64,000 nt of DNA from Candidatus Roizmanbacteria bacterium GW2011_GWC1_37_12. Its GTDB lineage: Bacteria > Patescibacteriota > Microgenomatia > UBA1406 > GWC2-37-13. Positions 1-64,000 of the stretch are shown here, in pieces (positions within the stretch are counted from its first letter, which is position 1; each line of letters starts with the position of its first letter). A program made the position numbers and the translations under genes. The DNA lies in assembly GCA_000991135.1 (NCBI GenBank), contig LBST01000006.1:46663-110662 (forward strand). The letters run 5' to 3'. The notes beneath the pieces were generated by a model. That model ran no database searches. It worked only from the letters and a program-made list of their open reading frames with translations, and was not told the origin of the DNA.

Positions 1-741
1 CTTCCTTATTTAACGGAAATTTACCAGGAAAAAAAAGTAGAAGAATTTAAAAAAATCATTACCGATTCCATCCTCAATCTTTTTTTTCTGACCATTCCTA
101 TCGCTTTATTTTTTATTTTTGCCAGGACGCCCATCATCAGACTTTTCTTTGGCGGCCCAAAATTTGACTGGGAGGCGACAGTACAAACGGCCGTCACTCT
201 TTCCTATTTCTCAATCGCCCTGCCCTTTCATGCTGTTTATTACCTATTAACTCGCTGCTTTTACGCCATAATGGACAGCAAAACACCCTTCTATATTGGA
301 TTTGTTTCAATCTTGATCAATACTCTTTTGAGTTTACTTTTTGTCTTTTATTTTCATCTGCCTATTTGGGCATTGGCGATTTCTTTTTCTGCTTCAATGA
401 TTTTTAATTCAACATTACTTTTTGCCATTCTCTGGAAAAAAATTTCCGGCTTTAATTTTACTTTTATTGTCAGCGAGCTTCTCAAAATGGCTTTTTCAGG
501 AGTAATCGCCTCAATAATCTCTTATTCATTGATGAAGCTCTTCGACGGATTGATATTTGATACGTCATTTACCATCAACGTTTTCTTGCTTCTTGCCGTC
601 ACTTTTTTTATCTTTATTTTTCTCTATCTTTTTATATCGTGGGTGATCGAAATCAAGGAAATCTATCTGATCAGCCGCCTTATCCTCAAGGCCAAAGAAT
701 ACCAAAAAAGGATCACCGAACTCTATACCAGCTATGAGTAA
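1..741 (+). CDS. murJ: Lipid II flippase MurJ/MviN, C-terminal part (5' end outside window)
   Basis: Frame 1 is open from base 1 (LPYLTEIYQEKK...FFGGPKFDWEATVQTA...YYLLTRCFYAIMDSKTP...). It is multi-TM and hydrophobic, as in MurJ. The listed ORF 271..741 is only the last ATG-initiated part. Confidence 0.8.
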   Translation, partial: LPYLTEIYQEKKVEEFKKIITDSILNLFFLTIPIALFFIFARTPIIRLFFGGPKFDWEATVQTAVTLSYFSIALPFHAVYYLLTRCFYAIMDSKTPFYIGFVSILINTLLSLLFVFYFHLPIWALAISFSASMIFNSTLLFAILWKKISGFNFTFIVSELLKMAFSGVIASIISYSLMKLFDGLIFDTSFTINVFLLLAVTFFIFIFLYLFISWVIEIKEIYLISRLILKAKEYQKRITELYTSYE

Positions 742-2005
742 AAAACAAAAAGAAGACAAACAAAAAATAGTCGCGATCGCTGCCATCCAAAAAAAACTGT
801 TGGGAAAAAGGCTGTCGTACCGGGAAGTCTATGCCATTATGGATGAAATCGCCAAGGAAAAACTGACTGACATTTTGACGACTTATTTTGTCGCTTCATC
901 TTTTAAAGAAGGTTATAAGCCGATTGAACTCTTTCATTTCACCAAAGCAATGGTCGAAACCGGCAATAAACTTTCATTTAAAGGGATTGTCGCTGACAAA
1001 CATTCTGTCGGCGGTATTGCCGGAACCAGGACAACTATGATTATCGTCCCAATAATTGCCGCTGCTGGTTTTAAAATTCCCAAGATTTCCTCGCGTGCGA
1101 TTACGACACCTGCAGGGACCGCTGACGTCATGGAAGCAATTGCTAGTATAGAATTTAGCCCGACGGAAATTGAAAAAATTGTCAATAAGGTTGGAGGCTG
1201 TATTGCCTGGAACGGCCGCCTCGGTATCGCCCCTGCCGACGACGTCATCATCCGCGTCGAGGAACCTCTGTCTTTCGAATCATTTGACAAAATCATCATT
1301 TCGGTGATGGCAAAAAAAGTCGCCGCCGGGACGACTCATTTAGCTTTAGACTTACCCTATGGAAAAACTGCCAAAATTCATCATTTCAGCGATGCAGAAA
1401 AAGTCGCCAAAAAATTTCAAGATCTGGCAAAACATTTTGGGATAAAAACTGTCGTTGATATCAATGAAATGCTCGAGCCAGCGGGCCGAGGAATTGGACC
1501 GATCTTGGAAGCCCGCGATGTTTTATATGTCCTCGAACAAGAAACAGATAGACCGCTTCGTTTGGAAACGAAAGCCCTTAGATTGTCAGGGATGCTCCTT
1601 GACCTTTGTTTTCAAGAAAAAAAGATCAAAAAGAACGGCGATGAGGAAGCGAGAAAAATCCTCGAATCAGGAGCTGCTTTAAAAAAATTTAGGGAAATCG
1701 TTTCCGGCCAAAAAGGCGATGGAAACATTTCTTGCAAAAGCCTCAAGCTTTCTCCTCATAAAAAAGAGATACTTGCGGATGTTTCTGGTAGAATTAAGGG
1801 TATTAATAATTATAATCTAAACACAGTTGCCAAAGTCTTAGGGTCTCCCAAGGACCGCCAGGCCGGCATCTATCTTTTGAAAAAACTGGACCACAATGTT
1901 GATAGGAGGGAACCGATGATGATCCTTTACTCAAGCGATAAATATCGATTAAAAGAAGGCGAAGTGACGATTAAAAATTTGCCGATATTTACAATCGAAC
2001 ATTAG
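734..2005 (+). CDS. AMP phosphorylase-like enzyme (archaeal-type thymidine phosphorylase family)
   Basis: DKHSVGGIAGTRTT...PKISSRAITTPAGTADVMEA matches the glycosyltransferase family 3 / nucleoside phosphorylase core. It resembles the AMP phosphorylase variant (SSRAIT..AGTADV) more than DeoA (SGRGLGHTGGT). Overlaps murJ by 8 nt. Confidence 0.75.
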   Translation: MSKKQKEDKQKIVAIAAIQKKLLGKRLSYREVYAIMDEIAKEKLTDILTTYFVASSFKEGYKPIELFHFTKAMVETGNKLSFKGIVADKHSVGGIAGTRTTMIIVPIIAAAGFKIPKISSRAITTPAGTADVMEAIASIEFSPTEIEKIVNKVGGCIAWNGRLGIAPADDVIIRVEEPLSFESFDKIIISVMAKKVAAGTTHLALDLPYGKTAKIHHFSDAEKVAKKFQDLAKHFGIKTVVDINEMLEPAGRGIGPILEARDVLYVLEQETDRPLRLETKALRLSGMLLDLCFQEKKIKKNGDEEARKILESGAALKKFREIVSGQKGDGNISCKSLKLSPHKKEILADVSGRIKGINNYNLNTVAKVLGSPKDRQAGIYLLKKLDHNVDRREPMMILYSSDKYRLKEGEVTIKNLPIFTIEH

Positions 2006-2006
2006 T

Positions 2007-2969
2007 ATGAAAAAACGTTATATTATATTTTTTCTTCTTTCTATCTTTGTCTTGGGCTTTTATCTTTTTTATCGGGAAGGAACTCTGCCTTTTAACAAAA
2101 ACGACAAGACCTCTAAGATTTTTGTCATCGCTCGTGGGGAAGCACTGGAAAATATTGTCAACAATCTCGCCAAAGAGGATCTGATTCGCAGTAAATTAAT
2201 ATTTTATCTTGTTGTCAAGCAGTTGGGGATCGAAAGAAGTATCCAGGCAGGAGACTTTCGCCTCAATCCTTCGCTCAATGCCTTTGAAATAGCCAAGGCT
2301 CTTACCCACGGCACTCTTGACGTCTGGGTGACCTTGATTGAAGGAACAAGAAAGGAAGAAATGGCTCAAGTTATAGGCCGCGAACTAGACATTCCCGAGG
2401 TAGAATTTATTAAATTAGCGTCAGAGGGCTATCTTTTTCCAGATACTTATTTGGTTCCAAAAGACGCTACGGCCGGTTCTGTAATTTCTATTTTGCAAAA
2501 CAACTACGAACAAAAATTTTCTCCGGAGTTAAAAGCAAAAGCGGAAAAAAATGGTCTTTCCGAAAAAGACGTCATCATTCTGGCTTCAATCGTCGAAAAA
2601 GAAGCGAAACATAAAGAAGATAAAAGCGTTGTGGCCAGCATTTTGCTCAAACGTCTGGAGGCGGGCTGGCCTCTTCAGGTTGATGCTACCATCCAATATG
2701 CTCTAGGCTATCAACCCGAAGAAAAGAGCTGGTGGAAAAAAGTCTTGTCCTTTGACGATCTCAAAATTAATTCGCCCTATAACTCCTATAAGAATGAAGG
2801 CCTGCCGCCGACACCGATTTCTAACCCTGGATTAGTGTCTATTGAAGCTGTTATTGGTGCTGATGCTTCAACACCGTTCTGGTATTATATCTCTGACAAA
2901 CAAGGCAACATGCATTATGCCCGCTCTGACGAAGAACACAGTGCGAATATACAAAAGTACCTTCAATAA
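2007..2969 (+). CDS. mltG: Endolytic murein transglycosylase MltG (YceG family)
   Basis: N-terminal TM helix, then YceG-like motifs (GTRKEEMA, LASIVEKEA, INSPYNSYKNEGLPPTPISNPG). Confidence 0.85.
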   Translation: MKKRYIIFFLLSIFVLGFYLFYREGTLPFNKNDKTSKIFVIARGEALENIVNNLAKEDLIRSKLIFYLVVKQLGIERSIQAGDFRLNPSLNAFEIAKALTHGTLDVWVTLIEGTRKEEMAQVIGRELDIPEVEFIKLASEGYLFPDTYLVPKDATAGSVISILQNNYEQKFSPELKAKAEKNGLSEKDVIILASIVEKEAKHKEDKSVVASILLKRLEAGWPLQVDATIQYALGYQPEEKSWWKKVLSFDDLKINSPYNSYKNEGLPPTPISNPGLVSIEAVIGADASTPFWYYISDKQGNMHYARSDEEHSANIQKYLQ

Positions 2970-2974
2970 ATTTT

Positions 2975-3517
2975 TTATGGCTTTTTCGGGAAAGTCCCCT
3001 CCGGTGCGTACCAATCCCTGACTTCGACCCCCGACGTAGTCTGTCCAGCAGTGACATTAACTGGTATCAATGAATGATCAGTGCATTCGACTGAAAGCCC
3101 GCAGGGAACCATTTTTGAATAACCGCCGGCTAAACTTGAATTTGAACCAACAGGATAAGCAACCACATAATAAGTCCCTGGATCGACATCTTTTATGGTA
3201 AATGTTCCCTGGTTTTGTCCTGTTTTAATCAGAAAATATTTTGATTGATCAATCGAATTAAATGCATAGACTTCAAGCGCTGGAATACCTTCCGAAGGAT
3301 ATCCTAATTCGCCTTCAATTGTTCCTTTGGTTTCTATAGCCTTTGTCGGTGTCACTGTTGCCGTCGGTATCGCTTCTTCATCAGTTGAAGAAGGAATACT
3401 TTTTTCCAATTTTTTTAGTTCCTGATTTTCTTTTAAAACTGTTTGATATTGATTATATCCCCAATAAGCGCCAAACCCTAGCATGAAAGCAATCAAGGCA
3501 ACTATGACAATTTTCAT
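2975..3517 (-). CDS. Hypothetical membrane-anchored exported protein
   Basis: 180-aa ORF with an N-terminal TM helix and a Thr/Pro linker, then a beta-rich domain with 2 Cys. No family recognised. Confidence 0.5.
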   Translation of the reverse strand: MKIVIVALIAFMLGFGAYWGYNQYQTVLKENQELKKLEKSIPSSTDEEAIPTATVTPTKAIETKGTIEGELGYPSEGIPALEVYAFNSIDQSKYFLIKTGQNQGTFTIKDVDPGTYYVVAYPVGSNSSLAGGYSKMVPCGLSVECTDHSLIPVNVTAGQTTSGVEVRDWYAPEGTFPKKP

Positions 3518-3534
3518 TTTGAAATTTGAAATTT

Positions 3535-5721
3535 TTAATGAATATCGCTTGCTTGCATATCAACTGGTTCAGGATTTACCGGTCGTTTGACAACATCTCT
3601 CGGCTTCGAGCCTTCAGCCTGTCCCACGTACCCGGCTGCTTCCATCTGATCAAGAATCCTGGCTGCACGGGCATAACCAATAGATAATCTTCGTTGAAGA
3701 AGTGATGCTGACGCTTTATCTTGTTGCATGATGATTTCCAAAGCCTGATTAAATAGAGGATCGTTTTCTCCGCCGTTGACAACCATAGTTCCACCTGCCC
3801 CCGACCTGATGGTTACGGCCTGCTCTGTCACTTCCTCGGTATAATGGACTTGCGGAGCCTGGGATTTTAAGAATTTAACCAAGTTGACGACTTCTTTTTC
3901 GGTGACATACGGCCCTTGAATACGGACCGGCTTGGCTTTGTCAGGAGGCAGATAGAGCATATCTCCCCGACCCAATAGTTTCTCCGCTCCGGGCATATCG
4001 ATGATCACCCGCGAATCGATCATCGAGGAAACATTGAAAGCAACACGAGTCGGGATATTGGCTTTCATCAAACCAGTAATAACGTCGACAGATGGCCGCT
4101 GGGTCGCTAATATCAAATGAATTCCTGTTGCCCGAGACATCTGGGCGACTCTCGTAATTAATTCTTCAGCCTCGCCTGGAGCAAAAATCATTAGGTCGGC
4201 CAGCTCGTCGATGACAAAAAGGATGTAGGGTCTTTTTTCTATTCCTTCAATTGCATTATAGCTTTCGATATTTCTGGCGCCGGCTTTGGCAAAAATCTTG
4301 TATCTTGTCTCCATCTCGCCGACAGTCCACTTCAAAGCTGAAATAATCTTGTCAGCCTCGACAATCACTTCGGTTAAAAGGTGAGGAATGCCGTTATAGA
4401 TTGAAAGCTCGACTCGTTTCGGGTCGACCAAAATCATCCGCAAATCTTCCGGCCTGGTCCTAAAAAGAAATGAAGAAATCCAGGCGTTGAGAAGGACGGA
4501 TTTTCCGCTGCCTGTGGCTCCGGCAATCAAAACGTGAGGCATCTTAGAAAGGCTGGCCGCGATTGGCTGGCCGGAGACATCAAGCCCCAAAGGAACAAGA
4601 AGTGGATCGTTATTTGTAGTAAAGACAGAAGAGGACAACATGGCTTTTTCTGTAACGATTTCCGGTCTTTTATTGGGAATTTCTATGCCGACCAAGGACC
4701 GGCCAGGAATCGGAGCTTCAATTCTCACTTGTCCGGTCGAAGCCGCCAAAGAAAGGGCTAGATTATTGGATAAAGCTGTAATTCGCGACAGCTTTGTTCC
4801 CATAGCAATGGCAATCGCATACTGGGTAACTGCCGGTCCAAAATTTACCTCTTCTACCTTAGCTCTAATGCCAAAGCTGTCTAGAGTCTGTTCGATTACA
4901 GAAGCGTTGTGTTTGACATCGCCCCGGTCGGCTTCTTTTTGGGTGACGTCTGCCAAAAGCGACAACGGCGGATAGACCCAGGTTGTTTTTGAAAAGGCAG
5001 GTAGAGGTTTTATAGTGATTAAAGAATCTTTCTGTGACTGCGATACCTGCAGAGCGGGGGCCGGAGCCATTCTTGTCTTTTCCTCTAGTTTTTTATCTAG
5101 AATCAATTGTTTTTCTTCTTTTTTTCCAGTTAATAAAGGTTTTTCTGTTAGCCCTCTAAACAGATAATTTTTCAAAAAAAGCAATCCTGATTTCAAAAGA
5201 TTAAAAATAAAGATGAGAAAGACATCTATCGAAGTGTCTAAAAATAAAACCAACCCAATTATAAAAATCACCGCCATGATAATAATCGCGCCGATTAAGG
5301 AAAAATCAAGAGAGAGATTGTCAAATATTATCTTTCCAAAATCACCAGACTGAAAAATCCCCAACAAAGAAATAAAAACCATTATAATTCCGCCCGAAAC
5401 ATTTGGTTTGATAAATTTAAGCTTTTTGGTATTGAAGAAATGGGCCGAGACGAGAATTAAGATAAATGGAAGCATGATCGATAGCCAGCCAAAACTGCTG
5501 GTTAAGAATTTGTTTAGGCTAAAAAGAAGTCTTCCTGAATTCTCGTTCGACAAATTTTTCGCGAATGAGACTAACGAGACTAACGAAACCCCTATCAAAA
5601 TAAAACCCAAGATATTAAAAATTGTCTGTTTATTAATTTTGAACTTCAAAAACGGTAATCTTATTAAAGATCTTCTTCTTGCCATATTAATAATACTACT
5701 TATAGCCTCTTTGAAAATCAA
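3535..5721 (-). CDS. ftsK: DNA translocase FtsK/SpoIIIE
   Basis: N-terminal TM helices, Walker A GATGSGKS, the motor domain (LILATQRPSVDVITG) and a C-terminal gamma winged-helix (LLQRRLSIGYARAARILDQME). Confidence 0.9.
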   Translation of the reverse strand: MIFKEAISSIINMARRRSLIRLPFLKFKINKQTIFNILGFILIGVSLVSLVSFAKNLSNENSGRLLFSLNKFLTSSFGWLSIMLPFILILVSAHFFNTKKLKFIKPNVSGGIIMVFISLLGIFQSGDFGKIIFDNLSLDFSLIGAIIIMAVIFIIGLVLFLDTSIDVFLIFIFNLLKSGLLFLKNYLFRGLTEKPLLTGKKEEKQLILDKKLEEKTRMAPAPALQVSQSQKDSLITIKPLPAFSKTTWVYPPLSLLADVTQKEADRGDVKHNASVIEQTLDSFGIRAKVEEVNFGPAVTQYAIAIAMGTKLSRITALSNNLALSLAASTGQVRIEAPIPGRSLVGIEIPNKRPEIVTEKAMLSSSVFTTNNDPLLVPLGLDVSGQPIAASLSKMPHVLIAGATGSGKSVLLNAWISSFLFRTRPEDLRMILVDPKRVELSIYNGIPHLLTEVIVEADKIISALKWTVGEMETRYKIFAKAGARNIESYNAIEGIEKRPYILFVIDELADLMIFAPGEAEELITRVAQMSRATGIHLILATQRPSVDVITGLMKANIPTRVAFNVSSMIDSRVIIDMPGAEKLLGRGDMLYLPPDKAKPVRIQGPYVTEKEVVNLVKFLKSQAPQVHYTEEVTEQAVTIRSGAGGTMVVNGGENDPLFNQALEIIMQQDKASASLLQRRLSIGYARAARILDQMEAAGYVGQAEGSKPRDVVKRPVNPEPVDMQASDIH

Positions 5722-5743
5722 CCGATACCAACAGCTTTATCAT

Positions 5744-6570
5744 ACCTCGTCACCCGTAGGGTGACGAAAGCTGAAAAAGTGGCATATCAACTTTTTTAGA
5801 TTGTTAAATTAATCCAAAAACATTATTTTGTAGCGTATAGTCCGTTGACAAAATCTCCTGATACCCATAAGGTGAAATTATGACCCTAAAAAGACTACCT
5901 TTAGCAACCGGTGAGTTTTATCACGTCTATAACAGATCCATTGCTGATGAAAATATTTTTAATAACTTGAAATACTTAAGTAAAATTTTAGAAATCGTTG
6001 ATTATTATCGATTTAATCAAAGAATACGCTTATCAAGATTTTATGATTTATCTGACTCGATACAAGAAGTTTACTTGAAAGAAATTAGACAGAAAAACCC
6101 TTTAATAGATATTTACTCCTTTTCGTTTATGCCAAATCATTTACATTTTCTCTTAAAACAACGAGAAAATGATGGTATTAAAAAATTTCTCAGCAATGTT
6201 GAAAATAGTTATGCTAAATATTTCGATTTGAAATATAATAGAAAAGGATCACTTTTTTTAAATAGCTTTAAATATAAAAGAATAACTAACGAAGAACAAT
6301 TTATCCATGTCTGTAGATATATTCATCTTAATCACGTTACTTCGTATCTTATCGAGTTTGAACAATTAAAAATATATCCTTTTAGTTCATATTCATGGTA
6401 TTTGAACGATAATTTAAATAGATTTGTTAACACTGATTTAATAATGAATCACTTCAAAACTAAAGATAATTTTATTAAGTTTCATCAAAATCAAGTCGAA
6501 TATCAAAGAAAGCTAGAAGAGATTAAAGATTTATTACTCGAGTAGCCTTGTCACCCTATGGGTGACGTGC
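5744..6570 (+). mobile_element. IS200/IS605-like or REPtron-like unit: Y1 transposase-like gene bracketed by short GC hairpins
   Basis: Hairpin TCGTCACCC-GTA-GGGTGACGA (5747-5767), conserved motif TTTGTAGCGTATAGTCCGTTGACAAA (5828-5853), the gene itself, then hairpin GTCACCC-TAT-GGGTGAC (6550-6566). Confidence 0.55.
5880..6545 (+). CDS. Y1 (HUH) transposase-like protein, IS200/RayT family
   Basis: HUH motif MPNHLHFLL and a C-terminal Tyr helix (VCRYIHLNHV), about 220 aa, as in REP-associated tyrosine transposases. Confidence 0.75.
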   Translation: MTLKRLPLATGEFYHVYNRSIADENIFNNLKYLSKILEIVDYYRFNQRIRLSRFYDLSDSIQEVYLKEIRQKNPLIDIYSFSFMPNHLHFLLKQRENDGIKKFLSNVENSYAKYFDLKYNRKGSLFLNSFKYKRITNEEQFIHVCRYIHLNHVTSYLIEFEQLKIYPFSSYSWYLNDNLNRFVNTDLIMNHFKTKDNFIKFHQNQVEYQRKLEEIKDLLLE

Positions 6571-6576
6571 CTAATT

Positions 6577-8667
6577 TTATTGTATCATCTGGAGATTAAT
6601 CCTGCCCATGTTGTCGATTTGGTAGACTTTGACGCGGACTTTCTGGCCAATCTTGACGACGTCATACGGGTTTTTGACAAACCCTTTACCCATCTTGGAA
6701 ACGTGAATCATTCCTTCTTTGCCTGGTAATATCTCGACAAAGGCTCCAAACTGCAAGATCCTTTTTACCTCTCCTTCAAATTCCTCGCCAACCTGAATAA
6801 TCCGAGTGATATTATTGATTTGGGCGACTGCCTCGTCTACCTTCGCTCGATCCAAACCGCTAACAGTTACTCTACCATCATCTTCGACATTGATCTCTGT
6901 TTGAGTTCTGGCAATCAAAGCTCGGATGTTTTTTCCACCAGGTCCGATGATCTCGCCAATTTTATCAGGAGGAGGAGTCAAGACGACTACTTTCGGCGCA
7001 TAACGGGAAATTTCTTTGCGCGGCTTGTCAATTATTTTATTCATCGCCGCTAAAATTTCGAGGCGCGCTTTTTTTCCCTGACTAAAAATGTCTTTTATCA
7101 TCTTTGTTGTCAAACCTTTGTTTTTGACGTCAAGCTGAATTGCCGTCACACCGTCAACGGTACCAGCGATCTTGAAATCCATTTCTCCAGAAAAGTCTTC
7201 AAGACCAACAATATCGGTCAAAACTACGTATTCATCGTCAGACTTTGACATCAAACCCATGGCAACTCCGGCAACCGCAGCCTTTAAAGGAACGCCAGCA
7301 TCCATTAAAGACAAAGAAGATCCGGAAACGCTTCCCATCGAAGAAGAGCCGTTTTCCGCCAGGATTTCGGAAACTACCCTGATCGCATAAGGAAATTCAT
7401 CGCTCGATGGCAATACCGGCTCGATTGCTTTTTCAGCCAGGGCTCCGTGCCCGATCGCTCTTCGGGAAGGGCCAAAAAACCGACCGACCTGCCCATAAGA
7501 ATAAGGCCCGTCAGAATAGTGATGTATATATCTTTTTGCTTCTTTGCCTTCGGGGCCTTCAATGAGCTGCTCTAAAGTGGTCGAGCCCAAGGTGGTAATA
7601 GAGAGAACCTGGGTCTGACCTCTTTGAAAAAGGGCGCTTCCATGAGTGCGGGGAAGGACAGAAACTTCAACAAATAGATCTCTTACTTTATCAAATTTCC
7701 TAGCGTCTGGACGAATCTTTTTTTCTAAAATATTTTTTTTGATATTTTCATAATTATATTTTGTGATTGCTGCCAATATTTGTTTGCTGTCAAATTTCTT
7801 TTCCATGTCCTCATATATTGAAGAAACGATTTCTTGAAGCATCTTGTCCTCACTCCCTGCAGTTTCCGCCGCCTGCTTCACCGCTTCTTCGACTGGTTTT
7901 GCGTATTTTTCTTTGACCAATTTAACGATTTCTGAATAGTCGTTTTCTTCTGGAGTTGATTCTTTTTTCTTTCCGACTTTTTGACCGACTTTTTCAATAA
8001 ATTCAATGATTTTTTTGTTTTCTTTTTTGGCCATCTCGATACCTTCTTGAATAATTTCATCTTTGACAATGTTAGCTTTTGTCTCGATCATCAAAACTTT
8101 ATCTTTAGTTGAAGAAACTACTAAATCAAGGCTAGAAAATTCTTCTTCGTTTTCCGTCGGATTTAAAATAAATTCTGTTTCTTTATTTTCCGCCGATGTC
8201 ACATAACCTATCCTTACTGTTGATATCGGACCGGCCCAGGGGACTGAAGAAACAGTGAGGGCGGAGGAGGCTGCAATTGCCGAAAGAACCGCCGGGTCAT
8301 TGACTCCGTCAACTGAAAGTAAAGTAACGACTACTTGAACCTGTTTTTTATAGGTTTTGGGAAACAAAGGCCGGATGGAACGGTCGATCAACCTGCCGGT
8401 CAAAACTGCATAATCAGACGGCCGTCCCTCTCTTTTAATCCAACGCGATCCTTTGATAAGTCCTCCTGCGTAAAGTTTTTCCGCATATTCAACTGACAAA
8501 GGAAAATAATCAATATTGGGGTTTTCCGGACCAACCGCCACGGTCACTAAAACCGCAGTATCGCCGAGCGTTGCATACACTGAAGTGTCAACAGCTTGAG
8601 CCAATTTTCCAAACTGAAGAGTCAATTTTTGTCCGTCTATTTCGAAAGATTCTTCGATAATATTCAT
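6577..8667 (-). CDS. pnp: Polyribonucleotide nucleotidyltransferase (PNPase)
   Basis: Two RNase PH domains plus KH (GEIIGPGGKNIRAL) and S1 (GEVKRILQFGAFVEILPGKEGMIHVS) domains; 696 aa. Confidence 0.95.
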   Translation of the reverse strand: MNIIEESFEIDGQKLTLQFGKLAQAVDTSVYATLGDTAVLVTVAVGPENPNIDYFPLSVEYAEKLYAGGLIKGSRWIKREGRPSDYAVLTGRLIDRSIRPLFPKTYKKQVQVVVTLLSVDGVNDPAVLSAIAASSALTVSSVPWAGPISTVRIGYVTSAENKETEFILNPTENEEEFSSLDLVVSSTKDKVLMIETKANIVKDEIIQEGIEMAKKENKKIIEFIEKVGQKVGKKKESTPEENDYSEIVKLVKEKYAKPVEEAVKQAAETAGSEDKMLQEIVSSIYEDMEKKFDSKQILAAITKYNYENIKKNILEKKIRPDARKFDKVRDLFVEVSVLPRTHGSALFQRGQTQVLSITTLGSTTLEQLIEGPEGKEAKRYIHHYSDGPYSYGQVGRFFGPSRRAIGHGALAEKAIEPVLPSSDEFPYAIRVVSEILAENGSSSMGSVSGSSLSLMDAGVPLKAAVAGVAMGLMSKSDDEYVVLTDIVGLEDFSGEMDFKIAGTVDGVTAIQLDVKNKGLTTKMIKDIFSQGKKARLEILAAMNKIIDKPRKEISRYAPKVVVLTPPPDKIGEIIGPGGKNIRALIARTQTEINVEDDGRVTVSGLDRAKVDEAVAQINNITRIIQVGEEFEGEVKRILQFGAFVEILPGKEGMIHVSKMGKGFVKNPYDVVKIGQKVRVKVYQIDNMGRINLQMIQ

Positions 8668-8945
8668 TATTTTTTGAGGCCGAGGTCTTTGATTAATTTT
8701 TTATACCTTTTCTCGTCTAATTTCTGCAAATAATTAAGGATTCTTCTTCTTTTGGCAATTACTTTAAGTAAACCTCGGCGGGAATGATTGTCTTTTTTGT
8801 TAATGTCTAGATGTTCTGTTAATTTGTCAATTTTATGGCTAAGTAAGGCAGCTTGGACTTCTGGAGAACCGGTGTCGCCTTTGCCTTGAGCAAACTTTTC
8901 AATGATCTTTTGCTTATCATCTGGTAATTTTGCTAATTTTGTCAT
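8667..8945 (-). CDS. rpsO: 30S ribosomal protein S15
   Basis: 92 aa, GDTGSPEVQAALLSHKI..LTEHL...KDNHSRRGLL. The conserved rpsO-pnp order is present. Confidence 0.95.
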   Translation of the reverse strand: MTKLAKLPDDKQKIIEKFAQGKGDTGSPEVQAALLSHKIDKLTEHLDINKKDNHSRRGLLKVIAKRRRILNYLQKLDEKRYKKLIKDLGLKK

Positions 8946-8960
8946 AGTTTATCATTATAA

Positions 8961-9245
8961 TTGATACTAATGTTACTTGCAATACTTTTTTTTCTTTTAA
9001 TTATCGTCGCCATTATCCTTTTTGTCCCGCCTCTTCATTGGCTCATTGTCTTAGCCCTAATCGCCCTAATCTCCCTAACAGCTTTTTTTGGGCTAAGATT
9101 CTCCACTCACTCTAAAAAATATTCTTTCCTCGGTTCTACTTTGCTTTTTGTCATTCTTTCTCTTCTCGCCTTAGATCTTTTCGACCCAGTCAACGTCGTC
9201 TTAACCACCAGCTTGTTCGTCGGAATTCTCATTCTATTAAAATAA
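8961..9245 (+). CDS. Hypothetical small membrane protein
   Basis: 94-aa ORF with 3 predicted TM helices. The TTG start is uncertain (ATG at 8970). Confidence 0.4.
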   Translation: MILMLLAILFFLLIIVAIILFVPPLHWLIVLALIALISLTAFFGLRFSTHSKKYSFLGSTLLFVILSLLALDLFDPVNVVLTTSLFVGILILLK

Positions 9246-9293
9246 AAAGGTTCTGTCCTTTCACTTCGTTCGCTCGGAATGACAAAGATAAGA

Positions 9294-9302
9294 TGTTATA
9301 AT
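9294..9302 (+). promoter_or_regulatory. Extended -10 box TGTTATAAT, 7 nt upstream of the metG ATG (leaderless-type start)
   Basis: TG-T-TATAAT at 9294-9302; ATG at 9310; no Shine-Dalgarno. Confidence 0.5.
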
Positions 9303-9309
9303 TTAATCT

Positions 9310-10734
9310 ATGGCCAAAAAAACTTTTTATATTACTACCACCGCTCCTTATGTCAATGCTGATCCGCACATCGGTTTTGCTCTAGAAATCATCCAGGCCG
9401 ACGCCATCGCCAGATTTCATAGGCAATTCGGGGACGAGGTAGCTTTTGGTTTTGGAACTGACGAGCACGGCTTGAAAATTTATCGGAAAGCACTTGAGGC
9501 AAAAAAAGACCCGCTTAAATACTGTAGTGAATATGCTAAAAAATTTGACGATTTAAGAAAAGCTCTGAACCTAAGCACAACTCATTTTATTCGAACCACT
9601 GACAAACCACATATCAAAGCTGCTCAAGAATTTTGGAATCGTTGTTTTAAAAATGGAGATATTTACAAAAAAAATTATCGAATCAAGTACTGTGTTGGCT
9701 GCGAACTTGAAAAAACCGACTCTGAACTTTCTGATGGAAAATGCCCGGTTCACCCCAACCTAAAAATAGAAAACTATGAAGAAGAAAACTATTTTTTCCG
9801 ATTTTCCAAATACCAAAAAAAACTTCTAGAACTCTATGAAAAAAATCCTGATTTTGTCTTTCCTAAAAACAGACTTCTAGAGATAAAAACCTTTGTCGAA
9901 AAAGGACTTGAAGATTTTAGCGTTTCTCGATTAAAGAAAAAAATGCCTTGGGGTGTTGACGTCCCTAATGATCCAGAACACGTTATGTATGTCTGGTTCG
10001 ATGCTCTGGTTTTCTATATCTCAAATATTGGCTGGCCAGAAAATGAAAAAGAATTCGATTTATGGTGGCCAGTGATTCAAGTAGCAGGCAAAGACAATTT
10101 GAGACAACAATCAGCTATCTGGCAGGCGATGTTGATGTCAGCTGGATTACCAAATTCAAAACAAATATTTATCCATGGATTTATTACATCTAATGGACAA
10201 AAGATGAGTAAAAGCCTCGGCAATGTCATTAATCCATTCGACTTGGTAAAAAAATATGGGAGTGATACCGTCCGATATTACCTCTTAAAAGAAATTCCCT
10301 CTTTTGACGACGGCGATTTTTCATATCGAAGAATGGATGAGATCTACAACGCCGATCTCGCAAATGAACTAGGAAATTTAGTTTCTCGGTTAACAAATCT
10401 TGGAGAAACAGATAGTTTAACTGTCACCGATAAAACAATTGAACAATATAACAATAAAACGATAAAACAATATAACAATTTCCAATTCAACCTTATTCTC
10501 GAAAACATCTGGAAGCAAATAAAAACTCTTAATAAAACCATTGACGACTTTGCTCCATGGAAAAAAACACCTGAAGACAGAAAAGATTTTTTACTTCAAT
10601 GTTTCAAAACATTAAAATCCATTGCTTGGCAACTAGAACCATTTCTTCCGGAAACCGCCGAAAAAATAATTATAGCGGCAACATCAATAACAAAAATTAA
10701 AAAAATTCCTCCACTTTTTCCCAGATTGAAATGA
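9310..10734 (+). CDS. metG: Methionine--tRNA ligase (short form, no C-terminal tRNA-binding domain)
   Basis: Class I motifs PHIGFA (HIGH) and KMSKSLGN, and a Cys knuckle YCVGCE...CPVH. Contains an in-frame 24-nt tandem duplication. Confidence 0.9.
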   Translation: MAKKTFYITTTAPYVNADPHIGFALEIIQADAIARFHRQFGDEVAFGFGTDEHGLKIYRKALEAKKDPLKYCSEYAKKFDDLRKALNLSTTHFIRTTDKPHIKAAQEFWNRCFKNGDIYKKNYRIKYCVGCELEKTDSELSDGKCPVHPNLKIENYEEENYFFRFSKYQKKLLELYEKNPDFVFPKNRLLEIKTFVEKGLEDFSVSRLKKKMPWGVDVPNDPEHVMYVWFDALVFYISNIGWPENEKEFDLWWPVIQVAGKDNLRQQSAIWQAMLMSAGLPNSKQIFIHGFITSNGQKMSKSLGNVINPFDLVKKYGSDTVRYYLLKEIPSFDDGDFSYRRMDEIYNADLANELGNLVSRLTNLGETDSLTVTDKTIEQYNNKTIKQYNNFQFNLILENIWKQIKTLNKTIDDFAPWKKTPEDRKDFLLQCFKTLKSIAWQLEPFLPETAEKIIIAATSITKIKKIPPLFPRLK

Positions 10735-12941
10735 AAAACATCGATCAAATAAAAGAAATCATTAAAAAAAGAAAACGAAGGATTGCATCTTTAGGATTTT
10801 TGGCAGCTTTTTTCTTTGTCTTTTTTTATATTTTTTTTAATCTCCCTAATCCTTATAAACTAAAAGATTTCCAAGCAACTCCTCTATCGACACAGATATT
10901 TGACAGAAACGGAAAACTTCTCTATGACATTTATAAAGAGCAAAACCGCACTGCGGTAAAACTCAAAGACTTGCCCAAATATATTTCTCAAGCGACGATC
11001 GCCATCGAAGACAAAGATTTTTATAAACACCAAGGCGTTTCTTTGTTGGGCGGAATTTTAAGAGCGGTCAAAGATACCTTTCTAACAACAAAAGTCCAAG
11101 GAGGATCGACAATCACTCAACAACTAATCAAAACGTCTCTTCTTACTCCTGAAAGAACCATTAGGCGAAAAATCAGAGAAATCATTCTCGCTCTCTTTAC
11201 TGAAAAAATATACACCAAGGATGAAATATTGGAAATGTATCTCAATCAAGTTCCTTACGGAGGCGCTGCTTACGGCATCGAACAGGCAAGTATGTTGTAT
11301 TTTGACAAATCAGCCAAAAAGCTTTCGCTCGCAGAAGCAGCCTTTTTGGCCGGACTGCCCCAAGCTCCGTCTTTGTATTCGCCATATTTAAATCCCGAGC
11401 TTTCCCTAAATCGAAAAAATACTGTTTTGAAACAGTTGTATGAAGAAAAATATATTGACAAGAAAACTTATGAAAAGGCGCAAAAGGAAAAATTAGATAT
11501 TAAACCGCCAAAAAATATTATCAAAGCTCCCCACTTTGTTTTTTATGTGAAAAAAATTCTCGAAGAAAAATATGGAAAAGAAACTGTTGAAGAAGGGGGA
11601 CTCAAAGTCACGACCACCCTTGATCTCACTATCCAAGAAGAGGCAGAAAAAATTCTCAAAGAAGAACAAGAGAAAGTAAAGGATTTGGATGTTTCAAATG
11701 GAGCTGTCCTTGTCACCCGGCCGCCTACGGGCGAAATTCTGGCAATGATCGGATCGGTTGATTACTTTGCCGAGGGTAGCGGAGCCTTTAATGTGACAAC
11801 CGCCCTTCGCCAGCCGGGGAGCTCGATCAAGCCGATAAACTATGCTATCGGCCTGGATAGAAAATTGGTGACGCCGGCAACGGTATTCATCGACTCGCCT
11901 ACTTGCTTTACCGGAGGCGGACAACCGCAAGGATACTGTCCAGTCAACTATGACGGCAAGTTTCATGGACCCCAGGCTCTAAGATTTTCCCTCGGAAATT
12001 CCTACAATATTCCCGCGGTTAAGATGCTTGCCGTCAACGGCGTCAAAGAATTTGTTGCTTCTGCCTCAGCCTTTGGAATCACTACTTTTAAAGACTCTAA
12101 AAATTATGGCTTGTCACTGACTCTTGGCGGCGGAGAAGTAAGAATGACCGAGATGGCCCAGGCTTTTTCCGCCTTTGCCAACCGGGGAAAAGTGAAAAAG
12201 CTGATCGAAATTTTGAAAATTGAAGATAAATTGGGAAAAACTTTATATAAATTTGAAAACCCGAATTTTGTCGCTGATGTTAAAAAATCGATGACGGCTC
12301 CAAGTTCGCTTTCCATTACCGGGCAAAAAGCAATCACTCCTGAAACTGCTTTCTTGATTTCCCATATTCTTTTGGACAACAACGCCAGGTCATCTGCTTT
12401 TGGCGAATCGTCCTATCTAAATGTCCGCGGACACGCCGTCTCAGTCAAAACCGGAACCACCGACGACAAACGGGATAACTGGACGATCGGCTACACCCCC
12501 AACTTCCTAACCGCAGTCTGGGTCGGCAACAATGACAATACTCCGATGAATCCATATTTGACATCGGGGGTGACTGGAGCGGCACCGATTTGGAATCGAG
12601 TCATGAGCTATGTTTTAAAAAATCAGTCTGATCTTTGGCCTATCCGACCCGACACTGTTATCGGCCGCCAGGTCTGTTGGGATTCAGGAGATCTGGCAGG
12701 AAAGACAGAAGATGGCAAGGAAAATTGCTCTGCTCGTTTTGAATACTTTATCAAAGACAGCGAGCCTAAAGAATCCCATATTTCTAAACAAACAATCGCC
12801 GTGACGCGCGACGATAAGCTGGCGCCGATTAACTGGCCCGATGTTGAAATGAAAGAAAAAACCATTATCAAGGATATGTTTGGATTTTACTGCGTCGACT
12901 GTTCCCACGAAAACGAACCACCACAAACTATTAGACTATGA
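10731..12941 (+). CDS. Class A penicillin-binding protein (transglycosylase/transpeptidase)
   Basis: GT51 motifs EDKDFYKHQG, GGSTITQQL and RKIREI; transpeptidase motifs SSIK, SYN and KTGTT; N-terminal TM anchor. Confidence 0.9.
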   Translation: MKNIDQIKEIIKKRKRRIASLGFLAAFFFVFFYIFFNLPNPYKLKDFQATPLSTQIFDRNGKLLYDIYKEQNRTAVKLKDLPKYISQATIAIEDKDFYKHQGVSLLGGILRAVKDTFLTTKVQGGSTITQQLIKTSLLTPERTIRRKIREIILALFTEKIYTKDEILEMYLNQVPYGGAAYGIEQASMLYFDKSAKKLSLAEAAFLAGLPQAPSLYSPYLNPELSLNRKNTVLKQLYEEKYIDKKTYEKAQKEKLDIKPPKNIIKAPHFVFYVKKILEEKYGKETVEEGGLKVTTTLDLTIQEEAEKILKEEQEKVKDLDVSNGAVLVTRPPTGEILAMIGSVDYFAEGSGAFNVTTALRQPGSSIKPINYAIGLDRKLVTPATVFIDSPTCFTGGGQPQGYCPVNYDGKFHGPQALRFSLGNSYNIPAVKMLAVNGVKEFVASASAFGITTFKDSKNYGLSLTLGGGEVRMTEMAQAFSAFANRGKVKKLIEILKIEDKLGKTLYKFENPNFVADVKKSMTAPSSLSITGQKAITPETAFLISHILLDNNARSSAFGESSYLNVRGHAVSVKTGTTDDKRDNWTIGYTPNFLTAVWVGNNDNTPMNPYLTSGVTGAAPIWNRVMSYVLKNQSDLWPIRPDTVIGRQVCWDSGDLAGKTEDGKENCSARFEYFIKDSEPKESHISKQTIAVTRDDKLAPINWPDVEMKEKTIIKDMFGFYCVDCSHENEPPQTIRL

Positions 12942-13327
12942 ACTACCCTGATTTTTATAAAAATATTAAAACGATTGCCATCGTAGGTTTATCTGATAAA
13001 TCTGATCGGCCTTCATACAAAGTTTGTAAATATTTAATGGAACACGGCTTTAAGATTATTCCTGTCAATCCTAATATCGAATCAGTCTTTGGTTTAAAAA
13101 GTTTTCAGAATTTAAAAGATATAAAAGAACCTATCGATGTCGTTGATATTTTTCGAAAATCAGAATTTGTCGAACCTATCGTCGATGAAGCAATCAAAAT
13201 CGGTGCTAAGTCAATCTGGATGCAGGAAGGCGTTGTCAATGAAGTCGCCGCCGCCAAAGCCCGTTCTGCCGGATTAACTGTTGTCATGAACATGTGCATG
13301 ATGAAAGAATACAAAAAAATCATTTGA
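12938..13327 (+). CDS. CoA-binding domain protein (YccU/YneT-like)
   Basis: IAIVGLSDKSDRPSYKV...GFKIIPVNP...VDIFR...GAKSIWMQ, a typical CoA_binding_2 pattern. Confidence 0.8.
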   Translation: MNYPDFYKNIKTIAIVGLSDKSDRPSYKVCKYLMEHGFKIIPVNPNIESVFGLKSFQNLKDIKEPIDVVDIFRKSEFVEPIVDEAIKIGAKSIWMQEGVVNEVAAAKARSAGLTVVMNMCMMKEYKKII

Positions 13328-13360
13328 CAATTAAATAATATACTAGTATACTAGTATACA
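13324..13360 (+). promoter_or_regulatory. Promoter (TTGACA-17-TATACT) overlapped by a tandem CTAG palindromic operator
   Basis: TTGACA 13324-29; TATACT 13347-52; TATACTAGTATACTAGTATAC 13339-59 with CTAG centres 8 bp apart. Confidence 0.55.
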
Positions 13361-13363
13361 AAT

Positions 13364-13609
13364 ATGAACAAAGTAGGGGAGCTTATTGAGTCTTTTTTGA
13401 AAAATAAGACAAGCGCTGAAATGCTTGATTTTTTAAAAGGCATTTTAACACCACATGAGTTTGAAAAACTGGTAACAAGATTGCAAATAGTAAAACTATT
13501 AAAAAAAGGCCTCCCCCACCAAGAGATCGCCCGCCGATTAAAAGTTGGTGTGGCCACGGTGACAAGAGGGTCTAGGGAATTAAGAATGGGAAGATTTAAA
13601 AAAATATGA
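13364..13609 (+). CDS. Trp-repressor-fold regulator (YerC/YecD family)
   Basis: 81 aa; LTPHEFEKLVTRLQIVKLLKKGLPHQEIARRLKVGVATVTRGSREL matches the YerC/TrpR helix-turn-helix pattern. Confidence 0.85.
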   Translation: MNKVGELIESFLKNKTSAEMLDFLKGILTPHEFEKLVTRLQIVKLLKKGLPHQEIARRLKVGVATVTRGSRELRMGRFKKI

Positions 13610-13656
13610 AAAACAAAATATTTTCAAATAATTGGTGGATAGATTCCCTCTGGTGA
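13606..13656 (+). CDS. Candidate Trp leader peptide MKNKIFSNNWWIDSLW
   Basis: The ATG overlaps the upstream stop (ATATGA). 3 of 16 codons are TGG, two of them tandem. Alternative hairpins and a terminator follow immediately. Confidence 0.6.
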   Translation: MKNKIFSNNWWIDSLW

Positions 13657-13709
13657 AGCAGATGATTTTTTGGTGGTCAAACCTCTGCTTCAAGCGGAGG
13701 CTTTTTTTA
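13654..13709 (+). terminator. Attenuator: antiterminator (13654-62 with 13684-92) overlapping an intrinsic terminator (13682-88 / 13694-13700 plus T-run)
   Basis: TGAAGCAGA pairs with TCTGCTTCA. CCTCTGC-TTCAA-GCGGAGG is followed by CTTTTTTT. Confidence 0.6.
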
Positions 13710-13724
13710 TTAATAGTTCAAATT

Positions 13725-13800
13725 GTCATTGCGAGCGTCAGCGAAGCAATCTCAAAAATAGATCCCTCGCTTCCCTTCCAGGGTAAACGCTCGGGATGAC
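13725..13800. repeat. Composite palindromic repeat (GTCATTGCG...CGGGATGAC variant of the GTCAT/ATGAC family)
   Basis: Unit 1 is GTCATTGCGAGCGTCAGCGAAGCAATC. Unit 2 is GATCCCTCGCTTCCCTTCCAGGGTAAACGCTCGGGATGAC. It ends 1 nt before the trpB Shine-Dalgarno GGGAGGAG. Confidence 0.8.
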
Positions 13801-13812
13801 GGGAGGAGAAAT

Positions 13813-15120
13813 ATGAAAAACACAAAAATAACATTATCAGATTCGGAAATTCCGGAATATTACCTAAATATTTCTTATTATTTAAGCAAATATCTTAAGA
13901 AACTTCCGGAGCCGCCTTTAAATCCAGGGACCAAAAAGCCTGTCGGCCCAGCGGATTTGTCAGCGATTTTTCCAATGGAACTAATCAAGCAGGAAGTGTC
14001 ACTTGAAGAAAAAATCAGGATTCCCGAAGAAGTCAGGGAGCTATACAAACTTTACCGGCCGACTCCATTGATTCGCGCCTTTAGGCTGGAAAAATTCTTG
14101 GATACACCCGCTCATATCTATTATAAATACGAGGGAGCAGCGCCAACCGGTGCTCATAAACTAAATACCGCGATCGCCCAGGCTTATTACAACAAAAAGG
14201 AAGGCGTAAAAACCCTGGCGACGGAAACCGGAGCCGGCCAGTGGGGTTCGGCTCTTGCCCTGGCTGCCAATTTCTTTGAAATGAAGTTGGTCGTCTTTAT
14301 GGTAAGAGTCAGTTTGGACCAAAAACCTTTCCGAAAAACCGTTATGGAGACGTACGGCGCCGAAGTCTTTGCCAGTCCGTCGGAAAAGACAGAGTTTGGT
14401 AAGAAAATTTTAAAAACCAATCCCGATCATCCGGGCAGTCTAGGTATTGCCATCAGCGAGGCTCTGGAAACTGTCGTAAAAAATAAAGGCTATAAATATT
14501 CTCTCGGCAGCGTCCTGAATCACGTTTTGCTTCATCAAACAGTGGTCGGGCTTGAAGCAAAGAAACAGATGGAAAAAGACGGAGAATATCCGGATGTCAT
14601 CATCGGCTGCGTCGGCGGCGGCAGTAATTTTGCCGGCATTGCTTTTCCTTTTATGACAGATAAATTAAAAGCCAAAAAGAAAGTCCGTTTCATCGGCGTC
14701 GAACCGTCATCTTGTCCGTCTTTAACCAAAGGCAGGTATAAATACGACTTTGGCGATACCGCCCAGATGACGCCGCTTTTAAAAATGCATACTTTGGGAT
14801 CGGACTTTGTCCCTTCACCCATTCATGCCGGAGGATTGCGTTATCACGGCATGGCGCCATTGATTTCGTTTTTATACAACGAAAAACTAATGGAGGCAGT
14901 TGCCTATGAGCAAAATCCTGTTTTTCAAGCCGGAGTCGATTTTGCCCGTACTGAAGGGATCATTCCGGCGCCCGAGTCAAACCATGCTATAAAAGCGACC
15001 ATCGACGAAGCTCTAAAAGCTAAAAAAGAGGGAAAGAAAAAAATAATTCTTTTCAACCTTTCCGGTCACGGCCTTTTAGATCTCAACGGTTATGACAAAT
15101 TTTTACACAAAAAATTATAA
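13813..15120 (+). CDS. trpB: Tryptophan synthase beta chain, TrpB2 type
   Basis: 435 aa with a TrpB2-type N-terminal extension; PLP-lysine motif [10 protein letters not shown]; GGGSNFAG. Strong SD GGGAGGAG. No trpA nearby. Confidence 0.9.
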
Positions 15121-15135
15121 ATCTAAAGTAAAAAA

Positions 15136-16095
15136 ATGGCAGAGAAGAAAAGTGTTACAAAAATGTGGAGCGCTTTAAATCCTTCTATATTTGAAAGGGG
15201 TAGCTTTACTATGTTGTTTAAAAAACTAGAATTACTAAGTGTTGCTCATACAGTTGCTGACTTAGTTATGCCAAATAATGGGGCTATAGAAAATTTATAT
15301 CTAATAGGCTGCGCCACTGCCAATCGAGAAATAAGAGTAATAAAACAAGCTAATCAATCCTTAGTAAATAAAATTTGTATGAAGAATGTTCAAGCAATAG
15401 ACATTGCCCCTCAACTATTAGCTGTTGCTGATAAAAGATTAAGTTTGTTGAAATTATTTGGCTTAGTGAAAAATTACACAACCCAACAACTTTCTGCAGA
15501 ACAAATCAAATTTACAAAAAATAAAATGAATAGCTTAGCTATTTTAGGTATATACGATTTAAATGGTCTTCTAAAAGAAGGATCAGAAAAAAATGACGAG
15601 CCTTTAGGACTTGATGAATATTCAGGTCCAATGAGAGATGTGCTTGGAGAGTTAACTCAAATTTCATCCCTTCAATATTTAAATAGTGAGTTCAAAGAAA
15701 AAGAATTAATAGCAGATTATGATAGTTCTGCTCCTAATCATAATAATAATAAAATAAGAGAAAAACTTAGAAATTATCATAGTAGCAATACTGATATTTG
15801 CGCAATGAGAATAGCAATAAAGCATAAATCTAATCCTGATTCACCTGTTTTTGTCTCAACTTGGTTTAATTTAGTAATGATGAAATCCATCTTTCAAGAA
15901 TTAGGATTAGATTGTCAAATTAATTCATTAGATAGCGATAAAGGGGCTGTTCTTGTTGTCACTAAAAAAGGTTTTCGAAAGGATTATGGAGCATCAAATA
16001 TTGCACTTGCTCTCAATAATGTTTTTGGTAACTTGGCAAACGATCGAATCTTAACTAATTTTGCAAGAAAACTTGTTACATTTTGCAACAACTAA
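15136..16095 (+). CDS. Hypothetical protein, weak class I SAM-methyltransferase-like pattern
   Basis: 319-aa ORF 15 nt after trpB. LYLIGCATANRE and VQAIDIAPQLLAVA loosely resemble MTase motifs I and post-I. Very AT-rich by eye. Confidence 0.45.
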   Translation: MAEKKSVTKMWSALNPSIFERGSFTMLFKKLELLSVAHTVADLVMPNNGAIENLYLIGCATANREIRVIKQANQSLVNKICMKNVQAIDIAPQLLAVADKRLSLLKLFGLVKNYTTQQLSAEQIKFTKNKMNSLAILGIYDLNGLLKEGSEKNDEPLGLDEYSGPMRDVLGELTQISSLQYLNSEFKEKELIADYDSSAPNHNNNKIREKLRNYHSSNTDICAMRIAIKHKSNPDSPVFVSTWFNLVMMKSIFQELGLDCQINSLDSDKGAVLVVTKKGFRKDYGASNIALALNNVFGNLANDRILTNFARKLVTFCNN

Positions 16096-16099
16096 AAAT

Positions 16100-17275
16100 A
16101 TGAAAAAACAAAGAATAATTATTATCGGTGGAGGATCAACTGGATTATCTACAGCTATAAATTTAGCTAAATTTAATGAAAATGAAATAATAGTTTTAGA
16201 AAAATCTTTTGTTGGCTCTGGACAAACAGGTCAATGTTGTGGTTTTGTCAGAACATTTTACAATAAAAAAGAGATGGCTTTTTCCGCTTTTAAAAGTAAT
16301 CAGGAAATTAAAAGAATTTCAAAGCAAAATAATGATATTGAATATATTAAAAAGGGACTTTTAGTTATAAACAGTTTAAAAAATAAAAATCTGTTGATGG
16401 AAAACATCAAAATGTTAAGGTCATTAGGAATTAAGGCAGAATATCTAGAGAATAAACAACTTAATAAAATTAATCCATACATAAAAACTGAAAATAGTTA
16501 CGCCGGATTTGACCCAGAAGCCGGGTATGTGAATTCACGTCTCGTAGTAGATTACTTAAAAAATCAATGCGAAAATTTAGGAGTTAAAATAATTGAAAAT
16601 ACTAAAGTTTTAAATATTAGACTTAAAAAGAAAATTTTTTATATAAGGACTAATAAAGGCGAACTTAAGGCTGCTAAAGTATTTAACGCCACTGCAGCTT
16701 ACTCAAACAAGATCAATTCTTTTTTTGACTTTCAACTTCCTATAAAAATAGTAAAAACCAATAACTGTTTTTATAGACTACCAATGGGCCCACAAAGATT
16801 TACAACTGCGATCGCTGATTTTGTTAACCTTTTCTATATAATTCCCCATAAAGAGTTTATCGATGTAAGTTCACTCACTGTTGATTTAAAAAAACAAGTA
16901 AATCCTGAAGATAAAAACATCTACAGACTTGATGAAAACGCATCTAAGCAATATTTAAATATAATTTCAAAAAGAATAAAAAATGCTGAGAAATCAAGTC
17001 TCTTGGGAGGTTTTGGTTCATGTATAGATATTAGTCCTGATTATTATCCAATATTAGGCAAAATAGATGAAGTTCCAAATTTCTATTGCGCTACCGGCTT
17101 TAGCGGAACTGGCTTTAAACATTTTCCTATGATTGGAATTCTTATGGCAGAAACTATTCTTGAAAAAAAACCAACTTATCCAAACCTAGTATCATATTTT
17201 AATTATAAAAGATTTGAGAAAGAAAAGGAAAAAGAAAGGAAAAAGGTAACCGATAGTTATTTCGTAAAAAAATAA
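16100..17275 (+). CDS. FAD-dependent amine oxidoreductase (DAO family, sarcosine/N-methylamino-acid oxidase-like)
   Basis: Dinucleotide fold RIIIIGGGSTGLSTA...VLEK and a C-terminal ATGFSGTGFKHFPMIG like the GFSGHGFKF motif of MSOX/MTOX-type enzymes. The ATG at 16100 is preferred over the ORF-track start at 16061. Confidence 0.8.
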   Translation: MKKQRIIIIGGGSTGLSTAINLAKFNENEIIVLEKSFVGSGQTGQCCGFVRTFYNKKEMAFSAFKSNQEIKRISKQNNDIEYIKKGLLVINSLKNKNLLMENIKMLRSLGIKAEYLENKQLNKINPYIKTENSYAGFDPEAGYVNSRLVVDYLKNQCENLGVKIIENTKVLNIRLKKKIFYIRTNKGELKAAKVFNATAAYSNKINSFFDFQLPIKIVKTNNCFYRLPMGPQRFTTAIADFVNLFYIIPHKEFIDVSSLTVDLKKQVNPEDKNIYRLDENASKQYLNIISKRIKNAEKSSLLGGFGSCIDISPDYYPILGKIDEVPNFYCATGFSGTGFKHFPMIGILMAETILEKKPTYPNLVSYFNYKRFEKEKEKERKKVTDSYFVKK

Positions 17276-17276
17276 T

Positions 17277-18872
17277 ATGTTAAGCAAATATGAAATAAGT
17301 CGAGGCGGGAGAGTAAAGGCAGCAGGACTTTCTCTGGCAATGTTCACCGATCCTGCTGAGGCATATTTTGGCCATCCAAATGCAATTAATGCTGCAATGA
17401 TGATAGAGACCTTTACAAGGCTTCGCAAATCACCACCAGATGCAATTCGGAATCGTTTTTTTCCTCGCAATCATTCAACTCATGGTATGTTGAAAAATGG
17501 CGCTGCACTATCTCGAACATCAATTACTAATCATCAAGGGATAGGACAATTTTTAGCACATAGCGAAAAAGACGGAACACAAACGGAAACCCAACTGAGA
17601 ATTGATATTGCAGAACAAACTGGTTTTGTAATTCTTGAAGCACATTTAGAACATCAGATAAACAAACTTCAATATCCTTATGGTATGTACTCAAAAATAC
17701 AGGAAGTGAAAGAGTATTTTGCCAGCGGTAATATTCCTGAAGCCCAATTAGCATATGAAAGACTTTTGCTTGCCGGAGAAGAGCTTGGCATCCAAGTTCA
17801 AAGAACGGCAAAAGTGGGACGTGAAGGTTTATTTTTTATTCACCCAAGCATTTCTAGGTTCCCTATTGAGATTGACTCCGCAACTCATGAAAAAATGCAA
17901 CTTAAAGGTAATCAATTAGTTGAAATCATGGTGGAGATAGCTAATCAGAAACAAAAACAATTCGCGTTTGATCATCAATTACCTACACCATTAAATAAAA
18001 TAGATTATCCTCCACTTTATTTTCAAATTGATTTTTTAATCAATAAGGATCGAAGCTTTGCTGTTTCCGATGTTGGCTTGCCAGACGTTGGATTATTTCT
18101 TACCGCTATTGAGAGTGAGGGAAATCAAACGGTTGAGGAAGCAAAACAAACTGTAGCTGGAAGATTGAATAAAGTGTCATTGTCGATATTTAATAAGGCA
18201 ATAGAATACGGTTCAAAAACGATTAGTTTTATCACGAGAAAATCGGTAATAGAAAACCTTGAAGATACTCTAGAAATAAAGGAAATAGAAGTATTACGGG
18301 GTTTGCTTGAAAAAACAGGATTTCAAACAAACATTATCTCTGAAGAACAAGCTCTGGATATGACCCCTGACGATCTTGGCATACTTATGAATGTGGACAC
18401 GTCATCACCTGGTTTTCAAAACCTTCTAAAAAGAAGGCTTGTTGAAGAATCAGTACCCATTCACCCCGACCCTTTTTTATTACTTGCACAAAATGAACTT
18501 ACTGAACTTCCACAAGTTACTGTATCAAAAGAGAGTATTGATTTACTGAGAGGTGTTTTTTCCACAACAGAAAAAACAGATAATATAACAAAATCAGCAG
18601 TTCAACTAGCGGCTGTTGAACGGATTATTAGAAAGTTAGGAATGCCAGATGAATGCGACATTTTTCATATGTACATTCCTGGTCAACCAACTCCCATTCC
18701 ATTTTATCAATTTGACTTAAAAGGATTACAGGTTGCCCTAAACTACGCCGTTGATGCTCCCGAAGTATTACTTAGAGGAATACCTGTCAATCCTGATAAT
18801 GCTGTTCTTTTTGATACTAATGGTAAACCTGTTTATGCAACATTTCGTTATATGTTTAATCAAAAACTATGA
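17277..18872 (+). CDS. Hypothetical 531-aa protein (very tentative ATP-grasp-like ligase features)
   Basis: Long ORF 1 nt after the flavoenzyme gene. LYFQIDFLINKDRSFAVSDVGLPDVG vaguely recalls the ATP-grasp xDFxx..ExNxxPG strand-loop. No firm family. Confidence 0.55.
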   Translation: MLSKYEISRGGRVKAAGLSLAMFTDPAEAYFGHPNAINAAMMIETFTRLRKSPPDAIRNRFFPRNHSTHGMLKNGAALSRTSITNHQGIGQFLAHSEKDGTQTETQLRIDIAEQTGFVILEAHLEHQINKLQYPYGMYSKIQEVKEYFASGNIPEAQLAYERLLLAGEELGIQVQRTAKVGREGLFFIHPSISRFPIEIDSATHEKMQLKGNQLVEIMVEIANQKQKQFAFDHQLPTPLNKIDYPPLYFQIDFLINKDRSFAVSDVGLPDVGLFLTAIESEGNQTVEEAKQTVAGRLNKVSLSIFNKAIEYGSKTISFITRKSVIENLEDTLEIKEIEVLRGLLEKTGFQTNIISEEQALDMTPDDLGILMNVDTSSPGFQNLLKRRLVEESVPIHPDPFLLLAQNELTELPQVTVSKESIDLLRGVFSTTEKTDNITKSAVQLAAVERIIRKLGMPDECDIFHMYIPGQPTPIPFYQFDLKGLQVALNYAVDAPEVLLRGIPVNPDNAVLFDTNGKPVYATFRYMFNQKL

Positions 18873-19258
18873 AATTCTGCACACCAATTAATACGAATAA
18901 TGCGGTGAGGTTTGCCATGAAGTTATTGTTGTCTTCCAAGGAGTCGGTGGACATGACCATGGATATGCAGGGCGAAATAGACCATCCACTGCCGCAAAGG
19001 TATCATCATTTGATAGCACGACTTGTGAAATGTAAGATAACGGTAGCCCGATATATGTACGGAGAAAAAAAATTATTTGAGGAGATTAAGAATCGGTATG
19101 AAGGAGTTCGAGTATATTATGGCGGCAAAATGGACAGGTACCAGCGAATGCTCATTATTGATAAAAAAAAGGGCATGTTTGCGCTGAATGGGAATATATT
19201 TTTCACCACCTTTAAGCCACTTATTAACAGTTTATTTATTTATATTTCAGTTAATTAA
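18869..19258 (+). CDS. Hypothetical 129-aa protein, translationally coupled to the 531-aa ORF
   Basis: ATGA start/stop overlap at 18869-18872. No motif recognised. Confidence 0.45.
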   Translation: MKFCTPINTNNAVRFAMKLLLSSKESVDMTMDMQGEIDHPLPQRYHHLIARLVKCKITVARYMYGEKKLFEEIKNRYEGVRVYYGGKMDRYQRMLIIDKKKGMFALNGNIFFTTFKPLINSLFIYISVN

Positions 19259-19268
19259 TTAACTGAAA
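19245..19268. promoter_or_regulatory. Perfect 24-bp palindrome TTTCAGTTAATTAATTAACTGAAA upstream of trpS
   Basis: Spans the stop codon of the 129-aa ORF and lies 25 nt upstream of the trpS -10 TATAAT (19293-98). AGTTAA/TTAACT half sites resemble TrpR operator half sites. Confidence 0.4.
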
Positions 19269-19305
19269 CAAATAATTTACAAAATATTTAGGTATAATCA
19301 AAACT

Positions 19306-20775
19306 ATGATAGATCAAAAAGTAACAGACTATAGTGAACTGCTTACCAATCTTGGTATAGAAAATAAGGTATTAAGCCATCCTGAATCAAGAAATATTGA
19401 TCAAGTTATCGGTTCTCTTGGCAAAACAAGATCAGATAGTGCTGCAACACTGGTTATGAAAGCTGATGATACATATATCTCCATCATTAGAAGAGACGAC
19501 TGTAAGTTAAATACCAAAAAAGTAAAAAAACTTTTAGGAGTAGATAGTTTAAGGATCGCAACTGATGAAGAATTTATTGAAATCACAGGATTAATTCCTG
19601 GAGCAGCCACGTATTTTAATAAAAATATCACTAAGGTTTTAATTGATAAAAAAGTTTTAGAAAAGGAATTTATAGTTGGCGGCTCGGGAAGTTTTTTATT
19701 TAGTATAAGTCATAAAACATCGGATTTAACAAAAATCCCCGGAAGTCAATTAGTTGATGTTGCTGAAGAAAGTTTAGTAATAACTGATTCAAAATATTTG
19801 GGGAAAAAACGGGTTTTTTCAGGAATCAGGGCAACAGGTAGATTGCATTTAGGTAATTATCTGGGAGCAGTTAAAGGGTTTCTCGAACTTGAAAAAACCT
19901 GCAAATACGAAACTGTTTACTGTGTTGTTGATGTGCACTCAATAACAACCCCATATGATAAAGAAGCGCTTGCCAAAAATAAAAGAGAAATCATCATTGA
20001 TTATTTGGCAGCTGGACTTGATCCAAAAAAAAGTATCATTATCTATCAGTCGGATGTACCGGAACATATTGAGTTGGCATTCTATTTTTCAACAGTTGAA
20101 ACGATTGCGAGGATGATGCATCTGCCAACTTATAAAGAAAAAGTAAAACAGTATCCAAACGCCAATACAATGGCTCTTTTGAACTATCCGATTTTAATGG
20201 CGGCTGATATTTTAATCTATAAAGCTAGCCTTGTCCCAGTTGGCATTGATCAAGAACCACATTTGGAAATCACCCGGGAAATTGCCAGAAAGATGAATCA
20301 ACTTTACGGAACCGATTTTCCTGAGCCTGTCAGGTTTGCTACTAAAGGAGAATATATTCCATCTCTTACTGGCGAGGGAAAAATGAGCAAGACTGTTGCC
20401 GGAAGTTTTATCAATCTAACTGATTCTTTTGATGAAATTAGGAAAAAGATCCGATCAGCTCCGACGGCAACCACATCAGGAGGTGAAATGTCTTCTGGAG
20501 TAAAAACTCTTTTTACTTTTGCCCAATTATTTATCCCAAACGAAGTCGAAGGATTTAAAAAGTCATTTGAGGACAAATCTCTCCAATTTGTCCGACTAAA
20601 AGATGCTATTTCCGAGGCGATTTATAAAGAACTTAAACCATTCCAAGAAAGACGGGCAAAAATCGCCGCTGATCAAAAATATGTTGACGAAGTGATCAAA
20701 GATGGCGCCGAACGCGCCCGCAAAATCGCCAAGGAAACCGTCCGTGAAGTCAAACAAAAGATGGGTTTACTATAG
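19306..20775 (+). CDS. trpS: Tryptophan--tRNA ligase with N-terminal YbaK/ProX-like (aminoacyl-tRNA editing fold) domain
   Basis: Residues about 168-489 are TrpRS (GRLHLGNYLGA, KMSKT). Residues 1 to about 165 match the YbaK/EbsC pattern (LSHPESR...TLVMK...ISIIRRDDCKLNTKKVKKLLG...TGLIPGA...VGGSG). Confidence 0.85.
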   Translation: MIDQKVTDYSELLTNLGIENKVLSHPESRNIDQVIGSLGKTRSDSAATLVMKADDTYISIIRRDDCKLNTKKVKKLLGVDSLRIATDEEFIEITGLIPGAATYFNKNITKVLIDKKVLEKEFIVGGSGSFLFSISHKTSDLTKIPGSQLVDVAEESLVITDSKYLGKKRVFSGIRATGRLHLGNYLGAVKGFLELEKTCKYETVYCVVDVHSITTPYDKEALAKNKREIIIDYLAAGLDPKKSIIIYQSDVPEHIELAFYFSTVETIARMMHLPTYKEKVKQYPNANTMALLNYPILMAADILIYKASLVPVGIDQEPHLEITREIARKMNQLYGTDFPEPVRFATKGEYIPSLTGEGKMSKTVAGSFINLTDSFDEIRKKIRSAPTATTSGGEMSSGVKTLFTFAQLFIPNEVEGFKKSFEDKSLQFVRLKDAISEAIYKELKPFQERRAKIAADQKYVDEVIKDGAERARKIAKETVREVKQKMGLL

Positions 20776-20779
20776 GCGT

Positions 20780-20794
20780 ACACCCTTCGGGTGT
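20780..20794. terminator. GC hairpin ACACCC-TTC-GGGTGT between convergent trpS and HAD genes
   Basis: 6-bp GC-rich stem 5 nt after the trpS stop. Same CACCC-N3-GGGTG type as hairpins at 5747, 6550 and 28856. Confidence 0.4.
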
Positions 20795-20813
20795 CCAGGC
20801 ACGAAATTTTCAT

Positions 20814-21419
20814 TTACAGCAAGAGTTTGGAAAGCTTGAAAACTGATTCTTTTACATTTTTTTCACCAAACCAAAAAGTCTGCCAACCAGATTTCTTTGC
20901 ACCTTCAATAAAATCTTTTCTATCATCAATAAGTAAAATTTCCTCTTCTTTTACACCGACTAAATTTGTTGCTAATTTATATATTTCTCTTTCTGGTTTT
21001 CTGAAACCTACTTCGTAAGAAAGAACAACTACAGAATATTTAATATCTGTAACCATTCCTTTCTCTATAAGTCTTGGCATCATACCTTTATAAAGATTGG
21101 AAATTAACCCTATCTTGTACTTTTTTGAAAGTTGACGGGCAAGTTCATGAACTTCAAGCCGTGGTCGATAATCCCCCATCCAGCTTTCAACAAAGTTATA
21201 ATTATCTGCATTTTTCAAACCAAATTTTTTTATCGCCAATTTCCAAACATCTTGTGGAGAAATTTTTCCTCTTGTAATGTCATCCCATATTTTCCCGCTC
21301 CAAAGCTTATTGAATTCTTCGAAATTGATTTTGAATTTCGAAGTTACCGTCCTAAAAGAATCACTCCAATCATTCATCACTCCACCAATGTCAAAATAAA
21401 TAAATTTAATTTTTTTCAT
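20814..21419 (-). CDS. HAD-superfamily hydrolase
   Basis: Motif I-like YFDIGGV, KIGLISN and LLIDDRKDFIEGAKKSG; 201 aa. Confidence 0.75.
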   Translation of the reverse strand: MKKIKFIYFDIGGVMNDWSDSFRTVTSKFKINFEEFNKLWSGKIWDDITRGKISPQDVWKLAIKKFGLKNADNYNFVESWMGDYRPRLEVHELARQLSKKYKIGLISNLYKGMMPRLIEKGMVTDIKYSVVVLSYEVGFRKPEREIYKLATNLVGVKEEEILLIDDRKDFIEGAKKSGWQTFWFGEKNVKESVFKLSKLLL

Positions 21420-21488
21420 AATTTAAATTATACCTCTTGATTTTCAAAAACAACTATTCTAATATTAAGGTGAACTATTGTTCAATGT

Positions 21489-22088
21489 ATGAAAAAACCT
21501 GTCTTTGCTTTTATAGACGCTTCTAATCTTTTTTATGGCGGAGAGAAAAGCCTGGGATGGAAAATCGATTATCGAAAACTAATTAAATATATCAAAAGAA
21601 AATATCTTGTCAAAAAAGTATTTTATTATGGCGGAGTCGAACTTAACGGATTCCTTTATTCAATTTTAGACAAACAGCCAATTAATCTAAATAAACTAAT
21701 AAGTTACCTAAACGGAAAGAAACCTATTGATAAAAAATCTATTCAACGAATCAAATTCTATTTGAAACTAGCCGAATTCGGTTATTTGCTCAAACTTAAA
21801 CCGGTTAAGATCTTCCGTGAACCAGACGGAAGAATTTCCAAAAAGGCTAACTGTGACGTCGACATGACCTTTGATTTGATGAGATACATAAAAGATTATT
21901 CTGACGTTTTGATTTTATCGGGAGATGGAGATTTTGCCATTGTTTTAAAATATTTGATGCAACTTGGTAAAAAAGTTACAGTGTTAGCTCGAGGTGAAAG
22001 AACAGCAAGAGATATTCGTCAATTAGTCGGTGGAGATTTTCGAGATTTTAGCAGATTGCGAAAAGAAATTGAATTTATAAAAAAATAG
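21489..22088 (+). CDS. NYN/LabA-like domain protein (predicted RNase fold)
   Basis: FIDASNLFYG, CDVDMTFDLM and ILSGDGDF are characteristic acidic motifs of NYN (DUF88) domains. Confidence 0.8.
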   Translation: MKKPVFAFIDASNLFYGGEKSLGWKIDYRKLIKYIKRKYLVKKVFYYGGVELNGFLYSILDKQPINLNKLISYLNGKKPIDKKSIQRIKFYLKLAEFGYLLKLKPVKIFREPDGRISKKANCDVDMTFDLMRYIKDYSDVLILSGDGDFAIVLKYLMQLGKKVTVLARGERTARDIRQLVGGDFRDFSRLRKEIEFIKK

Positions 22089-22112
22089 AGAGGACATACG
22101 AAATATCCTCTC
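22088..22112 (+). terminator. Hairpin GAGAGGA-N11-TCCTCTC after the NYN gene
   Basis: 7-bp stem overlapping the stop codon; weak T tract. Confidence 0.3.
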
Positions 22113-22150
22113 CATGTTTAGTAACCAAATTATAAAAGTTTAAAATAGAT

Positions 22151-23371
22151 TTGTCAACACTTATGGATACACCACTTGCAGACAGAATGAGACCGAAAAT
22201 TCTCGACCAGTTCGTCGGGCAGGAGCATCTAGTTGGAAAAGGAAAGCCAATTAGGCGGATGATTGAAAATAAAAAAGTCATCTCAATGGTTTTTTGGGGT
22301 CCGCCGGGTACGGGAAAGACGACTCTTGCCCGGATTATTGCCAACTATATAGAAGCGAACTTCGTCTCCTTTTCAGCTGTTGCTGGAGGCGGAGTTTCCG
22401 AAGTCAGGAAAATAATTGCCAAAGCAAAAGAAGACTATGGTCTTTTTCAAAAAACAACCGTTTTATTTGTTGATGAAATTCATCGATTCAACAAAGCTCA
22501 ACAAGATGCTTTTTTACCTTATGTCGAAGACGGAACAATAACGTTAATCGGGGCCACGACTGAAAATCCTGGTTTTGAAGTAATTGCTCCTTTAGTCTCT
22601 CGTAGTCAAATCTATGTTCTCTACGCATTGACTGAAAAAGAAGTTGAAATAATTACAAAACGGGCGATTAAATTTTACCCGAAACATTCTTTTGATAAAG
22701 ACGCCGTTAAACATATCATTAAAACCGCCAACGGCGACGCCCGCACCGCCATTAATGCTATAGAACTCTCTTCGTCTATTTCCAGGCACGTCACCCTACG
22801 GGTGGCGGAAGAGGCGGTTCAGAGAAAAGCCATCTATTATGACAAAAAAGGCGACTGGCACTACGACACCATCTCTGCATTTATAAAATCGATGAGGGGT
22901 TCAGACCCGGATGCGACTTTGCACTATTTGGCAAGAATGGTCAAGGCGGGTGAGGATCCGATTTTTATTGCCAGACGAATGGTTATCTTTGCCTCTGAGG
23001 ATATTGGTAACGCCCAGCCAACTGCGCTTGTGTTGGCAACGAGCGCCATGCAAGCTTGCCATATGATTGGCTTGCCAGAAGCTTCGTTGATCCTGGCCCA
23101 AACTGCTACTTATCTTGCCACTGCCAAAAAATCAATTGCTTCAAGTCAAGGAATTTGGAGTGCTTTAGCTGACATTGACGAAGAAAATCTCGACCCGATC
23201 CCACTCCACTTGAGAAACGCGCCGAATAAAGTGATGAAAAACTTAGGTTATGGTCAAAATCATGTCCGCTATCCATGGAAAGTCGAAAAAGAAACCGGAA
23301 GGAAAATCAACCAGGAATATATGCCAAAGAATTTGAGAGGAAAAAAATATTATAAACCTGATTGGAAGTAA
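22151..23371 (+). CDS. rarA: Replication-associated recombination protein A (AAA+ ATPase RarA/MgsA)
   Basis: PLADRMRP, GPPGTGKTT, VLFVDEIHRFNK, GATTENP and the MgsA C-terminal domain. The ATG at 22163 is more likely than the TTG at 22151. Confidence 0.9.
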   Translation: MSTLMDTPLADRMRPKILDQFVGQEHLVGKGKPIRRMIENKKVISMVFWGPPGTGKTTLARIIANYIEANFVSFSAVAGGGVSEVRKIIAKAKEDYGLFQKTTVLFVDEIHRFNKAQQDAFLPYVEDGTITLIGATTENPGFEVIAPLVSRSQIYVLYALTEKEVEIITKRAIKFYPKHSFDKDAVKHIIKTANGDARTAINAIELSSSISRHVTLRVAEEAVQRKAIYYDKKGDWHYDTISAFIKSMRGSDPDATLHYLARMVKAGEDPIFIARRMVIFASEDIGNAQPTALVLATSAMQACHMIGLPEASLILAQTATYLATAKKSIASSQGIWSALADIDEENLDPIPLHLRNAPNKVMKNLGYGQNHVRYPWKVEKETGRKINQEYMPKNLRGKKYYKPDWK

Positions 23372-23375
23372 GCAA

Positions 23376-23493
23376 AAAATTTCTAATTTCTAATTTACCT
23401 AATTGACCTAAAAAATGTCCAAATCCCAATTGGTCATTTATATCATTGGGTATTATTTAGATCAATTAGAATAATTAGGTTAATTAGGTCAAT
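23376..23493. repeat. About 115-bp AT-rich palindromic repeat, TTTCTAATTTCTAATT...TTAGGTTAATTAGGTCAAT family (copy A)
   Basis: Near-identical copy at 55638-55741 and a short copy at 41284-41320. Confidence 0.85.
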
Positions 23494-23781
23494 TTATTTT
23501 AATACCTTCTCATATCCACCACATCCTCTAAATAACCAGTGAGCTGTTCGCGTAACCGTAGTTGTTGAGACTCCAAGTTTCTTAGCGATTGCCTTATAAG
23601 ACATTCCTTTTTTAAGGAGTCTCGCCATCTCTAGTCGATTTGCAAATTCTTCAATCTCTTTTATCGTTAAAAGATCTCTTAAAAAATTGGCTACATCCTG
23701 TTCTGTTTTCAATTTTAAGAAGGCACTAGACAGTGCCTTCTCTTTATCATTTTTTGGTTTATAGTTTTGAAAATTAGACAT
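23494..23781 (-). CDS. Trp-repressor-fold regulator (YerC/YecD family), second paralog
   Basis: 95 aa; LLTIKEIEEFANRLEMARLLKKGMSYKAIAKKLGVSTTTVTRTAHWL. TATAAT lies 6 nt upstream of the ATG. Confidence 0.85.
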   Translation of the reverse strand: MSNFQNYKPKNDKEKALSSAFLKLKTEQDVANFLRDLLTIKEIEEFANRLEMARLLKKGMSYKAIAKKLGVSTTTVTRTAHWLFRGCGGYEKVLK

Positions 23782-23801
23782 AAATAAATTATAAACTAAT
23801 C

Positions 23802-23829
23802 CACTACATTATATTAATATATTGTAGTG
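23802..23829. promoter_or_regulatory. Near-perfect 28-bp palindrome CACTACATTATATTAATATATTGTAGTG in the divergent control region
   Basis: One central mismatch. Lies over the -35 region expected for the minus-strand regulator gene. Confidence 0.4.
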
Positions 23830-23841
23830 AAATAAATACTC

Positions 23842-23870
23842 TTGACTTTTTAAAGTCTATATATTATCAT
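23842..23870 (+). promoter_or_regulatory. Putative promoter TTGACT-17-TATCAT for the leader/HAL operon
   Basis: TTGACT 23842-47, 17-nt spacer, TATCAT 23865-70. Confidence 0.45.
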
Positions 23871-23894
23871 ATTAATACGTTAATATAAACAACG

Positions 23895-23914
23895 CACTTT
23901 AATTAATTAAAGTG
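23895..23914. promoter_or_regulatory. Perfect 20-bp palindrome CACTTTAATTAATTAAAGTG in the 5' UTR
   Basis: Between the putative TSS and the leader ATG at 23926. Shares the TTAATTAATTAA core with the palindrome at 19245. Confidence 0.4.
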
Positions 23915-23925
23915 GATAAATAATC

Positions 23926-24006
23926 ATGGATCAATTTAACGACAAAAAAAATTATTTTAATGAAGTTCATCACGCCCTGCCTCTGGCGGGGTTGCCTAAT
24001 ATGTAG
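23926..24006 (+). CDS. Candidate leader ORF MDQFNDKKNYFNEVHHALPLAGLPNM
   Basis: 26 codons with adjacent His codons CAT CAC (23968-73), located 12 nt upstream of the antiterminator arm GGCGGGG (23985-91). The SD is weak. Confidence 0.35.
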   Translation: MDQFNDKKNYFNEVHHALPLAGLPNM

Positions 24007-24019
24007 TTAACTAGTTAAC
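24006..24019. promoter_or_regulatory. Perfect 14-bp palindrome GTTAACTAGTTAAC (TrpR-operator-like core)
   Basis: Centred on CTAG (24011-14), immediately after the leader stop codon. Confidence 0.4.
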
Positions 24020-24031
24020 TGAATTACTCTA

Positions 24032-24058
24032 CCCCGCCTACAAGGCGGGTTTTTGTTT
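24032..24058 (+). terminator. Intrinsic terminator CCCGCC-TACAA-GGCGGG plus TTTTTGTTT, with alternative pairing to 23985-23991
   Basis: 6-bp GC stem plus T tract, 32 nt upstream of the HAL-like ATG. CCCCGCC (24032-38) is perfectly complementary to GGCGGGG (23985-91). Confidence 0.6.
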
Positions 24059-24089
24059 GGATTAAAAATTATAAATTTTAAAAAATTTT

Positions 24090-25652
24090 ATGAAACAAAT
24101 AAATGAAGTCACTATCACGGGTCGCGATTTAACAATTGAACAAATTAAGGCAGTTGCCAGAGATTATGTCAAACTAGAAATTGGTAAAGAAGCTTTTTCT
24201 AAAAGTAAGCAAGGATACAATATTTTACAGGAAAAAATTAATAAAAAAGAAAAAATTTATGGCGTAACAACCGGGTTTGGTGAATTTTCTCAAGTATTTA
24301 TTGATCCTGAAAAAGCGGCTCAATTACAACTTAATCTTATCCTAAGCCACAGCACCGGAGTTGGCGATCCAGCTTCCGAAGATGTCGTTCGCGCCACCAT
24401 GTTGTGCCGAGCTAACTATCTGGCGTCAGGCATGTCAGGAGGAAGACCTATTCTTTTGCAAATTCTTATTGAAATGTTAAATAAAAGAGTTACTCCTTTA
24501 ATACTGGAACAAGGATCAGTAGGATCAAGCGGAGATCTGGCTCCATTGGCAATGATGGTCTTACCGATGATTGGCGTTGGCGAAGCGTTTTACCAAGGCA
24601 AGAGAATGTCTGGAAAATTAGCAATGGAAAAAGCTGGTATTCCTTTGATAAAACTCCAAGCTAAAGAAGGATTGGCCTTGATCAATGGCGATACTTTTAT
24701 GGCTGGATTAGGATCTCTTGAACTTTATGATGCTTTGCAATTAGCAAAAATTTCTGAGATTTCCTGTGCAATGACAATGGAAGCAATTGAGGTGGTCCTT
24801 CAAGCTATGGATGAAAAAATTGCTAGAGCAAGAAGGTTCAATGGTCAAATTACAGCAGCTAGAAATTTAAGAAAACTCATGAATAAGAGTGAAATTCTTG
24901 CCGGACCTCCACAGCGAGTTCAAGACGCTTATTCGATCCGTTGCGCACCAGTTATTCTCGGTGCTAGTCGAGAAGCTCTCCTTTGGGTAAAGCGCCAGTT
25001 TGAAACAGAGATTAACGCCGCTCAAGATAATCCATTAGTGTTTTTAGAAACAAAGGAAGTTTTATCAGGTGGCAATTTTCACGGTCAACCAATAGCCATG
25101 CCTTTGGAAACTATGGCTCAAGCAATTCAAGAATATGCCAATAGTTCAGAAATTCGTCAGGAACGAATGAATAATCCTTATTACAGTAAAATATTGCCGG
25201 CATTTCTTATCGAATCAGGCGGATTAAATTCAGGATTTATGATGCCCCAGTATGCATCAGCTGCGCTAGTCAATGAAAACAAAATCCTTTGCTACCCGGG
25301 AATCGTTGACTCAATTCCTGTTTCAGCCGGACAAGAAGATGACTGTTCAATGGGAACAAATGCTGCTTTAAAAATTCAAAGAATAATAAGGAACACCATG
25401 TATGTCTTGGCAATTGAACTTATGCTCGGTTGTCAAGCATTGGACTTTAAAAAAGGCAAAAAACCAGGTCTTGGAGTATTTGTTGCATACAAATTAATTA
25501 GAGAAACAGTTCCCTATATTAAAAAAGATTCAATCATGTATCCAATGGTTAAAGAAATTTTTGAACTAATAAAGTCAGAAAAAATAGTCCAAACAGTAGA
25601 AAATTCTATCGGCAAATTAGAAGAACCGAAAGATTTACTAAAACCACTATGA
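24090..25652 (+). CDS. Histidine ammonia-lyase-like MIO enzyme (aromatic amino acid lyase family)
   Basis: GVTTGFGEF, LILSHSTGVG (the Ser-His pair typical of HAL rather than PAL/TAL), MIO-forming GSVGSSGDLAPLA (SSG instead of ASG), NGDT and QDAYSIRC. Confidence 0.85.
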   Translation: MKQINEVTITGRDLTIEQIKAVARDYVKLEIGKEAFSKSKQGYNILQEKINKKEKIYGVTTGFGEFSQVFIDPEKAAQLQLNLILSHSTGVGDPASEDVVRATMLCRANYLASGMSGGRPILLQILIEMLNKRVTPLILEQGSVGSSGDLAPLAMMVLPMIGVGEAFYQGKRMSGKLAMEKAGIPLIKLQAKEGLALINGDTFMAGLGSLELYDALQLAKISEISCAMTMEAIEVVLQAMDEKIARARRFNGQITAARNLRKLMNKSEILAGPPQRVQDAYSIRCAPVILGASREALLWVKRQFETEINAAQDNPLVFLETKEVLSGGNFHGQPIAMPLETMAQAIQEYANSSEIRQERMNNPYYSKILPAFLIESGGLNSGFMMPQYASAALVNENKILCYPGIVDSIPVSAGQEDDCSMGTNAALKIQRIIRNTMYVLAIELMLGCQALDFKKGKKPGLGVFVAYKLIRETVPYIKKDSIMYPMVKEIFELIKSEKIVQTVENSIGKLEEPKDLLKPL

Positions 25653-26563
25653 ATAATTCGTTATCACTAGGCGAAGGCAATACACCACTAATCCGTCTCT
25701 TTAATTTAGAGACATTATTAAATTGGAAAGGTGAAATCTGGGTAAAAGCCGAATACCAGAATCCAACTGGTTCTTTTAAAGACCGAGGCAGTGTTACCGA
25801 AATAACCGATGCTTTGAATCAAAAAAAACAAGGTGTTATTTGCGCATCGACCGGAAATATGGCGGCTAGTTTATCAGCCTATGCTTCAAGAGTGAGTTTA
25901 AAATGTTTTGTTGTTGTACCGAAAAATACTCCCCTAGGAAAACTCAAGCAAGCGGCTGTTTGCGGAGCTAAGTTAATAGAAATTGACGGAAACTATGATC
26001 TATGTGTCAAAAAAGCCAAAGAAATTGCTTCAAGAGAAAATCTTCTCCTCTGTGGTGATTATGAGTTAAGGAGATTAGGACAAAGATCTCTAGGACGGGA
26101 ATTAGCCGAATCAGGAATTGATTTTGATGCGTTTGTCGTACCAGTAGGTAATGGAACTCTAGGCTGTGCCATTATTGAAGGATTTGTTGAAAAAGACAGG
26201 TGGCCTCAATTTATCGGAGTTCAAGGAGAAGGATCTGACCCAATAACATTAGCTTGGCAAAATCAAACTGAATCACTTCGATTAATCGAAGTGCCTCAAA
26301 CTGTTGCCTCGGCCATGAAAGTCGGCAACCCTCTTGACGGAAAATTGACTTTAAACTGGGTTTACGAAACTAACGGAATGATGTTGTCTGTTGATGATAA
26401 AGAAATCCTTCTTGCCCAAAAACTTCTTGCTCAAAAAGAAGGAATCTATGTCGAAACTTCTGCTGCCGCAACTTTAGCCGGCTTAATTATTATAAAAAAT
26501 AAAATAAATTCTTTAAAAATTGTTCTTATCCTTACCGGAAGCGGGTTAAAGGAAATAATTTAA
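25649..26563 (+). CDS. Threonine-synthase-like PLP enzyme (fold type II), short form
   Basis: GNTPLIRL, YQNPTGSFKDRG (PLP lysine) and CASTGNMAASLSAYA. 304 aa. ATGA overlap with the HAL-like gene. Confidence 0.8.
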   Translation: MNNSLSLGEGNTPLIRLFNLETLLNWKGEIWVKAEYQNPTGSFKDRGSVTEITDALNQKKQGVICASTGNMAASLSAYASRVSLKCFVVVPKNTPLGKLKQAAVCGAKLIEIDGNYDLCVKKAKEIASRENLLLCGDYELRRLGQRSLGRELAESGIDFDAFVVPVGNGTLGCAIIEGFVEKDRWPQFIGVQGEGSDPITLAWQNQTESLRLIEVPQTVASAMKVGNPLDGKLTLNWVYETNGMMLSVDDKEILLAQKLLAQKEGIYVETSAAATLAGLIIIKNKINSLKIVLILTGSGLKEII

Positions 26564-26564
26564 A

Positions 26565-26729
26565 ATGAAAATTGAAATTCCTGATTTAAATCCCTTTCAA
26601 ATAATAGGTTCATTTCCACGACTATCTGTCGTAGCGGCGAGAGAACCTAGTTTATTTCTTATCCCAACCCCTATTAAATATGAGGAATTACAACAAAGGT
26701 CTAGTGAATTATTTTCCAGATATATATAA
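26565..26729 (+). CDS. N-terminal fragment (motif 1 region) of the HisRS-like protein, in a different frame from the main ORF
   Basis: The ATG lies 1 nt after the upstream stop. MKIEIPDLNP...SLFLIPTPIKYEELQQRSSELFSRYI resembles the HisRS/HisZ N-terminus and the class II motif 1 proline region. It ends at TAA 26727-29 within GATATATATAATGG. Confidence 0.5.
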   Translation: MKIEIPDLNPFQIIGSFPRLSVVAAREPSLFLIPTPIKYEELQQRSSELFSRYI

Positions 26730-27771
26730 TGGCAGGCTTCCTTATAGATTTGTTTATCCTGCGGAAGCATTTAAAACTTATTTAGAAATTTATATTCTTC
26801 TTTTTGACCCGAAGGCTCAACCTGTTCCTGCAAAAGATGTCTTTACAGTAAAAACAGACGACGGCCAAATCGGTTATTTATCAAGAAGTAGTTTTTGGAG
26901 TGCTGTTTTTGACGGTGTGTCGGCAACGAAAAATAATTATTATTTATTGGAGCGGGGAAATGTCTTAAATGTTGGTGGAGTTCAGCCTTGTTTTAGAAAT
27001 GAAGTTAAAGAAATTGAGCCTGGCTGGAGGGAACTTGGTTTTCTTCAAGCTGACATAGAATTAGTTGGTTTAACAACCGAGACAAGAACTCCACAGTGGT
27101 TTGACAAGACGGCTGTCAAACAGTTAATTACTTCTTTAGAATCCATAAATATTCCTCGGCCTTTTATTCAAATCAGACTCAATAATTTTTTCCAAATTTT
27201 ATATGAAGTATTGGGAGACAAAATTGGTTTTTTGGAAAAAGAGATATTTGGGTTAGATTCTTTGGATAAAATGGCCACTGCAAGAGTAAACAAAAATCGA
27301 GAAGAATTTAGTCAATTACAAAAACTTGCTTTTTCCCAACTAGATCTTTGGCTATCCGAAAATAAACTATCAAAAGAGGCAGAAAGTTTTTTATCAACTC
27401 TTGTAACTTCGGGTGTTTATGATGAACAGATACTTAAAACAAGTTTTCCAAATTCGTATCAATCTCTTCAAAACTTAAAAGAAATTGTCGAAGAAATTCA
27501 AAAAGAATATCCTGAATTAACTGTTTTTATTGATCCTCTGTCTGTTAGAGCAGGTACTCCAGGATATGATGGTATGACTATGCAGGCTGATGTAAAAACA
27601 TTGACCAAAATTTTCACCGAACTCGCTGGTGGCGGTGCTTATCAAAGAGCTGCTCAACAAAGCTGGAAAGTCCAATTTCAAGAAAATCCTCCTGAAAATT
27701 TATATATGATCGGTTTCGCCCTTGGACTGACACGTCTCAACACAGCTTTAAATTATTTAAGCCAACAATGA
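26680..27771 (+). CDS. HisRS-like class II aminoacyl-tRNA-synthetase paralog (HisZ-like, no anticodon-binding domain); probably continuous with 26565-26729 through a +1 shift
   Basis: Motif 2-like GGVQPCFRNE...ELGFLQADIELVG, VRAGTPGYDGMTMQ (compare RGLDYYTG) and motif 3-like ELAGGGAYQRAA (compare GGGRYD). Confidence 0.65.
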   Translation: MRNYNKGLVNYFPDIYNGRLPYRFVYPAEAFKTYLEIYILLFDPKAQPVPAKDVFTVKTDDGQIGYLSRSSFWSAVFDGVSATKNNYYLLERGNVLNVGGVQPCFRNEVKEIEPGWRELGFLQADIELVGLTTETRTPQWFDKTAVKQLITSLESINIPRPFIQIRLNNFFQILYEVLGDKIGFLEKEIFGLDSLDKMATARVNKNREEFSQLQKLAFSQLDLWLSENKLSKEAESFLSTLVTSGVYDEQILKTSFPNSYQSLQNLKEIVEEIQKEYPELTVFIDPLSVRAGTPGYDGMTMQADVKTLTKIFTELAGGGAYQRAAQQSWKVQFQENPPENLYMIGFALGLTRLNTALNYLSQQ

Positions 27772-28841
27772 TAAAAAAAGAATTGATTGAACTTAATAAA
27801 AAACTAGTACGATTTAAAACAATCTCCTCAAATAAATCCGAACTAGAAAGATGTATTAGATTTATAGAGAATTATTTTAATATCAATAATTTATTTAAAA
27901 AAATATTTTATTCTAATGGTATTCCTTCGCTCCTCGTGTCCAACTCATTATCAAAAAACCCGGATTTATTATTGAACGGCCATATAGATGTAGTGGAAGG
28001 CAATAATAATCAATTTAAGCCTTTTGTCAAAAACGATAAACTTTATGGAAGAGGGACGATCGACATGAAATCTTCAATAGCTGTGATTATGCTTATTATG
28101 AAGAAGCTTAAATCCACTAATAAAAAAATCTCGGCGATGTTTGTAAGCGATGAAGAGATTTTTGGTAAAGACGGTACAAAATATATTCTCAATAAAGGTT
28201 ATAAGCCAAAATTCACAATAATCACGGAGGAATCAAACTTTGATATCGTTATTAAACAAAAAGGCCAGTTAACTTTAAAACTTGAGGCAAAAGGAAAATC
28301 CGGTCATGGATCACAACCATGGACTGGACTAAATGCTATTGAAGAATTAATTGAAATTTATCAAAAAATAAGAAATTTATTTCCAAAAGAACAAAAAAAC
28401 ACCTGGAATATAAATTCTATTAATTTAGGAATTATTAATGGTGGAGTAGCTCCTAACGTTATTCCCTCAAAGGCAGAATTGATATTAGATATTCGTTATC
28501 CAACAAATCTAAAACTTGATTCTTTCTTAGTTAGATTTTATGGAATTTTAAGAAAATCTAGCGTTACTTATTCTTTATTGACAAAAACAAATCCCATGGA
28601 TTCTGGCAATGCTATATTCTTTATTAATAAACTCAAACCTATTGTTGAAAAACAGATTAAAAGAAAAGCTAAATTAAAATGGACAAATTACTGTAGTGAT
28701 GGTCGTTATTTTTCCGATTCAAAATTACCAGTAATTGAATTTGGTCCGACTGGAGCTAATTATCATACTGATAATGAATATGTAGATATAAACAGTCTGG
28801 TTAATTATTACGAGATTCTAAAGAGATTTATTATTTCTTAG
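27768..28841 (+). CDS. M20 family metallohydrolase (ArgE/DapE/acylase-like)
   Basis: LNGHIDVV, GRGTIDMK, VSDEE, GKSGHGSQP and NGG..PNVIP. Paralog of 49348-50430. Confidence 0.85.
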   Translation: MIKKELIELNKKLVRFKTISSNKSELERCIRFIENYFNINNLFKKIFYSNGIPSLLVSNSLSKNPDLLLNGHIDVVEGNNNQFKPFVKNDKLYGRGTIDMKSSIAVIMLIMKKLKSTNKKISAMFVSDEEIFGKDGTKYILNKGYKPKFTIITEESNFDIVIKQKGQLTLKLEAKGKSGHGSQPWTGLNAIEELIEIYQKIRNLFPKEQKNTWNINSINLGIINGGVAPNVIPSKAELILDIRYPTNLKLDSFLVRFYGILRKSSVTYSLLTKTNPMDSGNAIFFINKLKPIVEKQIKRKAKLKWTNYCSDGRYFSDSKLPVIEFGPTGANYHTDNEYVDINSLVNYYEILKRFIIS

Positions 28842-28850
28842 TTATATTTT

Positions 28851-28955
28851 AGCCTCGTCACCCTACGGGTGCAACTGGGTTAGACTTCGTGAAAAATTGG
28901 CTGTTGTAATCTGCTAAAAGTACTCCTTTGTAGCGTATAGTCTATAGACAAAGGC
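28851..28955 (+). repeat. Conserved upstream module (hairpin CTCGTCACCC-TAC-GGGTG plus TTTGTAGCGTATAGTC) shared with the Y1 transposase-like gene at 5744-5855
   Basis: CCTCGTCACCC..GGGTG, GAAAAATTGG and TTTGTAGCGTATAGTCTATAGACAAA align with 5744-5853. Confidence 0.7.
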
Positions 28956-29009
28956 AAAATCAAGGAATATCCTATTTTTATTGTTAAATTGTCAAATTGC
29001 TAAATTGTT

Positions 29010-29381
29010 ATGAAATATTTGCAATTAAACGACATATCAAGTTATAAGAAAGCTTTTAATCTTAGTAACTATGTATGGAATATTATTACTAATTGGGATT
29101 ATTTTTCAAAGAAAACAATTGGCGAGCAATTTGTTACTGCAGTCGATTCTATTTCAGCTAATATTGCAGAAGGATTTGGCAGATTTAACAAGAAAGAAAA
29201 AATAAGATTCTACAGAATCAGTCAAGGATCTCTAAAAGAGTCTTTAGATTGGAATGAAAAAGCAAAAATTCGTAAATTATTAAATAAAGACCAATACGAT
29301 CATATTTTTGCAGAACTTCAAAGCCTACCTAAAGAAATTAACGAATTTATTAGATTTACTAACCAAAAACTTAATAACTAA
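29010..29381 (+). CDS. Four-helix-bundle protein (23S rRNA intervening-sequence protein family)
   Basis: YKKAFNLSNYVWNI...QFVTAVDSISANIAEGFGRF...FYRISQGSLKESLDW, the typical family pattern. Confidence 0.8.
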   Translation: MKYLQLNDISSYKKAFNLSNYVWNIITNWDYFSKKTIGEQFVTAVDSISANIAEGFGRFNKKEKIRFYRISQGSLKESLDWNEKAKIRKLLNKDQYDHIFAELQSLPKEINEFIRFTNQKLNN

Positions 29382-29438
29382 CCAACAATTTAACAGTTTA
29401 ATAATTTAGCAATTTATATAGAAAGGAGGTGATATAAC

Positions 29439-29666
29439 ATGGATTCCAAACCACAACCAAAACCTAAACTCGATTCCAAAATTCTAAAATGCAGCACGAT
29501 GACGGTTTTCTTGGATACCTATGAGGCAAAAAACGGCAATAAATATCTCAAGATTACCGAATCAAGATTCGACAAAACCACAAAACAGTCAAAAAGAAGT
29601 TCAATATTCTTTTTCAAAGAAGACCTGGAAAAATTTAAAGAAGCTTTAAGCGAAGTTACTTTATAA
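29439..29666 (+). CDS. PUR-alpha-like nucleic-acid-binding protein (DUF3276-type single PUR repeat)
   Basis: TVFLDTYEAKNGNKYLKITESRF...SSIFFFKEDLEKFKEAL matches the DUF3276 pattern. Strong SD GGAGGTG. Confidence 0.65.
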   Translation: MDSKPQPKPKLDSKILKCSTMTVFLDTYEAKNGNKYLKITESRFDKTTKQSKRSSIFFFKEDLEKFKEALSEVTL

Positions 29667-29674
29667 ATGCCTTG

Positions 29675-29746
29675 TGTCAGCAGCAGGATTCGAACCCGCG
29701 ACCACTCGCTTATGAAACGAGTGCTCTACCGCTGAGCTATGCTGAC
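29675..29746 (-). tRNA. tRNA with anticodon CAT (elongator Met or lysidine-dependent Ile2), no encoded CCA
   Basis: Reverse complement folds as a cloverleaf: GTCAGCA-TA-GCTC-AGCGGTA-GAGC-A-CTCGT-TTCATAA-GCGAG-TGGTC-GCGGG-TTCGAAT-CCTGC-TGCTGAC-A. Confidence 0.85.
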
Positions 29747-29785
29747 TTAATTTTTCTCTCCTATATTATATAATATACTATCTCT

Positions 29786-30676
29786 ATGGCAAAAATCGAT
29801 CTTTCTGTTGTGATAGTTTCTTTTAATACCAAGAAAATCACCAAAAACTCCCTCGAATCAATTGATAGATCATTGTGGGGAACAAAAATTAAATATGAGA
29901 TAATCGTCGTCGACAACGACTCCCATGACGGGTCAAAAGAGATGCTTGAAAAATATTCTCAAGAAAATAAGAATAAAACTGTTTATTTTCAAACAAATAC
30001 CAATCTCGGATTCGGCCGCGGCAATAACTTTGGCGTCAAAAAGGCTAAAGGAAAGTATATCTTGCTTCTAAACTCCGATACAATCATTTTAAACCGGTCG
30101 ATTGAAAAACTTTTTAACTTTTACGTAAAAAACGAAAAAACTGTTCATTTTCTGGGCACTAAACTCTTAAATAAAGACTTGACTCCCCAACCTTCAGCCT
30201 GTCGATTCTTTACCTTGCCTGTCGTTTTTGCTACCCTGCTTCTTAAGGGAGACTATTGGGGATTAACACGTTCTTCGCCAAACGAATTCAGACAAGTTGA
30301 CTGGATCTCTGGAGCATGTATCCTGACAAAAAAATCCCTCTATCAACGCCTCGGTGGTTTTGATAAAAATATCTTCATGTATATGGAAGAAGTTGATTTG
30401 CTTTACCGGGCCAAAAGATTAGGACTAAACACCTACTTTTATCCCGCTTCCCAAATCATTCATCTTGGAAGCGCTTCGTCAGGTGGAAAAACTTTTCCCA
30501 TTCTCCAAGTCTACAAAGGTTTTCTTTTCTTTTACAAAAAGCATTATTCTTTTCTTCATTTGTTTGTTCTTCATTTAATTTTGAAATTAAAAGCCGCAAT
30601 TGCTTATTTTATTGGTAAAATTAAAAATGACCGGTATCTCATTGAAACCTATGAAAAAGCTTTCAGGATTTTTTAA
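29786..30676 (+). CDS. Family 2 glycosyltransferase
   Basis: SVVIVSFN, VVDNDSHDGS, LLLNSDT and MEEVDL are GT2 motifs. Confidence 0.9.
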   Translation: MAKIDLSVVIVSFNTKKITKNSLESIDRSLWGTKIKYEIIVVDNDSHDGSKEMLEKYSQENKNKTVYFQTNTNLGFGRGNNFGVKKAKGKYILLLNSDTIILNRSIEKLFNFYVKNEKTVHFLGTKLLNKDLTPQPSACRFFTLPVVFATLLLKGDYWGLTRSSPNEFRQVDWISGACILTKKSLYQRLGGFDKNIFMYMEEVDLLYRAKRLGLNTYFYPASQIIHLGSASSGGKTFPILQVYKGFLFFYKKHYSFLHLFVLHLILKLKAAIAYFIGKIKNDRYLIETYEKAFRIF

Positions 30677-32204
30677 GTGGATCGATAATAATTTAGTGAA
30701 AATACTTCTTACCGGATTTATTTTTTTGGTGCCTTTGTGGCCAAAACTTCCCATCCGGATGATTAACTATACATATATCGCTATTCGCTTTGAAGACATC
30801 TACTTGGTATTCATGATCTTGGCTTTTTTTGTCCAGCTTATTCGAAAGAAAATCATTCTGAATAAGAGCTATCTTTGGCTCTTTATTCTTTTTTGGCTGT
30901 CACTTTTCGCCTCGGTAATCTGGGGTATCTATTTTGAAAAAACAATTATTTTTTATCATCTCGGATATCTCCACGCCTTGCGCCGAGTTGAATATATGAG
31001 CGCCTTCTTTATTGCCGCGTCAGTAATTAAGACCAAAGAAGACTTCTTTCAGTTAATAAAAGTCTTTTTTTTCTCGGTCTTTCTAGTCTCTCTGTACGGA
31101 CTGGGCCAAAAATATCTCGGTTTTCCGGCGGTGCAGACTATGAATCCGGAATATGCCAAAGGCTACATTCTCAATCTCACTCCTGAAGCAAGAATTTCCT
31201 CGACCTTTGCCGGCCATTATGACCTGGCTTCTTATTTAGCTTTTGCCATACCTCTTATAATCTCTTTTTCATTCTTCTTCAAAAAAAAACTGTATCTAAT
31301 TTATTACTTTTTTGCCCTGGTCGTACTTACTTATACTTCTTCTCGAATTTCTTTTGTTGCCTATGCTTTTACAATTTTTGGACTGCTTATTTTTATTAGA
31401 AAATATCTCTTTTTAATTTTTGCCATTATTTTGACTGCTTTAGTTATGGCCTCATCCGGCGATCTCATTAATAGGTTTTTAAAAACAATTCAGTTCAAAA
31501 GAATTCTCGTCAATCAAAAAACAGGTTCTGTCTATATTAACCAAAATATTACTACCAAAGAACTTCCCGCCGGATCCTTCTATGTACCGGTAAAAAAACC
31601 TCCTAAACAAGTTCTTCCTACCGAAGCCGTGGCAACCGAAGTGGCAAAAATAGAAACATTTAAGGAACAACTCATTGAACAAAAAGTAAAGGAAGCGACA
31701 AAAAATAAAAACTTATCCCAAAATGAAATAAACAAATTGATTGCTTCTCTATCGGCTGAATTAAAAGCCATCAATACGTATGTTTCCGATATTTCTTTTG
31801 CCACCCGGCTTCAGATAGAGTGGCCAAGGGCGATCGACGCTTTCAACAAAAGCAAAATTCTTGGAACCGGCCCTTCTTCAATTACTGAGGCGACCGACAA
31901 CGACTTCCTCCGCTGGCTTGGAGAAACAGGACTTTTGGGGACGACTCTTTTTCTGATGATTTTATTTCTGATAGTTAAGCGCGTCTGGGGCAGGGTCATA
32001 AAATTTTCACCAGAAAATAAATTGATCGCCCACGGATTCACTTTTGCATTAATAGCTCTTTTGATAAACGCCACCTATATCGACGTCTTTGAAGCTTCAA
32101 AAGTGGCTTATACTTTTTGGACAATCGCAGGATTATTCGTAGGATATTCTTCTCTAAATTCAAAAGTCAAGAGTCAAGAGTCAAAAATGAAAGTTAAAAG
32201 TTAA
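30651..32204 (+). CDS. O-antigen ligase/polymerase-like (Wzy_C) membrane protein
   Basis: More than 10 TM helices with a periplasmic-type loop. The ATG at 30651 (MKKLSGFF) is preferred to 30600. The C-terminal tail NSKVKSQESKMKVKS is encoded by a GTCAA repeat. Confidence 0.7.
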   Translation: MKKLSGFFKWIDNNLVKILLTGFIFLVPLWPKLPIRMINYTYIAIRFEDIYLVFMILAFFVQLIRKKIILNKSYLWLFILFWLSLFASVIWGIYFEKTIIFYHLGYLHALRRVEYMSAFFIAASVIKTKEDFFQLIKVFFFSVFLVSLYGLGQKYLGFPAVQTMNPEYAKGYILNLTPEARISSTFAGHYDLASYLAFAIPLIISFSFFFKKKLYLIYYFFALVVLTYTSSRISFVAYAFTIFGLLIFIRKYLFLIFAIILTALVMASSGDLINRFLKTIQFKRILVNQKTGSVYINQNITTKELPAGSFYVPVKKPPKQVLPTEAVATEVAKIETFKEQLIEQKVKEATKNKNLSQNEINKLIASLSAELKAINTYVSDISFATRLQIEWPRAIDAFNKSKILGTGPSSITEATDNDFLRWLGETGLLGTTLFLMILFLIVKRVWGRVIKFSPENKLIAHGFTFALIALLINATYIDVFEASKVAYTFWTIAGLFVGYSSLNSKVKSQESKMKVKS

Positions 32205-32270
32205 AAAATGACAAAATCACTTTTTAATTTTGACTTTAACTTTTAAATTCTAACTTTTGACTTTTAACTT
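32158..32270. repeat. About 110-bp palindromic GTCAAAAG/CTTTTGAC-family repeat
   Basis: Left arm AAAGTCAAGAGTCAAGAGTCAAAAATGAAAGTTAAAAGTTAAAA; right arm TTTTGACTTTAACTTTTAAATTCTAACTTTTGACTTTTAACTT. Related to 56774-56890. Confidence 0.85.
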
Positions 32271-33707
32271 ATGAAAAGAGTCGATTTTCTCATATTGGCT
32301 TTCATCCTAATTATTGCTTTTTTTTTCCGTCTCTATAAAATCAATACTCCGCTCGCCGATCTCCATTCCTGGCGTCAGGCTGATACGGCAGCTGTTGCGA
32401 GAAATTTTGTTACCCAAGGATTTGATCTTTTGCACCCCCGATACGACGATATGAGCAATGTTCAATCGGGTCTTGACAACCCTCAAGGCTACCGGATGGT
32501 TGAATTCCCCTTGTATAACGCCATTTTTGCCTGGCTTTTTAAACTCTTTCCCGCGATTCCACTTACCCAATGGGGTCGCCTAACCTCAATATTTTTTTCT
32601 CTAATAACGATTTCCGTTATCTATTACCTTTTAGCCAAAGAACAAAATAGATCGACTGCCTTTTGGGCTTCGGCTATTTATGCTATTTTTCCTTTTTTCG
32701 TTTTTTTTTCACGAGTAATCCTCCCAGAATCGACAGCTTTGGGTTTTACAATGTTATCGATATTCTTTCTTTATCTATTCTCAAAAAAACAATATAGCAA
32801 TATAACAATTTATCTATTTTATTTACTATCTCTTATTTCTTTTGCTGCAGCTCTTCTCATCAAACCAACCGTGATATTTTGCATGATTCCAATCGCTTAT
32901 CTCTTCTTCCAATCTTACAAATGGAAATTCCTTAAAAAACCTTCTTTCTATCTTTATTTCTTAATCGCTCTAACCCCCCTAATCTTGTGGAGAAACTATA
33001 TCGGCAGATTCCCTGAAGGCATCCCCGTCAACGAATGGCTGCTGACAAGCGTTAATACAGGAGGTAGTTTACAAAAGATTTTCTTTAGGCCGGCTTTTTT
33101 TCGCTGGATATTCTTTGAAAGAATAAACAATCTAATTCTTGGCGGTTACCTGACTGTATTTTTCATTTTAGGTATCATTGCCAAAAGGAAAAATTTTTTT
33201 CTCTACTCTTATCTCCTATCTTCTATCTCCTATCTTCTAGTTTTCCAGGGTGGTAATGTCCAACACGAATATTATCAAACATTAATACTACCATTTTTGG
33301 CAATTTTCTCCGCTCTTGGAATAAATTTTCTTTTTGAAAAAAAATCTAACATCTATCATCTAGCATCTATCATCTTAGTTTTTGTTCTGCTCTTATTCTC
33401 TTGGTATTTTTCTTATTATAAAGTCAAAGACTACTATCAATATAGTCAAGAATTAATTCAGGAGGCAAAGATATTGAATGATTTAACCAGTAAAGAAGAT
33501 AAAATCGTCACCGATAGAATGGGAGACACGACCCTTTTGTATCTTGCCGAAAGGCGTGGCGCGCCGTCAATTTACAAAGAACCAGAAGACCTGAAGAAAC
33601 TTGGGTATAGCTTTTTAGTTACTTCGAGCCAATATCAAATCGAAAAGATGGAAAAAAACTTTGAAATAATTTTTGAAAATGACAAATTCACGCTATTTTC
33701 TTTATGA
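32271..33707 (+). CDS. ArnT/PMT-type (GT39/GT83-like) membrane glycosyltransferase
   Basis: Polytopic membrane protein with N-terminal SWRQADTAAVARNF and RMVEFPLYN loop motifs. Confidence 0.75.
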   Translation: MKRVDFLILAFILIIAFFFRLYKINTPLADLHSWRQADTAAVARNFVTQGFDLLHPRYDDMSNVQSGLDNPQGYRMVEFPLYNAIFAWLFKLFPAIPLTQWGRLTSIFFSLITISVIYYLLAKEQNRSTAFWASAIYAIFPFFVFFSRVILPESTALGFTMLSIFFLYLFSKKQYSNITIYLFYLLSLISFAAALLIKPTVIFCMIPIAYLFFQSYKWKFLKKPSFYLYFLIALTPLILWRNYIGRFPEGIPVNEWLLTSVNTGGSLQKIFFRPAFFRWIFFERINNLILGGYLTVFFILGIIAKRKNFFLYSYLLSSISYLLVFQGGNVQHEYYQTLILPFLAIFSALGINFLFEKKSNIYHLASIILVFVLLLFSWYFSYYKVKDYYQYSQELIQEAKILNDLTSKEDKIVTDRMGDTTLLYLAERRGAPSIYKEPEDLKKLGYSFLVTSSQYQIEKMEKNFEIIFENDKFTLFSL

Positions 33708-34900
33708 AGATTCTCATGTTGACTCCTTATGTTCCTTATCCGCCTTCATCAGGTGGCCAGGTCAGAACCTACAACTTACTAAAATATCTTTCCAAAAATA
33801 ACAAAATCACTCTCGTCTGTCTTTACAAAAGCCCCGAAGAAAAACAATATCTCGATAAGCTAAAACCCTACTGCCGTTCTGTATATTTCTGCCAGCGTTC
33901 TCCTAATCCTTGGAGTTTAGAAAATATTTTCAAGTCAATTTTTACCTTAAAGCCTTTTTTAATTGTCAGAAACTATTCTCAAGAAGCCGAGTCAATTCTA
34001 AAAAATCTTCTTGAAAAAGAAAAATTCGACATCATTCATGCCGAGACTTTTTATATTATGCCTCATCTTCCAAAAACCGATATCCCCATATTTCTTCTTG
34101 AACAAACCATTGAATATCAAGTCTATCAGCATTTCGTCAACTCACTTCCTTTTTTTGTTAAACCTTTTTTTTCCCTTGACATTTTAAAACTCAAAATTTG
34201 GGAAAAAGATTACTGGAAAAAAGCCTATTTGGTCGGAGCCGTCTCCAATACTGACAAACAGATTATTAATAACCTGGAGAAAGGAATAAAACCGGTCATC
34301 ATCCCAAACGGCGCAGGCGAAGATATGATCGTCGATTCCCTTAAACCAAAAAACCTAGACGAGCCAATCGTCCTCTTTCAAGGAAATTTCTACTGGCTGC
34401 AAAATACCGAGGCTGTTAATTATCTAATAAAAAGAATAATTCCTCTGGCCAAAAAAATTCTTCCCAATGTCAAATTTGTCATTGCCGGTCAAAACGCCGC
34501 CAAAAAGATCGGCCAGATCAAAGAAACAAATCTGGAAATCATCGATATCGCTCCCGACCAAAACCAGGAAGTAAGGAAAATCTACCAACAAGCCACGCTT
34601 TTTATTGCGCCGATCTTCGGCCCTGGAGGAACAAGGTTAAAAATCCTCGCCGCCATGGCCGCCGGTATTCCTGTTATATCAACTAAAACTGGAGTCACCG
34701 GCTTAACAGTCAAAAATAACCATAATGTAATCATCGCCAACAATCCTAAAAAATTTATTAAATCCATAGAAATGGTGATTAAAAACAAGAGACTTTACGA
34801 AAAAATAAGAACCAATGCTCATGAATTAATCAAAAAGCAGTACAACTGGGAGATTATTGCCAAAAAACTGGAGGCAATTTATAAGACTCTCGCTCCCTAG
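33704..34900 (+). CDS. Family 4 (GT-B) glycosyltransferase
   Basis: N-terminal PPSSGGQVR and C-terminal GPGGTRLKILAAMAAGIPVI (EX7E region). Confidence 0.85.
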   Translation: MKILMLTPYVPYPPSSGGQVRTYNLLKYLSKNNKITLVCLYKSPEEKQYLDKLKPYCRSVYFCQRSPNPWSLENIFKSIFTLKPFLIVRNYSQEAESILKNLLEKEKFDIIHAETFYIMPHLPKTDIPIFLLEQTIEYQVYQHFVNSLPFFVKPFFSLDILKLKIWEKDYWKKAYLVGAVSNTDKQIINNLEKGIKPVIIPNGAGEDMIVDSLKPKNLDEPIVLFQGNFYWLQNTEAVNYLIKRIIPLAKKILPNVKFVIAGQNAAKKIGQIKETNLEIIDIAPDQNQEVRKIYQQATLFIAPIFGPGGTRLKILAAMAAGIPVISTKTGVTGLTVKNNHNVIIANNPKKFIKSIEMVIKNKRLYEKIRTNAHELIKKQYNWEIIAKKLEAIYKTLAP

Positions 34901-34924
34901 CATCCGTGTTATAATATAAAAAGT

Positions 34925-36016
34925 ATGATCATCGGAATCGACGGCAACGAAGCCAATGTAAGAGAGAGGGTCGGCGTCTCGGTCTACGCATATAATCTCC
35001 TGAAGTTCTTTAGACGGAAAGCCGACCGGCAAACCCAATTCAGAGTATATTTGAGAAACGCTCCTTACGATCTACCGGAGGAGACAGATTATTTCAAATA
35101 CAGAGTCGTCCCAGGAAACCTACTTTGGTCGCAAATTTTTCTCCCCCTTAGGCTCTATCAAGATAGGGATATTGACGTTTTCTTTTCTCCGGCCCACTAT
35201 CTTCCCCGTTTCTGCCCAGCACCGGGAGTCGTAACAATTCATGATCTCTCCTATCTCTATTTTCCCGAAGATTTTTTGAAAAAAGACCTATTTCAGCTCA
35301 AGAATTGGACCGCCTATTCTTTAAAAAAAGCCGTCAAGGTAATCGCAGTTTCAAAAACAACTAAAAAAGATATTGTTAAATCATACGGTCTCCCCCAGGA
35401 AAAAATTAGCGTCGTCTATAACGGTTATGAAAAAAAGCTCGACGAAAAAAGTAAAAAATTTAAGTTCGATCTTGAAGAAAAACCATACATACTTTATGTC
35501 GGCACTATCCAACCAAGAAAAAATATCACCACTCTGATCCAGGCTTTTTTCAAATTTAAACAGCTCTATCCTGAATTTCAATTAATAATCGCGGGAAAAA
35601 AGGGCTGGCTCTACGATGATATCTTTCAAAAAGTCACTGACCTGGGGTTAGAGAGAGACGTATTTTTTACCGATTATATTACTGATAATCAACTTATATT
35701 CCTTTACAAAAACGCTTTTTGCTTGGTACTGCCCTCTTTTTATGAAGGTTTTGGCATTCCCGTACTTGAAGCGATGAATCTTGATTGTCCTGTCATTGCT
35801 TCTTATGCCTCGTCTCTTCCTGAAATCGGCGGCGACGCTTGCCTTTATTTTGACCCGAAAAACAGTTATGACTTAGTGGAAAAACTTAAACTCATGAAAG
35901 AAGACAAACAATTGGTCAAAGATTTAGTTAATAAAGGCAAGAAAAGGATTAAAGAATTCTCTTGGGAAAAATGCGGCGAGGAAACCCTACAAGTTATTAA
36001 AGGTTCTGTCCTTTAA
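34925..36016 (+). CDS. Family 4 (GT-B) glycosyltransferase
   Basis: YVGTIQPRKN and PSFYEGFGIPVLEAMNLDCPVI. The C-terminal KGSVL is encoded by a 28-bp palindrome. Confidence 0.85.
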   Translation: MIIGIDGNEANVRERVGVSVYAYNLLKFFRRKADRQTQFRVYLRNAPYDLPEETDYFKYRVVPGNLLWSQIFLPLRLYQDRDIDVFFSPAHYLPRFCPAPGVVTIHDLSYLYFPEDFLKKDLFQLKNWTAYSLKKAVKVIAVSKTTKKDIVKSYGLPQEKISVVYNGYEKKLDEKSKKFKFDLEEKPYILYVGTIQPRKNITTLIQAFFKFKQLYPEFQLIIAGKKGWLYDDIFQKVTDLGLERDVFFTDYITDNQLIFLYKNAFCLVLPSFYEGFGIPVLEAMNLDCPVIASYASSLPEIGGDACLYFDPKNSYDLVEKLKLMKEDKQLVKDLVNKGKKRIKEFSWEKCGEETLQVIKGSVL

Positions 36017-36028
36017 AGGACAGAACCT
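36001..36028. repeat. Perfect 28-bp palindrome AGGTTCTGTCCTTTAAAGGACAGAACCT spanning the GT4 stop codon
   Basis: Seen directly. The half-site AGGTTCTGTCCTTT recurs at 9248-9261. A second palindrome AAGGACCGTCCTT lies at 36031-43. Confidence 0.85.
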
Positions 36029-36048
36029 AAAAGGACCGTCCTTCGAAT

Positions 36049-36978
36049 ATGCATCCCTTACAATCAAACGAATGGGAAAACGCCAGAAAAGAAGTGGGGA
36101 TAAAAACTCTTCGTTTAGATGATTTTTTATTAACTATTCATAAAATTCCATTCACAAACTTTAAAATAGGTTATCTACCAAGATCAACTATGCCGTCTAA
36201 TAGAGTTTTAAATAAACTTTATGAGTACGGAAAAAAGAACAAAGTTGTTTTTATAAAAATAGAGCCATACGAAGAAAAGTCAAAAGTCAAAAGTCAAAAG
36301 TCAAAATTACAACTTAAAAGTAAAAATTTGATAGAATCAAAACATCCTTTATTTCCTACTTGGACACAGATTTTAGATTTAAACAAAACTGAAGACGAAC
36401 TTCTTAAAAGTTTTCACTCCAAAACCCGTTATAACATTCGTCTGGCAGAAAAAAAAGGCGTAGTTGTAAAAGAAGAATCAAATGAAAAAGGATTCAAAGT
36501 CTTTGCCAAACTCTATTTCGAAACCACCAAAAGACAAAAATACTTCGGCCACGACGAAAAATATCACAAAATCGTTTGGGACAATCTAAAAAACAGCCTT
36601 TCCCATATCTTAATTGCTTATTACAACAATATTACTCTTGCTGCTTATGAACTTTGGTATCTGGACGGAATAATCTATTATGTTTATGGAGGAACATCAG
36701 AGCTCCATCGAAATTTAATGGCTTCAAACTTGCTGATGTGGGAAGCCATTAAACTAGGTAAACGTCTTGGCGCTAAAAAATTCGATATGTGGGGTTCTTT
36801 GCCTCCTGATTACGACCCAAAGCACTCATGGTCCGGCTTCACCCGCTTCAAACAGGGCTACGGAACGAAATTTGTGGAAATGGTGGGAAGTTATGACTTG
36901 GTAATCAATCCTGTTTTATATAGAATCTATAATATTATTTATGCCCTTCGTGAAATTTATTTGATGTTTAAAAGATAG
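36049..36978 (+). CDS. FemAB-family (tRNA-dependent) peptidoglycan aminoacyltransferase-like protein
   Basis: HSKTRYNIRLAEKKG, YGGTSELHRNLMASNLLMWEAIK, FDMWG and GFTRFKQGYG. Confidence 0.8.
   Translation: MHPLQSNEWENARKEVGIKTLRLDDFLLTIHKIPFTNFKIGYLPRSTMPSNRVLNKLYEYGKKNKVVFIKIEPYEEKSKVKSQKSKLQLKSKNLIESKHPLFPTWTQILDLNKTEDELLKSFHSKTRYNIRLAEKKGVVVKEESNEKGFKVFAKLYFETTKRQKYFGHDEKYHKIVWDNLKNSLSHILIAYYNNITLAAYELWYLDGIIYYVYGGTSELHRNLMASNLLMWEAIKLGKRLGAKKFDMWGSLPPDYDPKHSWSGFTRFKQGYGTKFVEMVGSYDLVINPVLYRIYNIIYALREIYLMFKR
36276..36330. repeat. In-frame GTCAAAAG-repeat insertion (KSKVKSQKSKLQLKSKN) in the femAB-like gene
   Basis: AAAGTCAAAAGTCAAAAGTCAAAAGTCAAAATT. Same repeat as 55949-55979. Confidence 0.8.
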
Positions 36979-37506
36979 ATTATTTATATCCTTATCCCAA
37001 TTTTTCGGATTGTCTTGAATATATTTACGGATTTCTGCCAATGATTCTTCATTGCGGATGACGTGGTCGTAGAATGACCGTTGCCATTTAAAGATATTTT
37101 GTCCTAATTGATGGATTAATTTTGATGAATTCATTTTGAAAAACCCAATAATTTTTGACAACAACATATTGCGTCGTTGCAACCAATCATTAAAATACGA
37201 TTTATCCTGTAGGGACAATTCATGAATTGTCCCTACAATTGGTTCATCCTGTTTAATTACAATAATTCCATGAACGTGATTAGGCATAATAATATATTCA
37301 TCAATAAATACATTTTGATAATATTTTGGTATTTCTATCCAATATTTTTCAACAATCTTTCCGTATTCACTCAATATCATTTCTCCATTAATAATCTCTC
37401 CAAACAAACATTCTCTATTTTTCGTACAGATTGTGACAAAATAATAACCAGATGAAGAATAATCGAAATGCTTTAATCTATTTGTTTTTCGGTAACGGTA
37501 AATCAT
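36916..37506 (-). CDS. Y1 (HUH) transposase-like protein, IS200/RayT family, second copy
   Basis: MPNHVHGIIV (HUH) and IRKYIQDNPKNW (Tyr helix). The 3' end overlaps the femAB-like gene by 63 nt. Confidence 0.75.
   Translation of the reverse strand: MIYRYRKTNRLKHFDYSSSGYYFVTICTKNRECLFGEIINGEMILSEYGKIVEKYWIEIPKYYQNVFIDEYIIMPNHVHGIIVIKQDEPIVGTIHELSLQDKSYFNDWLQRRNMLLSKIIGFFKMNSSKLIHQLGQNIFKWQRSFYDHVIRNEESLAEIRKYIQDNPKNWDKDINNLSFKHQINFTKGINNIIDSI
37209..37236. repeat. Perfect 28-bp palindrome GTAGGGACAATTCATGAATTGTCCCTAC (copy 1, inside the Y1 transposase-like gene)
   Basis: Identical copy at 56563-56590. Both are translated as VGTIHELSL. Confidence 0.9.
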
Positions 37507-37511
37507 TGTGT

Positions 37512-37564
37512 AGTGACAGAATATTATTCTGTCACTCGATTGTCTACGGACTATAACCTACAAA
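37512..37564 (-). promoter_or_regulatory. Upstream module of the second Y1 gene: 25-nt hairpin abutting the start codon plus the TTTGTAGGTTATAGTCCGTAGACA motif
   Basis: AGTGACAGAATA-T-TATTCTGTCACT (37512-36), 5 nt from the ATG. The motif at 37541-64 (reverse complement) matches 5828-5851 and 28927-28950. Confidence 0.5.
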
Positions 37565-37642
37565 AACATATTTTTAGGTTGTTATATCAACTCATTTTAT
37601 GTCTTATCTATATTAATTAGAATTCTTGCTTTTTGTTTTCGC

Positions 37643-37671
37643 TTGCAAAGAAGAAGAAGAAGAAGTAAAAT
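37643..37671 (+). promoter_or_regulatory. Putative promoter TTGCAA-17-TAAAAT whose spacer is an (AGA/GAA)n trinucleotide repeat
   Basis: TTGCAA 37643-48; AGAAGAAGAAGAAGAAG 37649-65; TAAAAT 37666-71. An SD GAGGTG and the ATG at 37693 follow. Confidence 0.4.
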
Positions 37672-37692
37672 AATTTTCAGAGGTGATAATGT

Positions 37693-37962
37693 ATGAGCGA
37701 AACTAAAGTATTTAAAGAAGGATGGCGCGCTGATATTTTTGACTTTGCTTTAACTGGGGTCGCTGCAGTATCATTACTCGCTAGCCCAGCTGTTGCACTC
37801 ACTATTTCATCCGCCGAATTATTAATGCTTGCGGTCAGAGCTCATGCTGCAAGAAAGAACCGAGAAACAAATTCTATGCTTGAAATAATAAAAGCATCTT
37901 ATGAACTGGGTCAATCATCAACTAATGCATCAAACGCGACACCAAGACGGAGAAAAAAATAA
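37693..37962 (+). CDS. Hypothetical 89-aa protein with one or two TM helices
   Basis: ORF with a good SD. No family recognised. Confidence 0.4.
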   Translation: MSETKVFKEGWRADIFDFALTGVAAVSLLASPAVALTISSAELLMLAVRAHAARKNRETNSMLEIIKASYELGQSSTNASNATPRRRKK

Positions 37963-37965
37963 ATT

Positions 37966-40311
37966 TTATTTTTCCTTTAGAGCCACCCTCAACACCTGAT
38001 CCATGTGTTCGACGTAGACAAAATCGAGAGCTTTTAAGACATAGCCAGGAATGTCTTCCAGGTCTTTTTTGTTATCTTTTGGCATGATAACGGTCTTGAT
38101 GCCGGCCCGGTGGGCAGCAATCACTTTTTCCTTGACGCCGCCTATTTCCAGAGCCCGACCCCTTAGAGTAATCTCCCCAGTCATGGCGACCGATCTATCC
38201 GTTGGAGTCTTAGTCAGCGCAGAAATCATCGCCGTCGAAATCGCCAGACCAGCTGACGGACCATCCTTTGGTACTGCTCCTTCAGGGACGTGAACGTGAA
38301 TATCTATTTTATTAAAAAAGTCATCTTTGAGTCCAAACTTTTTATAACGGGCACGGATATAGGACAAAGCCGCCTGACACGATTCTTTCATTACCTCGCC
38401 CAAATGCCCGGTTAATGTCAATCCGCCCTTACCCGGCATAATAGCGACTTCAATAAACAAGATGTCTCCTCCAGCCTGGGTCCAGGCCAGCCCGGTCGAA
38501 ATCCCGATCGTATCTTTTTCCTCAATCATTTGCGAAGAATATTTAAAAGGTCCAAGCAACTTCGACAGATCAGAGAGTCCGACTGTTTTTGAGGCGTATT
38601 TTTTCTCAACGATGTTTCTCGTCACCTTTCTCATAATTGTTCCAATCTGTCTTTCCAGTTCACGAACTCCAGCCTCACGAGTATAACGCCTGATTATGGT
38701 TTTCAAAGATGATTCTGTGATATTGATTTCCTTGTCTGTCAAGCTGTGAACTTCCAACTGCTTTTTTATCAAATGACTCTTGGCAATGTTATATTTTTCA
38801 TCCTCGGTATATCCGGGAAAATGAATTATCTCTAATCGGTCAAGAAGGGCATCAGGGATAGTGTCGAGAATGTTTGCAGTAGTAATAAAAAAGACATCTG
38901 ACAGATTAAAATCGACTTCAAGATAGTGGTCGGAAAAAGCGTGGTTTTGTTCGGGGTCGAGCGCTTCCAAAAGAGCCGAGGATGGATCGCCGCGGTAGTC
39001 TCGCCCGATCTTGTCAATTTCGTCGAGCATAAAAACCGGATTTTTCGTCGCTGCCTGCTTAACTCCCTGAATAATCCTTCCGGGCAGGGCGCCGACATAA
39101 GTCCGTCGATGACCTCTAATTTCTGCTTCGTCCCTAATGCCGCCCAAAGACATTTTGACAAATTTTCTGCCTAAAGCGTGGGCGATCGATCGGCCAAGCG
39201 ACGTTTTACCCACACCAGGCGGACCAACAAAACAAAGAATCGTCGGCTGTTTGCTTTTTTCGTTTTTCTTGATTTTCCTTAATTCAAGTACTGCTAAATA
39301 TTCAAGAATTCTTTCTTTAATTTTTTTCAGGCCAAAATGTTCATCGTTAAGAATTTTTTCCGCCTCTTTGATATTGATATTATTAGGAGAGCTGACCGAC
39401 CAGGGTAATTCAATCAACCAATCAAGATAAGTCCTAACATAGGAAGATTCGGGGTTAAATTGAGACATCTGGCGCAATCTCTTTAACTCCTTATTTGCCT
39501 TTTCCTCGACTTCTTTTGGCATTTTTGCCTTTTTGATTTTTTCCTGATAGCCGGTTAAGTCTTTATCTTCTCCTTTTTCTCCCAACTCTTCTTCGATGGT
39601 TTTCATTTTCTCCCTCAAGATGTTTTCCCTCATTCCCTGTTCAAATTTCTTTTGGGTTTTGGAAGTCAGGCTATGTTCTATCTCCAGGATTTTTATCTCG
39701 CGATTGACAAATTCTACTTCTTTTCTTAGCCTTTCTTTAAGTTTAATCTCTTGAAGAAGCGCCTGTCTTTCTTCTGGCTTCAAATCAAGGACAACGGCGA
39801 TTTGATTGGAAAAGCTTTGAAAATCAGTTGTATTGAGAATGTTCATTAGAAAAACAAAGTCGACTGTCTTTCCCAGATTGATCGCCCGCTTTATTTGGGT
39901 TGAGATGTGCTTTACCATCGCTTCGGTCTCTTCGTCAATAGTTTTATCGTCTTTTGCCGCCTGTACTTTTGCTTGAAACCAATTTTTTTCATCGGTAAAA
40001 GCGATTACTTTCACTTTTTCAAGACCTCGGACCAAGGCGTTGATCTCGCCGCGCTCGCCAGCAGCAGTTTTTTCGATGCTGGCTAGAACTCCCACCTGAT
40101 ACAAATCTTCGACTGCCGGATCGTCGATTATTGGATTTTTTTGCATGAGAAGAACTATTTTTTTATCTTTTTTTAAAGCTTCTTGGATGGCGCCAACGCT
40201 CTTTGGTCTTCCAAAAACAAGAACATTCTCTGTCCCTGGAAAAACGATTCCGTCGCGTACTGGCGCGATAGGATAAATAGATTGTTCTGACGCTCCGATT
40301 AAAAATGCCAT
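37966..40311 (-). CDS. lon: ATP-dependent Lon protease (LonA)
   Basis: LON N-domain, Walker A GPPGVGKTS and protease Ser motif PKDGPSAG; 781 aa. Confidence 0.95.
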   Translation of the reverse strand: MAFLIGASEQSIYPIAPVRDGIVFPGTENVLVFGRPKSVGAIQEALKKDKKIVLLMQKNPIIDDPAVEDLYQVGVLASIEKTAAGERGEINALVRGLEKVKVIAFTDEKNWFQAKVQAAKDDKTIDEETEAMVKHISTQIKRAINLGKTVDFVFLMNILNTTDFQSFSNQIAVVLDLKPEERQALLQEIKLKERLRKEVEFVNREIKILEIEHSLTSKTQKKFEQGMRENILREKMKTIEEELGEKGEDKDLTGYQEKIKKAKMPKEVEEKANKELKRLRQMSQFNPESSYVRTYLDWLIELPWSVSSPNNINIKEAEKILNDEHFGLKKIKERILEYLAVLELRKIKKNEKSKQPTILCFVGPPGVGKTSLGRSIAHALGRKFVKMSLGGIRDEAEIRGHRRTYVGALPGRIIQGVKQAATKNPVFMLDEIDKIGRDYRGDPSSALLEALDPEQNHAFSDHYLEVDFNLSDVFFITTANILDTIPDALLDRLEIIHFPGYTEDEKYNIAKSHLIKKQLEVHSLTDKEINITESSLKTIIRRYTREAGVRELERQIGTIMRKVTRNIVEKKYASKTVGLSDLSKLLGPFKYSSQMIEEKDTIGISTGLAWTQAGGDILFIEVAIMPGKGGLTLTGHLGEVMKESCQAALSYIRARYKKFGLKDDFFNKIDIHVHVPEGAVPKDGPSAGLAISTAMISALTKTPTDRSVAMTGEITLRGRALEIGGVKEKVIAAHRAGIKTVIMPKDNKKDLEDIPGYVLKALDFVYVEHMDQVLRVALKEK

Positions 40312-40316
40312 AGTAA

Positions 40317-40350
40317 TTAGCAGTCTAACAGATTAATTGCTAACTGTCAA
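40317..40350 (-). promoter_or_regulatory. lon promoter (TTGACA-17-TAGACT) overlapped by a CIRCE-like inverted repeat
   Basis: Minus-strand TTGACA = 40345-50 and TAGACT = 40322-27. TTAGCAGTC-N9-AATTGCTAA (40317-43) matches 15 of 18 positions of TTAGCACTC-N9-GAGTGCTAA. Confidence 0.45.
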
Positions 40351-40428
40351 GACCCATTTTTATAGGCTAAACCTATAGTATTGCTAGATTGCTAGCACTT
40401 CCTAAATACTCTTATTCGTTCAAATAGT

Positions 40429-41280
40429 TTATATAAAATCTTTTATCAGACTATCAAAGTCTACGAATCTTTCTTTGTTAACCAAAGTTTCTTTCTCCAG
40501 TTGAGGCAGTTGATCTGTAAAGGTAGGTCTTTTGATTTGGTAGATCACTCCTAACGGAAATTTTTCTTCGTTAATCTCAAGACTTTTTTCAACCGCTAGC
40601 TTGAAATTGTCTTTTTCAAAGTCAGCTGGGAGTTTATAGGTTTTTTGTAAATAATATTGGTATGTATTGATTTTATTAAATGTAACGCATGGCTGAAGGA
40701 TATTAATCAAAGAAAATCCTTTATGATTGACGCCCTCCTTTATCAAAGCGATTGTGCCATTAGCGTCGCCGGCAAATGCTTGAGCAACAAAAGTCGCGCC
40801 GCTCGTTATTGCCAAAGATAAAGGATTAATCGGTATTTCTATTATGCCTGAAGGCGTCGATTTTGATTTAAAACCCTTGGAAGCAGTCGGCGCGACTTGG
40901 CCTGTCGTCAAACCGTAAACGCCGTTATCATGGACAATAACAGTGATGTCATGATTGCCTCGGCAAGCGTGGATCAAATGATTTCCTCCTTCTCCATAAC
41001 AGTCGCCGTCTCCAACAATCGCAACTACCGGTAAATTATGATTGGCCAGTTTGATACCGATCGCGTTTGGAATGGCTCTGCCGTGGAGCGAATGAATGGC
41101 ATAGGCGTTTAAAAAATCATTCATGTTTCCGGAGCAGCCGATGCCAAAAACCACCGCCACGCCGGACGGGTCAAAACCAAGTTGAACAAATGCCTGCTTG
41201 ATGGCAATTCCTATCCCCCAGTCGCCGCAACCCGGACACCAAGTCGGGTTATAACCGGAGAAATCCTGAATAGTTGACAT
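40429..41280 (-). CDS. korB: 2-oxoacid:ferredoxin oxidoreductase, beta (TPP-binding) subunit
   Basis: WCPGCGD and the TPP motif GDGDCYGEGGNH. Confidence 0.9.
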   Translation of the reverse strand: MSTIQDFSGYNPTWCPGCGDWGIGIAIKQAFVQLGFDPSGVAVVFGIGCSGNMNDFLNAYAIHSLHGRAIPNAIGIKLANHNLPVVAIVGDGDCYGEGGNHLIHACRGNHDITVIVHDNGVYGLTTGQVAPTASKGFKSKSTPSGIIEIPINPLSLAITSGATFVAQAFAGDANGTIALIKEGVNHKGFSLINILQPCVTFNKINTYQYYLQKTYKLPADFEKDNFKLAVEKSLEINEEKFPLGVIYQIKRPTFTDQLPQLEKETLVNKERFVDFDSLIKDFI

Positions 41281-41308
41281 AAAAATTTCTAATTTCTAAT
41301 TGATTTAA

Positions 41309-43063
41309 TTAGGTTAATTTTCTAATAATCTCTTCAGTCCATATCGGCCTTCCGTCATATTTTAATATTTTCTCTTCAATTTCCACCCCTGTCTCCATTG
41401 CCAAAAGCTTGCCCATTTGCCCCCACGAATTATTTTCTAAAAGAATGTATCGTTTTTTTGCACTAAATAACTTTCTGATTTTGTCTTTATCTAGAGGATA
41501 GACATGGTTAAAATGAATAAAGGCAGTGTTTTCCAATGTTTTTTGGGCCTCAATAATCGACCCCTTGACAGATCCCCAGCTGACAAGGACAGTTTCTGCC
41601 TTTTCCAGATCGCCGTAGACTTTCGGCAGGGAAAAATCTTTTTCTAAATATGTTTGCCACTTTTTGTTTCTTTTATCTACCTGATCTATCCTCGGCTTCG
41701 CTTCTTCAGTCGTATGACCATCCTCGAGGTGTTCGTAGGAATTTGCCTGAAAATAGTATCCGGGAATACCGGGAATAAGTCTTTCCGATATTCCGTCTTC
41801 TGTGATTTTGTATCTTAAAAAATTTTTACTTTTAACATTTGAATTTTGAACTTGATTTGTCATTTGTAATTTGTCATTTGTAATTTCTTTAAGAAGCTTT
41901 CCTCTATTAACTTTATAGTTGGCTATAAAATCATCTACAAATTTCTTACTTACGCTCTTATGTCCTTCCGATAAAAACATGTCGCTCATAACAACCACTG
42001 GCAGCTGATAAACATCCGCCAGATTAAACGCTTTAGCGGTCAGTTCGATCATCTCTTCAACATCCCCAGGCGCTAAAACGATTTTCGGAAATTCGCCGTG
42101 GCCTGCATGAACCGTAAATAAAAGATCACTCTGTTCGGTCCAGGTCGGCATTCCGGTTGCCGGACCTGGCCTTTGTGACAAAAAAATGACAATCGGCGTT
42201 TCCGTAACTCCCGCTAAAGAAACCGCTTCAACCATCAAGGCAAAACCGCCTCCTGATGTCCCAACTGCTGACCGAACTCCGGCAAAAGACGAACCCAAGG
42301 CCGTATTAATTACCGAGATTTCATCTTCGCCATGACGGACAATCATGTTGTTTTTCTTCTGCCATGATGCCAAAGTCGTCAACACTGAACTTGACGGAGT
42401 CATCGGATAAGCGCAGTAAAACCGGCAATCGGCAACAACTGATCCTAATGAAAAAGCATCATTACCTGTCAAAACTAATTTTGTTTCTGATGTTTTTTTT
42501 GTCAACAACGGTTTAATTAATTGGAAATAGTTTTTTTTGACATAATCATATCCCTTTCTGACAAACTGCTTATTAAAATTAATTACTTCTTCTCCTTTTC
42601 TTCCGAACTGCTCTTCGATAATATGCTCTAATTCGTCAATCTCTCCTCCCAAAATCGCGAGCGTTGCTCCCAAAGCAATTGTGTTTTTCATCACCACCTG
42701 CCCTTTTTGCTCTTCCAGGATTTTCTTAAAAGGGATGTCTAATGTTTTATAGCTGCCTTTTTCCGGCACAAAATCACTTGAGTCGTAAACAACAATACTG
42801 TCGACGAGGAGGAATTTTTTATTTTGATCAAATGTTTCTTTATTTAAGCATATTAATAAGTCGACGTTATACTTCAACTGCCTTACAACTTGATCAGATA
42901 CACGGGTTTCAAAACTATTGTGTCCGCCACGAATGAGCGAAGGATATTTAATATAATCAAAGATATGATATCCTAATCTGCTGGCAATTTTGGAAAAAAC
43001 AAGGCCGGTCGTCATAATCCCAAAGCCTGCTTCTCCGCCGATTTTCCAAGTAAAATCAATCAT
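41309..43063 (-). CDS. korA: 2-oxoacid:ferredoxin oxidoreductase, fused gamma-alpha subunit
   Basis: N-terminal gamma-type GGEAGFGI, then the alpha domain (CAYPMTPSS, GGGFALM). An ATGA overlap with the sufU stop makes 43063 the likely start. Confidence 0.9.
   Translation of the reverse strand: MIDFTWKIGGEAGFGIMTTGLVFSKIASRLGYHIFDYIKYPSLIRGGHNSFETRVSDQVVRQLKYNVDLLICLNKETFDQNKKFLLVDSIVVYDSSDFVPEKGSYKTLDIPFKKILEEQKGQVVMKNTIALGATLAILGGEIDELEHIIEEQFGRKGEEVINFNKQFVRKGYDYVKKNYFQLIKPLLTKKTSETKLVLTGNDAFSLGSVVADCRFYCAYPMTPSSSVLTTLASWQKKNNMIVRHGEDEISVINTALGSSFAGVRSAVGTSGGGFALMVEAVSLAGVTETPIVIFLSQRPGPATGMPTWTEQSDLLFTVHAGHGEFPKIVLAPGDVEEMIELTAKAFNLADVYQLPVVVMSDMFLSEGHKSVSKKFVDDFIANYKVNRGKLLKEITNDKLQMTNQVQNSNVKSKNFLRYKITEDGISERLIPGIPGYYFQANSYEHLEDGHTTEEAKPRIDQVDKRNKKWQTYLEKDFSLPKVYGDLEKAETVLVSWGSVKGSIIEAQKTLENTAFIHFNHVYPLDKDKIRKLFSAKKRYILLENNSWGQMGKLLAMETGVEIEEKILKYDGRPIWTEEIIRKLT
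41818..41888. repeat. In-frame AT-rich repeat (TTGTCATTTGTAATTTGTCATTTGTAATTT) in the korA gamma-alpha linker
   Basis: Encodes ITNDKLQMTNQVQNSNVKSKN. Related intergenic copies at 46765-46795 and 3517-3540. Confidence 0.7.
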
Positions 43064-43410
43064 AATTTTTTTAGAGCTTCTAGAGGCAATAAAGCGCACT
43101 TAATTCTATTAACGCCAAGCTCAATTCCCAACATCTTAATCATAAATTCTTTGTCGAGGTTTTTCAATTCAAGTTCTGACTTATTCTTAATATATTGTGT
43201 CAGCATCGACGAGGACGCTATTGAGATGGCGCAACCTTTACCCTTGAATTTTGCCTCAACCACTTTGCCCTTGGCAATTTTTACGCAAAGCTCGACTTCG
43301 TCTCCACACAAGGGATTGGAGACTTTGGCTGTTTTAGTAGGTCGGTCAATTTTTCCAAAGTTTCGCGGGTGCTGGTAATGGTCGAGGATTAATTCGCTAT
43401 AGATACTCAT
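43060..43410 (-). CDS. sufU: SufU/IscU-type Fe-S cluster scaffold
   Basis: NPLCGDEVEL, GKGCAIS and a C-terminal conserved Cys. Confidence 0.85.
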   Translation of the reverse strand: MSIYSELILDHYQHPRNFGKIDRPTKTAKVSNPLCGDEVELCVKIAKGKVVEAKFKGKGCAISIASSSMLTQYIKNKSELELKNLDKEFMIKMLGIELGVNRIKCALLPLEALKKL

Positions 43411-43513
43411 AAGAAAACAGTTAAACCTTAAACATTAAACATTAAACAGTTAAAAAAACTATTAAACTATTAAGTATTAAAAATGTTTAAAAGTTTAATA
43501 TTTAATAGTTTGT

Positions 43514-44779
43514 TTAAGCTAATATCTTCTCCACCTTCTTTAACCCCTTAATTAACCTTTCAATATCATTTTCATCATTGTAAATATAAAAACTCGCCCT
43601 TACCGTAGCATTGACTCCCAATCTATTATGCAAAGGCATGGCGCAGTGGTGCCCAGCACGAACCGCTATTTTTTCTTCATCCAAGATAGAAGCAATATCG
43701 TGAGGATGATATTTTCCAAAACTAAAAGCGATTGCCCCTCCTCTGTCGTTCTCGTCAATGGGCCCAAATATTTTTAACCGATTGCCAAACTCGCGTCTTA
43801 ATATTTTAAGACAAAAAAGCGCTAACTTTTTTTCGTGTTCGCGAACTTTATCCATCCCAATAGTTTTTAAATACTTTATTGCTTCTTTAAACGCAATTAC
43901 CTCTCCGATTGCCGGCGTTCCCGCTTCAAACTTATGGGGCGGGTCTTTAAAAATAGTCCTGTCAATATACACCTCGTTGATCATTTCTCCGCCGTACATA
44001 AAAGGAAACATTTCTTTTAATAAATTTTCTTTTCCCCATAAGACCCCGACTCCGGTTGGCCCGAGCATCTTGTGAGAAGAAAAAACCAGGAAATCACAAC
44101 CGAGGTCTTGAACATCAACCTTAAGGTGCGGGACAGCCTGCGCTGCGTCAATAATGGTAATTATCTTAGGATTAATCTTTTTTGCCGCTGCAATAATTTC
44201 TTTGACCGGATTTATCGTCCCCAAAACATTCGAAATATAAGTCAGAGTTAAGATTTTAGTTTTTTCTGTTACTATTTTTTTTAATATTTGATATGTATTT
44301 TTAATATTTGATTTTTTATATTTGATATCGTCCAATTCTAAATCTAAATATCCTTTATCATTGATGTCAATTACCTTGAAACTAGCGCCTACTTCCAAAC
44401 ACAATACCTGCCAAGGAACAAAATTCGAATGATGTTCCATAATCGTTGTTACTATCTCATCATCCTTATCAACTATCTCCCGACCCAAAGAATAAGCAAT
44501 CAAATTTAATGATTCAGTCGTATTTCTCGTAAAAACTATTTCTGCGTCTTTGCGCGCGTTTATAAAATCCGCGACTATCTTTCGGGTTTCTTCATACTCT
44601 TCTGTTGCTTTCTCGGAAATCTTATAGACGCCGCGAAAGATATTGGCCGAATATTGTGAATAATATTCAACCAATTTGTCAATGACTGACTTTGGTTTCA
44701 AAGAAGTGGCGGTCGAATCAAGATATGTCAGTTTTGGGTTGTTATTGAAAATCGGAAAATCCTTCTTTAATTTGTTCAT
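43514..44779 (-). CDS. sufS: Cysteine desulfurase SufS (class V aminotransferase)
   Basis: SSHKMLGPTG (PLP lysine) and RAGHHCAMP (active Cys loop). The start at 44779 (MNKLKKDFPIF) is preferred; the upstream extension is repeat-derived. Confidence 0.9.
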   Translation of the reverse strand: MNKLKKDFPIFNNNPKLTYLDSTATSLKPKSVIDKLVEYYSQYSANIFRGVYKISEKATEEYEETRKIVADFINARKDAEIVFTRNTTESLNLIAYSLGREIVDKDDEIVTTIMEHHSNFVPWQVLCLEVGASFKVIDINDKGYLDLELDDIKYKKSNIKNTYQILKKIVTEKTKILTLTYISNVLGTINPVKEIIAAAKKINPKIITIIDAAQAVPHLKVDVQDLGCDFLVFSSHKMLGPTGVGVLWGKENLLKEMFPFMYGGEMINEVYIDRTIFKDPPHKFEAGTPAIGEVIAFKEAIKYLKTIGMDKVREHEKKLALFCLKILRREFGNRLKIFGPIDENDRGGAIAFSFGKYHPHDIASILDEEKIAVRAGHHCAMPLHNRLGVNATVRASFYIYNDENDIERLIKGLKKVEKILA

Positions 44780-44792
44780 TTTGTAACACGAC

Positions 44793-44834
44793 GTCATTCT
44801 GGCAAGGCCGCCTTAGGCGGCCGCGTCCAGAATC
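44793..44834. repeat. GTCATTCTGG...CCAGAATC palindromic unit (type 1)
   Basis: GTCATTCTGGCAAGGCCGCCTTAGGCGGCCGCGTCCAGAATC with an inner GGCCGCC/GGCGGCC hairpin. Confidence 0.9.
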
Positions 44835-44841
44835 TTTATGA

Positions 44842-45723
44842 TTATTTAAAAACTTTTAATGTGCTATTTTTTATTTGAATGTTTGAAAGAAAAACAGAAA
44901 TACCTATAAAAAATGCACCTAAAACTTCTAACAATGTTGGAATTTCTTTAAAAACGAATATTGCAATTAATAAGACAAAGATTAACTGTGAAGCTAAAAC
45001 GATAGATCCAAGATTCAGTCTAAAATTGGAGAGTCCAACAAACAGAAGAATTTGAATTAATACCAAACCTAAACCAAAAATTGTTATTAATAATATTGAA
45101 GGAAATATCCAATTATTTGTTCCAAATTCATTTAAAAAATATGCAATCGGTAGTATCAATAAAGCTCCTATAATCATTTGATAGAAAATTATTACCCACT
45201 TATTGATTTTATCTACATAATATTTCCTAGTAGTGTTACTTATACCGTAAAGAAATCCTCCGATAATGCCGGTAACAGGCCCAATCAAACCACTATCAAT
45301 AGAGGGGATCATAAATAATAAAAGTCCAGTGATTGATAAAATAGCGACTAATATCTTTTGAAAATCCATCTTTTCCTTAAAGTAAAAATAACCTAAAACG
45401 TAAGAAGTTAGCATAGTAGACGTAAATAAATAAAAAAATGAATTAGCAATCTTTGTAGCGTTAATACTGACTGTAAAGAAAAGAATATATAAAGGAAACG
45501 AGATGACCAAAATAGAAAAAAGTCGAGGTTTTTGTTTATCAATTTTTAAAGGAATTTTTTTGATAAATAAGTAAGGTAAAACTATCAAGCCGGCAAGAAG
45601 CATTCTCATCCCTACTTGGGTAAAATTGCCAATAAAATTATGCAAAAGTCTTACGAGTAAACCGAATAAAGCTAAAATTAAACCACATGACAAAAGAGAG
45701 AGAAATCCCTTATTTGTATTCAT
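44842..45723 (-). CDS. EamA/DMT-family transporter
   Basis: 10-TM profile as two EamA halves. Confidence 0.75.
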   Translation of the reverse strand: MNTNKGFLSLLSCGLILALFGLLVRLLHNFIGNFTQVGMRMLLAGLIVLPYLFIKKIPLKIDKQKPRLFSILVISFPLYILFFTVSINATKIANSFFYLFTSTMLTSYVLGYFYFKEKMDFQKILVAILSITGLLLFMIPSIDSGLIGPVTGIIGGFLYGISNTTRKYYVDKINKWVIIFYQMIIGALLILPIAYFLNEFGTNNWIFPSILLITIFGLGLVLIQILLFVGLSNFRLNLGSIVLASQLIFVLLIAIFVFKEIPTLLEVLGAFFIGISVFLSNIQIKNSTLKVFK

Positions 45724-45746
45724 AAGTTTTAAACCTTATCTAAAAT

Positions 45747-46034
45747 CTATTTAATAACTTTTATATAAAGATCCTTAAAATCTGGATTAAACTTTTCAAT
45801 CATATCAATTTTATCTTTTCTATTCATGTTTTTTATCTGTTTTTCTCTTATGATTGCTTGTTTTATCGAGTCGAAAACTTCAAAATAAACCAACTTATGA
45901 AGATTATATTTCGAAGTAAATCCTTCGACTAAATTATTTTTATGTTCGTAGACTCTTTTTATAAGATTGTTTGTTACTCCCGCATATAAAGTTGGTCTGT
46001 TATTTGCCATAATGTAAATGTAACCGTTTTTCAT
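45747..46034 (-). CDS. GIY-YIG nuclease-domain protein
   Basis: [29 protein letters not shown]...REKQIK. Confidence 0.85.
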
Positions 46035-46045
46035 ATTCCTGATAA

Positions 46046-46233
46046 GATTCTGGAGTCGTCCCGATTAATCGGGACTCCCCAGAATGACATAAACATCTGA
46101 TTCTGGAGTCAGCGCCTATCGGCGCTTCCCCAGAATGACAAAAAAACTTAGGTCATTCTGGCAAGTGAACGAAGTGAACGCGTCCAGAATCGTTGTTGGC
46201 AGATTCTGGAGTCGTTTTACTCCCCAAAATGAC
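46046..46233. repeat. Array of four palindromic units of the GTCATTCTGG/CCAGAATGAC family
   Basis: U1 46046-88, U2 46099-139, U3 46152-91, U4 46202-33. The outer arms are conserved and the inner segments differ. In U1 and U2 the inner segment is itself a hairpin. Confidence 0.9.
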
Positions 46234-46770
46234 GAGATTTCTAACTTCATTAATGAATCCTTCAACTAATAACTCTTCAGCTTGTTTTTCATTTAATCCC
46301 CTAGTCTTAGTATAAAACATCTGCTCTTGATCAAGTCTCCCAGTTGTTGAACCATGAGTACAGAAAACATCGTTGGCCAGAATTTCCAAATATGGTTTTG
46401 AATCGATAAAACAGTCCTTTGACATCATCAAGTTTTGATTTTTTTGATAAGCGTGTGATTTTTGAGCGTTTTTCTCAATTCTGATTAAACCCCGATAGTA
46501 TAACTTTGACTCATCATAAAAAACACCTTTAATCAGCAGGTTTGACATCGACAAAGGAGCCTTATGATTTTGAAAAGTATTGATTTTGAATTCGCAATTC
46601 TTCTTTCCTATATAAAGACCGTAAATATTCAACTGCACTCCCGGAGTGATGATGTCGAAAATTAAATCTCCAGATAAATTCTCAAAATAAACCGAATAGT
46701 TTCCAGGTTTATCGTATATTAATCTTTTTTCTTTTGTTTCTAATTTTATAATTTGGAATTTATTTGACAT
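46153..46770 (-). CDS. sufD: SufD-like Fe-S assembly protein (short), with a repeat-encoded C-terminal tail
   Basis: AYQKNQNLMMS..PYLEILANDVFCTHGSTTGRLDQEQMFYTKTRG. The last roughly 25 aa (ILGSKTTPESANNDSGRVHFVHLPE) are read from units U4-U3. Confidence 0.7.
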   Translation of the reverse strand: MSNKFQIIKLETKEKRLIYDKPGNYSVYFENLSGDLIFDIITPGVQLNIYGLYIGKKNCEFKINTFQNHKAPLSMSNLLIKGVFYDESKLYYRGLIRIEKNAQKSHAYQKNQNLMMSKDCFIDSKPYLEILANDVFCTHGSTTGRLDQEQMFYTKTRGLNEKQAEELLVEGFINEVRNLVILGSKTTPESANNDSGRVHFVHLPE

Positions 46771-46793
46771 TTGTTATTTGTAATTTGAAATTT

Positions 46794-48203
46794 TTAGCCC
46801 ACGCTTCCTTCCATCTCCAAATTAATTAATCTATTTAACTCTATTGAGTATTCCAATGGTATCTCCTTTGTCACTGGATCGATGAAACCATTGACCAGGA
46901 GTCCCTCTGCTTCTGTTTTATTAATTCCGCGGGACGCCAAATAAAAAAGCTTTTCTTCGCCCAATTTTTCTACAGTGGCTTCGTGTTGGATATCAACTTC
47001 TTTTTCCTTTATCCTCATGTCAGGATAAGTATCGCTTCGTGATTTTTCATCGATGATGAGAGCGTCACAAGTTACATAAACTTTGGCATTTTTAGCTCCG
47101 GGCGAGACCTGAACCAGACCGCGGTATGACGTCCTCCCGCCCTTAGACGATATTGATTTGGAAATAATCCTGGAAGTCGTGTTTGGGGCCAGATGAATCA
47201 TCTTGGCGCCGGCGTCCTGGTGCTGGGAGTCTCCAGCATAGGCAATCGATAGGACTTCGCCTCGAGCTCCATCCCCCACTAAATAACAAGAAGGATATTT
47301 CATGGTTACACCAGATCCAATATTACAATCCACCCATTCCATCACTCCGTTTTCATAAACTTTTGATCTTTTCGTGACTAGATTATAAACATTCTTGCTC
47401 CAGTTTTGAACTGTCGTGTACCTGACTCGGGCATTTTTTTTTACGATAATCTCGACAACTGCCGCGTGAAGCGAAGAAGTCGTATAGATCGGCGCCGTGC
47501 AACCTTCAACATAATGGACAAAACTATCTTCTTCAGCTATGATTAAGGTTCTTTCAAACTGGCCGAAATTCTGGGCATTAATCCGGAAATAAGCTTGTAG
47601 GGGTAAAGTTACTTTTACTCCATTTGGCACATAAACAAAAGAGCCACCGGACCAAACAGATGAATTTAAAGAAGCAAATTTATTGTCATAAAGAGAAATT
47701 ACTGTTCCAAAATATTTTTTGACAATTTCCGGATACTTTCTTAAACCCGTATCCATATCACAAAAAATCACTCCTTGGCGCGTCAGTTCTTTCTGGATAC
47801 TCTCATATACTACCTCTGATTCATACTGGGCAGAAACTCCTGCCAAGAATTTCTTTTCTGCTTCTGGCACGCCAATTTTATCATAAGTATCTTTTATCTC
47901 TTTTGGCAAATCCTCCCAAGAATTAACCTGTTTTTCTGTTGGTTTAATATAATAGTAAATATCATTAAAGTCTATTTTGGAAAGATCAGCTCCCCAAACA
48001 GGCATTTGTTTGTTCCTAAAAACTTTGTAAGCTTTTAGTCTAAACGCTGTCATCCAAGAAGGTTCTTTTTTAAGAGAAGAAATCTGTCTGACTACATCCT
48101 CATCTATGCCCTTACGAGATTTAAAAACGTGCTTTTCCGGCATGGAAAAGCCGTATTTATATTCAAAATTAAGATCGGTATTTTTCATAACCATTTTTTT
48201 CAA
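46794..48203 (-). CDS. sufB: Fe-S cluster assembly protein SufB
   Basis: Highly conserved SufB sequence ([24 protein letters not shown]..., LFYLASRGI). The start may be at 48188. Confidence 0.95.
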
Positions 48204-48885
48204 TAAATTCTGCCAATCTATAATCTCCTTCTTTCACAATCCTCCCTCCCAACATTACCAATACTCTATCCGGCTTGATATATTTGAGAATTCTATTGTA
48301 ATGAGTAATCAAAACTATCGTTCTTTCCTTTTTGAATCCATCTAAAAATTTGGCGATCGCTTTTAAGGCATCGATGTCAACTCCGGTATCGATCTCATCA
48401 AAGATTAAAAATTTGGGATCCAGCAAAACTGCTTGAATTAACTCTAATTTTTTCTTTTCGCCTCCCGAGGCATTGTCGTTTAAAGACCTTGACAATAGTT
48501 CTTCTTTTATGTGCAATTTTTTTGCCAACCTATCTATTTCTTGCTTGACTATTAGAGGGTCTTTAATTCCTGACAAAGCCAGACGCAACAGTTGAAAAAC
48601 AGTCACTCCTGATAGTGATAGTGGCGTTTGAAAAGATAGGAAGACTCCTTGTTTGGCTCGTTTGTCTGGCGGCAGCGCGCTTATGTCATTCTTGTTAAAA
48701 ATGATTTTGGCGTCTTTGTCCAATCGATAGGCTGGATGCCCCGAAATGGCATAGGCCAAAGTAGATTTTCCGCTTCCATTGGGACCCATTATCGCATAGA
48801 CTTTGTTTTTTTTAAATTCAAAGTTAAGATTTTTGAGGATTACTTTATTAGAGGCGGAAACGGTTAGATTTTTTAAAACTAACAT
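48169..48885 (-). CDS. sufC: Fe-S cluster assembly ATPase SufC
   Basis: Walker [13 protein letters not shown] signature, FDEIDTGVD. Confidence 0.95.
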
Positions 48886-48888
48886 ATT

Positions 48889-49284
48889 TTAAACAATCTC
48901 AAGAAGTTTGTATTTTTTTAGATCGCGGCTAAGAATGGTGCTTAGACTATGTTTTAAGAAAGTTTTGTGTATGCAGTATTCGTCTCGCGGACATTTATAC
49001 CCTTCCCGCATACATTTGGTGATTTCCAGGTCACCCTCAAAAACCTTAAGATAATCATAAAGATTTAAATTTTTGGCTTTTTTACTCAAACGGTAGCCGC
49101 CGATTTTACCCTCGCGGCTCTCCAAAATTTTTGCCTGAACCAATCCGGCAGCAATCCTAGCTAAAAATCTTTTCGGTAGGTCTACTCGTTTTAAAATATT
49201 AGACAAAGGAATATAGTCTTTTTTGTCTTTAAGTTGAGAAATCAAAAGCATGCCATAATCTGACTGTTTAGTTATATTTAACAT
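48889..49284 (-). CDS. Rrf2-family transcriptional regulator heading the suf genes
   Basis: MLNITKQSDYGMLLIS...wHTH, plus C-terminal Cys residues (CMREGYKCPRDEYC). The internal ATG at 49284 is preferred. Confidence 0.8.
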   Translation of the reverse strand: MLNITKQSDYGMLLISQLKDKKDYIPLSNILKRVDLPKRFLARIAAGLVQAKILESREGKIGGYRLSKKAKNLNLYDYLKVFEGDLEITKCMREGYKCPRDEYCIHKTFLKHSLSTILSRDLKKYKLLEIV

Positions 49285-49347
49285 ACACTTAGATAGTAAT
49301 AGTTTAATACTAGTTAACTCAAAAATCAAGTCAGCAGATTTCGATTT

Positions 49348-50430
49348 CTATGTTATTATGAATTCTTCAAGTATTTTATAGTAAAGAGAGAGACTTTTGA
49401 TATCTATCCACTCATTTTTCTGATGCATGCCGCCGCCTTCTAAACCAAAGTGAACTGCGGGGATTTTTTTTATGCTGTAAAAACGGCCATCCGTTGCGTA
49501 ATGATCTTTTGTGAATAAGTCTTTTTCTTTATTATATCTTTTCAGTATCTGTGCTAACTTTTTTACTTCCGGAACAGTTCTGTCAGTTTCAAGCCCGGGC
49601 TCGTTCATTTTTACTTTGATCTCTGCTTGGGGAAAATATTTTTTTATTTTACTGATAATTTTTTCTGGCTGATCTTGGTATATTCTCCGTATGTCAAAAG
49701 TAGCTTCGGCATGATCGGAAATGACATTAAAGGCTGTGCCGCCATTGATAAGATTAAGACTATATGTTGTTGCCCAAATTTCCCTTTTAGGGAGCGGGTT
49801 CTCTGTATAAAATCGACTGATATCGCTTGCCATTTTGACATTTGCATTTTTACCATCCCAGGGACGAGAACCGTGAGCAGACTTTCCTCTATGCGTAACC
49901 GTTATTTTAAGAATACCCTTATGAGCCATTAATATCTTTAAGTTGGTTGGTTCTCCACCCAGAAAAAGACGTGTTTTGGCCTCTTTTTTTTCAGAAAAAA
50001 TTTTCGTTCCGGAAAAACCACCGATTTCTTCATCAGTGACTAACGTGAGCCCCACATCATCAGGTAGTTTGTTTTTTTCGCTAAGATTTCTGAATAACTC
50101 TATTATTGCAGCAGCTGCTCCTTTCATATCATAGACTCCTCGACCAAACGCTTTATCTCCCTTTATTTTTAGTTTAAACGCTTCTCGCAAAGCGGGGACG
50201 ACATCAAGATGCGCATTCAAGAGAATCCGAAAGGGCTTGTTAACTAAATGATTTTTTCCGTAAATCAGTAGACTCGAGAAACCATTATTAATATATCTTT
50301 TAATGAGCAAGTTTTTATTATTCAGATAGCCGGCAACGTAATTGATGATCTTACCGCCTTCTTTTTTATCGCTGGATACAGACTTAAATTCAACCAATTT
50401 TTCTAAAAGTGCTAAAATATTTTTTTCCAT
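49348..50430 (-). CDS. M20 family metallohydrolase (ArgE/DapE/N-acyl-amino-acid deacylase-like)
   Basis: LNAHLDVV, GRGVYDMK, VTDEE, GKSAHGSRP and NGG..FNVI. The ATG at 50430 is preferred to the TTG at 50442. Confidence 0.85.
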   Translation of the reverse strand: MEKNILALLEKLVEFKSVSSDKKEGGKIINYVAGYLNNKNLLIKRYINNGFSSLLIYGKNHLVNKPFRILLNAHLDVVPALREAFKLKIKGDKAFGRGVYDMKGAAAAIIELFRNLSEKNKLPDDVGLTLVTDEEIGGFSGTKIFSEKKEAKTRLFLGGEPTNLKILMAHKGILKITVTHRGKSAHGSRPWDGKNANVKMASDISRFYTENPLPKREIWATTYSLNLINGGTAFNVISDHAEATFDIRRIYQDQPEKIISKIKKYFPQAEIKVKMNEPGLETDRTVPEVKKLAQILKRYNKEKDLFTKDHYATDGRFYSIKKIPAVHFGLEGGGMHQKNEWIDIKSLSLYYKILEEFIIT

Positions 50431-50458
50431 AGTTATTAACAAAAGTTACGCAGTAAAC

Positions 50459-50541
50459 GTCATTCTGGCAAGGCCGGAGGCCGCGTCCAGAATCTGCACA
50501 ACGATTCTGGAGTCGCTCGTTACCTCGCTCCCCAGAATGAC
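50459..50541. repeat. Composite GTCATTCTGG...CCAGAATGAC repeat (type 1 plus type 2 units)
   Basis: GTCATTCTGGCAAGGCCGGAGGCCGCGTCCAGAATC-TGCACAAC-GATTCTGGAGTCGCTCGTTACCTCGCTCCCCAGAATGAC. Confidence 0.9.
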
Positions 50542-50561
50542 AAAGTGCGTAAGTCCTGTTA

Positions 50562-51668
50562 TTAAGCAACCGTAATTTTAAAAACGGTATATTTATTTAG
50601 TTTTGCCTCGTCTATTTTGAATAGACTATCAGTTTTAGCTACATCAATTGTGCCATTTTTTTCCGGAATTTCTTTTTGTAAAATGTCATCGGCAAAGTAC
50701 CATTTAGTTAGACAGATGTCATTTGCATACTTAAAATTAGAGAGAGTAGAAATATGACAATTTAAAAGTTGACCCCAACCGGATTCAATCATGCCGCCGC
50801 ACCACACAGGAATATTGTTTTGAGCGGCCAACTCTGATATAAGTTTTGCTTGCCAATAGCCGCCGACTCGCTGGGGCTTGATATTTATTATTTTGCACGC
50901 GCCAATTTTGATCGCCTGCTCGGCGATATGATAATTACCGATGCTTTCGTCCAGGCAGATCGGTGTTTTTATCTGTTTTTGTAAAATTGAATGGTCAACA
51001 ATGTCATTATAGGTTAACGGTTGTTCAATCATTAAAAGATTCATTTTATCTAATTCTTTGAAAACTTTTATATCTTTTAATCTATAGGCAGAATTAGCAT
51101 CGACAAAAAGCGGTAGATCTGGGTAATCCTTTCTTATTGCGGCGATGAGTTTTAGGTCTATTCCCGGCTTTATCTTAACCTTAGCTCTTTCAGGCGAATA
51201 CGTTTTAAGATAGCGCAAAACTCTGCTTATTGAATCTTTAAGATCAACCCCAAGTCCTATACTGATAGCCGCCGCTATCTTCGTTTTAGTTCCGCCCCAA
51301 AGTTTTCTTAATGGCTTACCTGTTTGTTGTGATTTTAAATGCCAAAAAGCCGATTCAATCACGGTTTTGCTAAAATTATTTCCCCGCATCAATTTATAAA
51401 TGGCTTCTAACTCTTCAATCGTGTTTATTTTTTTATTCAAAATTGCCGGAACAAGATAGGTCTTTAAGAGATGAATGGTGCCATCGTTAAAATCTGGTTC
51501 GTAAAATGGAAAATCAAAATTTGCAGACTCTCCTATCCCGATTAAGCCGTTTTTATCAAAAAGCTTGATTAAAATGATTTCGCGGTTGGTCATTGAAGTG
51601 AAACTGACACGAAAGGGTTCTTTAAGAGGAAGGTATATCTTGTAAATCTCGGCTTTTGTAATGTGCAT
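50562..51668 (-). CDS. Enolase-superfamily enzyme of the o-succinylbenzoate synthase / N-acylamino-acid racemase group
   Basis: KxK AKVKIKPG; metal ligands VDANSAY, MIEQPL and LDES; second base NIKPQRVGG. Confidence 0.85.
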   Translation of the reverse strand: MHITKAEIYKIYLPLKEPFRVSFTSMTNREIILIKLFDKNGLIGIGESANFDFPFYEPDFNDGTIHLLKTYLVPAILNKKINTIEELEAIYKLMRGNNFSKTVIESAFWHLKSQQTGKPLRKLWGGTKTKIAAAISIGLGVDLKDSISRVLRYLKTYSPERAKVKIKPGIDLKLIAAIRKDYPDLPLFVDANSAYRLKDIKVFKELDKMNLLMIEQPLTYNDIVDHSILQKQIKTPICLDESIGNYHIAEQAIKIGACKIINIKPQRVGGYWQAKLISELAAQNNIPVWCGGMIESGWGQLLNCHISTLSNFKYANDICLTKWYFADDILQKEIPEKNGTIDVAKTDSLFKIDEAKLNKYTVFKITVA

Positions 51669-51676
51669 ACAATTAA

Positions 51677-52609
51677 TTATAGCGCTTCCTTTAAACAATC
51701 AGTGTTATTTTCACTAAAATTTTTTACAGTAACTATATAATGACGCATTTCACCTTTTTCATCAGGCAAGGCAACATAATCAACTGCGGTATGACTCTGA
51801 TTCTCAAATAACTCCGTAAAAACTATTCTGTGCTGTTCTGACCAAAGTAGAGCTTCGTCACCCCATAGATCCTTAACAACCGACGGGTTTACCGAGGTTT
51901 CGACAAAAGCGAGTTGGGACGGTGGATTTACATGAGTTAGACATCTGCCTTCTCTGACTTCTTCTGGGTCAAAAAGGAAAACGTCATCAGGATGATTCTC
52001 CATATATTTAGTATAATCTTGTTGTCCAGGATAAACTGCTCCTTTAACCCAGGCACTACCAGGTTTAGCCTTGTAATAAAATCGGTCTGACGGCATATCT
52101 CTATGTTCATTTCCCCCTTCCTTTTCTATTCCTTCAAAAAAATCCCGTTTATATTCATTTGAGTGCATCCTGCTTTTGTGGAGATATAAATTGACATTTC
52201 TTGCAACAAAAGGGTCTGAAGTAAGTGCGAGAGTCTCAATAAACGGAGAGAGCTTATTTTCTATTAGACCGTAGTTTACCTTCATTAATTCGTATCCAAG
52301 ACCAAGTCTCTGATACTCTTCGTCCACGCCAAGTTGGTGAAGGAACAAATAAAGAGCACCTTCTGGAGGTATTTTGATAATACCGATCGAGGCGCCCATC
52401 ATTCTGTCTCCGTCAAAAATACCGTGACATGTCCCTATATTATCCTCTGTTAATGCGGCATAGTCCCAAAGTTTGTTTATTTCTGGTAAACCCCAAGCGC
52501 TTTGAGCGACTCTTGTCCAGCTGTCACGATCCCCAGAAGTTAGGGGACGCTTGATAGCTCTTGCTAAAATTTCAGCTCTCTGTGTTTCTATTCTTGCTGC
52601 GATTGCCAT
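51677..52609 (-). CDS. GNAT-family N-acyltransferase with an unassigned C-terminal domain
   Basis: LHQLGVDEEYQRLGLGYELM is a classic GNAT motif A (Q/R-x-x-G-x-G/A). The C-terminal half (about 150 aa) has no recognised family. Confidence 0.65.
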   Translation of the reverse strand: MAIAARIETQRAEILARAIKRPLTSGDRDSWTRVAQSAWGLPEINKLWDYAALTEDNIGTCHGIFDGDRMMGASIGIIKIPPEGALYLFLHQLGVDEEYQRLGLGYELMKVNYGLIENKLSPFIETLALTSDPFVARNVNLYLHKSRMHSNEYKRDFFEGIEKEGGNEHRDMPSDRFYYKAKPGSAWVKGAVYPGQQDYTKYMENHPDDVFLFDPEEVREGRCLTHVNPPSQLAFVETSVNPSVVKDLWGDEALLWSEQHRIVFTELFENQSHTAVDYVALPDEKGEMRHYIVTVKNFSENNTDCLKEAL

Positions 52610-52630
52610 AATATAATTTTAATTAATAAT

Positions 52631-54385
52631 TTATAACCCGCCTTCTCCTGCCAACCTCATCTTTTGCAATACTTCTTCCGTCTCTTGATCAAGATTACCT
52701 TCTTCAAGCCTTTTGAGTCCTTGACAGATTATCCTCGTTAAAAATTCATGCGTCTCGCTGAATTCTGTTAGAGAACGCTGATCTCTCAATATCCCCGAGG
52801 CTTTTCCAAGCAATATTCCATATTGCAGGTACAGAAAGTTTTGAGCCCTAACCGTATCTTCAACAATCCAAGCGCGATTCATACCTTTTCCCCGTAATCT
52901 ATCTGCCATACCATATTCTTCTGCAATTTCTCTTATTCTTTGACCATCGCGCTCTACTTTGGCTTGAAATTCTTCATTCTGTACCATATGGGCAATAACC
53001 AAAGCTTGTAAATGCGGCCCGTAATTAGTCGGCGTTGACAGATGACTCATACCAGTTGTTGAATCGTCTATATGAGCAGGAATCAATGCAAAGGCATAAG
53101 GATCTATTGCTGCGGCTTTCGCATTCGTAATGATAAGATGCTGATAGTCGGCAAGTGTTCTCGTGGGTCCTTCACCAAAATAACTTCCGCCAACGCTTCC
53201 GGTTGTTTGCATACAATCGGCAATGATCGGCAATTCATGAGGTTCAAAAAGATTTCGGACTTCTGTAAGTAATGCTTGATCTACTGGGTACATACCCCCA
53301 TCCACGTCGACATCAGGCTCTATGATAAGACCCGCACATTCGCCTCTTTTAATCGCCTCTGAAAGAGTTGTAAGGATTTTTTCCCTATTTTCAGCCGTAA
53401 ATATCGGAAGGACGCGTTTTACCCAAGCTTCACCGCCCGTATGTAAATTGCTGTGTCCATCAACACCCCAAGCGGATCCTTCTGTTGCCGCTCCACCATA
53501 ACCTCCGGCCCATGTACCGTCAACCGCAAAAACCTTAGGAACGGTAATAAGACCTCGTAATTCCAACTGTTTAATTCCATTTGCCCCTTTTAAATTATAT
53601 TTTTTTAGCAGTCTGGAAACTTCCGGACTTTCATATGTATGTTGTCTCTCGGCTGCATGAGCACAGACGATCTCAATTGCTGTCGAGTTGATTTCTGACC
53701 CAGAGTGACGCGTATGTATCCTTATTTCTTGGTTTTCAACCTGTTTGGTATTTGGATGGAGTTTTGCCAACTCATCCATAGCATATCCTTGGACTTCGGC
53801 TGGGTGGTAGTGATGCATTGGATGACCGCTTGTCTGCATCAAACTGTCTGCTGTTTTCATGATGAGCGGATAAGGATTGCCGAATCCGAGTCTGCCTGTT
53901 GCGGCCGACGTAGCTAAATCATGGATGATATCATCACCAAAATTACCATTACCAGCCATTGCTACTTTTTTCAACCCTCCGCTTTGCGTGCTGTTTAAAA
54001 TATTACCCGCCATCCAAAGGACAGAAGTTTTGTGAGATAGTTTTTTTATTTCATCAAGTCGTCTTTTCATTGGTCCATTGACTGCAGATACACGCATTAA
54101 ATTTGGGCGACCATTATTCCGAAGTGTTCTTTTTGCTAAAACATTGGATAGCAAAAGGTCGGTAAGAAATGCACTTTCCATCTGTTCAAGTTCTGCCGAA
54201 ATGATTTGCTGTTGACCTTCGCCAAAAGTTAGACGGCCTCCTGTATAGCATCTAAGACCATCCATTACCGATATTATGGCGTCAAGACCGACTCTTTGAA
54301 GCATATCCCATTCAGGTTTCCTGGGATCTCCTTCAGGAAGACTTCTGACATCAATGTTTATTTTATGAATTTTTTTTTCATGCAT
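52631..54385 (-). CDS. Divergent class-III aminotransferase-like PLP enzyme
   Basis: RHSGSEINSTAIEI (compare SGSEANE.AIK), GLIIEPDVDVDGGM (compare IIEPVQGEGG), IIADCMQTTGSVGG (compare DEVQTGFGRTG) and a candidate Schiff-base Lys in ITNAKAAA. Confidence 0.6.
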   Translation of the reverse strand: MHEKKIHKINIDVRSLPEGDPRKPEWDMLQRVGLDAIISVMDGLRCYTGGRLTFGEGQQQIISAELEQMESAFLTDLLLSNVLAKRTLRNNGRPNLMRVSAVNGPMKRRLDEIKKLSHKTSVLWMAGNILNSTQSGGLKKVAMAGNGNFGDDIIHDLATSAATGRLGFGNPYPLIMKTADSLMQTSGHPMHHYHPAEVQGYAMDELAKLHPNTKQVENQEIRIHTRHSGSEINSTAIEIVCAHAAERQHTYESPEVSRLLKKYNLKGANGIKQLELRGLITVPKVFAVDGTWAGGYGGAATEGSAWGVDGHSNLHTGGEAWVKRVLPIFTAENREKILTTLSEAIKRGECAGLIIEPDVDVDGGMYPVDQALLTEVRNLFEPHELPIIADCMQTTGSVGGSYFGEGPTRTLADYQHLIITNAKAAAIDPYAFALIPAHIDDSTTGMSHLSTPTNYGPHLQALVIAHMVQNEEFQAKVERDGQRIREIAEEYGMADRLRGKGMNRAWIVEDTVRAQNFLYLQYGILLGKASGILRDQRSLTEFSETHEFLTRIICQGLKRLEEGNLDQETEEVLQKMRLAGEGGL

Positions 54386-54418
54386 AGTAATACCATCATT
54401 TTTTTAATATCAAGTGAG

Positions 54419-54447
54419 ATTGTAACAAATTTTTTTTGGCCTGTCAA
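54419..54447 (-). promoter_or_regulatory. Near-consensus promoter TTGACA-17-TACAAT for the aminotransferase-GNAT-racemase-M20 operon
   Basis: On the minus strand, TTGACA = 54442-47 and TACAAT = 54419-24, with a 17-nt spacer. It lies about 33 nt upstream of the ATG at 54385. Confidence 0.6.
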
Positions 54448-54478
54448 ATCAATGTATATCAAATCTCAAAGTTCATTT

Positions 54479-55633
54479 TCACAAATTTAGCCTTGGAATT
54501 CGGTCTAATTCATCAATGTCTTTGACAAATAATTCTTTTTCAGCCTTATATGAGGCAGCGGCACCGATCATGGCAGCGTTATCGCCTGTCAGATATTTGT
54601 AAGTTGGAAATAAAACTTCTCCACGATGTCTATCAACTAATTTTCTGAATAATTGGCGAAGCCGAAGATTGGCGATCACTCCACCGCCGATGACCAATCG
54701 ATTAATTCCAGTCTGCCTCATCGCTTTCTCTGTCTTTTTTATAATCGTGTCAAAGACCGCTTCCTGAAACGATGAACACAGTCTTCGTAAATCATCGGTC
54801 ATTCTGGGGAGCGTAGCCGAGTCAGACTCGGCGAATGCGACTCCAGAATCGTTGTGCAGATTCTGGACGCGGCCTTCGGCCTTGCCAGAATGACGTCGGG
54901 TCACAAAATAATAAAATGACGTTTTCAAGCCGGAAAAAGAAAAATTCAGGTCGTTGCTTTTTAACATCGGTCTAGGAAAAATATAAAAATCCTTGTTATG
55001 AACATCTCTTGCCAATCTTTCAATCACCGGACCACCCGGATAACCTAGTCCGAGAAGTTTGGCGACTTTATCCAAGGCTTCGCCGGCAGCATCATCAAGA
55101 GTTGAACCAATAACATTGTATTTCAAATGGTCGTTGAATTTGACAAACTCTGTATGTCCTCCAGAAATAATAAGAGCCAAATAAGGAAATTTGAAATTTA
55201 TTTTCGGATTACCTTGGCTGTTTTGCACAAACGCCGAATAGATGTGGCCTTCAAGGTGATTAACAGCAATCAATCTTTTGTTATATTTTTTTGCCAATTC
55301 TTTGGCTTTTTTAATGCCGACCTCAAGAGCTACTGCTAAACCCGGACCCTGGGTGATAGCGATTGCTTGAATCGTTGTCATTCTGGCTTGTCCAGAATCT
55401 AACAACGATTCTGGGTGCGCGAACTTCGTTCGCTTACCAGAATGACGCAGCGCTTCATCAACAACAAAATCTATTCTCTCCTCATGCGCCCGCTTGGCCA
55501 GCGATGGTACCACCCCTCCCCATTTTTTATGAATCAAAACCTGCGAATAGATGACATTGGATAAAACCCGGCGACCGTCAACAACTGCCGCAGCGGTTTC
55601 ATCGCAGGAAGTATCTATGGCAAGAATTTTCAT
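54479..55633 (-). CDS. tsaD: tRNA N6-adenosine threonylcarbamoyltransferase TsaD, carrying two in-frame repeat insertions
   Basis: ILAIDTSCDETAAAV, NHLEGH, SGGHTE, DDAAGEALDKVAKLLGLGYPGGP, GGGVIAN. The start at 55633 (MKIL) is preferred. Confidence 0.9.
   Translation of the reverse strand: MKILAIDTSCDETAAAVVDGRRVLSNVIYSQVLIHKKWGGVVPSLAKRAHEERIDFVVDEALRHSGKRTKFAHPESLLDSGQARMTTIQAIAITQGPGLAVALEVGIKKAKELAKKYNKRLIAVNHLEGHIYSAFVQNSQGNPKINFKFPYLALIISGGHTEFVKFNDHLKYNVIGSTLDDAAGEALDKVAKLLGLGYPGGPVIERLARDVHNKDFYIFPRPMLKSNDLNFSFSGLKTSFYYFVTRRHSGKAEGRVQNLHNDSGVAFAESDSATLPRMTDDLRRLCSSFQEAVFDTIIKKTEKAMRQTGINRLVIGGGVIANLRLRQLFRKLVDRHRGEVLFPTYKYLTGDNAAMIGAAASYKAEKELFVKDIDELDRIPRLNL
54798..54894. repeat. 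Composite GTCATTCTGG...CCAGAATGAC repeat inserted in frame in tsaD
   Basis: 97 bp with the same architecture as 50459-50541 in the opposite orientation. Translated as RHSGKAEGRVQNLHNDSGVAFAESDSATLPRMT. Confidence 0.9.
55377..55446. repeat. Second, shorter composite repeat of the same family in frame in tsaD
   Basis: GTCATTCTGGCTTGTCCAGAATC-TAACAAC-GATTCTGGGTGCGCGAACTTCGTTCGCTTACCAGAATGAC. Translated as RHSGKRTKFAHPESLLDSGQARMT. Confidence 0.9.
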
Positions 55634-55637
55634 GAAA

Positions 55638-55741
55638 CAATTTCTAATTTCTAATTGACCTAAAGAATATCCAAATCCCAATTGGGAAACAATTGGTCAT
55701 TATTTAGATTAATTAGAATAATTAGGTTAATTAGGTCAATT
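55638..55741. repeat. AT-rich palindromic repeat, TTTCTAATTTCTAATT family (copy B)
   Basis: Aligns with 23376-23493. Its right end contains the stop codon of tsaC-tsaE. Confidence 0.85.
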
Positions 55742-56773
55742 TTTGATAATTACCTCTCTTTTCTTTTCGCTTAAGTATCTCATCTTCACGTATACTATTT
55801 TCCCTTTACTTTTAAGCAGTTCTATTATCTCTCTTGCCTTTTCTCCCCACTCAAAACACAAAATATTTCCCGGCTTTAATAATCTCTCTATTCCTAAATC
55901 TTTAAACTCCTCTCTCTCTTCAATGTTATAAAGATCAAGATGAATAAATTTTGACTTTTGACTTTTGACTTTTGACTTTCCTATTCCGTATTCATAATAG
56001 ATTACAAAAGTCGGGGAAATGATGTTTTTTATTCCGAGGGTTTCTCCAAGTCCTTTAACAAAAATTGTTTTGCCAACTCCTAATTCACCTTCGATTATGA
56101 AAATCAATGGCTTTATTACGGACAGGTCGCGACCTGTCCCTACATTTTTTAAAATATCTTTTGCAATCTTTTTCGTTTCTTCGGGTGATTTGGAAATAAA
56201 TTTTTCTTTTCTTAAAAAATTAAAACTTCCTTTCCTCAAAATTTTTACTTCAGATTGTGTCAGATCAATAACTGTTGACGGTTTATTTCTCGGAAGTTTT
56301 CCGGCATCAACAATCAGATCAATTAATTTCTTTTTGCTCCCCGAAAGTTTTGATAATAGAGTTTTTACAGAATAATGCGGCGGATTGTTTGAAAGATTCG
56401 CAGAAGTAGCCGTCACTGGCTTCCCAAATCTTTTTACCAATACTTTGATGTGTCGATACATCGGAATTCTTACTCCCAATGTTCCTTTTTCTGATTCTAA
56501 TAAACGATCTGTCCTATGTTTAGAATTCAAAACAACGGTAAAAGGTCCTGGTAAAAGACTGCGTAGGGACAATTCATGAATTGTCCCTACAAGTACAATG
56601 TCTTTCATCATTTCAAAATCGGAAACAAAGACAGAGATTGCCTCATTGGTCGCATCAACCAACAATCCGTAAACAGTATCAGACGGAAAAACCACCAACC
56701 CTCCTAGTTTAAGAGTTTTTAAAGTAGAATTTATTACTTTATTGTGATTATGTGATATTTTTAGTATCTTCAT
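55736..56773 (-). CDS. Fusion of TsaC/YrdC (threonylcarbamoyl-AMP synthase) and TsaE (P-loop ATPase), with two in-frame repeat insertions
   Basis: The N-terminal part has GGLVVFPSDTVYGL, LLPGPFTVVL, SANLS and STVIDLT. The C-terminal part has EGELGVGKTIFVKGL, SPTFVI, HLDLY and FEWGE. Confidence 0.8.
   Translation of the reverse strand: MKILKISHNHNKVINSTLKTLKLGGLVVFPSDTVYGLLVDATNEAISVFVSDFEMMKDIVLVGTIHELSLRSLLPGPFTVVLNSKHRTDRLLESEKGTLGVRIPMYRHIKVLVKRFGKPVTATSANLSNNPPHYSVKTLLSKLSGSKKKLIDLIVDAGKLPRNKPSTVIDLTQSEVKILRKGSFNFLRKEKFISKSPEETKKIAKDILKNVGTGRDLSVIKPLIFIIEGELGVGKTIFVKGLGETLGIKNIISPTFVIYYEYGIGKSKVKSQKSKFIHLDLYNIEEREEFKDLGIERLLKPGNILCFEWGEKAREIIELLKSKGKIVYVKMRYLSEKKREVIIKN
55949..55979. repeat. 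In-frame GTCAAAAG-repeat insertion (KSKVKSQKSK) in the TsaE part
   Basis: TTTTGACTTTTGACTTTTGACTTTTGACTTT on the plus strand. Confidence 0.85.
56563..56590. repeat. Perfect 28-bp palindrome GTAGGGACAATTCATGAATTGTCCCTAC (copy 2, inside the TsaC part)
   Basis: Identical to 37209-37236. Translated as VGTIHELSL. Confidence 0.9.
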
Positions 56774-56890
56774 AAGTCAAAATTCAAAAGGTAAAAATCA
56801 AAAATACAAGTTAAAATTAAAAAGTTTTATCAAATACTTTTGACTTTTGACTTTAACTTTTGAATCTTGACTCTTGATTTTTAACTTAAT
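56774..56890. repeat. About 115-bp palindromic GTCAAAA/TTTTGAC-family repeat filling the tsaCE-ftsH divergent spacer
   Basis: AAGTCAAAATTCAAAAGGTAAAAATCAAAAA...CTTTTGACTTTTGACTTTAACTTTTGAATCTTGACTCTTGATTTTTAACTT. Confidence 0.85.
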
Positions 56891-56909
56891 GCAAATTGTA
56901 TCAAATTTC

Positions 56910-56918
56910 TGCTAAAAT
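56910..56918 (+). promoter_or_regulatory. Extended -10 box TGCTAAAAT, 7 nt upstream of the ftsH ATG at 56926
   Basis: TG-C-TAAAAT at 56910-18; no SD. Confidence 0.5.
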
Positions 56919-56925
56919 AAGCTCT

Positions 56926-58776
56926 ATGGCCAATAATAAAAACCAAAAAATAAAAATAAAAGAGTTCAAATTTAACTTCAATCTAAGAAATGTTTTTTTT
57001 GTCATCTTTGTTTTCCTTTTTCTTGCTTATATCTATCGATCAGTCGGCTCTCAAATAAAACAAGTCCTTCCGGAAAAACCATTGACAACTATCGTTCAAG
57101 AAGTCAAACAAGGCAGGATTAAAAAAGTCGACGTCATCGACAACAGAATAATTGCCTATTATAAAGATGACAAATTGGCCGTCACTTTTAAAGAAAACAG
57201 CGAAAGCTTTACCAAAATCCTTCAAGACAATAAAATAAATCTTAATTCGATCGAGGTGAACGTCAAAGACACCCAGTCCTCAACGGGTTTAGCCAATATA
57301 TTGAGTAATCTACTGCCAACGATATTGATGGTTGCTTTTTTCATCTTTCTCTTTCGCCAAGCCAAAGGAGCTCAAGACTCTGTCTTTTCTTTTGGGCAAT
57401 CGAGGGCGAAAAGATTTGTTAAGTCGCTGACAAAGACAAAATTTACCGATGTTGCCGGTGTTGATGAAGCCAAAAAAGAACTCGAAGAAATCGTTGATTT
57501 TTTAAAGAACCCGGAAAAATATAAAAAATTGGGGGCCCGTACTCCAAAGGGCGTGCTTTTGGTTGGCCCTTCTGGTTGTGGAAAAACTCTTTTGGCCAAA
57601 GCCGTCGCCGGCGAAGCCAATGTACCTTTTTTCTCGATTGCCGGAAGTGAATTTATGGAGATGTTGGTCGGAATTGGCGCAGCGAGAGTCCGCGATCTTT
57701 TTGACAATGCCAAAAAAAACTCTCCGGCAATTATTTTTATTGACGAAATCGACGCCATCGGTCGAGCCCGATCAGCCGGCGTCATGCCCGCCCACGACGA
57801 AAGAGAACAAACCCTAAATCAGATTCTTGTTGAGATGGATGGTTTTACTCCGACTGAACAAGTAGTCGTCATTGCCGCCACCAACCGCGGTGACCTTCTT
57901 GACTCTGCTTTGCTTCGACCCGGTCGTTTTGACCGAAGAATTATTGTTGATTTCCCCGACCTTGAAGGCAGGAAAGCAATTGCTAAAATTCACTCCCGTG
58001 GAAAACCGTTTGATGAATCGGTTAATTGGGATAAAGTCGCCAAACGAACCGTCGGATATTCTGGAGCTGATTTGGAAAATATGTTAAATGAAGCAGCTAT
58101 TTCGGCCGCTAGAGCAACTCGACTAAAAATCAATATGGAAGATATTGAAGATGCCGCTACTAAAGTAAAATTGGGTCCGGAGAAAAAACGGCTTCAGTCT
58201 GATTTGGATAAAAAACTGACTGCCTATCATGAGGCCGGCCACGCCGTTGTTTCTCATTTTCTTCCTCACACCGACCCGGTCCACCGGATTTCCATAGTTT
58301 CCCGAGGAATGGCTTTGGGTTATACCTTGATTCCTCCTGCGAAAGACAAGCTTCACGAAACAAAAACCCATCTATTGGAAAGAATTTCTGTCATGATGGG
58401 AGGAAGAGCTGCCGAACAAGTTATCTTTGACGAGGTGACAACTGGAGCTGCCAATGATTTTGATCAAGCAACTATGATCGCCAAGGCTATGGTTGTTGAA
58501 TATGGAATGAGTGATTTGGGACCGATAAACTATGGTCCGACCATGGATATCACCGAGTGGGGAAAGAGTTATTTTGAACAATCTTCTATTTCCCAGGAAA
58601 TGATGGCAAAAATCGACGCCGAAGTAAAAAAAATTATTACCCTTTGTTTTGAAAAGGCCGCCAACATTATAAAAACAAATAAAGAAATTTTAGATAAAGT
58701 TGCCGAACAGTTGCTCAAGAAAGAAAGTTTGGATCAAGATGAGTTTGAGAAAATCGTTGGCAAAAAGGAAAAATGA
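56926..58776 (+). CDS. ftsH: ATP-dependent zinc metalloprotease FtsH
   Basis: Two TM helices, Walker [12 protein letters not shown] and the zinc motif HEAGHA. The ATG at 56926 is preferred to the TTG at 56896. Confidence 0.95.
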
Positions 58777-59687
58777 ACACTCTCTTACTTATAGATGGTA
58801 ACGCCATAATGCATCGCGCCTATCATGCTCTGCCTCCATTTAAAGCTGCGGATGGAACGCCAACCAATGTTGTTTATGGTTATCTTTCAATGCTCAATAA
58901 AGTCGTCGACGATTTTAAACCTGATTACTTAATTTCTTGTTTTGACACACCCAAACCTACCTTTCGAAATAAAGTTTTTAAAGACTATCAAATCCAAAGA
59001 CCAAAAATCGATGACGAATTTATTGTCCAGATCCCCTTGGTTAAACAAGCGCTTGATGAGGCCGGAATTATCAGGCTGGAAAAGGACGGATTTGAGGCCG
59101 ATGATTTAATCGGAACCATTAGCCAAATATTCGACGGAAATAAGTTTAGAGTTATTATCGTCTCCGGGGACAAAGATATTTTTCAACTGATTAACGATAA
59201 CATTTACGTCGCTGCCCCCCAGCTCGGACTTGCCAATATAAAAATTTTTGATAAGACCGAAGTCGAACAGAAACTTGACGTTTCCCCTGCTCAAATCGTC
59301 GATTACAAAGCTTTAGCCGGTGATCCTTCTGATAATTACCCTGGAGCCAAAGGAATCGGTCCAAAAACTGCTGCCAAGTTGATTCATCAATATGGGACAA
59401 TAGACAATATATATAAAAAACTTGATAAAATCGATTCGGAAAAAATTAAAACCATTCTTGAAAACGAAAAAGACAATGTTTTTGTTTCCAAAAAACTGGC
59501 GACGATACTAACGGATGTAGAAATAAGCCTCGATATAGAAAAATCGAAATTTAAAGGGTTTAACGAAAATCTCAAGCAGTTTTTGGAAAAATATCAAATG
59601 AATTCTTTGGTTAAGAGAATTTTTAATGAAAACGAAATAAAAGAAAAGGCAGAAAAACCAAAAAACAATCAAATTGGATTATTTTAA
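58773..59687 (+). CDS. Stand-alone 5'-3' exonuclease (Pol I N-terminal/FEN-like domain)
   Basis: LLLIDGNAIMHRAYHA, FEADDLIGT, SGDKDIFQL and the H3TH motif GIGPKTAAKL. Confidence 0.85.
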   Translation: MNTLLLIDGNAIMHRAYHALPPFKAADGTPTNVVYGYLSMLNKVVDDFKPDYLISCFDTPKPTFRNKVFKDYQIQRPKIDDEFIVQIPLVKQALDEAGIIRLEKDGFEADDLIGTISQIFDGNKFRVIIVSGDKDIFQLINDNIYVAAPQLGLANIKIFDKTEVEQKLDVSPAQIVDYKALAGDPSDNYPGAKGIGPKTAAKLIHQYGTIDNIYKKLDKIDSEKIKTILENEKDNVFVSKKLATILTDVEISLDIEKSKFKGFNENLKQFLEKYQMNSLVKRIFNENEIKEKAEKPKNNQIGLF

Positions 59688-59698
59688 CGGCCCCGCCT

Positions 59699-59739
59699 GT
59701 CATCCTGAGGAGTCCCGCTTAGCGGGACGACGAAGGATC
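59699..59739. repeat. Palindromic unit GTCATCCTGAGGAGTCCCGCTTAGCGGGACGACGAAGGATC
   Basis: A variant of the GTCAT...GATC unit type with an inner TCCCGC/GCGGGA hairpin. It abuts the glmS extended -10. Confidence 0.8.
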
Positions 59740-59748
59740 TGCTATAAT
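59740..59748 (+). promoter_or_regulatory. Extended -10 box TGCTATAAT, 6 nt upstream of the glmS ATG
   Basis: TG-C-TATAAT 59740-48; ATG at 59755. Confidence 0.5.
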
Positions 59749-59754
59749 TTTTGA

Positions 59755-61551
59755 ATGTGTGGAATTTTTGCTGTTGTTAATGATAAAACTAATAACGCTG
59801 CCCAAACCGTTCTGACCGGATTAAAAAAATTAGAATACCGCGGCTATGATTCCTGGGGAATCGCCATCAAATCTGCCCCTTCCACCTCCGAGGTGGATGG
59901 AGGCCAAAAATTAGTAATTGAGAAACATATTGGCAAAATCGGTGATGCTAAAACTAATCTACCAGCTGGTAACACCGCCATCGGCCACACTCGTTGGGCG
60001 ACACACGGCGGAGTCAGCGACGCCAATGCCCATCCTCACCTCGACTGCACTGGTAAGCTCGCCGTCATCCACAACGGGATTGTCGAAAATTATCTTGAAT
60101 TTAAGGAAGAATTAATTAAAAAGGGCCACCAGTTTTCTTCGGAAACCGATACCGAAATCATCGCCCATTTGGTTGAAGAAAAAATAAAAAGTCAACCGAT
60201 TACCCAAGCCGTATTTACAACTTTCAACTCGCTTATTGGTTCAAACGCTATAGGCGTTATCGACTTTGATTCGGAGACAATCATTGCCTGTCGAAACGGC
60301 TCTCCCCTAGTCGTCGGCGTCGACGAAAAAAACCAACAATACTTTTTGGGGAGCGATGTCCCCGCTTTTCTTAAATACACCAACAAGGTTCACTTCCTTG
60401 ATGATAGCGAAGCTGTTGTTATCACCAAAAAAGGAATAAGACTTTTTGATCTAAAAACAGGAAAAGAGAAAAAGCTTAGCATACAAAACCTTGATTGGAA
60501 GCTTGAAGACGCCGAAAAAGGCGGCTATCCCCATTTTTTGCTGAAAGAAATCATGGAGCAAAAAGAAACCATTGGTAAAACTGCCTCGATCAACGAAAAA
60601 GAAATCAAAGAACTAGCAAAACTTATCAAAGAAGGATATAAAACAATTCTGATCGGTTGCGGCACTGCTTCTTACTGTGCTTTGGCAGGAAAATATTTTT
60701 TAGCTAATGAGGGAATTATTTCACAAAATTATGGAGCTTATGAATATTTACCTTTTTCTAAATTTGCTGATAAAAAAACTTTGGTTATTGCCATTTCCCA
60801 GTCTGGGGAAACCGCCGATACTTTGATTGCAGTACGGGCCGCTAAAAAAAACAGGGCGAAAATCGTCGCTGTTGTCAATGCCCGCGGATCAACCCTCGAG
60901 CGAATGGCAGATATTGTTTTAGCAGTTTCCGCCGGTCCTGAAATAGCCGTTGTTTCCACTAAAGCATTTACTGCTCAATTGGCAACTTTATATTTACTAT
61001 CTAAAGCAGTTGAAAATAAATATGATGAAGGGAAAAAATTAATCAAAAATTTAAGCGAATCCCTAGATCAAATATTTACTGTTCAATCGATTAATCGATT
61101 GATAGATCTTGCAAAAAGCCTAATTGATAAGGAGCACATTTTTGTCATCGGAAAACATCTGAATTTTCCAGCTGCCATGGAATTTGCTCTGAAGATAAAA
61201 GAAACCTCATATCTTCACGCCGAAGCATTTGCCGCCGGCGAACTCAAACACGGAGTCATTACTCTTATCCAGAAAGAGACGCCTTGTTTTGTCTTGGCAT
61301 CGAAAGATGATGTTAAGGGAGAAATTCTTTCGTCAGCTGCTGAACTCAAGGCCCGCGGAGGAAGGATCATCGGCGTTGCTCCTTTTGAAAGCGCCGAATT
61401 TGACGAAGTCATAAAGACGCCTGACCTTGGCAACCTGACAATTTTTGCCAACGTCATCGTTGGTCAATTACTTGGTTATTACCTTGGTATCGGCCGCGGC
61501 GCCGACCCAGATAAACCTCGAAACCTCGCCAAAAGCGTCACAGTAAAATAG
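59755..61551 (+). CDS. glmS: Glutamine--fructose-6-phosphate aminotransferase
   Basis: N-terminal MCGIF nucleophile, two SIS domains and C-terminal NLAKSVTVK. Confidence 0.95.
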   Translation: MCGIFAVVNDKTNNAAQTVLTGLKKLEYRGYDSWGIAIKSAPSTSEVDGGQKLVIEKHIGKIGDAKTNLPAGNTAIGHTRWATHGGVSDANAHPHLDCTGKLAVIHNGIVENYLEFKEELIKKGHQFSSETDTEIIAHLVEEKIKSQPITQAVFTTFNSLIGSNAIGVIDFDSETIIACRNGSPLVVGVDEKNQQYFLGSDVPAFLKYTNKVHFLDDSEAVVITKKGIRLFDLKTGKEKKLSIQNLDWKLEDAEKGGYPHFLLKEIMEQKETIGKTASINEKEIKELAKLIKEGYKTILIGCGTASYCALAGKYFLANEGIISQNYGAYEYLPFSKFADKKTLVIAISQSGETADTLIAVRAAKKNRAKIVAVVNARGSTLERMADIVLAVSAGPEIAVVSTKAFTAQLATLYLLSKAVENKYDEGKKLIKNLSESLDQIFTVQSINRLIDLAKSLIDKEHIFVIGKHLNFPAAMEFALKIKETSYLHAEAFAAGELKHGVITLIQKETPCFVLASKDDVKGEILSSAAELKARGGRIIGVAPFESAEFDEVIKTPDLGNLTIFANVIVGQLLGYYLGIGRGADPDKPRNLAKSVTVK

Positions 61552-61565
61552 TAAAATAAAAGAAA

Positions 61566-62153
61566 GTGAAACTCTACGCAAATCTTTCCCGGAAAAAAAT
61601 AATCAGCATTTTGGCGATTCTTTTTATTTTGTTTCAATTGATATTAAACCGTAAATCTATCGATTTTAAATCTTTCTTTGTATCGCCAACTCCTTCACCA
61701 ACATGTACGGGTCAGGCATGCCTGACCCCTACAATTACGCTTTCCACAAAACAACTTATTAGGGTCGTTCGCGTCATTGACGGAGATACAATTGAGATTG
61801 AAGACGGGCAAAAAGTCCGTTACATCGGCATCAACTCTCCAGAACTTCATGACCCCAGGCGGCCGGTCGGGTGCTTTGCTAAACAATCTTATGAAGAAAA
61901 CAAAAAATTAGTGGAAGGCAAGACTATCACAATGGAAAGGGATATTTCCGAGACAGATAAATACAAAAGGCTCCTTCGCTACGTTTGGATAGGCGATGTA
62001 TTAGTCAACGATTATCTCGTTCGTCAAGGCTTTGCTTTAACTTCAACTTTTCCTCCGGATGTCAAATACGAAACGCAATTCCTTGAAGCCGAAACCGAAG
62101 CAAGAGAAAACAATCGCGGTCTTTGGTTTAGTTGCCCATCAAAGCAAAAATAG
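61566..62153 (+). CDS. Secreted thermonuclease (SNase) family protein
   Basis: N-terminal TM/signal segment, VIDGDTIE, RYIGINSPE and RYVW...VN..LV..G. GTG start. Confidence 0.8.
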   Translation: MKLYANLSRKKIISILAILFILFQLILNRKSIDFKSFFVSPTPSPTCTGQACLTPTITLSTKQLIRVVRVIDGDTIEIEDGQKVRYIGINSPELHDPRRPVGCFAKQSYEENKKLVEGKTITMERDISETDKYKRLLRYVWIGDVLVNDYLVRQGFALTSTFPPDVKYETQFLEAETEARENNRGLWFSCPSKQK

Positions 62154-62226
62154 GCGCGAAGATAAGAAGGAAGATAGAATCAAAGATCCATTCTGTTTCC
62201 AATCCGTCAACTAGAGCTTCTGCCAT

Positions 62227-62247
62227 GTTAGTATTAAAACTACTAAC
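62227..62247. terminator. Hairpin GTTAGTA-TTAAAAC-TACTAAC between convergent genes
   Basis: 7-bp stem. A second palindrome TTACTATATAGTAA lies at 62260-73. Confidence 0.3.
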
Positions 62248-62279
62248 ACCTGTATTATATTACTATATAGTAAGAAGAG

Positions 62280-63170
62280 TCAACTTTCCTTCGTCACCAA
62301 CCAAGCGCCTGACAAAATCAGGACCAGGCCAATAGCAAGATATATATTCAAGCGCTCTCCAAGAATAAAATAAGACCAAACCAAAGTCGAGGCTGGAAAA
62401 AGATACTGCATCAAAGAGGCGATAAGCGGTGTCCCTCTGTCGATAGCATATTGTTGTAAAAGATAGGCCATTACTGTTCCAATAGTGATTACATAAATCA
62501 CTGGCCACAGAACTGACGTATTCAAATAAAACATTAAGGGTCTAAGCGAAGAAAATTCATAAGGAATAAATATCAAACTTACTAAAGCTGTAGTCAAAAT
62601 AAAATAAATCGTCAACCAAATAGGAGAATAAGTTTTTAAAAATTTTTTAGACAAAACCGTATAGTAAGAATAGCCGATACAACCAACAAAAATTAATATG
62701 TTTCCAAATAGTGCGCCAGGTTCATCGCTAATCTTAATCGCTTTGGAAAAAAGCGGCATCATGATTATTAGATTGACTCCGAGAAAACCGATCATTATCC
62801 CCAATATTTTCTTAAAACTTATTTTTTCTTTTAAACTATAAAAAGACATTAATGCCACTAATATCGGGGTAAAAGAATAGATAATCTGACCAACTGAAGC
62901 CATTGTCAACCTTACACCAAATGCAAAAAGGATAATGTTTCCTGTTTGTAACAAAGATAAGGTGATTAACTTGAAATCATTTTTCTTAAATCTTGGTTTA
63001 ACTCGATATAAAAACAGTGGCAGAATTATTAAAAAAGAAAGAAAGAATCTGACAAAAGTAAAAGTAAAAGAGGGAATTTTCGTCAATGCCAGTTTGACAT
63101 AAGGCGACGTCCCACCGGAAAAAATAACAATAGCCAAAACCGCCAATAAAGCCTTAGTCTTATTATTCAT
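62280..63170 (-). CDS. EamA/DMT-family transporter
   Basis: 10-TM profile with the EamA repeat pattern. Confidence 0.75.
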   Translation of the reverse strand: MNNKTKALLAVLAIVIFSGGTSPYVKLALTKIPSFTFTFVRFFLSFLIILPLFLYRVKPRFKKNDFKLITLSLLQTGNIILFAFGVRLTMASVGQIIYSFTPILVALMSFYSLKEKISFKKILGIMIGFLGVNLIIMMPLFSKAIKISDEPGALFGNILIFVGCIGYSYYTVLSKKFLKTYSPIWLTIYFILTTALVSLIFIPYEFSSLRPLMFYLNTSVLWPVIYVITIGTVMAYLLQQYAIDRGTPLIASLMQYLFPASTLVWSYFILGERLNIYLAIGLVLILSGAWLVTKES

Positions 63171-63171
63171 A

Positions 63172-64000
63172 TCAGTTAGGATAGTGACAGCGTTTGTATT
63201 TCCTTCCGCTTCCGCACCAGCAGGGATCGTTACGTCCGATTTTATGGTGACTGGTTACTAGTGACTGGCTACTGGTTATTGGTTTGCCCGACGACTTGTC
63301 CTCCGTAGGCTTGCCGAAGGAGGAAGCCTTGGCGGAGTCGGGTGATTGGTTATTCTGGCTTTTAAACGGATCAACCTTAGATGCAGAATGCAAAACCATT
63401 TTTGGCTGCTCTTGTTTTTCGGGCGCAATAAATTGCGCCCCTACATCAACCTCAACCTTCAACAACCTTCGCGACACTTCAAAATTAATATCACCAATCA
63501 ATTTTTCAAACATCGAATAAGCCTCGTTTTTGTAAGCCACTAGCGGGTCTATCTGTGCATAACCGCGAAGATTTATCCCCTCCCTTAAATCCTCAATTGC
63601 CGTCAGATGATCCATCCAATACTTGTCAATCGTCGACAAAAAAACAGCCTTGATTATCTCTATCCATAGCTGTTTTCCTAGTTTTTTTTCTCTTGCTTTA
63701 AATTCTTCTCGGACTTTATCTTGAATCAACGTAATTGATTTAGGAGATCGAATCTCCTTTTCCGAAATCGGTAATATTAAATTCACTTCCTGGGCCAGCT
63801 TTTTAATATCTTCCTCTGTTAATCCTGCTTCGGATAATGAATAAGCATTAATTAGACTGCTTATTTCCTCATCAAATACTTCATAAACTGTATCATAAAA
63901 ATTTTTGTCTTCAGATCCGAAAAGGATTTTTTTCCTTAGAGAATAAACGATTTCTCTCTGCTTGTTTAGAACGTCATCGTAGTCAACTAAATGTTTTCTT
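63172..64000 (-). CDS. secA: Preprotein translocase SecA, C-terminal part (5' end outside window)
   Basis: The frame stays open to base 64000. Motifs: WMDHLTAIEDLREGINLRGYAQIDPL and the C-terminal zinc motif CWCGSGRKYKRCH. Confidence 0.85.
   Translation of the reverse strand, partial: RKHLVDYDDVLNKQREIVYSLRKKILFGSEDKNFYDTVYEVFDEEISSLINAYSLSEAGLTEEDIKKLAQEVNLILPISEKEIRSPKSITLIQDKVREEFKAREKKLGKQLWIEIIKAVFLSTIDKYWMDHLTAIEDLREGINLRGYAQIDPLVAYKNEAYSMFEKLIGDINFEVSRRLLKVEVDVGAQFIAPEKQEQPKMVLHSASKVDPFKSQNNQSPDSAKASSFGKPTEDKSSGKPITSSQSLVTSHHKIGRNDPCWCGSGRKYKRCHYPN

What the first reader, a model, noticed from the sequence alone, without database searches (positions are those of the whole stretch)
54798..54894. 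Palindromic repeat inserted in frame in the essential t6A gene tsaD (RPE-like behaviour)
This 97-bp composite element has the same architecture as the intergenic copy at 50459-50541, in the opposite orientation. Its sequence is GTCATTCTGGGGAGCG...GACTCCAGAATC-GTTGTGCA-GATTCTGGACGCGGCCTTCGGCCTTGCCAGAATGAC. It lies inside tsaD and is read through as RHSGKAEGRVQNLHNDSGVAFAESDSATLPRMT, between FSGLKT and the conserved F.EAV.D helix. The gene product is about 384 aa against roughly 340 for typical TsaD (size from memory), and all catalytic motifs flank the insert intact. The known precedent is the Rickettsia palindromic elements, which insert in frame into ORFs. I am not aware of this being described for this repeat family or lineage.
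Basis: partly seen in the sequence, partly recalled or inferred. Interest (0 to 1): 0.7.

Follow-up and report, generated by a model that had tools for sequence, protein, structure and literature searches.

The report
In-frame palindromic repeats inside tsaD
A small hairpin-forming selfish DNA repeat, of a class already described in Rickettsia and other bacteria, sits twice inside the tRNA-modification gene tsaD of an uncultured Roizmanbacteria (CPR) genome and appears to be read through as two extra protein loops: a real, clean example of a known phenomenon in a lineage where I found no report of it.

Summary
Window 54798-54894 is a 97-nt palindromic repeat dimer, the reverse complement in architecture of the intergenic copy at 50459-50541. 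It lies in frame in tsaD (54479-55633, minus strand). Solved TsaD structures and many close orthologues lack both segments, and the AlphaFold model gives them low confidence between well-modelled helices. A metagenome census found 90 unique dimers of this family. Of these, 34 (38%) are read through by long ORFs, including UvrA, RecJ, ArgRS, GatB, YchF, PheS and ATP synthase. I found no frame-breaking intragenic copy and no target-site duplication. The unit, (C/T)GTC-AT-stem-loop-stem-AT-C, arranged as inverted dimers, fits the CGTC-tagged REP superfamily of Di Nocera et al. 2013. That superfamily includes Rickettsia RPE-4 and RPE-6, and in-frame dimers of 20-30 aa in housekeeping genes are already reported for it. 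So this is a new member of a known kind, in CPR. How it moves is unknown: a RAYT-like gene lies in the window, but it is tied to a different GTAG palindrome. Interest is moderate.

The parts
54479..55633 (-). tsaD (384 aa), host gene carrying two in-frame repeat dimers
   Evidence: PDB phmmer hit 8iey_A, E = 5.9e-73, split into two stretches with gaps at both inserts. Identical to P0001, named Candidatus Roizmanbacteria. Catalytic columns are invariant. Against L001, amino-acid identity is 0.80 and third-codon-position identity 0.46, which indicates purifying selection.
54798..54894 (-). The finding: a 97-nt CGTC-type REP dimer (two inverted units plus an 8-nt spacer) at 'site 2', translated as a 33-aa loop, RHSGK...LPRMT
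   Evidence: RNA fold -47.5 kcal/mol, z = -6.2. AlphaFold pLDDT is below 50 for residues 251-277, between helices 234-248 and 275-308. Absent in L001 and in most orthologues.
55377..55446 (-). Second in-frame dimer ('site 1'): a long unit, a 7-nt spacer and a minimal 23-nt unit, translated as the 24-aa peptide RHSGKRTKFAHPESLLDSGQARMT
   Evidence: RNA fold -34.4 kcal/mol, z = -8.3. It is a 16-residue gap against 8iey. The orthologous copy sits at the identical codon position in L001. Block-mean pLDDT is 72 for residues 61-70 and 53 for 71-80.
50459..50541 (.). Intergenic dimer of the same family, in the opposite unit order
   Evidence: It lies between the ORFs 49348-50442 and 50562-51698.
46152..46233 (.). 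Dimer of the same family. Its terminal ATGAC supplies the TGA stop codon of ORF 46153-46770.
46046..46139 (.). Two single units of the family (46046-46088 and 46099-46139) in the same intergenic spacer
44793..44834 (.). Single unit, intergenic; RNA hairpin of -26.3 kcal/mol

Best explanation
The element is a dimer of a short palindromic repeat of the CGTC-tagged REP class, the class that contains Rickettsia RPE-4 and RPE-6. The unit is (C/T)GTC, a 7-bp stem that starts with A-T (ATTCTGG/CCAGAAT), a loop, and a short C tail. The loop is either 5 nt (CTTGT) or carries a variable, often nested, hairpin. Two inverted units separated by 5-12 nt form a non-autonomous, selfish element that spreads without a target-site duplication, by an enzyme not yet identified.

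Copies landed in two peripheral loops of TsaD. They persist because they sit in a stop-free frame, preserve the reading frame, and are tolerated as floppy 24- and 33-aa excursions of a still-functional enzyme. Selection is the filter: the element is GC-richer than its host, so it is easy to read through, and only frame-preserving copies in permissive loops survive.

Shown: repeat family membership, in-frame status, loop positions, insert-free orthologues, purifying selection on the host gene, and family-wide intragenic behaviour. Inferred: mobility, actual translation of the segment, and near-neutrality.
For: Repeat family and architecture.

Loop positions. The inserts are gaps against solved TsaD structures. 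They are low-confidence excursions between confident helices in the model. Insert-free orthologues exist.

Host gene is constrained. Amino-acid identity to L001 is 0.80 against 0.46 at third codon positions. Catalytic columns are intact.

Family census, 90 unique dimers:
- 34 are read through by ORFs of at least 120 aa.
- Pfam confirms UvrA, RecJ, ArgRS, GatB, YchF, PheS and ATP synthase alpha/beta. For ArgRS, GatB, PheS and ATP synthase the element lies inside a single domain envelope.
- No split gene turned up among the 5 candidates. I checked one by Pfam (L210 has a complete DNA_alkylation domain), one by reading the sequence (L162), and three by their stop and ATG positions only.
- Peptides differ by frame between hosts (VILG or RHSG at the start, RMT or QND at the end), so no conserved protein module is involved.
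- Coding copies have 2.8 open frames of 6. Non-coding copies have 1.7, about the same as shuffled elements at 1.8. This points to a selection filter rather than design.
- No target-site duplication. Position -1 is C or T in 75 of 88 copies, and +1 is A or G in 80 of 88.

Independent hits in the same TsaD loops:
- L128 carries the family at site 1 five codons downstream and in another frame, and also at site 2.
- L002 and L003 carry other stem families at site 2, and L003 has a single unit at site 1.
- 18 of 19 expanded site-2 loops among 120 orthologues carry CGTC-type frame signatures.

The literature definition of CGTC REPs, their in-frame dimers, and the lack of flanking RAYT genes match these observations (PMC3733652).
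Against: - No transcript or peptide data exist, so translation of the segment is inferred.
- Neither insert is a clean insertion relative to the available orthologues, so exact boundaries and the ancestral state are not defined.
- The stem is 7 bp, against 8-9 bp in the published CGTC families. The published CCA tail is only a conserved C here.
- Long, variable nested loops are unusual for the class.
- The core of the orthologous site-1 copy is far better conserved between window and L001 than synonymous sites of the gene: third-position identity 0.79 against 0.46. Neutral decay of a dead insert would not predict this. It needs gene conversion, re-insertion or selection on the hairpin.
- No mobilising enzyme was found.
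Confidence: 0.8

Rival explanations
1. The hairpin element is removed or skipped before the protein is made, for example by an intron-like excision of the cloverleaf-shaped RNA or by translational bypassing. Under this reading TsaD would have no extra loops.
For: The dimer folds into a very stable four-way junction in the mRNA (-47.5 and -34.4 kcal/mol). Its stems covary while loop and flanks stay constant, as expected for a recognised structure. Known precedents for hairpin bypass elements exist in yeast mitochondria (my own knowledge, not checked here).
Against: All 34 intragenic dimers keep the frame and are stop-free. None of 82 scorable copies splits a gene. If elements were excised, roughly two thirds of intragenic copies should break the frame. 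Coding copies are enriched for open frames relative to non-coding ones. No Rfam family matches.
Confidence: 0.04
2. The inserts are retained because they do something. They could act as mRNA structures that tune tsaD translation or decay, or as protein loops that changed TsaD partner binding in CPR. They would then be more than tolerated junk.
For: The site-1 core is conserved at the nucleotide level well beyond synonymous-site divergence between window and L001. The same two loops are occupied in many orthologues. Site 1 follows helix 43-63 of the model. From my memory of TsaB-TsaD complex structures, the corresponding helix lies in the TsaB-TsaD interface; I did not check this here.
Against: The same sequences occur in intergenic DNA, in both orientations, and in dozens of unrelated proteins in different frames. 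Many close orthologues lack the inserts. The model shows low-confidence, mostly unstructured segments. The nucleotide conservation is a property of the repeat family everywhere, not of tsaD.
Confidence: 0.12
3. The match to a repeat is an assembly or binning artefact: repeat-induced mis-assembly placed the element in tsaD.
For: The source is a metagenome-assembled genome, and repeats are a classic cause of chimeric joins.
Against: The identical 384-aa protein is recorded on 12 contigs from several sources. An independent genome (L001, GCA_040960175.1) has the orthologous site-1 copy at the same codon. L128 has both sites occupied. The reading frame and the flanking TsaD sequence are intact on both sides.
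Confidence: 0.01

Closest known systems
CGTC-tagged REPs (Di Nocera, De Gregorio and Rocco 2013, PMC3733652), including Rickettsia conorii RPE-6 (CGTC-1) and RPE-4 (CGTC-4)
   Same: - An unpaired (C/T)GTC tag and a stem that starts with A-T, T-A.
- A 5-nt loop in the minimal unit and a short C-initial tail.
- Predominantly inverted dimers that can fold as one large structure.
- Location just downstream of ORFs, sometimes supplying the stop codon.
- In-frame intragenic dimers encoding 20-30 aa, sometimes twice per ORF, often in repair genes and tRNA synthetases.
- No RAYT gene flanked by them.
- The same reading-frame peptides (V-I-x... and ...G/R-M-T).
   Different: - The stem is 7 bp (TCTGG core), against 8-9 bp.
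- The tail is not CCA in this genome.
- Many units carry 14-35-nt variable, often nested, hairpins in place of the loop.
- The host lineage is CPR (Roizmanbacteria and other Microgenomates), which was not sampled in 2013.
- The intragenic share in my sample is 38% of dimers.
- The host gene tsaD is not in the paper's list.
Rickettsia palindromic element RPE-1 (Ogata et al. 2000, as summarised in PMC10969869)
   Same: A selfish palindromic repeat inserted in frame in unrelated housekeeping genes, at positions compatible with the protein fold.
   Different: RPE-1 is about 100-150 bp, encodes a conserved peptide and is confined to Rickettsia. Here the element is 60-106 nt and modular, and it is read in several frames. 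Sequence similarity to RPE-1 was not tested.
GTAG REPs / REPINs mobilised by RAYT transposases
   Same: Short palindromic units, inverted doublets with a short spacer, no target-site duplication, and a likely single-stranded hairpin substrate. A RAYT-family gene is present in the window (36916-37506).
   Different: The tag is CGTC/GTCAT, not GTAG. The RAYT gene and its homologues are not flanked by these units; instead they carry a GTAG palindrome of their own. Classical REPs are overwhelmingly extragenic.
Classical bacterial MITEs (Correia/NEMIS, RUP, ERIC, Nezha, QMITE)
   Same: Small, non-autonomous, with terminal inverted repeats, occasionally in frame in genes.
   Different: No target-site duplication, no recognisable parent IS, and the 10-nt terminal repeats are simply the two REP stems.
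Coding palindromes and GC-rich hairpin elements in mitochondrial genes (for example Nematomorpha, PMC6649704)
   Same: Hairpin-forming inverted repeats embedded in, and translated with, conserved protein genes of an AT-rich genome.
   Different: An unrelated lineage and unrelated sequences. I took only the abstract of that paper.

Membership tests
CGTC-tagged REP superfamily (PMC3733652) | Unpaired tetranucleotide tag CGTC (variants TGTC, CCTC) at one end of the hairpin | tested here: met
   All units begin with GTC. The base before it is C in 41 and T in 34 of 88 dimer flanks. In tsaD both copies read CGTCAT.
CGTC-tagged REP superfamily (PMC3733652) | Stem of 8-9 bp whose first two pairs are A-T and T-A | tested here: inconclusive
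   The stem ATTCTGG/CCAGAAT starts with A-T, T-A as required, but it is 7 bp, one shorter than the published families.
CGTC-tagged REP superfamily (PMC3733652) | Loop of 4-5 nt of a few major types (other lengths noted in some species) | tested here: inconclusive
   Minimal units have a 5-nt loop (CTTGT in 27 of 38 short units). 142 of 180 units instead carry 14-35 nt with collars (GGAG..GACT, CAAG..GCGT, TAAG..GCAT) and nested hairpins.
CGTC-tagged REP superfamily (PMC3733652) | Short unpaired tail at the untagged end, consensus CCA | tested here: inconclusive
   All 10 window units, found by a search that did not require it, have C after the stem, but the next bases vary. ATCCAG tails are common in the hits from other phyla.
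CGTC-tagged REP superfamily (PMC3733652) | Units mostly arranged as inverted dimers able to fold into one larger structure | tested here: met
   Four dimers and three single units in the window. At least 119 metagenome loci carry dimers. The fold is a four-way junction.
CGTC-tagged REP superfamily (PMC3733652) | No RAYT or IS200-type gene flanked by the repeat | tested here: met
   The window's RAYT-like gene and six loci of three of its homologous proteins have no GTCAT units within the flanks held, up to 4 kb. No Y1 transposase hit in 1.67 Mb of repeat-bearing loci (weak test).
Rickettsia palindromic elements (RPE-1 to RPE-10) | Sequence similarity to an RPE consensus, and occurrence in Rickettsia | not tested
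   No RPE consensus was available in the tools. The lineage is CPR. The link to RPE-4 and RPE-6 rests on the published assignment of those to CGTC REPs.
Rickettsia palindromic elements (RPE-1 to RPE-10) | In-frame insertion in functional ORFs at structurally permissive sites | tested here: met
GTAG REP / REPIN-RAYT system | GTAG tetranucleotide at the foot of the hairpin | tested here: not met
   The tag is (C/T)GTC-AT.
GTAG REP / REPIN-RAYT system | Cognate RAYT gene flanked by the repeats | tested here: not met
   The RAYT-like gene is instead associated with an internal GTAG palindrome.
Classical MITE | Terminal inverted repeats together with a target-site duplication | tested here: not met
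   The 10-nt terminal inverted repeats are present, but 78 of 88 copies have no flanking direct repeat at all and 7 share only 1 nt.

The most novel reading that the evidence does not exclude
CPR (Microgenomates) genomes may be a place where CGTC-type REP dimers are still active and unusually invasive of coding sequence.

What I saw that is compatible with this:
- About 38% of sampled dimers are intragenic.
- The same two TsaD loops were colonised repeatedly by different stem families.
- Elements are nested in each other's loops.
- Repeat cores are held constant at the nucleotide level across species whose synonymous sites are saturated.

If this reading is right, it would imply ongoing copying or gene conversion by a still-unknown machinery. 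It would make these small genomes a tractable system for finding the long-missing mobilising enzyme of CGTC REPs, and it would identify repeat insertion as a general source of CPR-specific protein loop expansions.
Probability: 0.3. Interest if true: 0.65.

Novelty: new member of a known kind. Interest (0 to 1): 0.4.

Why it matters
In-frame selfish palindromes show how much foreign sequence essential enzymes can absorb. They are also a practical nuisance: they inflate and mis-align CPR proteins, create spurious 'lineage-specific insertions', and seed repeat-derived hypothetical ORFs.

If the phenomenon is as common in CPR as this sample suggests, many of the odd loop expansions in CPR housekeeping proteins have a simple explanation. 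These small genomes would also become a good place to look for whatever mobilises CGTC-type REPs, which was an open point in the 2013 description.

For tsaD itself, the likely consequence is two dispensable surface loops.

Tried and rejected
- **Peptide search of the protein database.** I tried to count host proteins using the insert peptides. One search was wasted.
- **Literature search for repeat-derived peptides** (AKAGIQ, RLRGND, GQARMT and similar): no papers. The search for GGAATGAC returned only primers. Searches for CPR or Patescibacteria plus MITE or palindrome found nothing relevant.
- **Rfam.** No family matches the elements at the gathering threshold or at E <= 1.
- **Transposase link.**
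  - The window's RAYT-like protein hit only itself.
  - The flanks of its homologues hold no GTCAT units.
  - I therefore rejected the idea that this RAYT visibly owns the family.
- **Orientation bias relative to transcription.** 22 against 10 in coding copies and 13 against 10 in intergenic copies, which is too weak to use.
- **Palindromic origin of other site-1 expansions.** I thought I saw this by eye in L002, but the repeat finder found no inverted repeat, so I dropped the claim.
- **Chance in the genome-contig scan.** By my arithmetic an 18-base pattern with 31 gap lengths should give about 500 chance hits in 596 Gb, so single hits in GC-rich genomes may be noise. However, 83 of 141 matches have the minimal 23-24-nt length and recurrent loops, which a uniform chance model does not give.
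- **Possible split gene at L162.** The region is a repeat-rich non-coding stretch and holds no rRNA.
Full report
**The observation**

Window 54798-54894 reads GTCATTCTGG-GGAG-[hairpin]-GACT-CCAGAATC / GTTGTGCA / GATTCTGG-ACGC-[hairpin]-CTTG-CCAGAATGAC. The intergenic copy at 50459-50541 has the same two unit types in the reverse order and orientation.

The family is well above chance:
- The terminal 10-mer gives 16 hits against 2.65 expected.
- The inner 8-mer gives 14 hits against 2.33 expected.
- A generic search for GTCAT-N5...N5'-AT hairpins finds ten units of this family, against about one hit in shuffles.

The units lie at 44793-44834, 46046-46088, 46099-46139, 46152-46233 (dimer), 50459-50541 (dimer), 54798-54894 (dimer) and 55377-55446 (dimer).

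As RNA the dimers fold into a four-way junction. It has a 10-bp outer stem, a central 8-9-bp stem and two variable arms. Energies are -47.5 kcal/mol (z = -6.2) for the finding and -34.4 kcal/mol (z = -8.3) for the second tsaD copy.

**The host gene**

ORF 54479-55633 (minus strand, 384 aa) is TsaD. The best solved relative is 8iey_A (E = 5.9e-73). The alignment breaks into residues 1-247 and 285-365 and has a 16-residue gap around residues 66-81. The protein is identical to a database entry named for Candidatus Roizmanbacteria and recorded on 12 contigs.

The element is read through as RHSGKAEGRVQNLHNDSGVAFAESDSATLPRMT. Both length excesses of this TsaD are therefore repeat-derived.

The metal-binding His pair (H126, H130) and the D351-N352-A353 motif sit in invariant alignment columns. 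Against the closest relative found (L001, GCA_040960175.1), amino-acid identity outside the inserts is 0.80, while third-codon-position identity is only 0.46. The gene is thus under purifying selection.

**Are these insertions?**

Among 120 orthologues of 64-72% whole-protein identity, lengths run from 333 to 414 aa. Nearly all the variation falls in two alignment regions, which are exactly the two sites. Insert-free forms read ...EALKKHK-ITEIDYI... and ...FYYFLKKNPNQTSEVKLLASSF....

L001 carries the same family dimer at site 1, at the identical codon position. At site 2 it has no GTCAT element, only a small hairpin, AACCCCGCTAAGCGGGGTT.

Neither window insert is a clean addition relative to these orthologues. 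The loops differ by about 18 and 26 codons rather than 24 and 33. Exact boundaries therefore cannot be fixed.

The AlphaFold2 model (58-sequence alignment, mean pLDDT 79.7, pTM 0.79) gives pLDDT below 50 and no secondary structure to residues 251-277, between confident helices 234-248 and 275-308. Block-mean pLDDT for the first insert is 72 (residues 61-70) and 53 (71-80), after helix 43-63. This is what peripheral, floppy loops look like. True solvent exposure was not computed.

**Recurrent use of the same loops**

- L128, a more distant TsaD from a metagenome, has the TCTGG family at both sites. Its site-1 copy starts five codons further downstream and is read in another frame (VILG... instead of RHSG...), so it is an independent event.
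- L003 carries GTCATTCCCG...CGGGAATCCAG / TTGAA / TGGATCCCCGA...TCGGGGATGAC at site 2, and a single unit GTCATCCCCGAGGAGGCGGGGATC at site 1.
- L002 carries a related site-2 element.
- Of 19 orthologues with a site-2 loop expanded by at least 8 aa, 18 show the reading-frame signatures of such elements (V-I-P......G-M-T...R-N-D).
- Site 1 is expanded in 39 orthologues, mostly by sequences of other or unknown origin. I could not confirm an inverted repeat in the L002 example.

**Family-wide behaviour**

Hits came from CPR groups (Roizman-, Levy-, Shapiro- and Daviesbacteria, WWE3, Kazan, Peribacteria). They also came from Nitrospirota, Acidobacteriaceae, Chloroflexota and Proteobacteria.

By my arithmetic several hundred chance hits are expected in 596 Gb. 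However, 83 of 141 matches are the minimal 23-24-nt hairpin, and the loop CTTGT recurs many times. This does not fit a uniform chance model.

From it and the window I extracted 90 unique dimers of 60-106 nt:
- 34 (38%) are read through by an ORF of at least 120 aa with at least 30 aa on each side.
- Pfam confirms UvrA, RecJ, ArgRS, GatB, YchF, PheS and ATP synthase alpha/beta among the hosts. In ArgRS, GatB, PheS and ATP synthase the element lies inside a single domain envelope.
- From the first scan, further read-through hosts appear, by my reading of the translations, to be CarB, LepA, DNA ligase, Tgt and UvrC; UvrC has three or four copies.
- Of the 56 other copies, 8 are at contig ends and 43 are in ordinary intergenic contexts.
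- Five have an ORF ending at the element with another following. On inspection these five are separate genes or non-coding DNA. I checked one by Pfam, one by reading the sequence, and three by their stop and ATG positions only.

I found no gene split by a frame-breaking copy.

The encoded peptides differ by frame from host to host (VILG or RHSG at the start, ARMT or QND at the end). The one frame never used is the one in which ATGAC gives a TGA stop.

Coding copies have 2.8 open frames of six. Non-coding copies have 1.7, the same as composition-matched shuffles at 1.8. The element is 51% G+C in hosts of about 38%. The element is therefore easy to read through by composition, and selection keeps only the frame-compatible copies.

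There is no target-site duplication. The flanks extend the palindrome by one base, Y before GTCAT and R after ATGAC. Orientation relative to the ORF is only weakly biased, 22 against 10.

**Structure is constrained**

I selected sequences only on the fixed parts GAT...ACAAG...ATGAC, with no requirement for pairing. Of 92 such sequences, 87 have fully complementary arms, spread over at least 14 stem types (TCTGG, TCCCG, TCCGGG, CCTGAA and others).

Between the window and L001, the orthologous site-1 copy is identical in its core. All differences fall in the variable arm. Its third-position identity is 0.79, against 0.46 for the rest of the gene. Neutral decay of a dead insert does not predict this. 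Gene conversion from other copies, re-insertion at the same point, or selection on the hairpin could each explain it. I cannot separate these with two genomes.

Many long units carry another small hairpin nested in the loop, between conserved collars GGAG..GACT, CAAG..GCGT or TAAG..GCAT.

**What it is called**

Di Nocera, De Gregorio and Rocco (2013, PMC3733652) sorted prokaryotic REPs into GTAG-tagged and CGTC-tagged superfamilies. They define CGTC REPs as follows:
- An unpaired CGTC (or TGTC/CCTC) tag.
- An 8-9-bp stem that starts with A-T, T-A.
- A 4-5-nt loop and a short tail near CCA.
- Mostly inverted dimers.
- No RAYT gene flanked by them.

Rickettsia conorii RPE-6 and RPE-4 are CGTC-1 and CGTC-4. 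The paper lists intragenic in-frame copies. More than half of these are dimers or groups encoding 20-30 aa, sometimes twice in one ORF. Many lie in uvrA/B/C, dnaE, DNA ligase and tRNA synthetase genes. Its supplementary table gives peptides such as VIPAKAGI, SFPRKRES, DSRFRGND...AGMT and RHSGGGRNL.

The window family, (C/T)GTC-AT-TCTGG...CCAGA-AT-C, fits this class in tag, stem start, minimal loop, dimer organisation, genomic context, in-frame behaviour and even reading-frame peptides. It departs in three ways:
- A 7-bp stem.
- A tail that is only a conserved C.
- Long variable loops.

tsaD is not in the paper's list, and CPR genomes were not available in 2013. I found no paper describing such repeats in CPR in the searchable library. 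The library lacks most subscription journals, so this is not proof of absence.

**How it moves**

This is unknown. The window does contain a RAYT-family gene at 36916-37506. It scores 34.1 bits on Pfam Y1_Tnp. On NCBIfam REP_Tyr_transpos it scores 57.6 bits, below the family cutoff of 80. It has the HUH motif NHVHGII and the Tyr motif WQRSFYDHVIR.

Neither this gene nor six loci of three of its homologous proteins have GTCAT units within the flanks held, up to 4 kb. Instead each carries, in frame between the HUH and Tyr motifs, a perfect 28-nt GTAG...CTAC palindrome. This agrees with the 2013 statement that CGTC REPs lack a dedicated transposase. A hairpin-dependent, single-strand mechanism without target duplication is the most likely kind, but that is inference.

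**Verdict**

The element is best filed as a new family of a known class (CGTC-tagged REPs, the class of RPE-4 and RPE-6) in a new lineage and a new host gene.

The rivals are each disfavoured by the data above:
- RNA-level removal or bypass.
- A selected function for the inserts.
- An assembly artefact.

Interest is moderate. The phenomenon is known, but three things deserve a proper genome-wide study: its apparent frequency in CPR, the repeated colonisation of the same loops, and the nucleotide-level maintenance of the cores.

Noticed in passing
window 36916-37506 (minus strand); L243-L253: A RAYT-family (REP-associated tyrosine transposase) gene carries, in frame between its HUH and Tyr motifs, a perfect 28-nt palindrome GTAGGGACAATTCATGAATTGTCCCTAC (37209-37236, peptide VGTIHELSL). 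Three homologous proteins of 64-72% identity (six loci) keep the identical 28-mer. More distant homologues have different perfect 28-mers at the same position (GTAGGGAACAGGCATGCCTGTTCCCTAC in L252, GTAGGGACAGGTCTAGACCTGTCCCTAC in L253). So the arms covary while GTAGGGA...TCCCTAC stays fixed. This looks like a cognate GTAG REP housed inside the transposase gene itself. I did not find this described.
   Followed up: partly
window 56563-56590, inside ORF 55736-56773 (Sua5-TsaE fusion); L001 8785-9879: The same 28-nt GTAG palindrome lies in frame (VGTIHELSL) in the Sua5 domain of the neighbouring t6A gene. The L001 orthologue has GTIHELSL at a different place (aa 243-250), where the window protein has what looks like a decayed version, GTGRDLSV. 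A second palindrome family therefore also inserts in frame, in the same pathway.
   Followed up: partly
window 55736-56773 (minus strand), N-terminal Sua5 domain: Relative to L001, the window's Sua5 domain lacks about 15 residues (KAVRKLIEFKNRPPGK region). The Pfam Sua5 match starts only at profile position 41. From my own knowledge, the missing stretch corresponds to a conserved Lys/Arg motif region of Sua5/YrdC, so this domain may be impaired.
   Followed up: no
window 61704-61733, inside ORF 61566-62153 (SNase family): A related palindrome, TGTACGGGTCAGGCAT/ATGCCTGACCCCTACA, lies inside a staphylococcal-nuclease-like ORF.
   Followed up: no
window 37509-37535: Directly upstream of the RAYT-like start codon sits GTAG-TGACAGAATATTATTCTGTCAC. 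This is a GTAG-tagged hairpin whose arms share the CAGAAT/ATTCTG core with the GTCATTCTGG family. It is a single copy in the window. The shared core may be coincidence.
   Followed up: partly
window 46152-46161 and ORF 46153-46770: The stop codon of this ORF is the TGA inside the repeat terminus CCAGAATGAC. In L210 a complete DNA-alkylation-repair protein gains a SHSGKR tail from the element.
   Followed up: no
window 32148-32279 and 56770-56887: AT-rich imperfect inverted repeats built from AAGTCAA / AAGTTAAAA-type motifs lie in two intergenic regions, one of them just upstream of Sua5-TsaE. Their nature is unknown.
   Followed up: no
L001 site 2 of tsaD (within 10001-11077): The 'empty' site 2 of the closest relative holds a perfect 8-bp hairpin, AACCCCGC-TAA-GCGGGGTT, encoding TPLSGV. 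It may be a different mini-palindrome or a remnant.
   Followed up: no
L024 (Thermodesulfovibrionales), L073, L048: In-frame units are not confined to CPR, nor to one copy per gene. A 921-aa ORF in a Thermodesulfovibrionales contig reads through SVIPARRESVRKKDSGQARMTK. An ORF I read as UvrC carries three or four units. A radical-SAM-like ORF carries units of three stem families. These hosts were not checked with Pfam.
   Followed up: no
L124-L242 (metagenome dimers): Many long units contain a second small hairpin, of the ATCC(C)GCC...GGCGGGAG type, nested in the loop between conserved 4-nt collars. This suggests that elements insert into each other's loops.
   Followed up: partly
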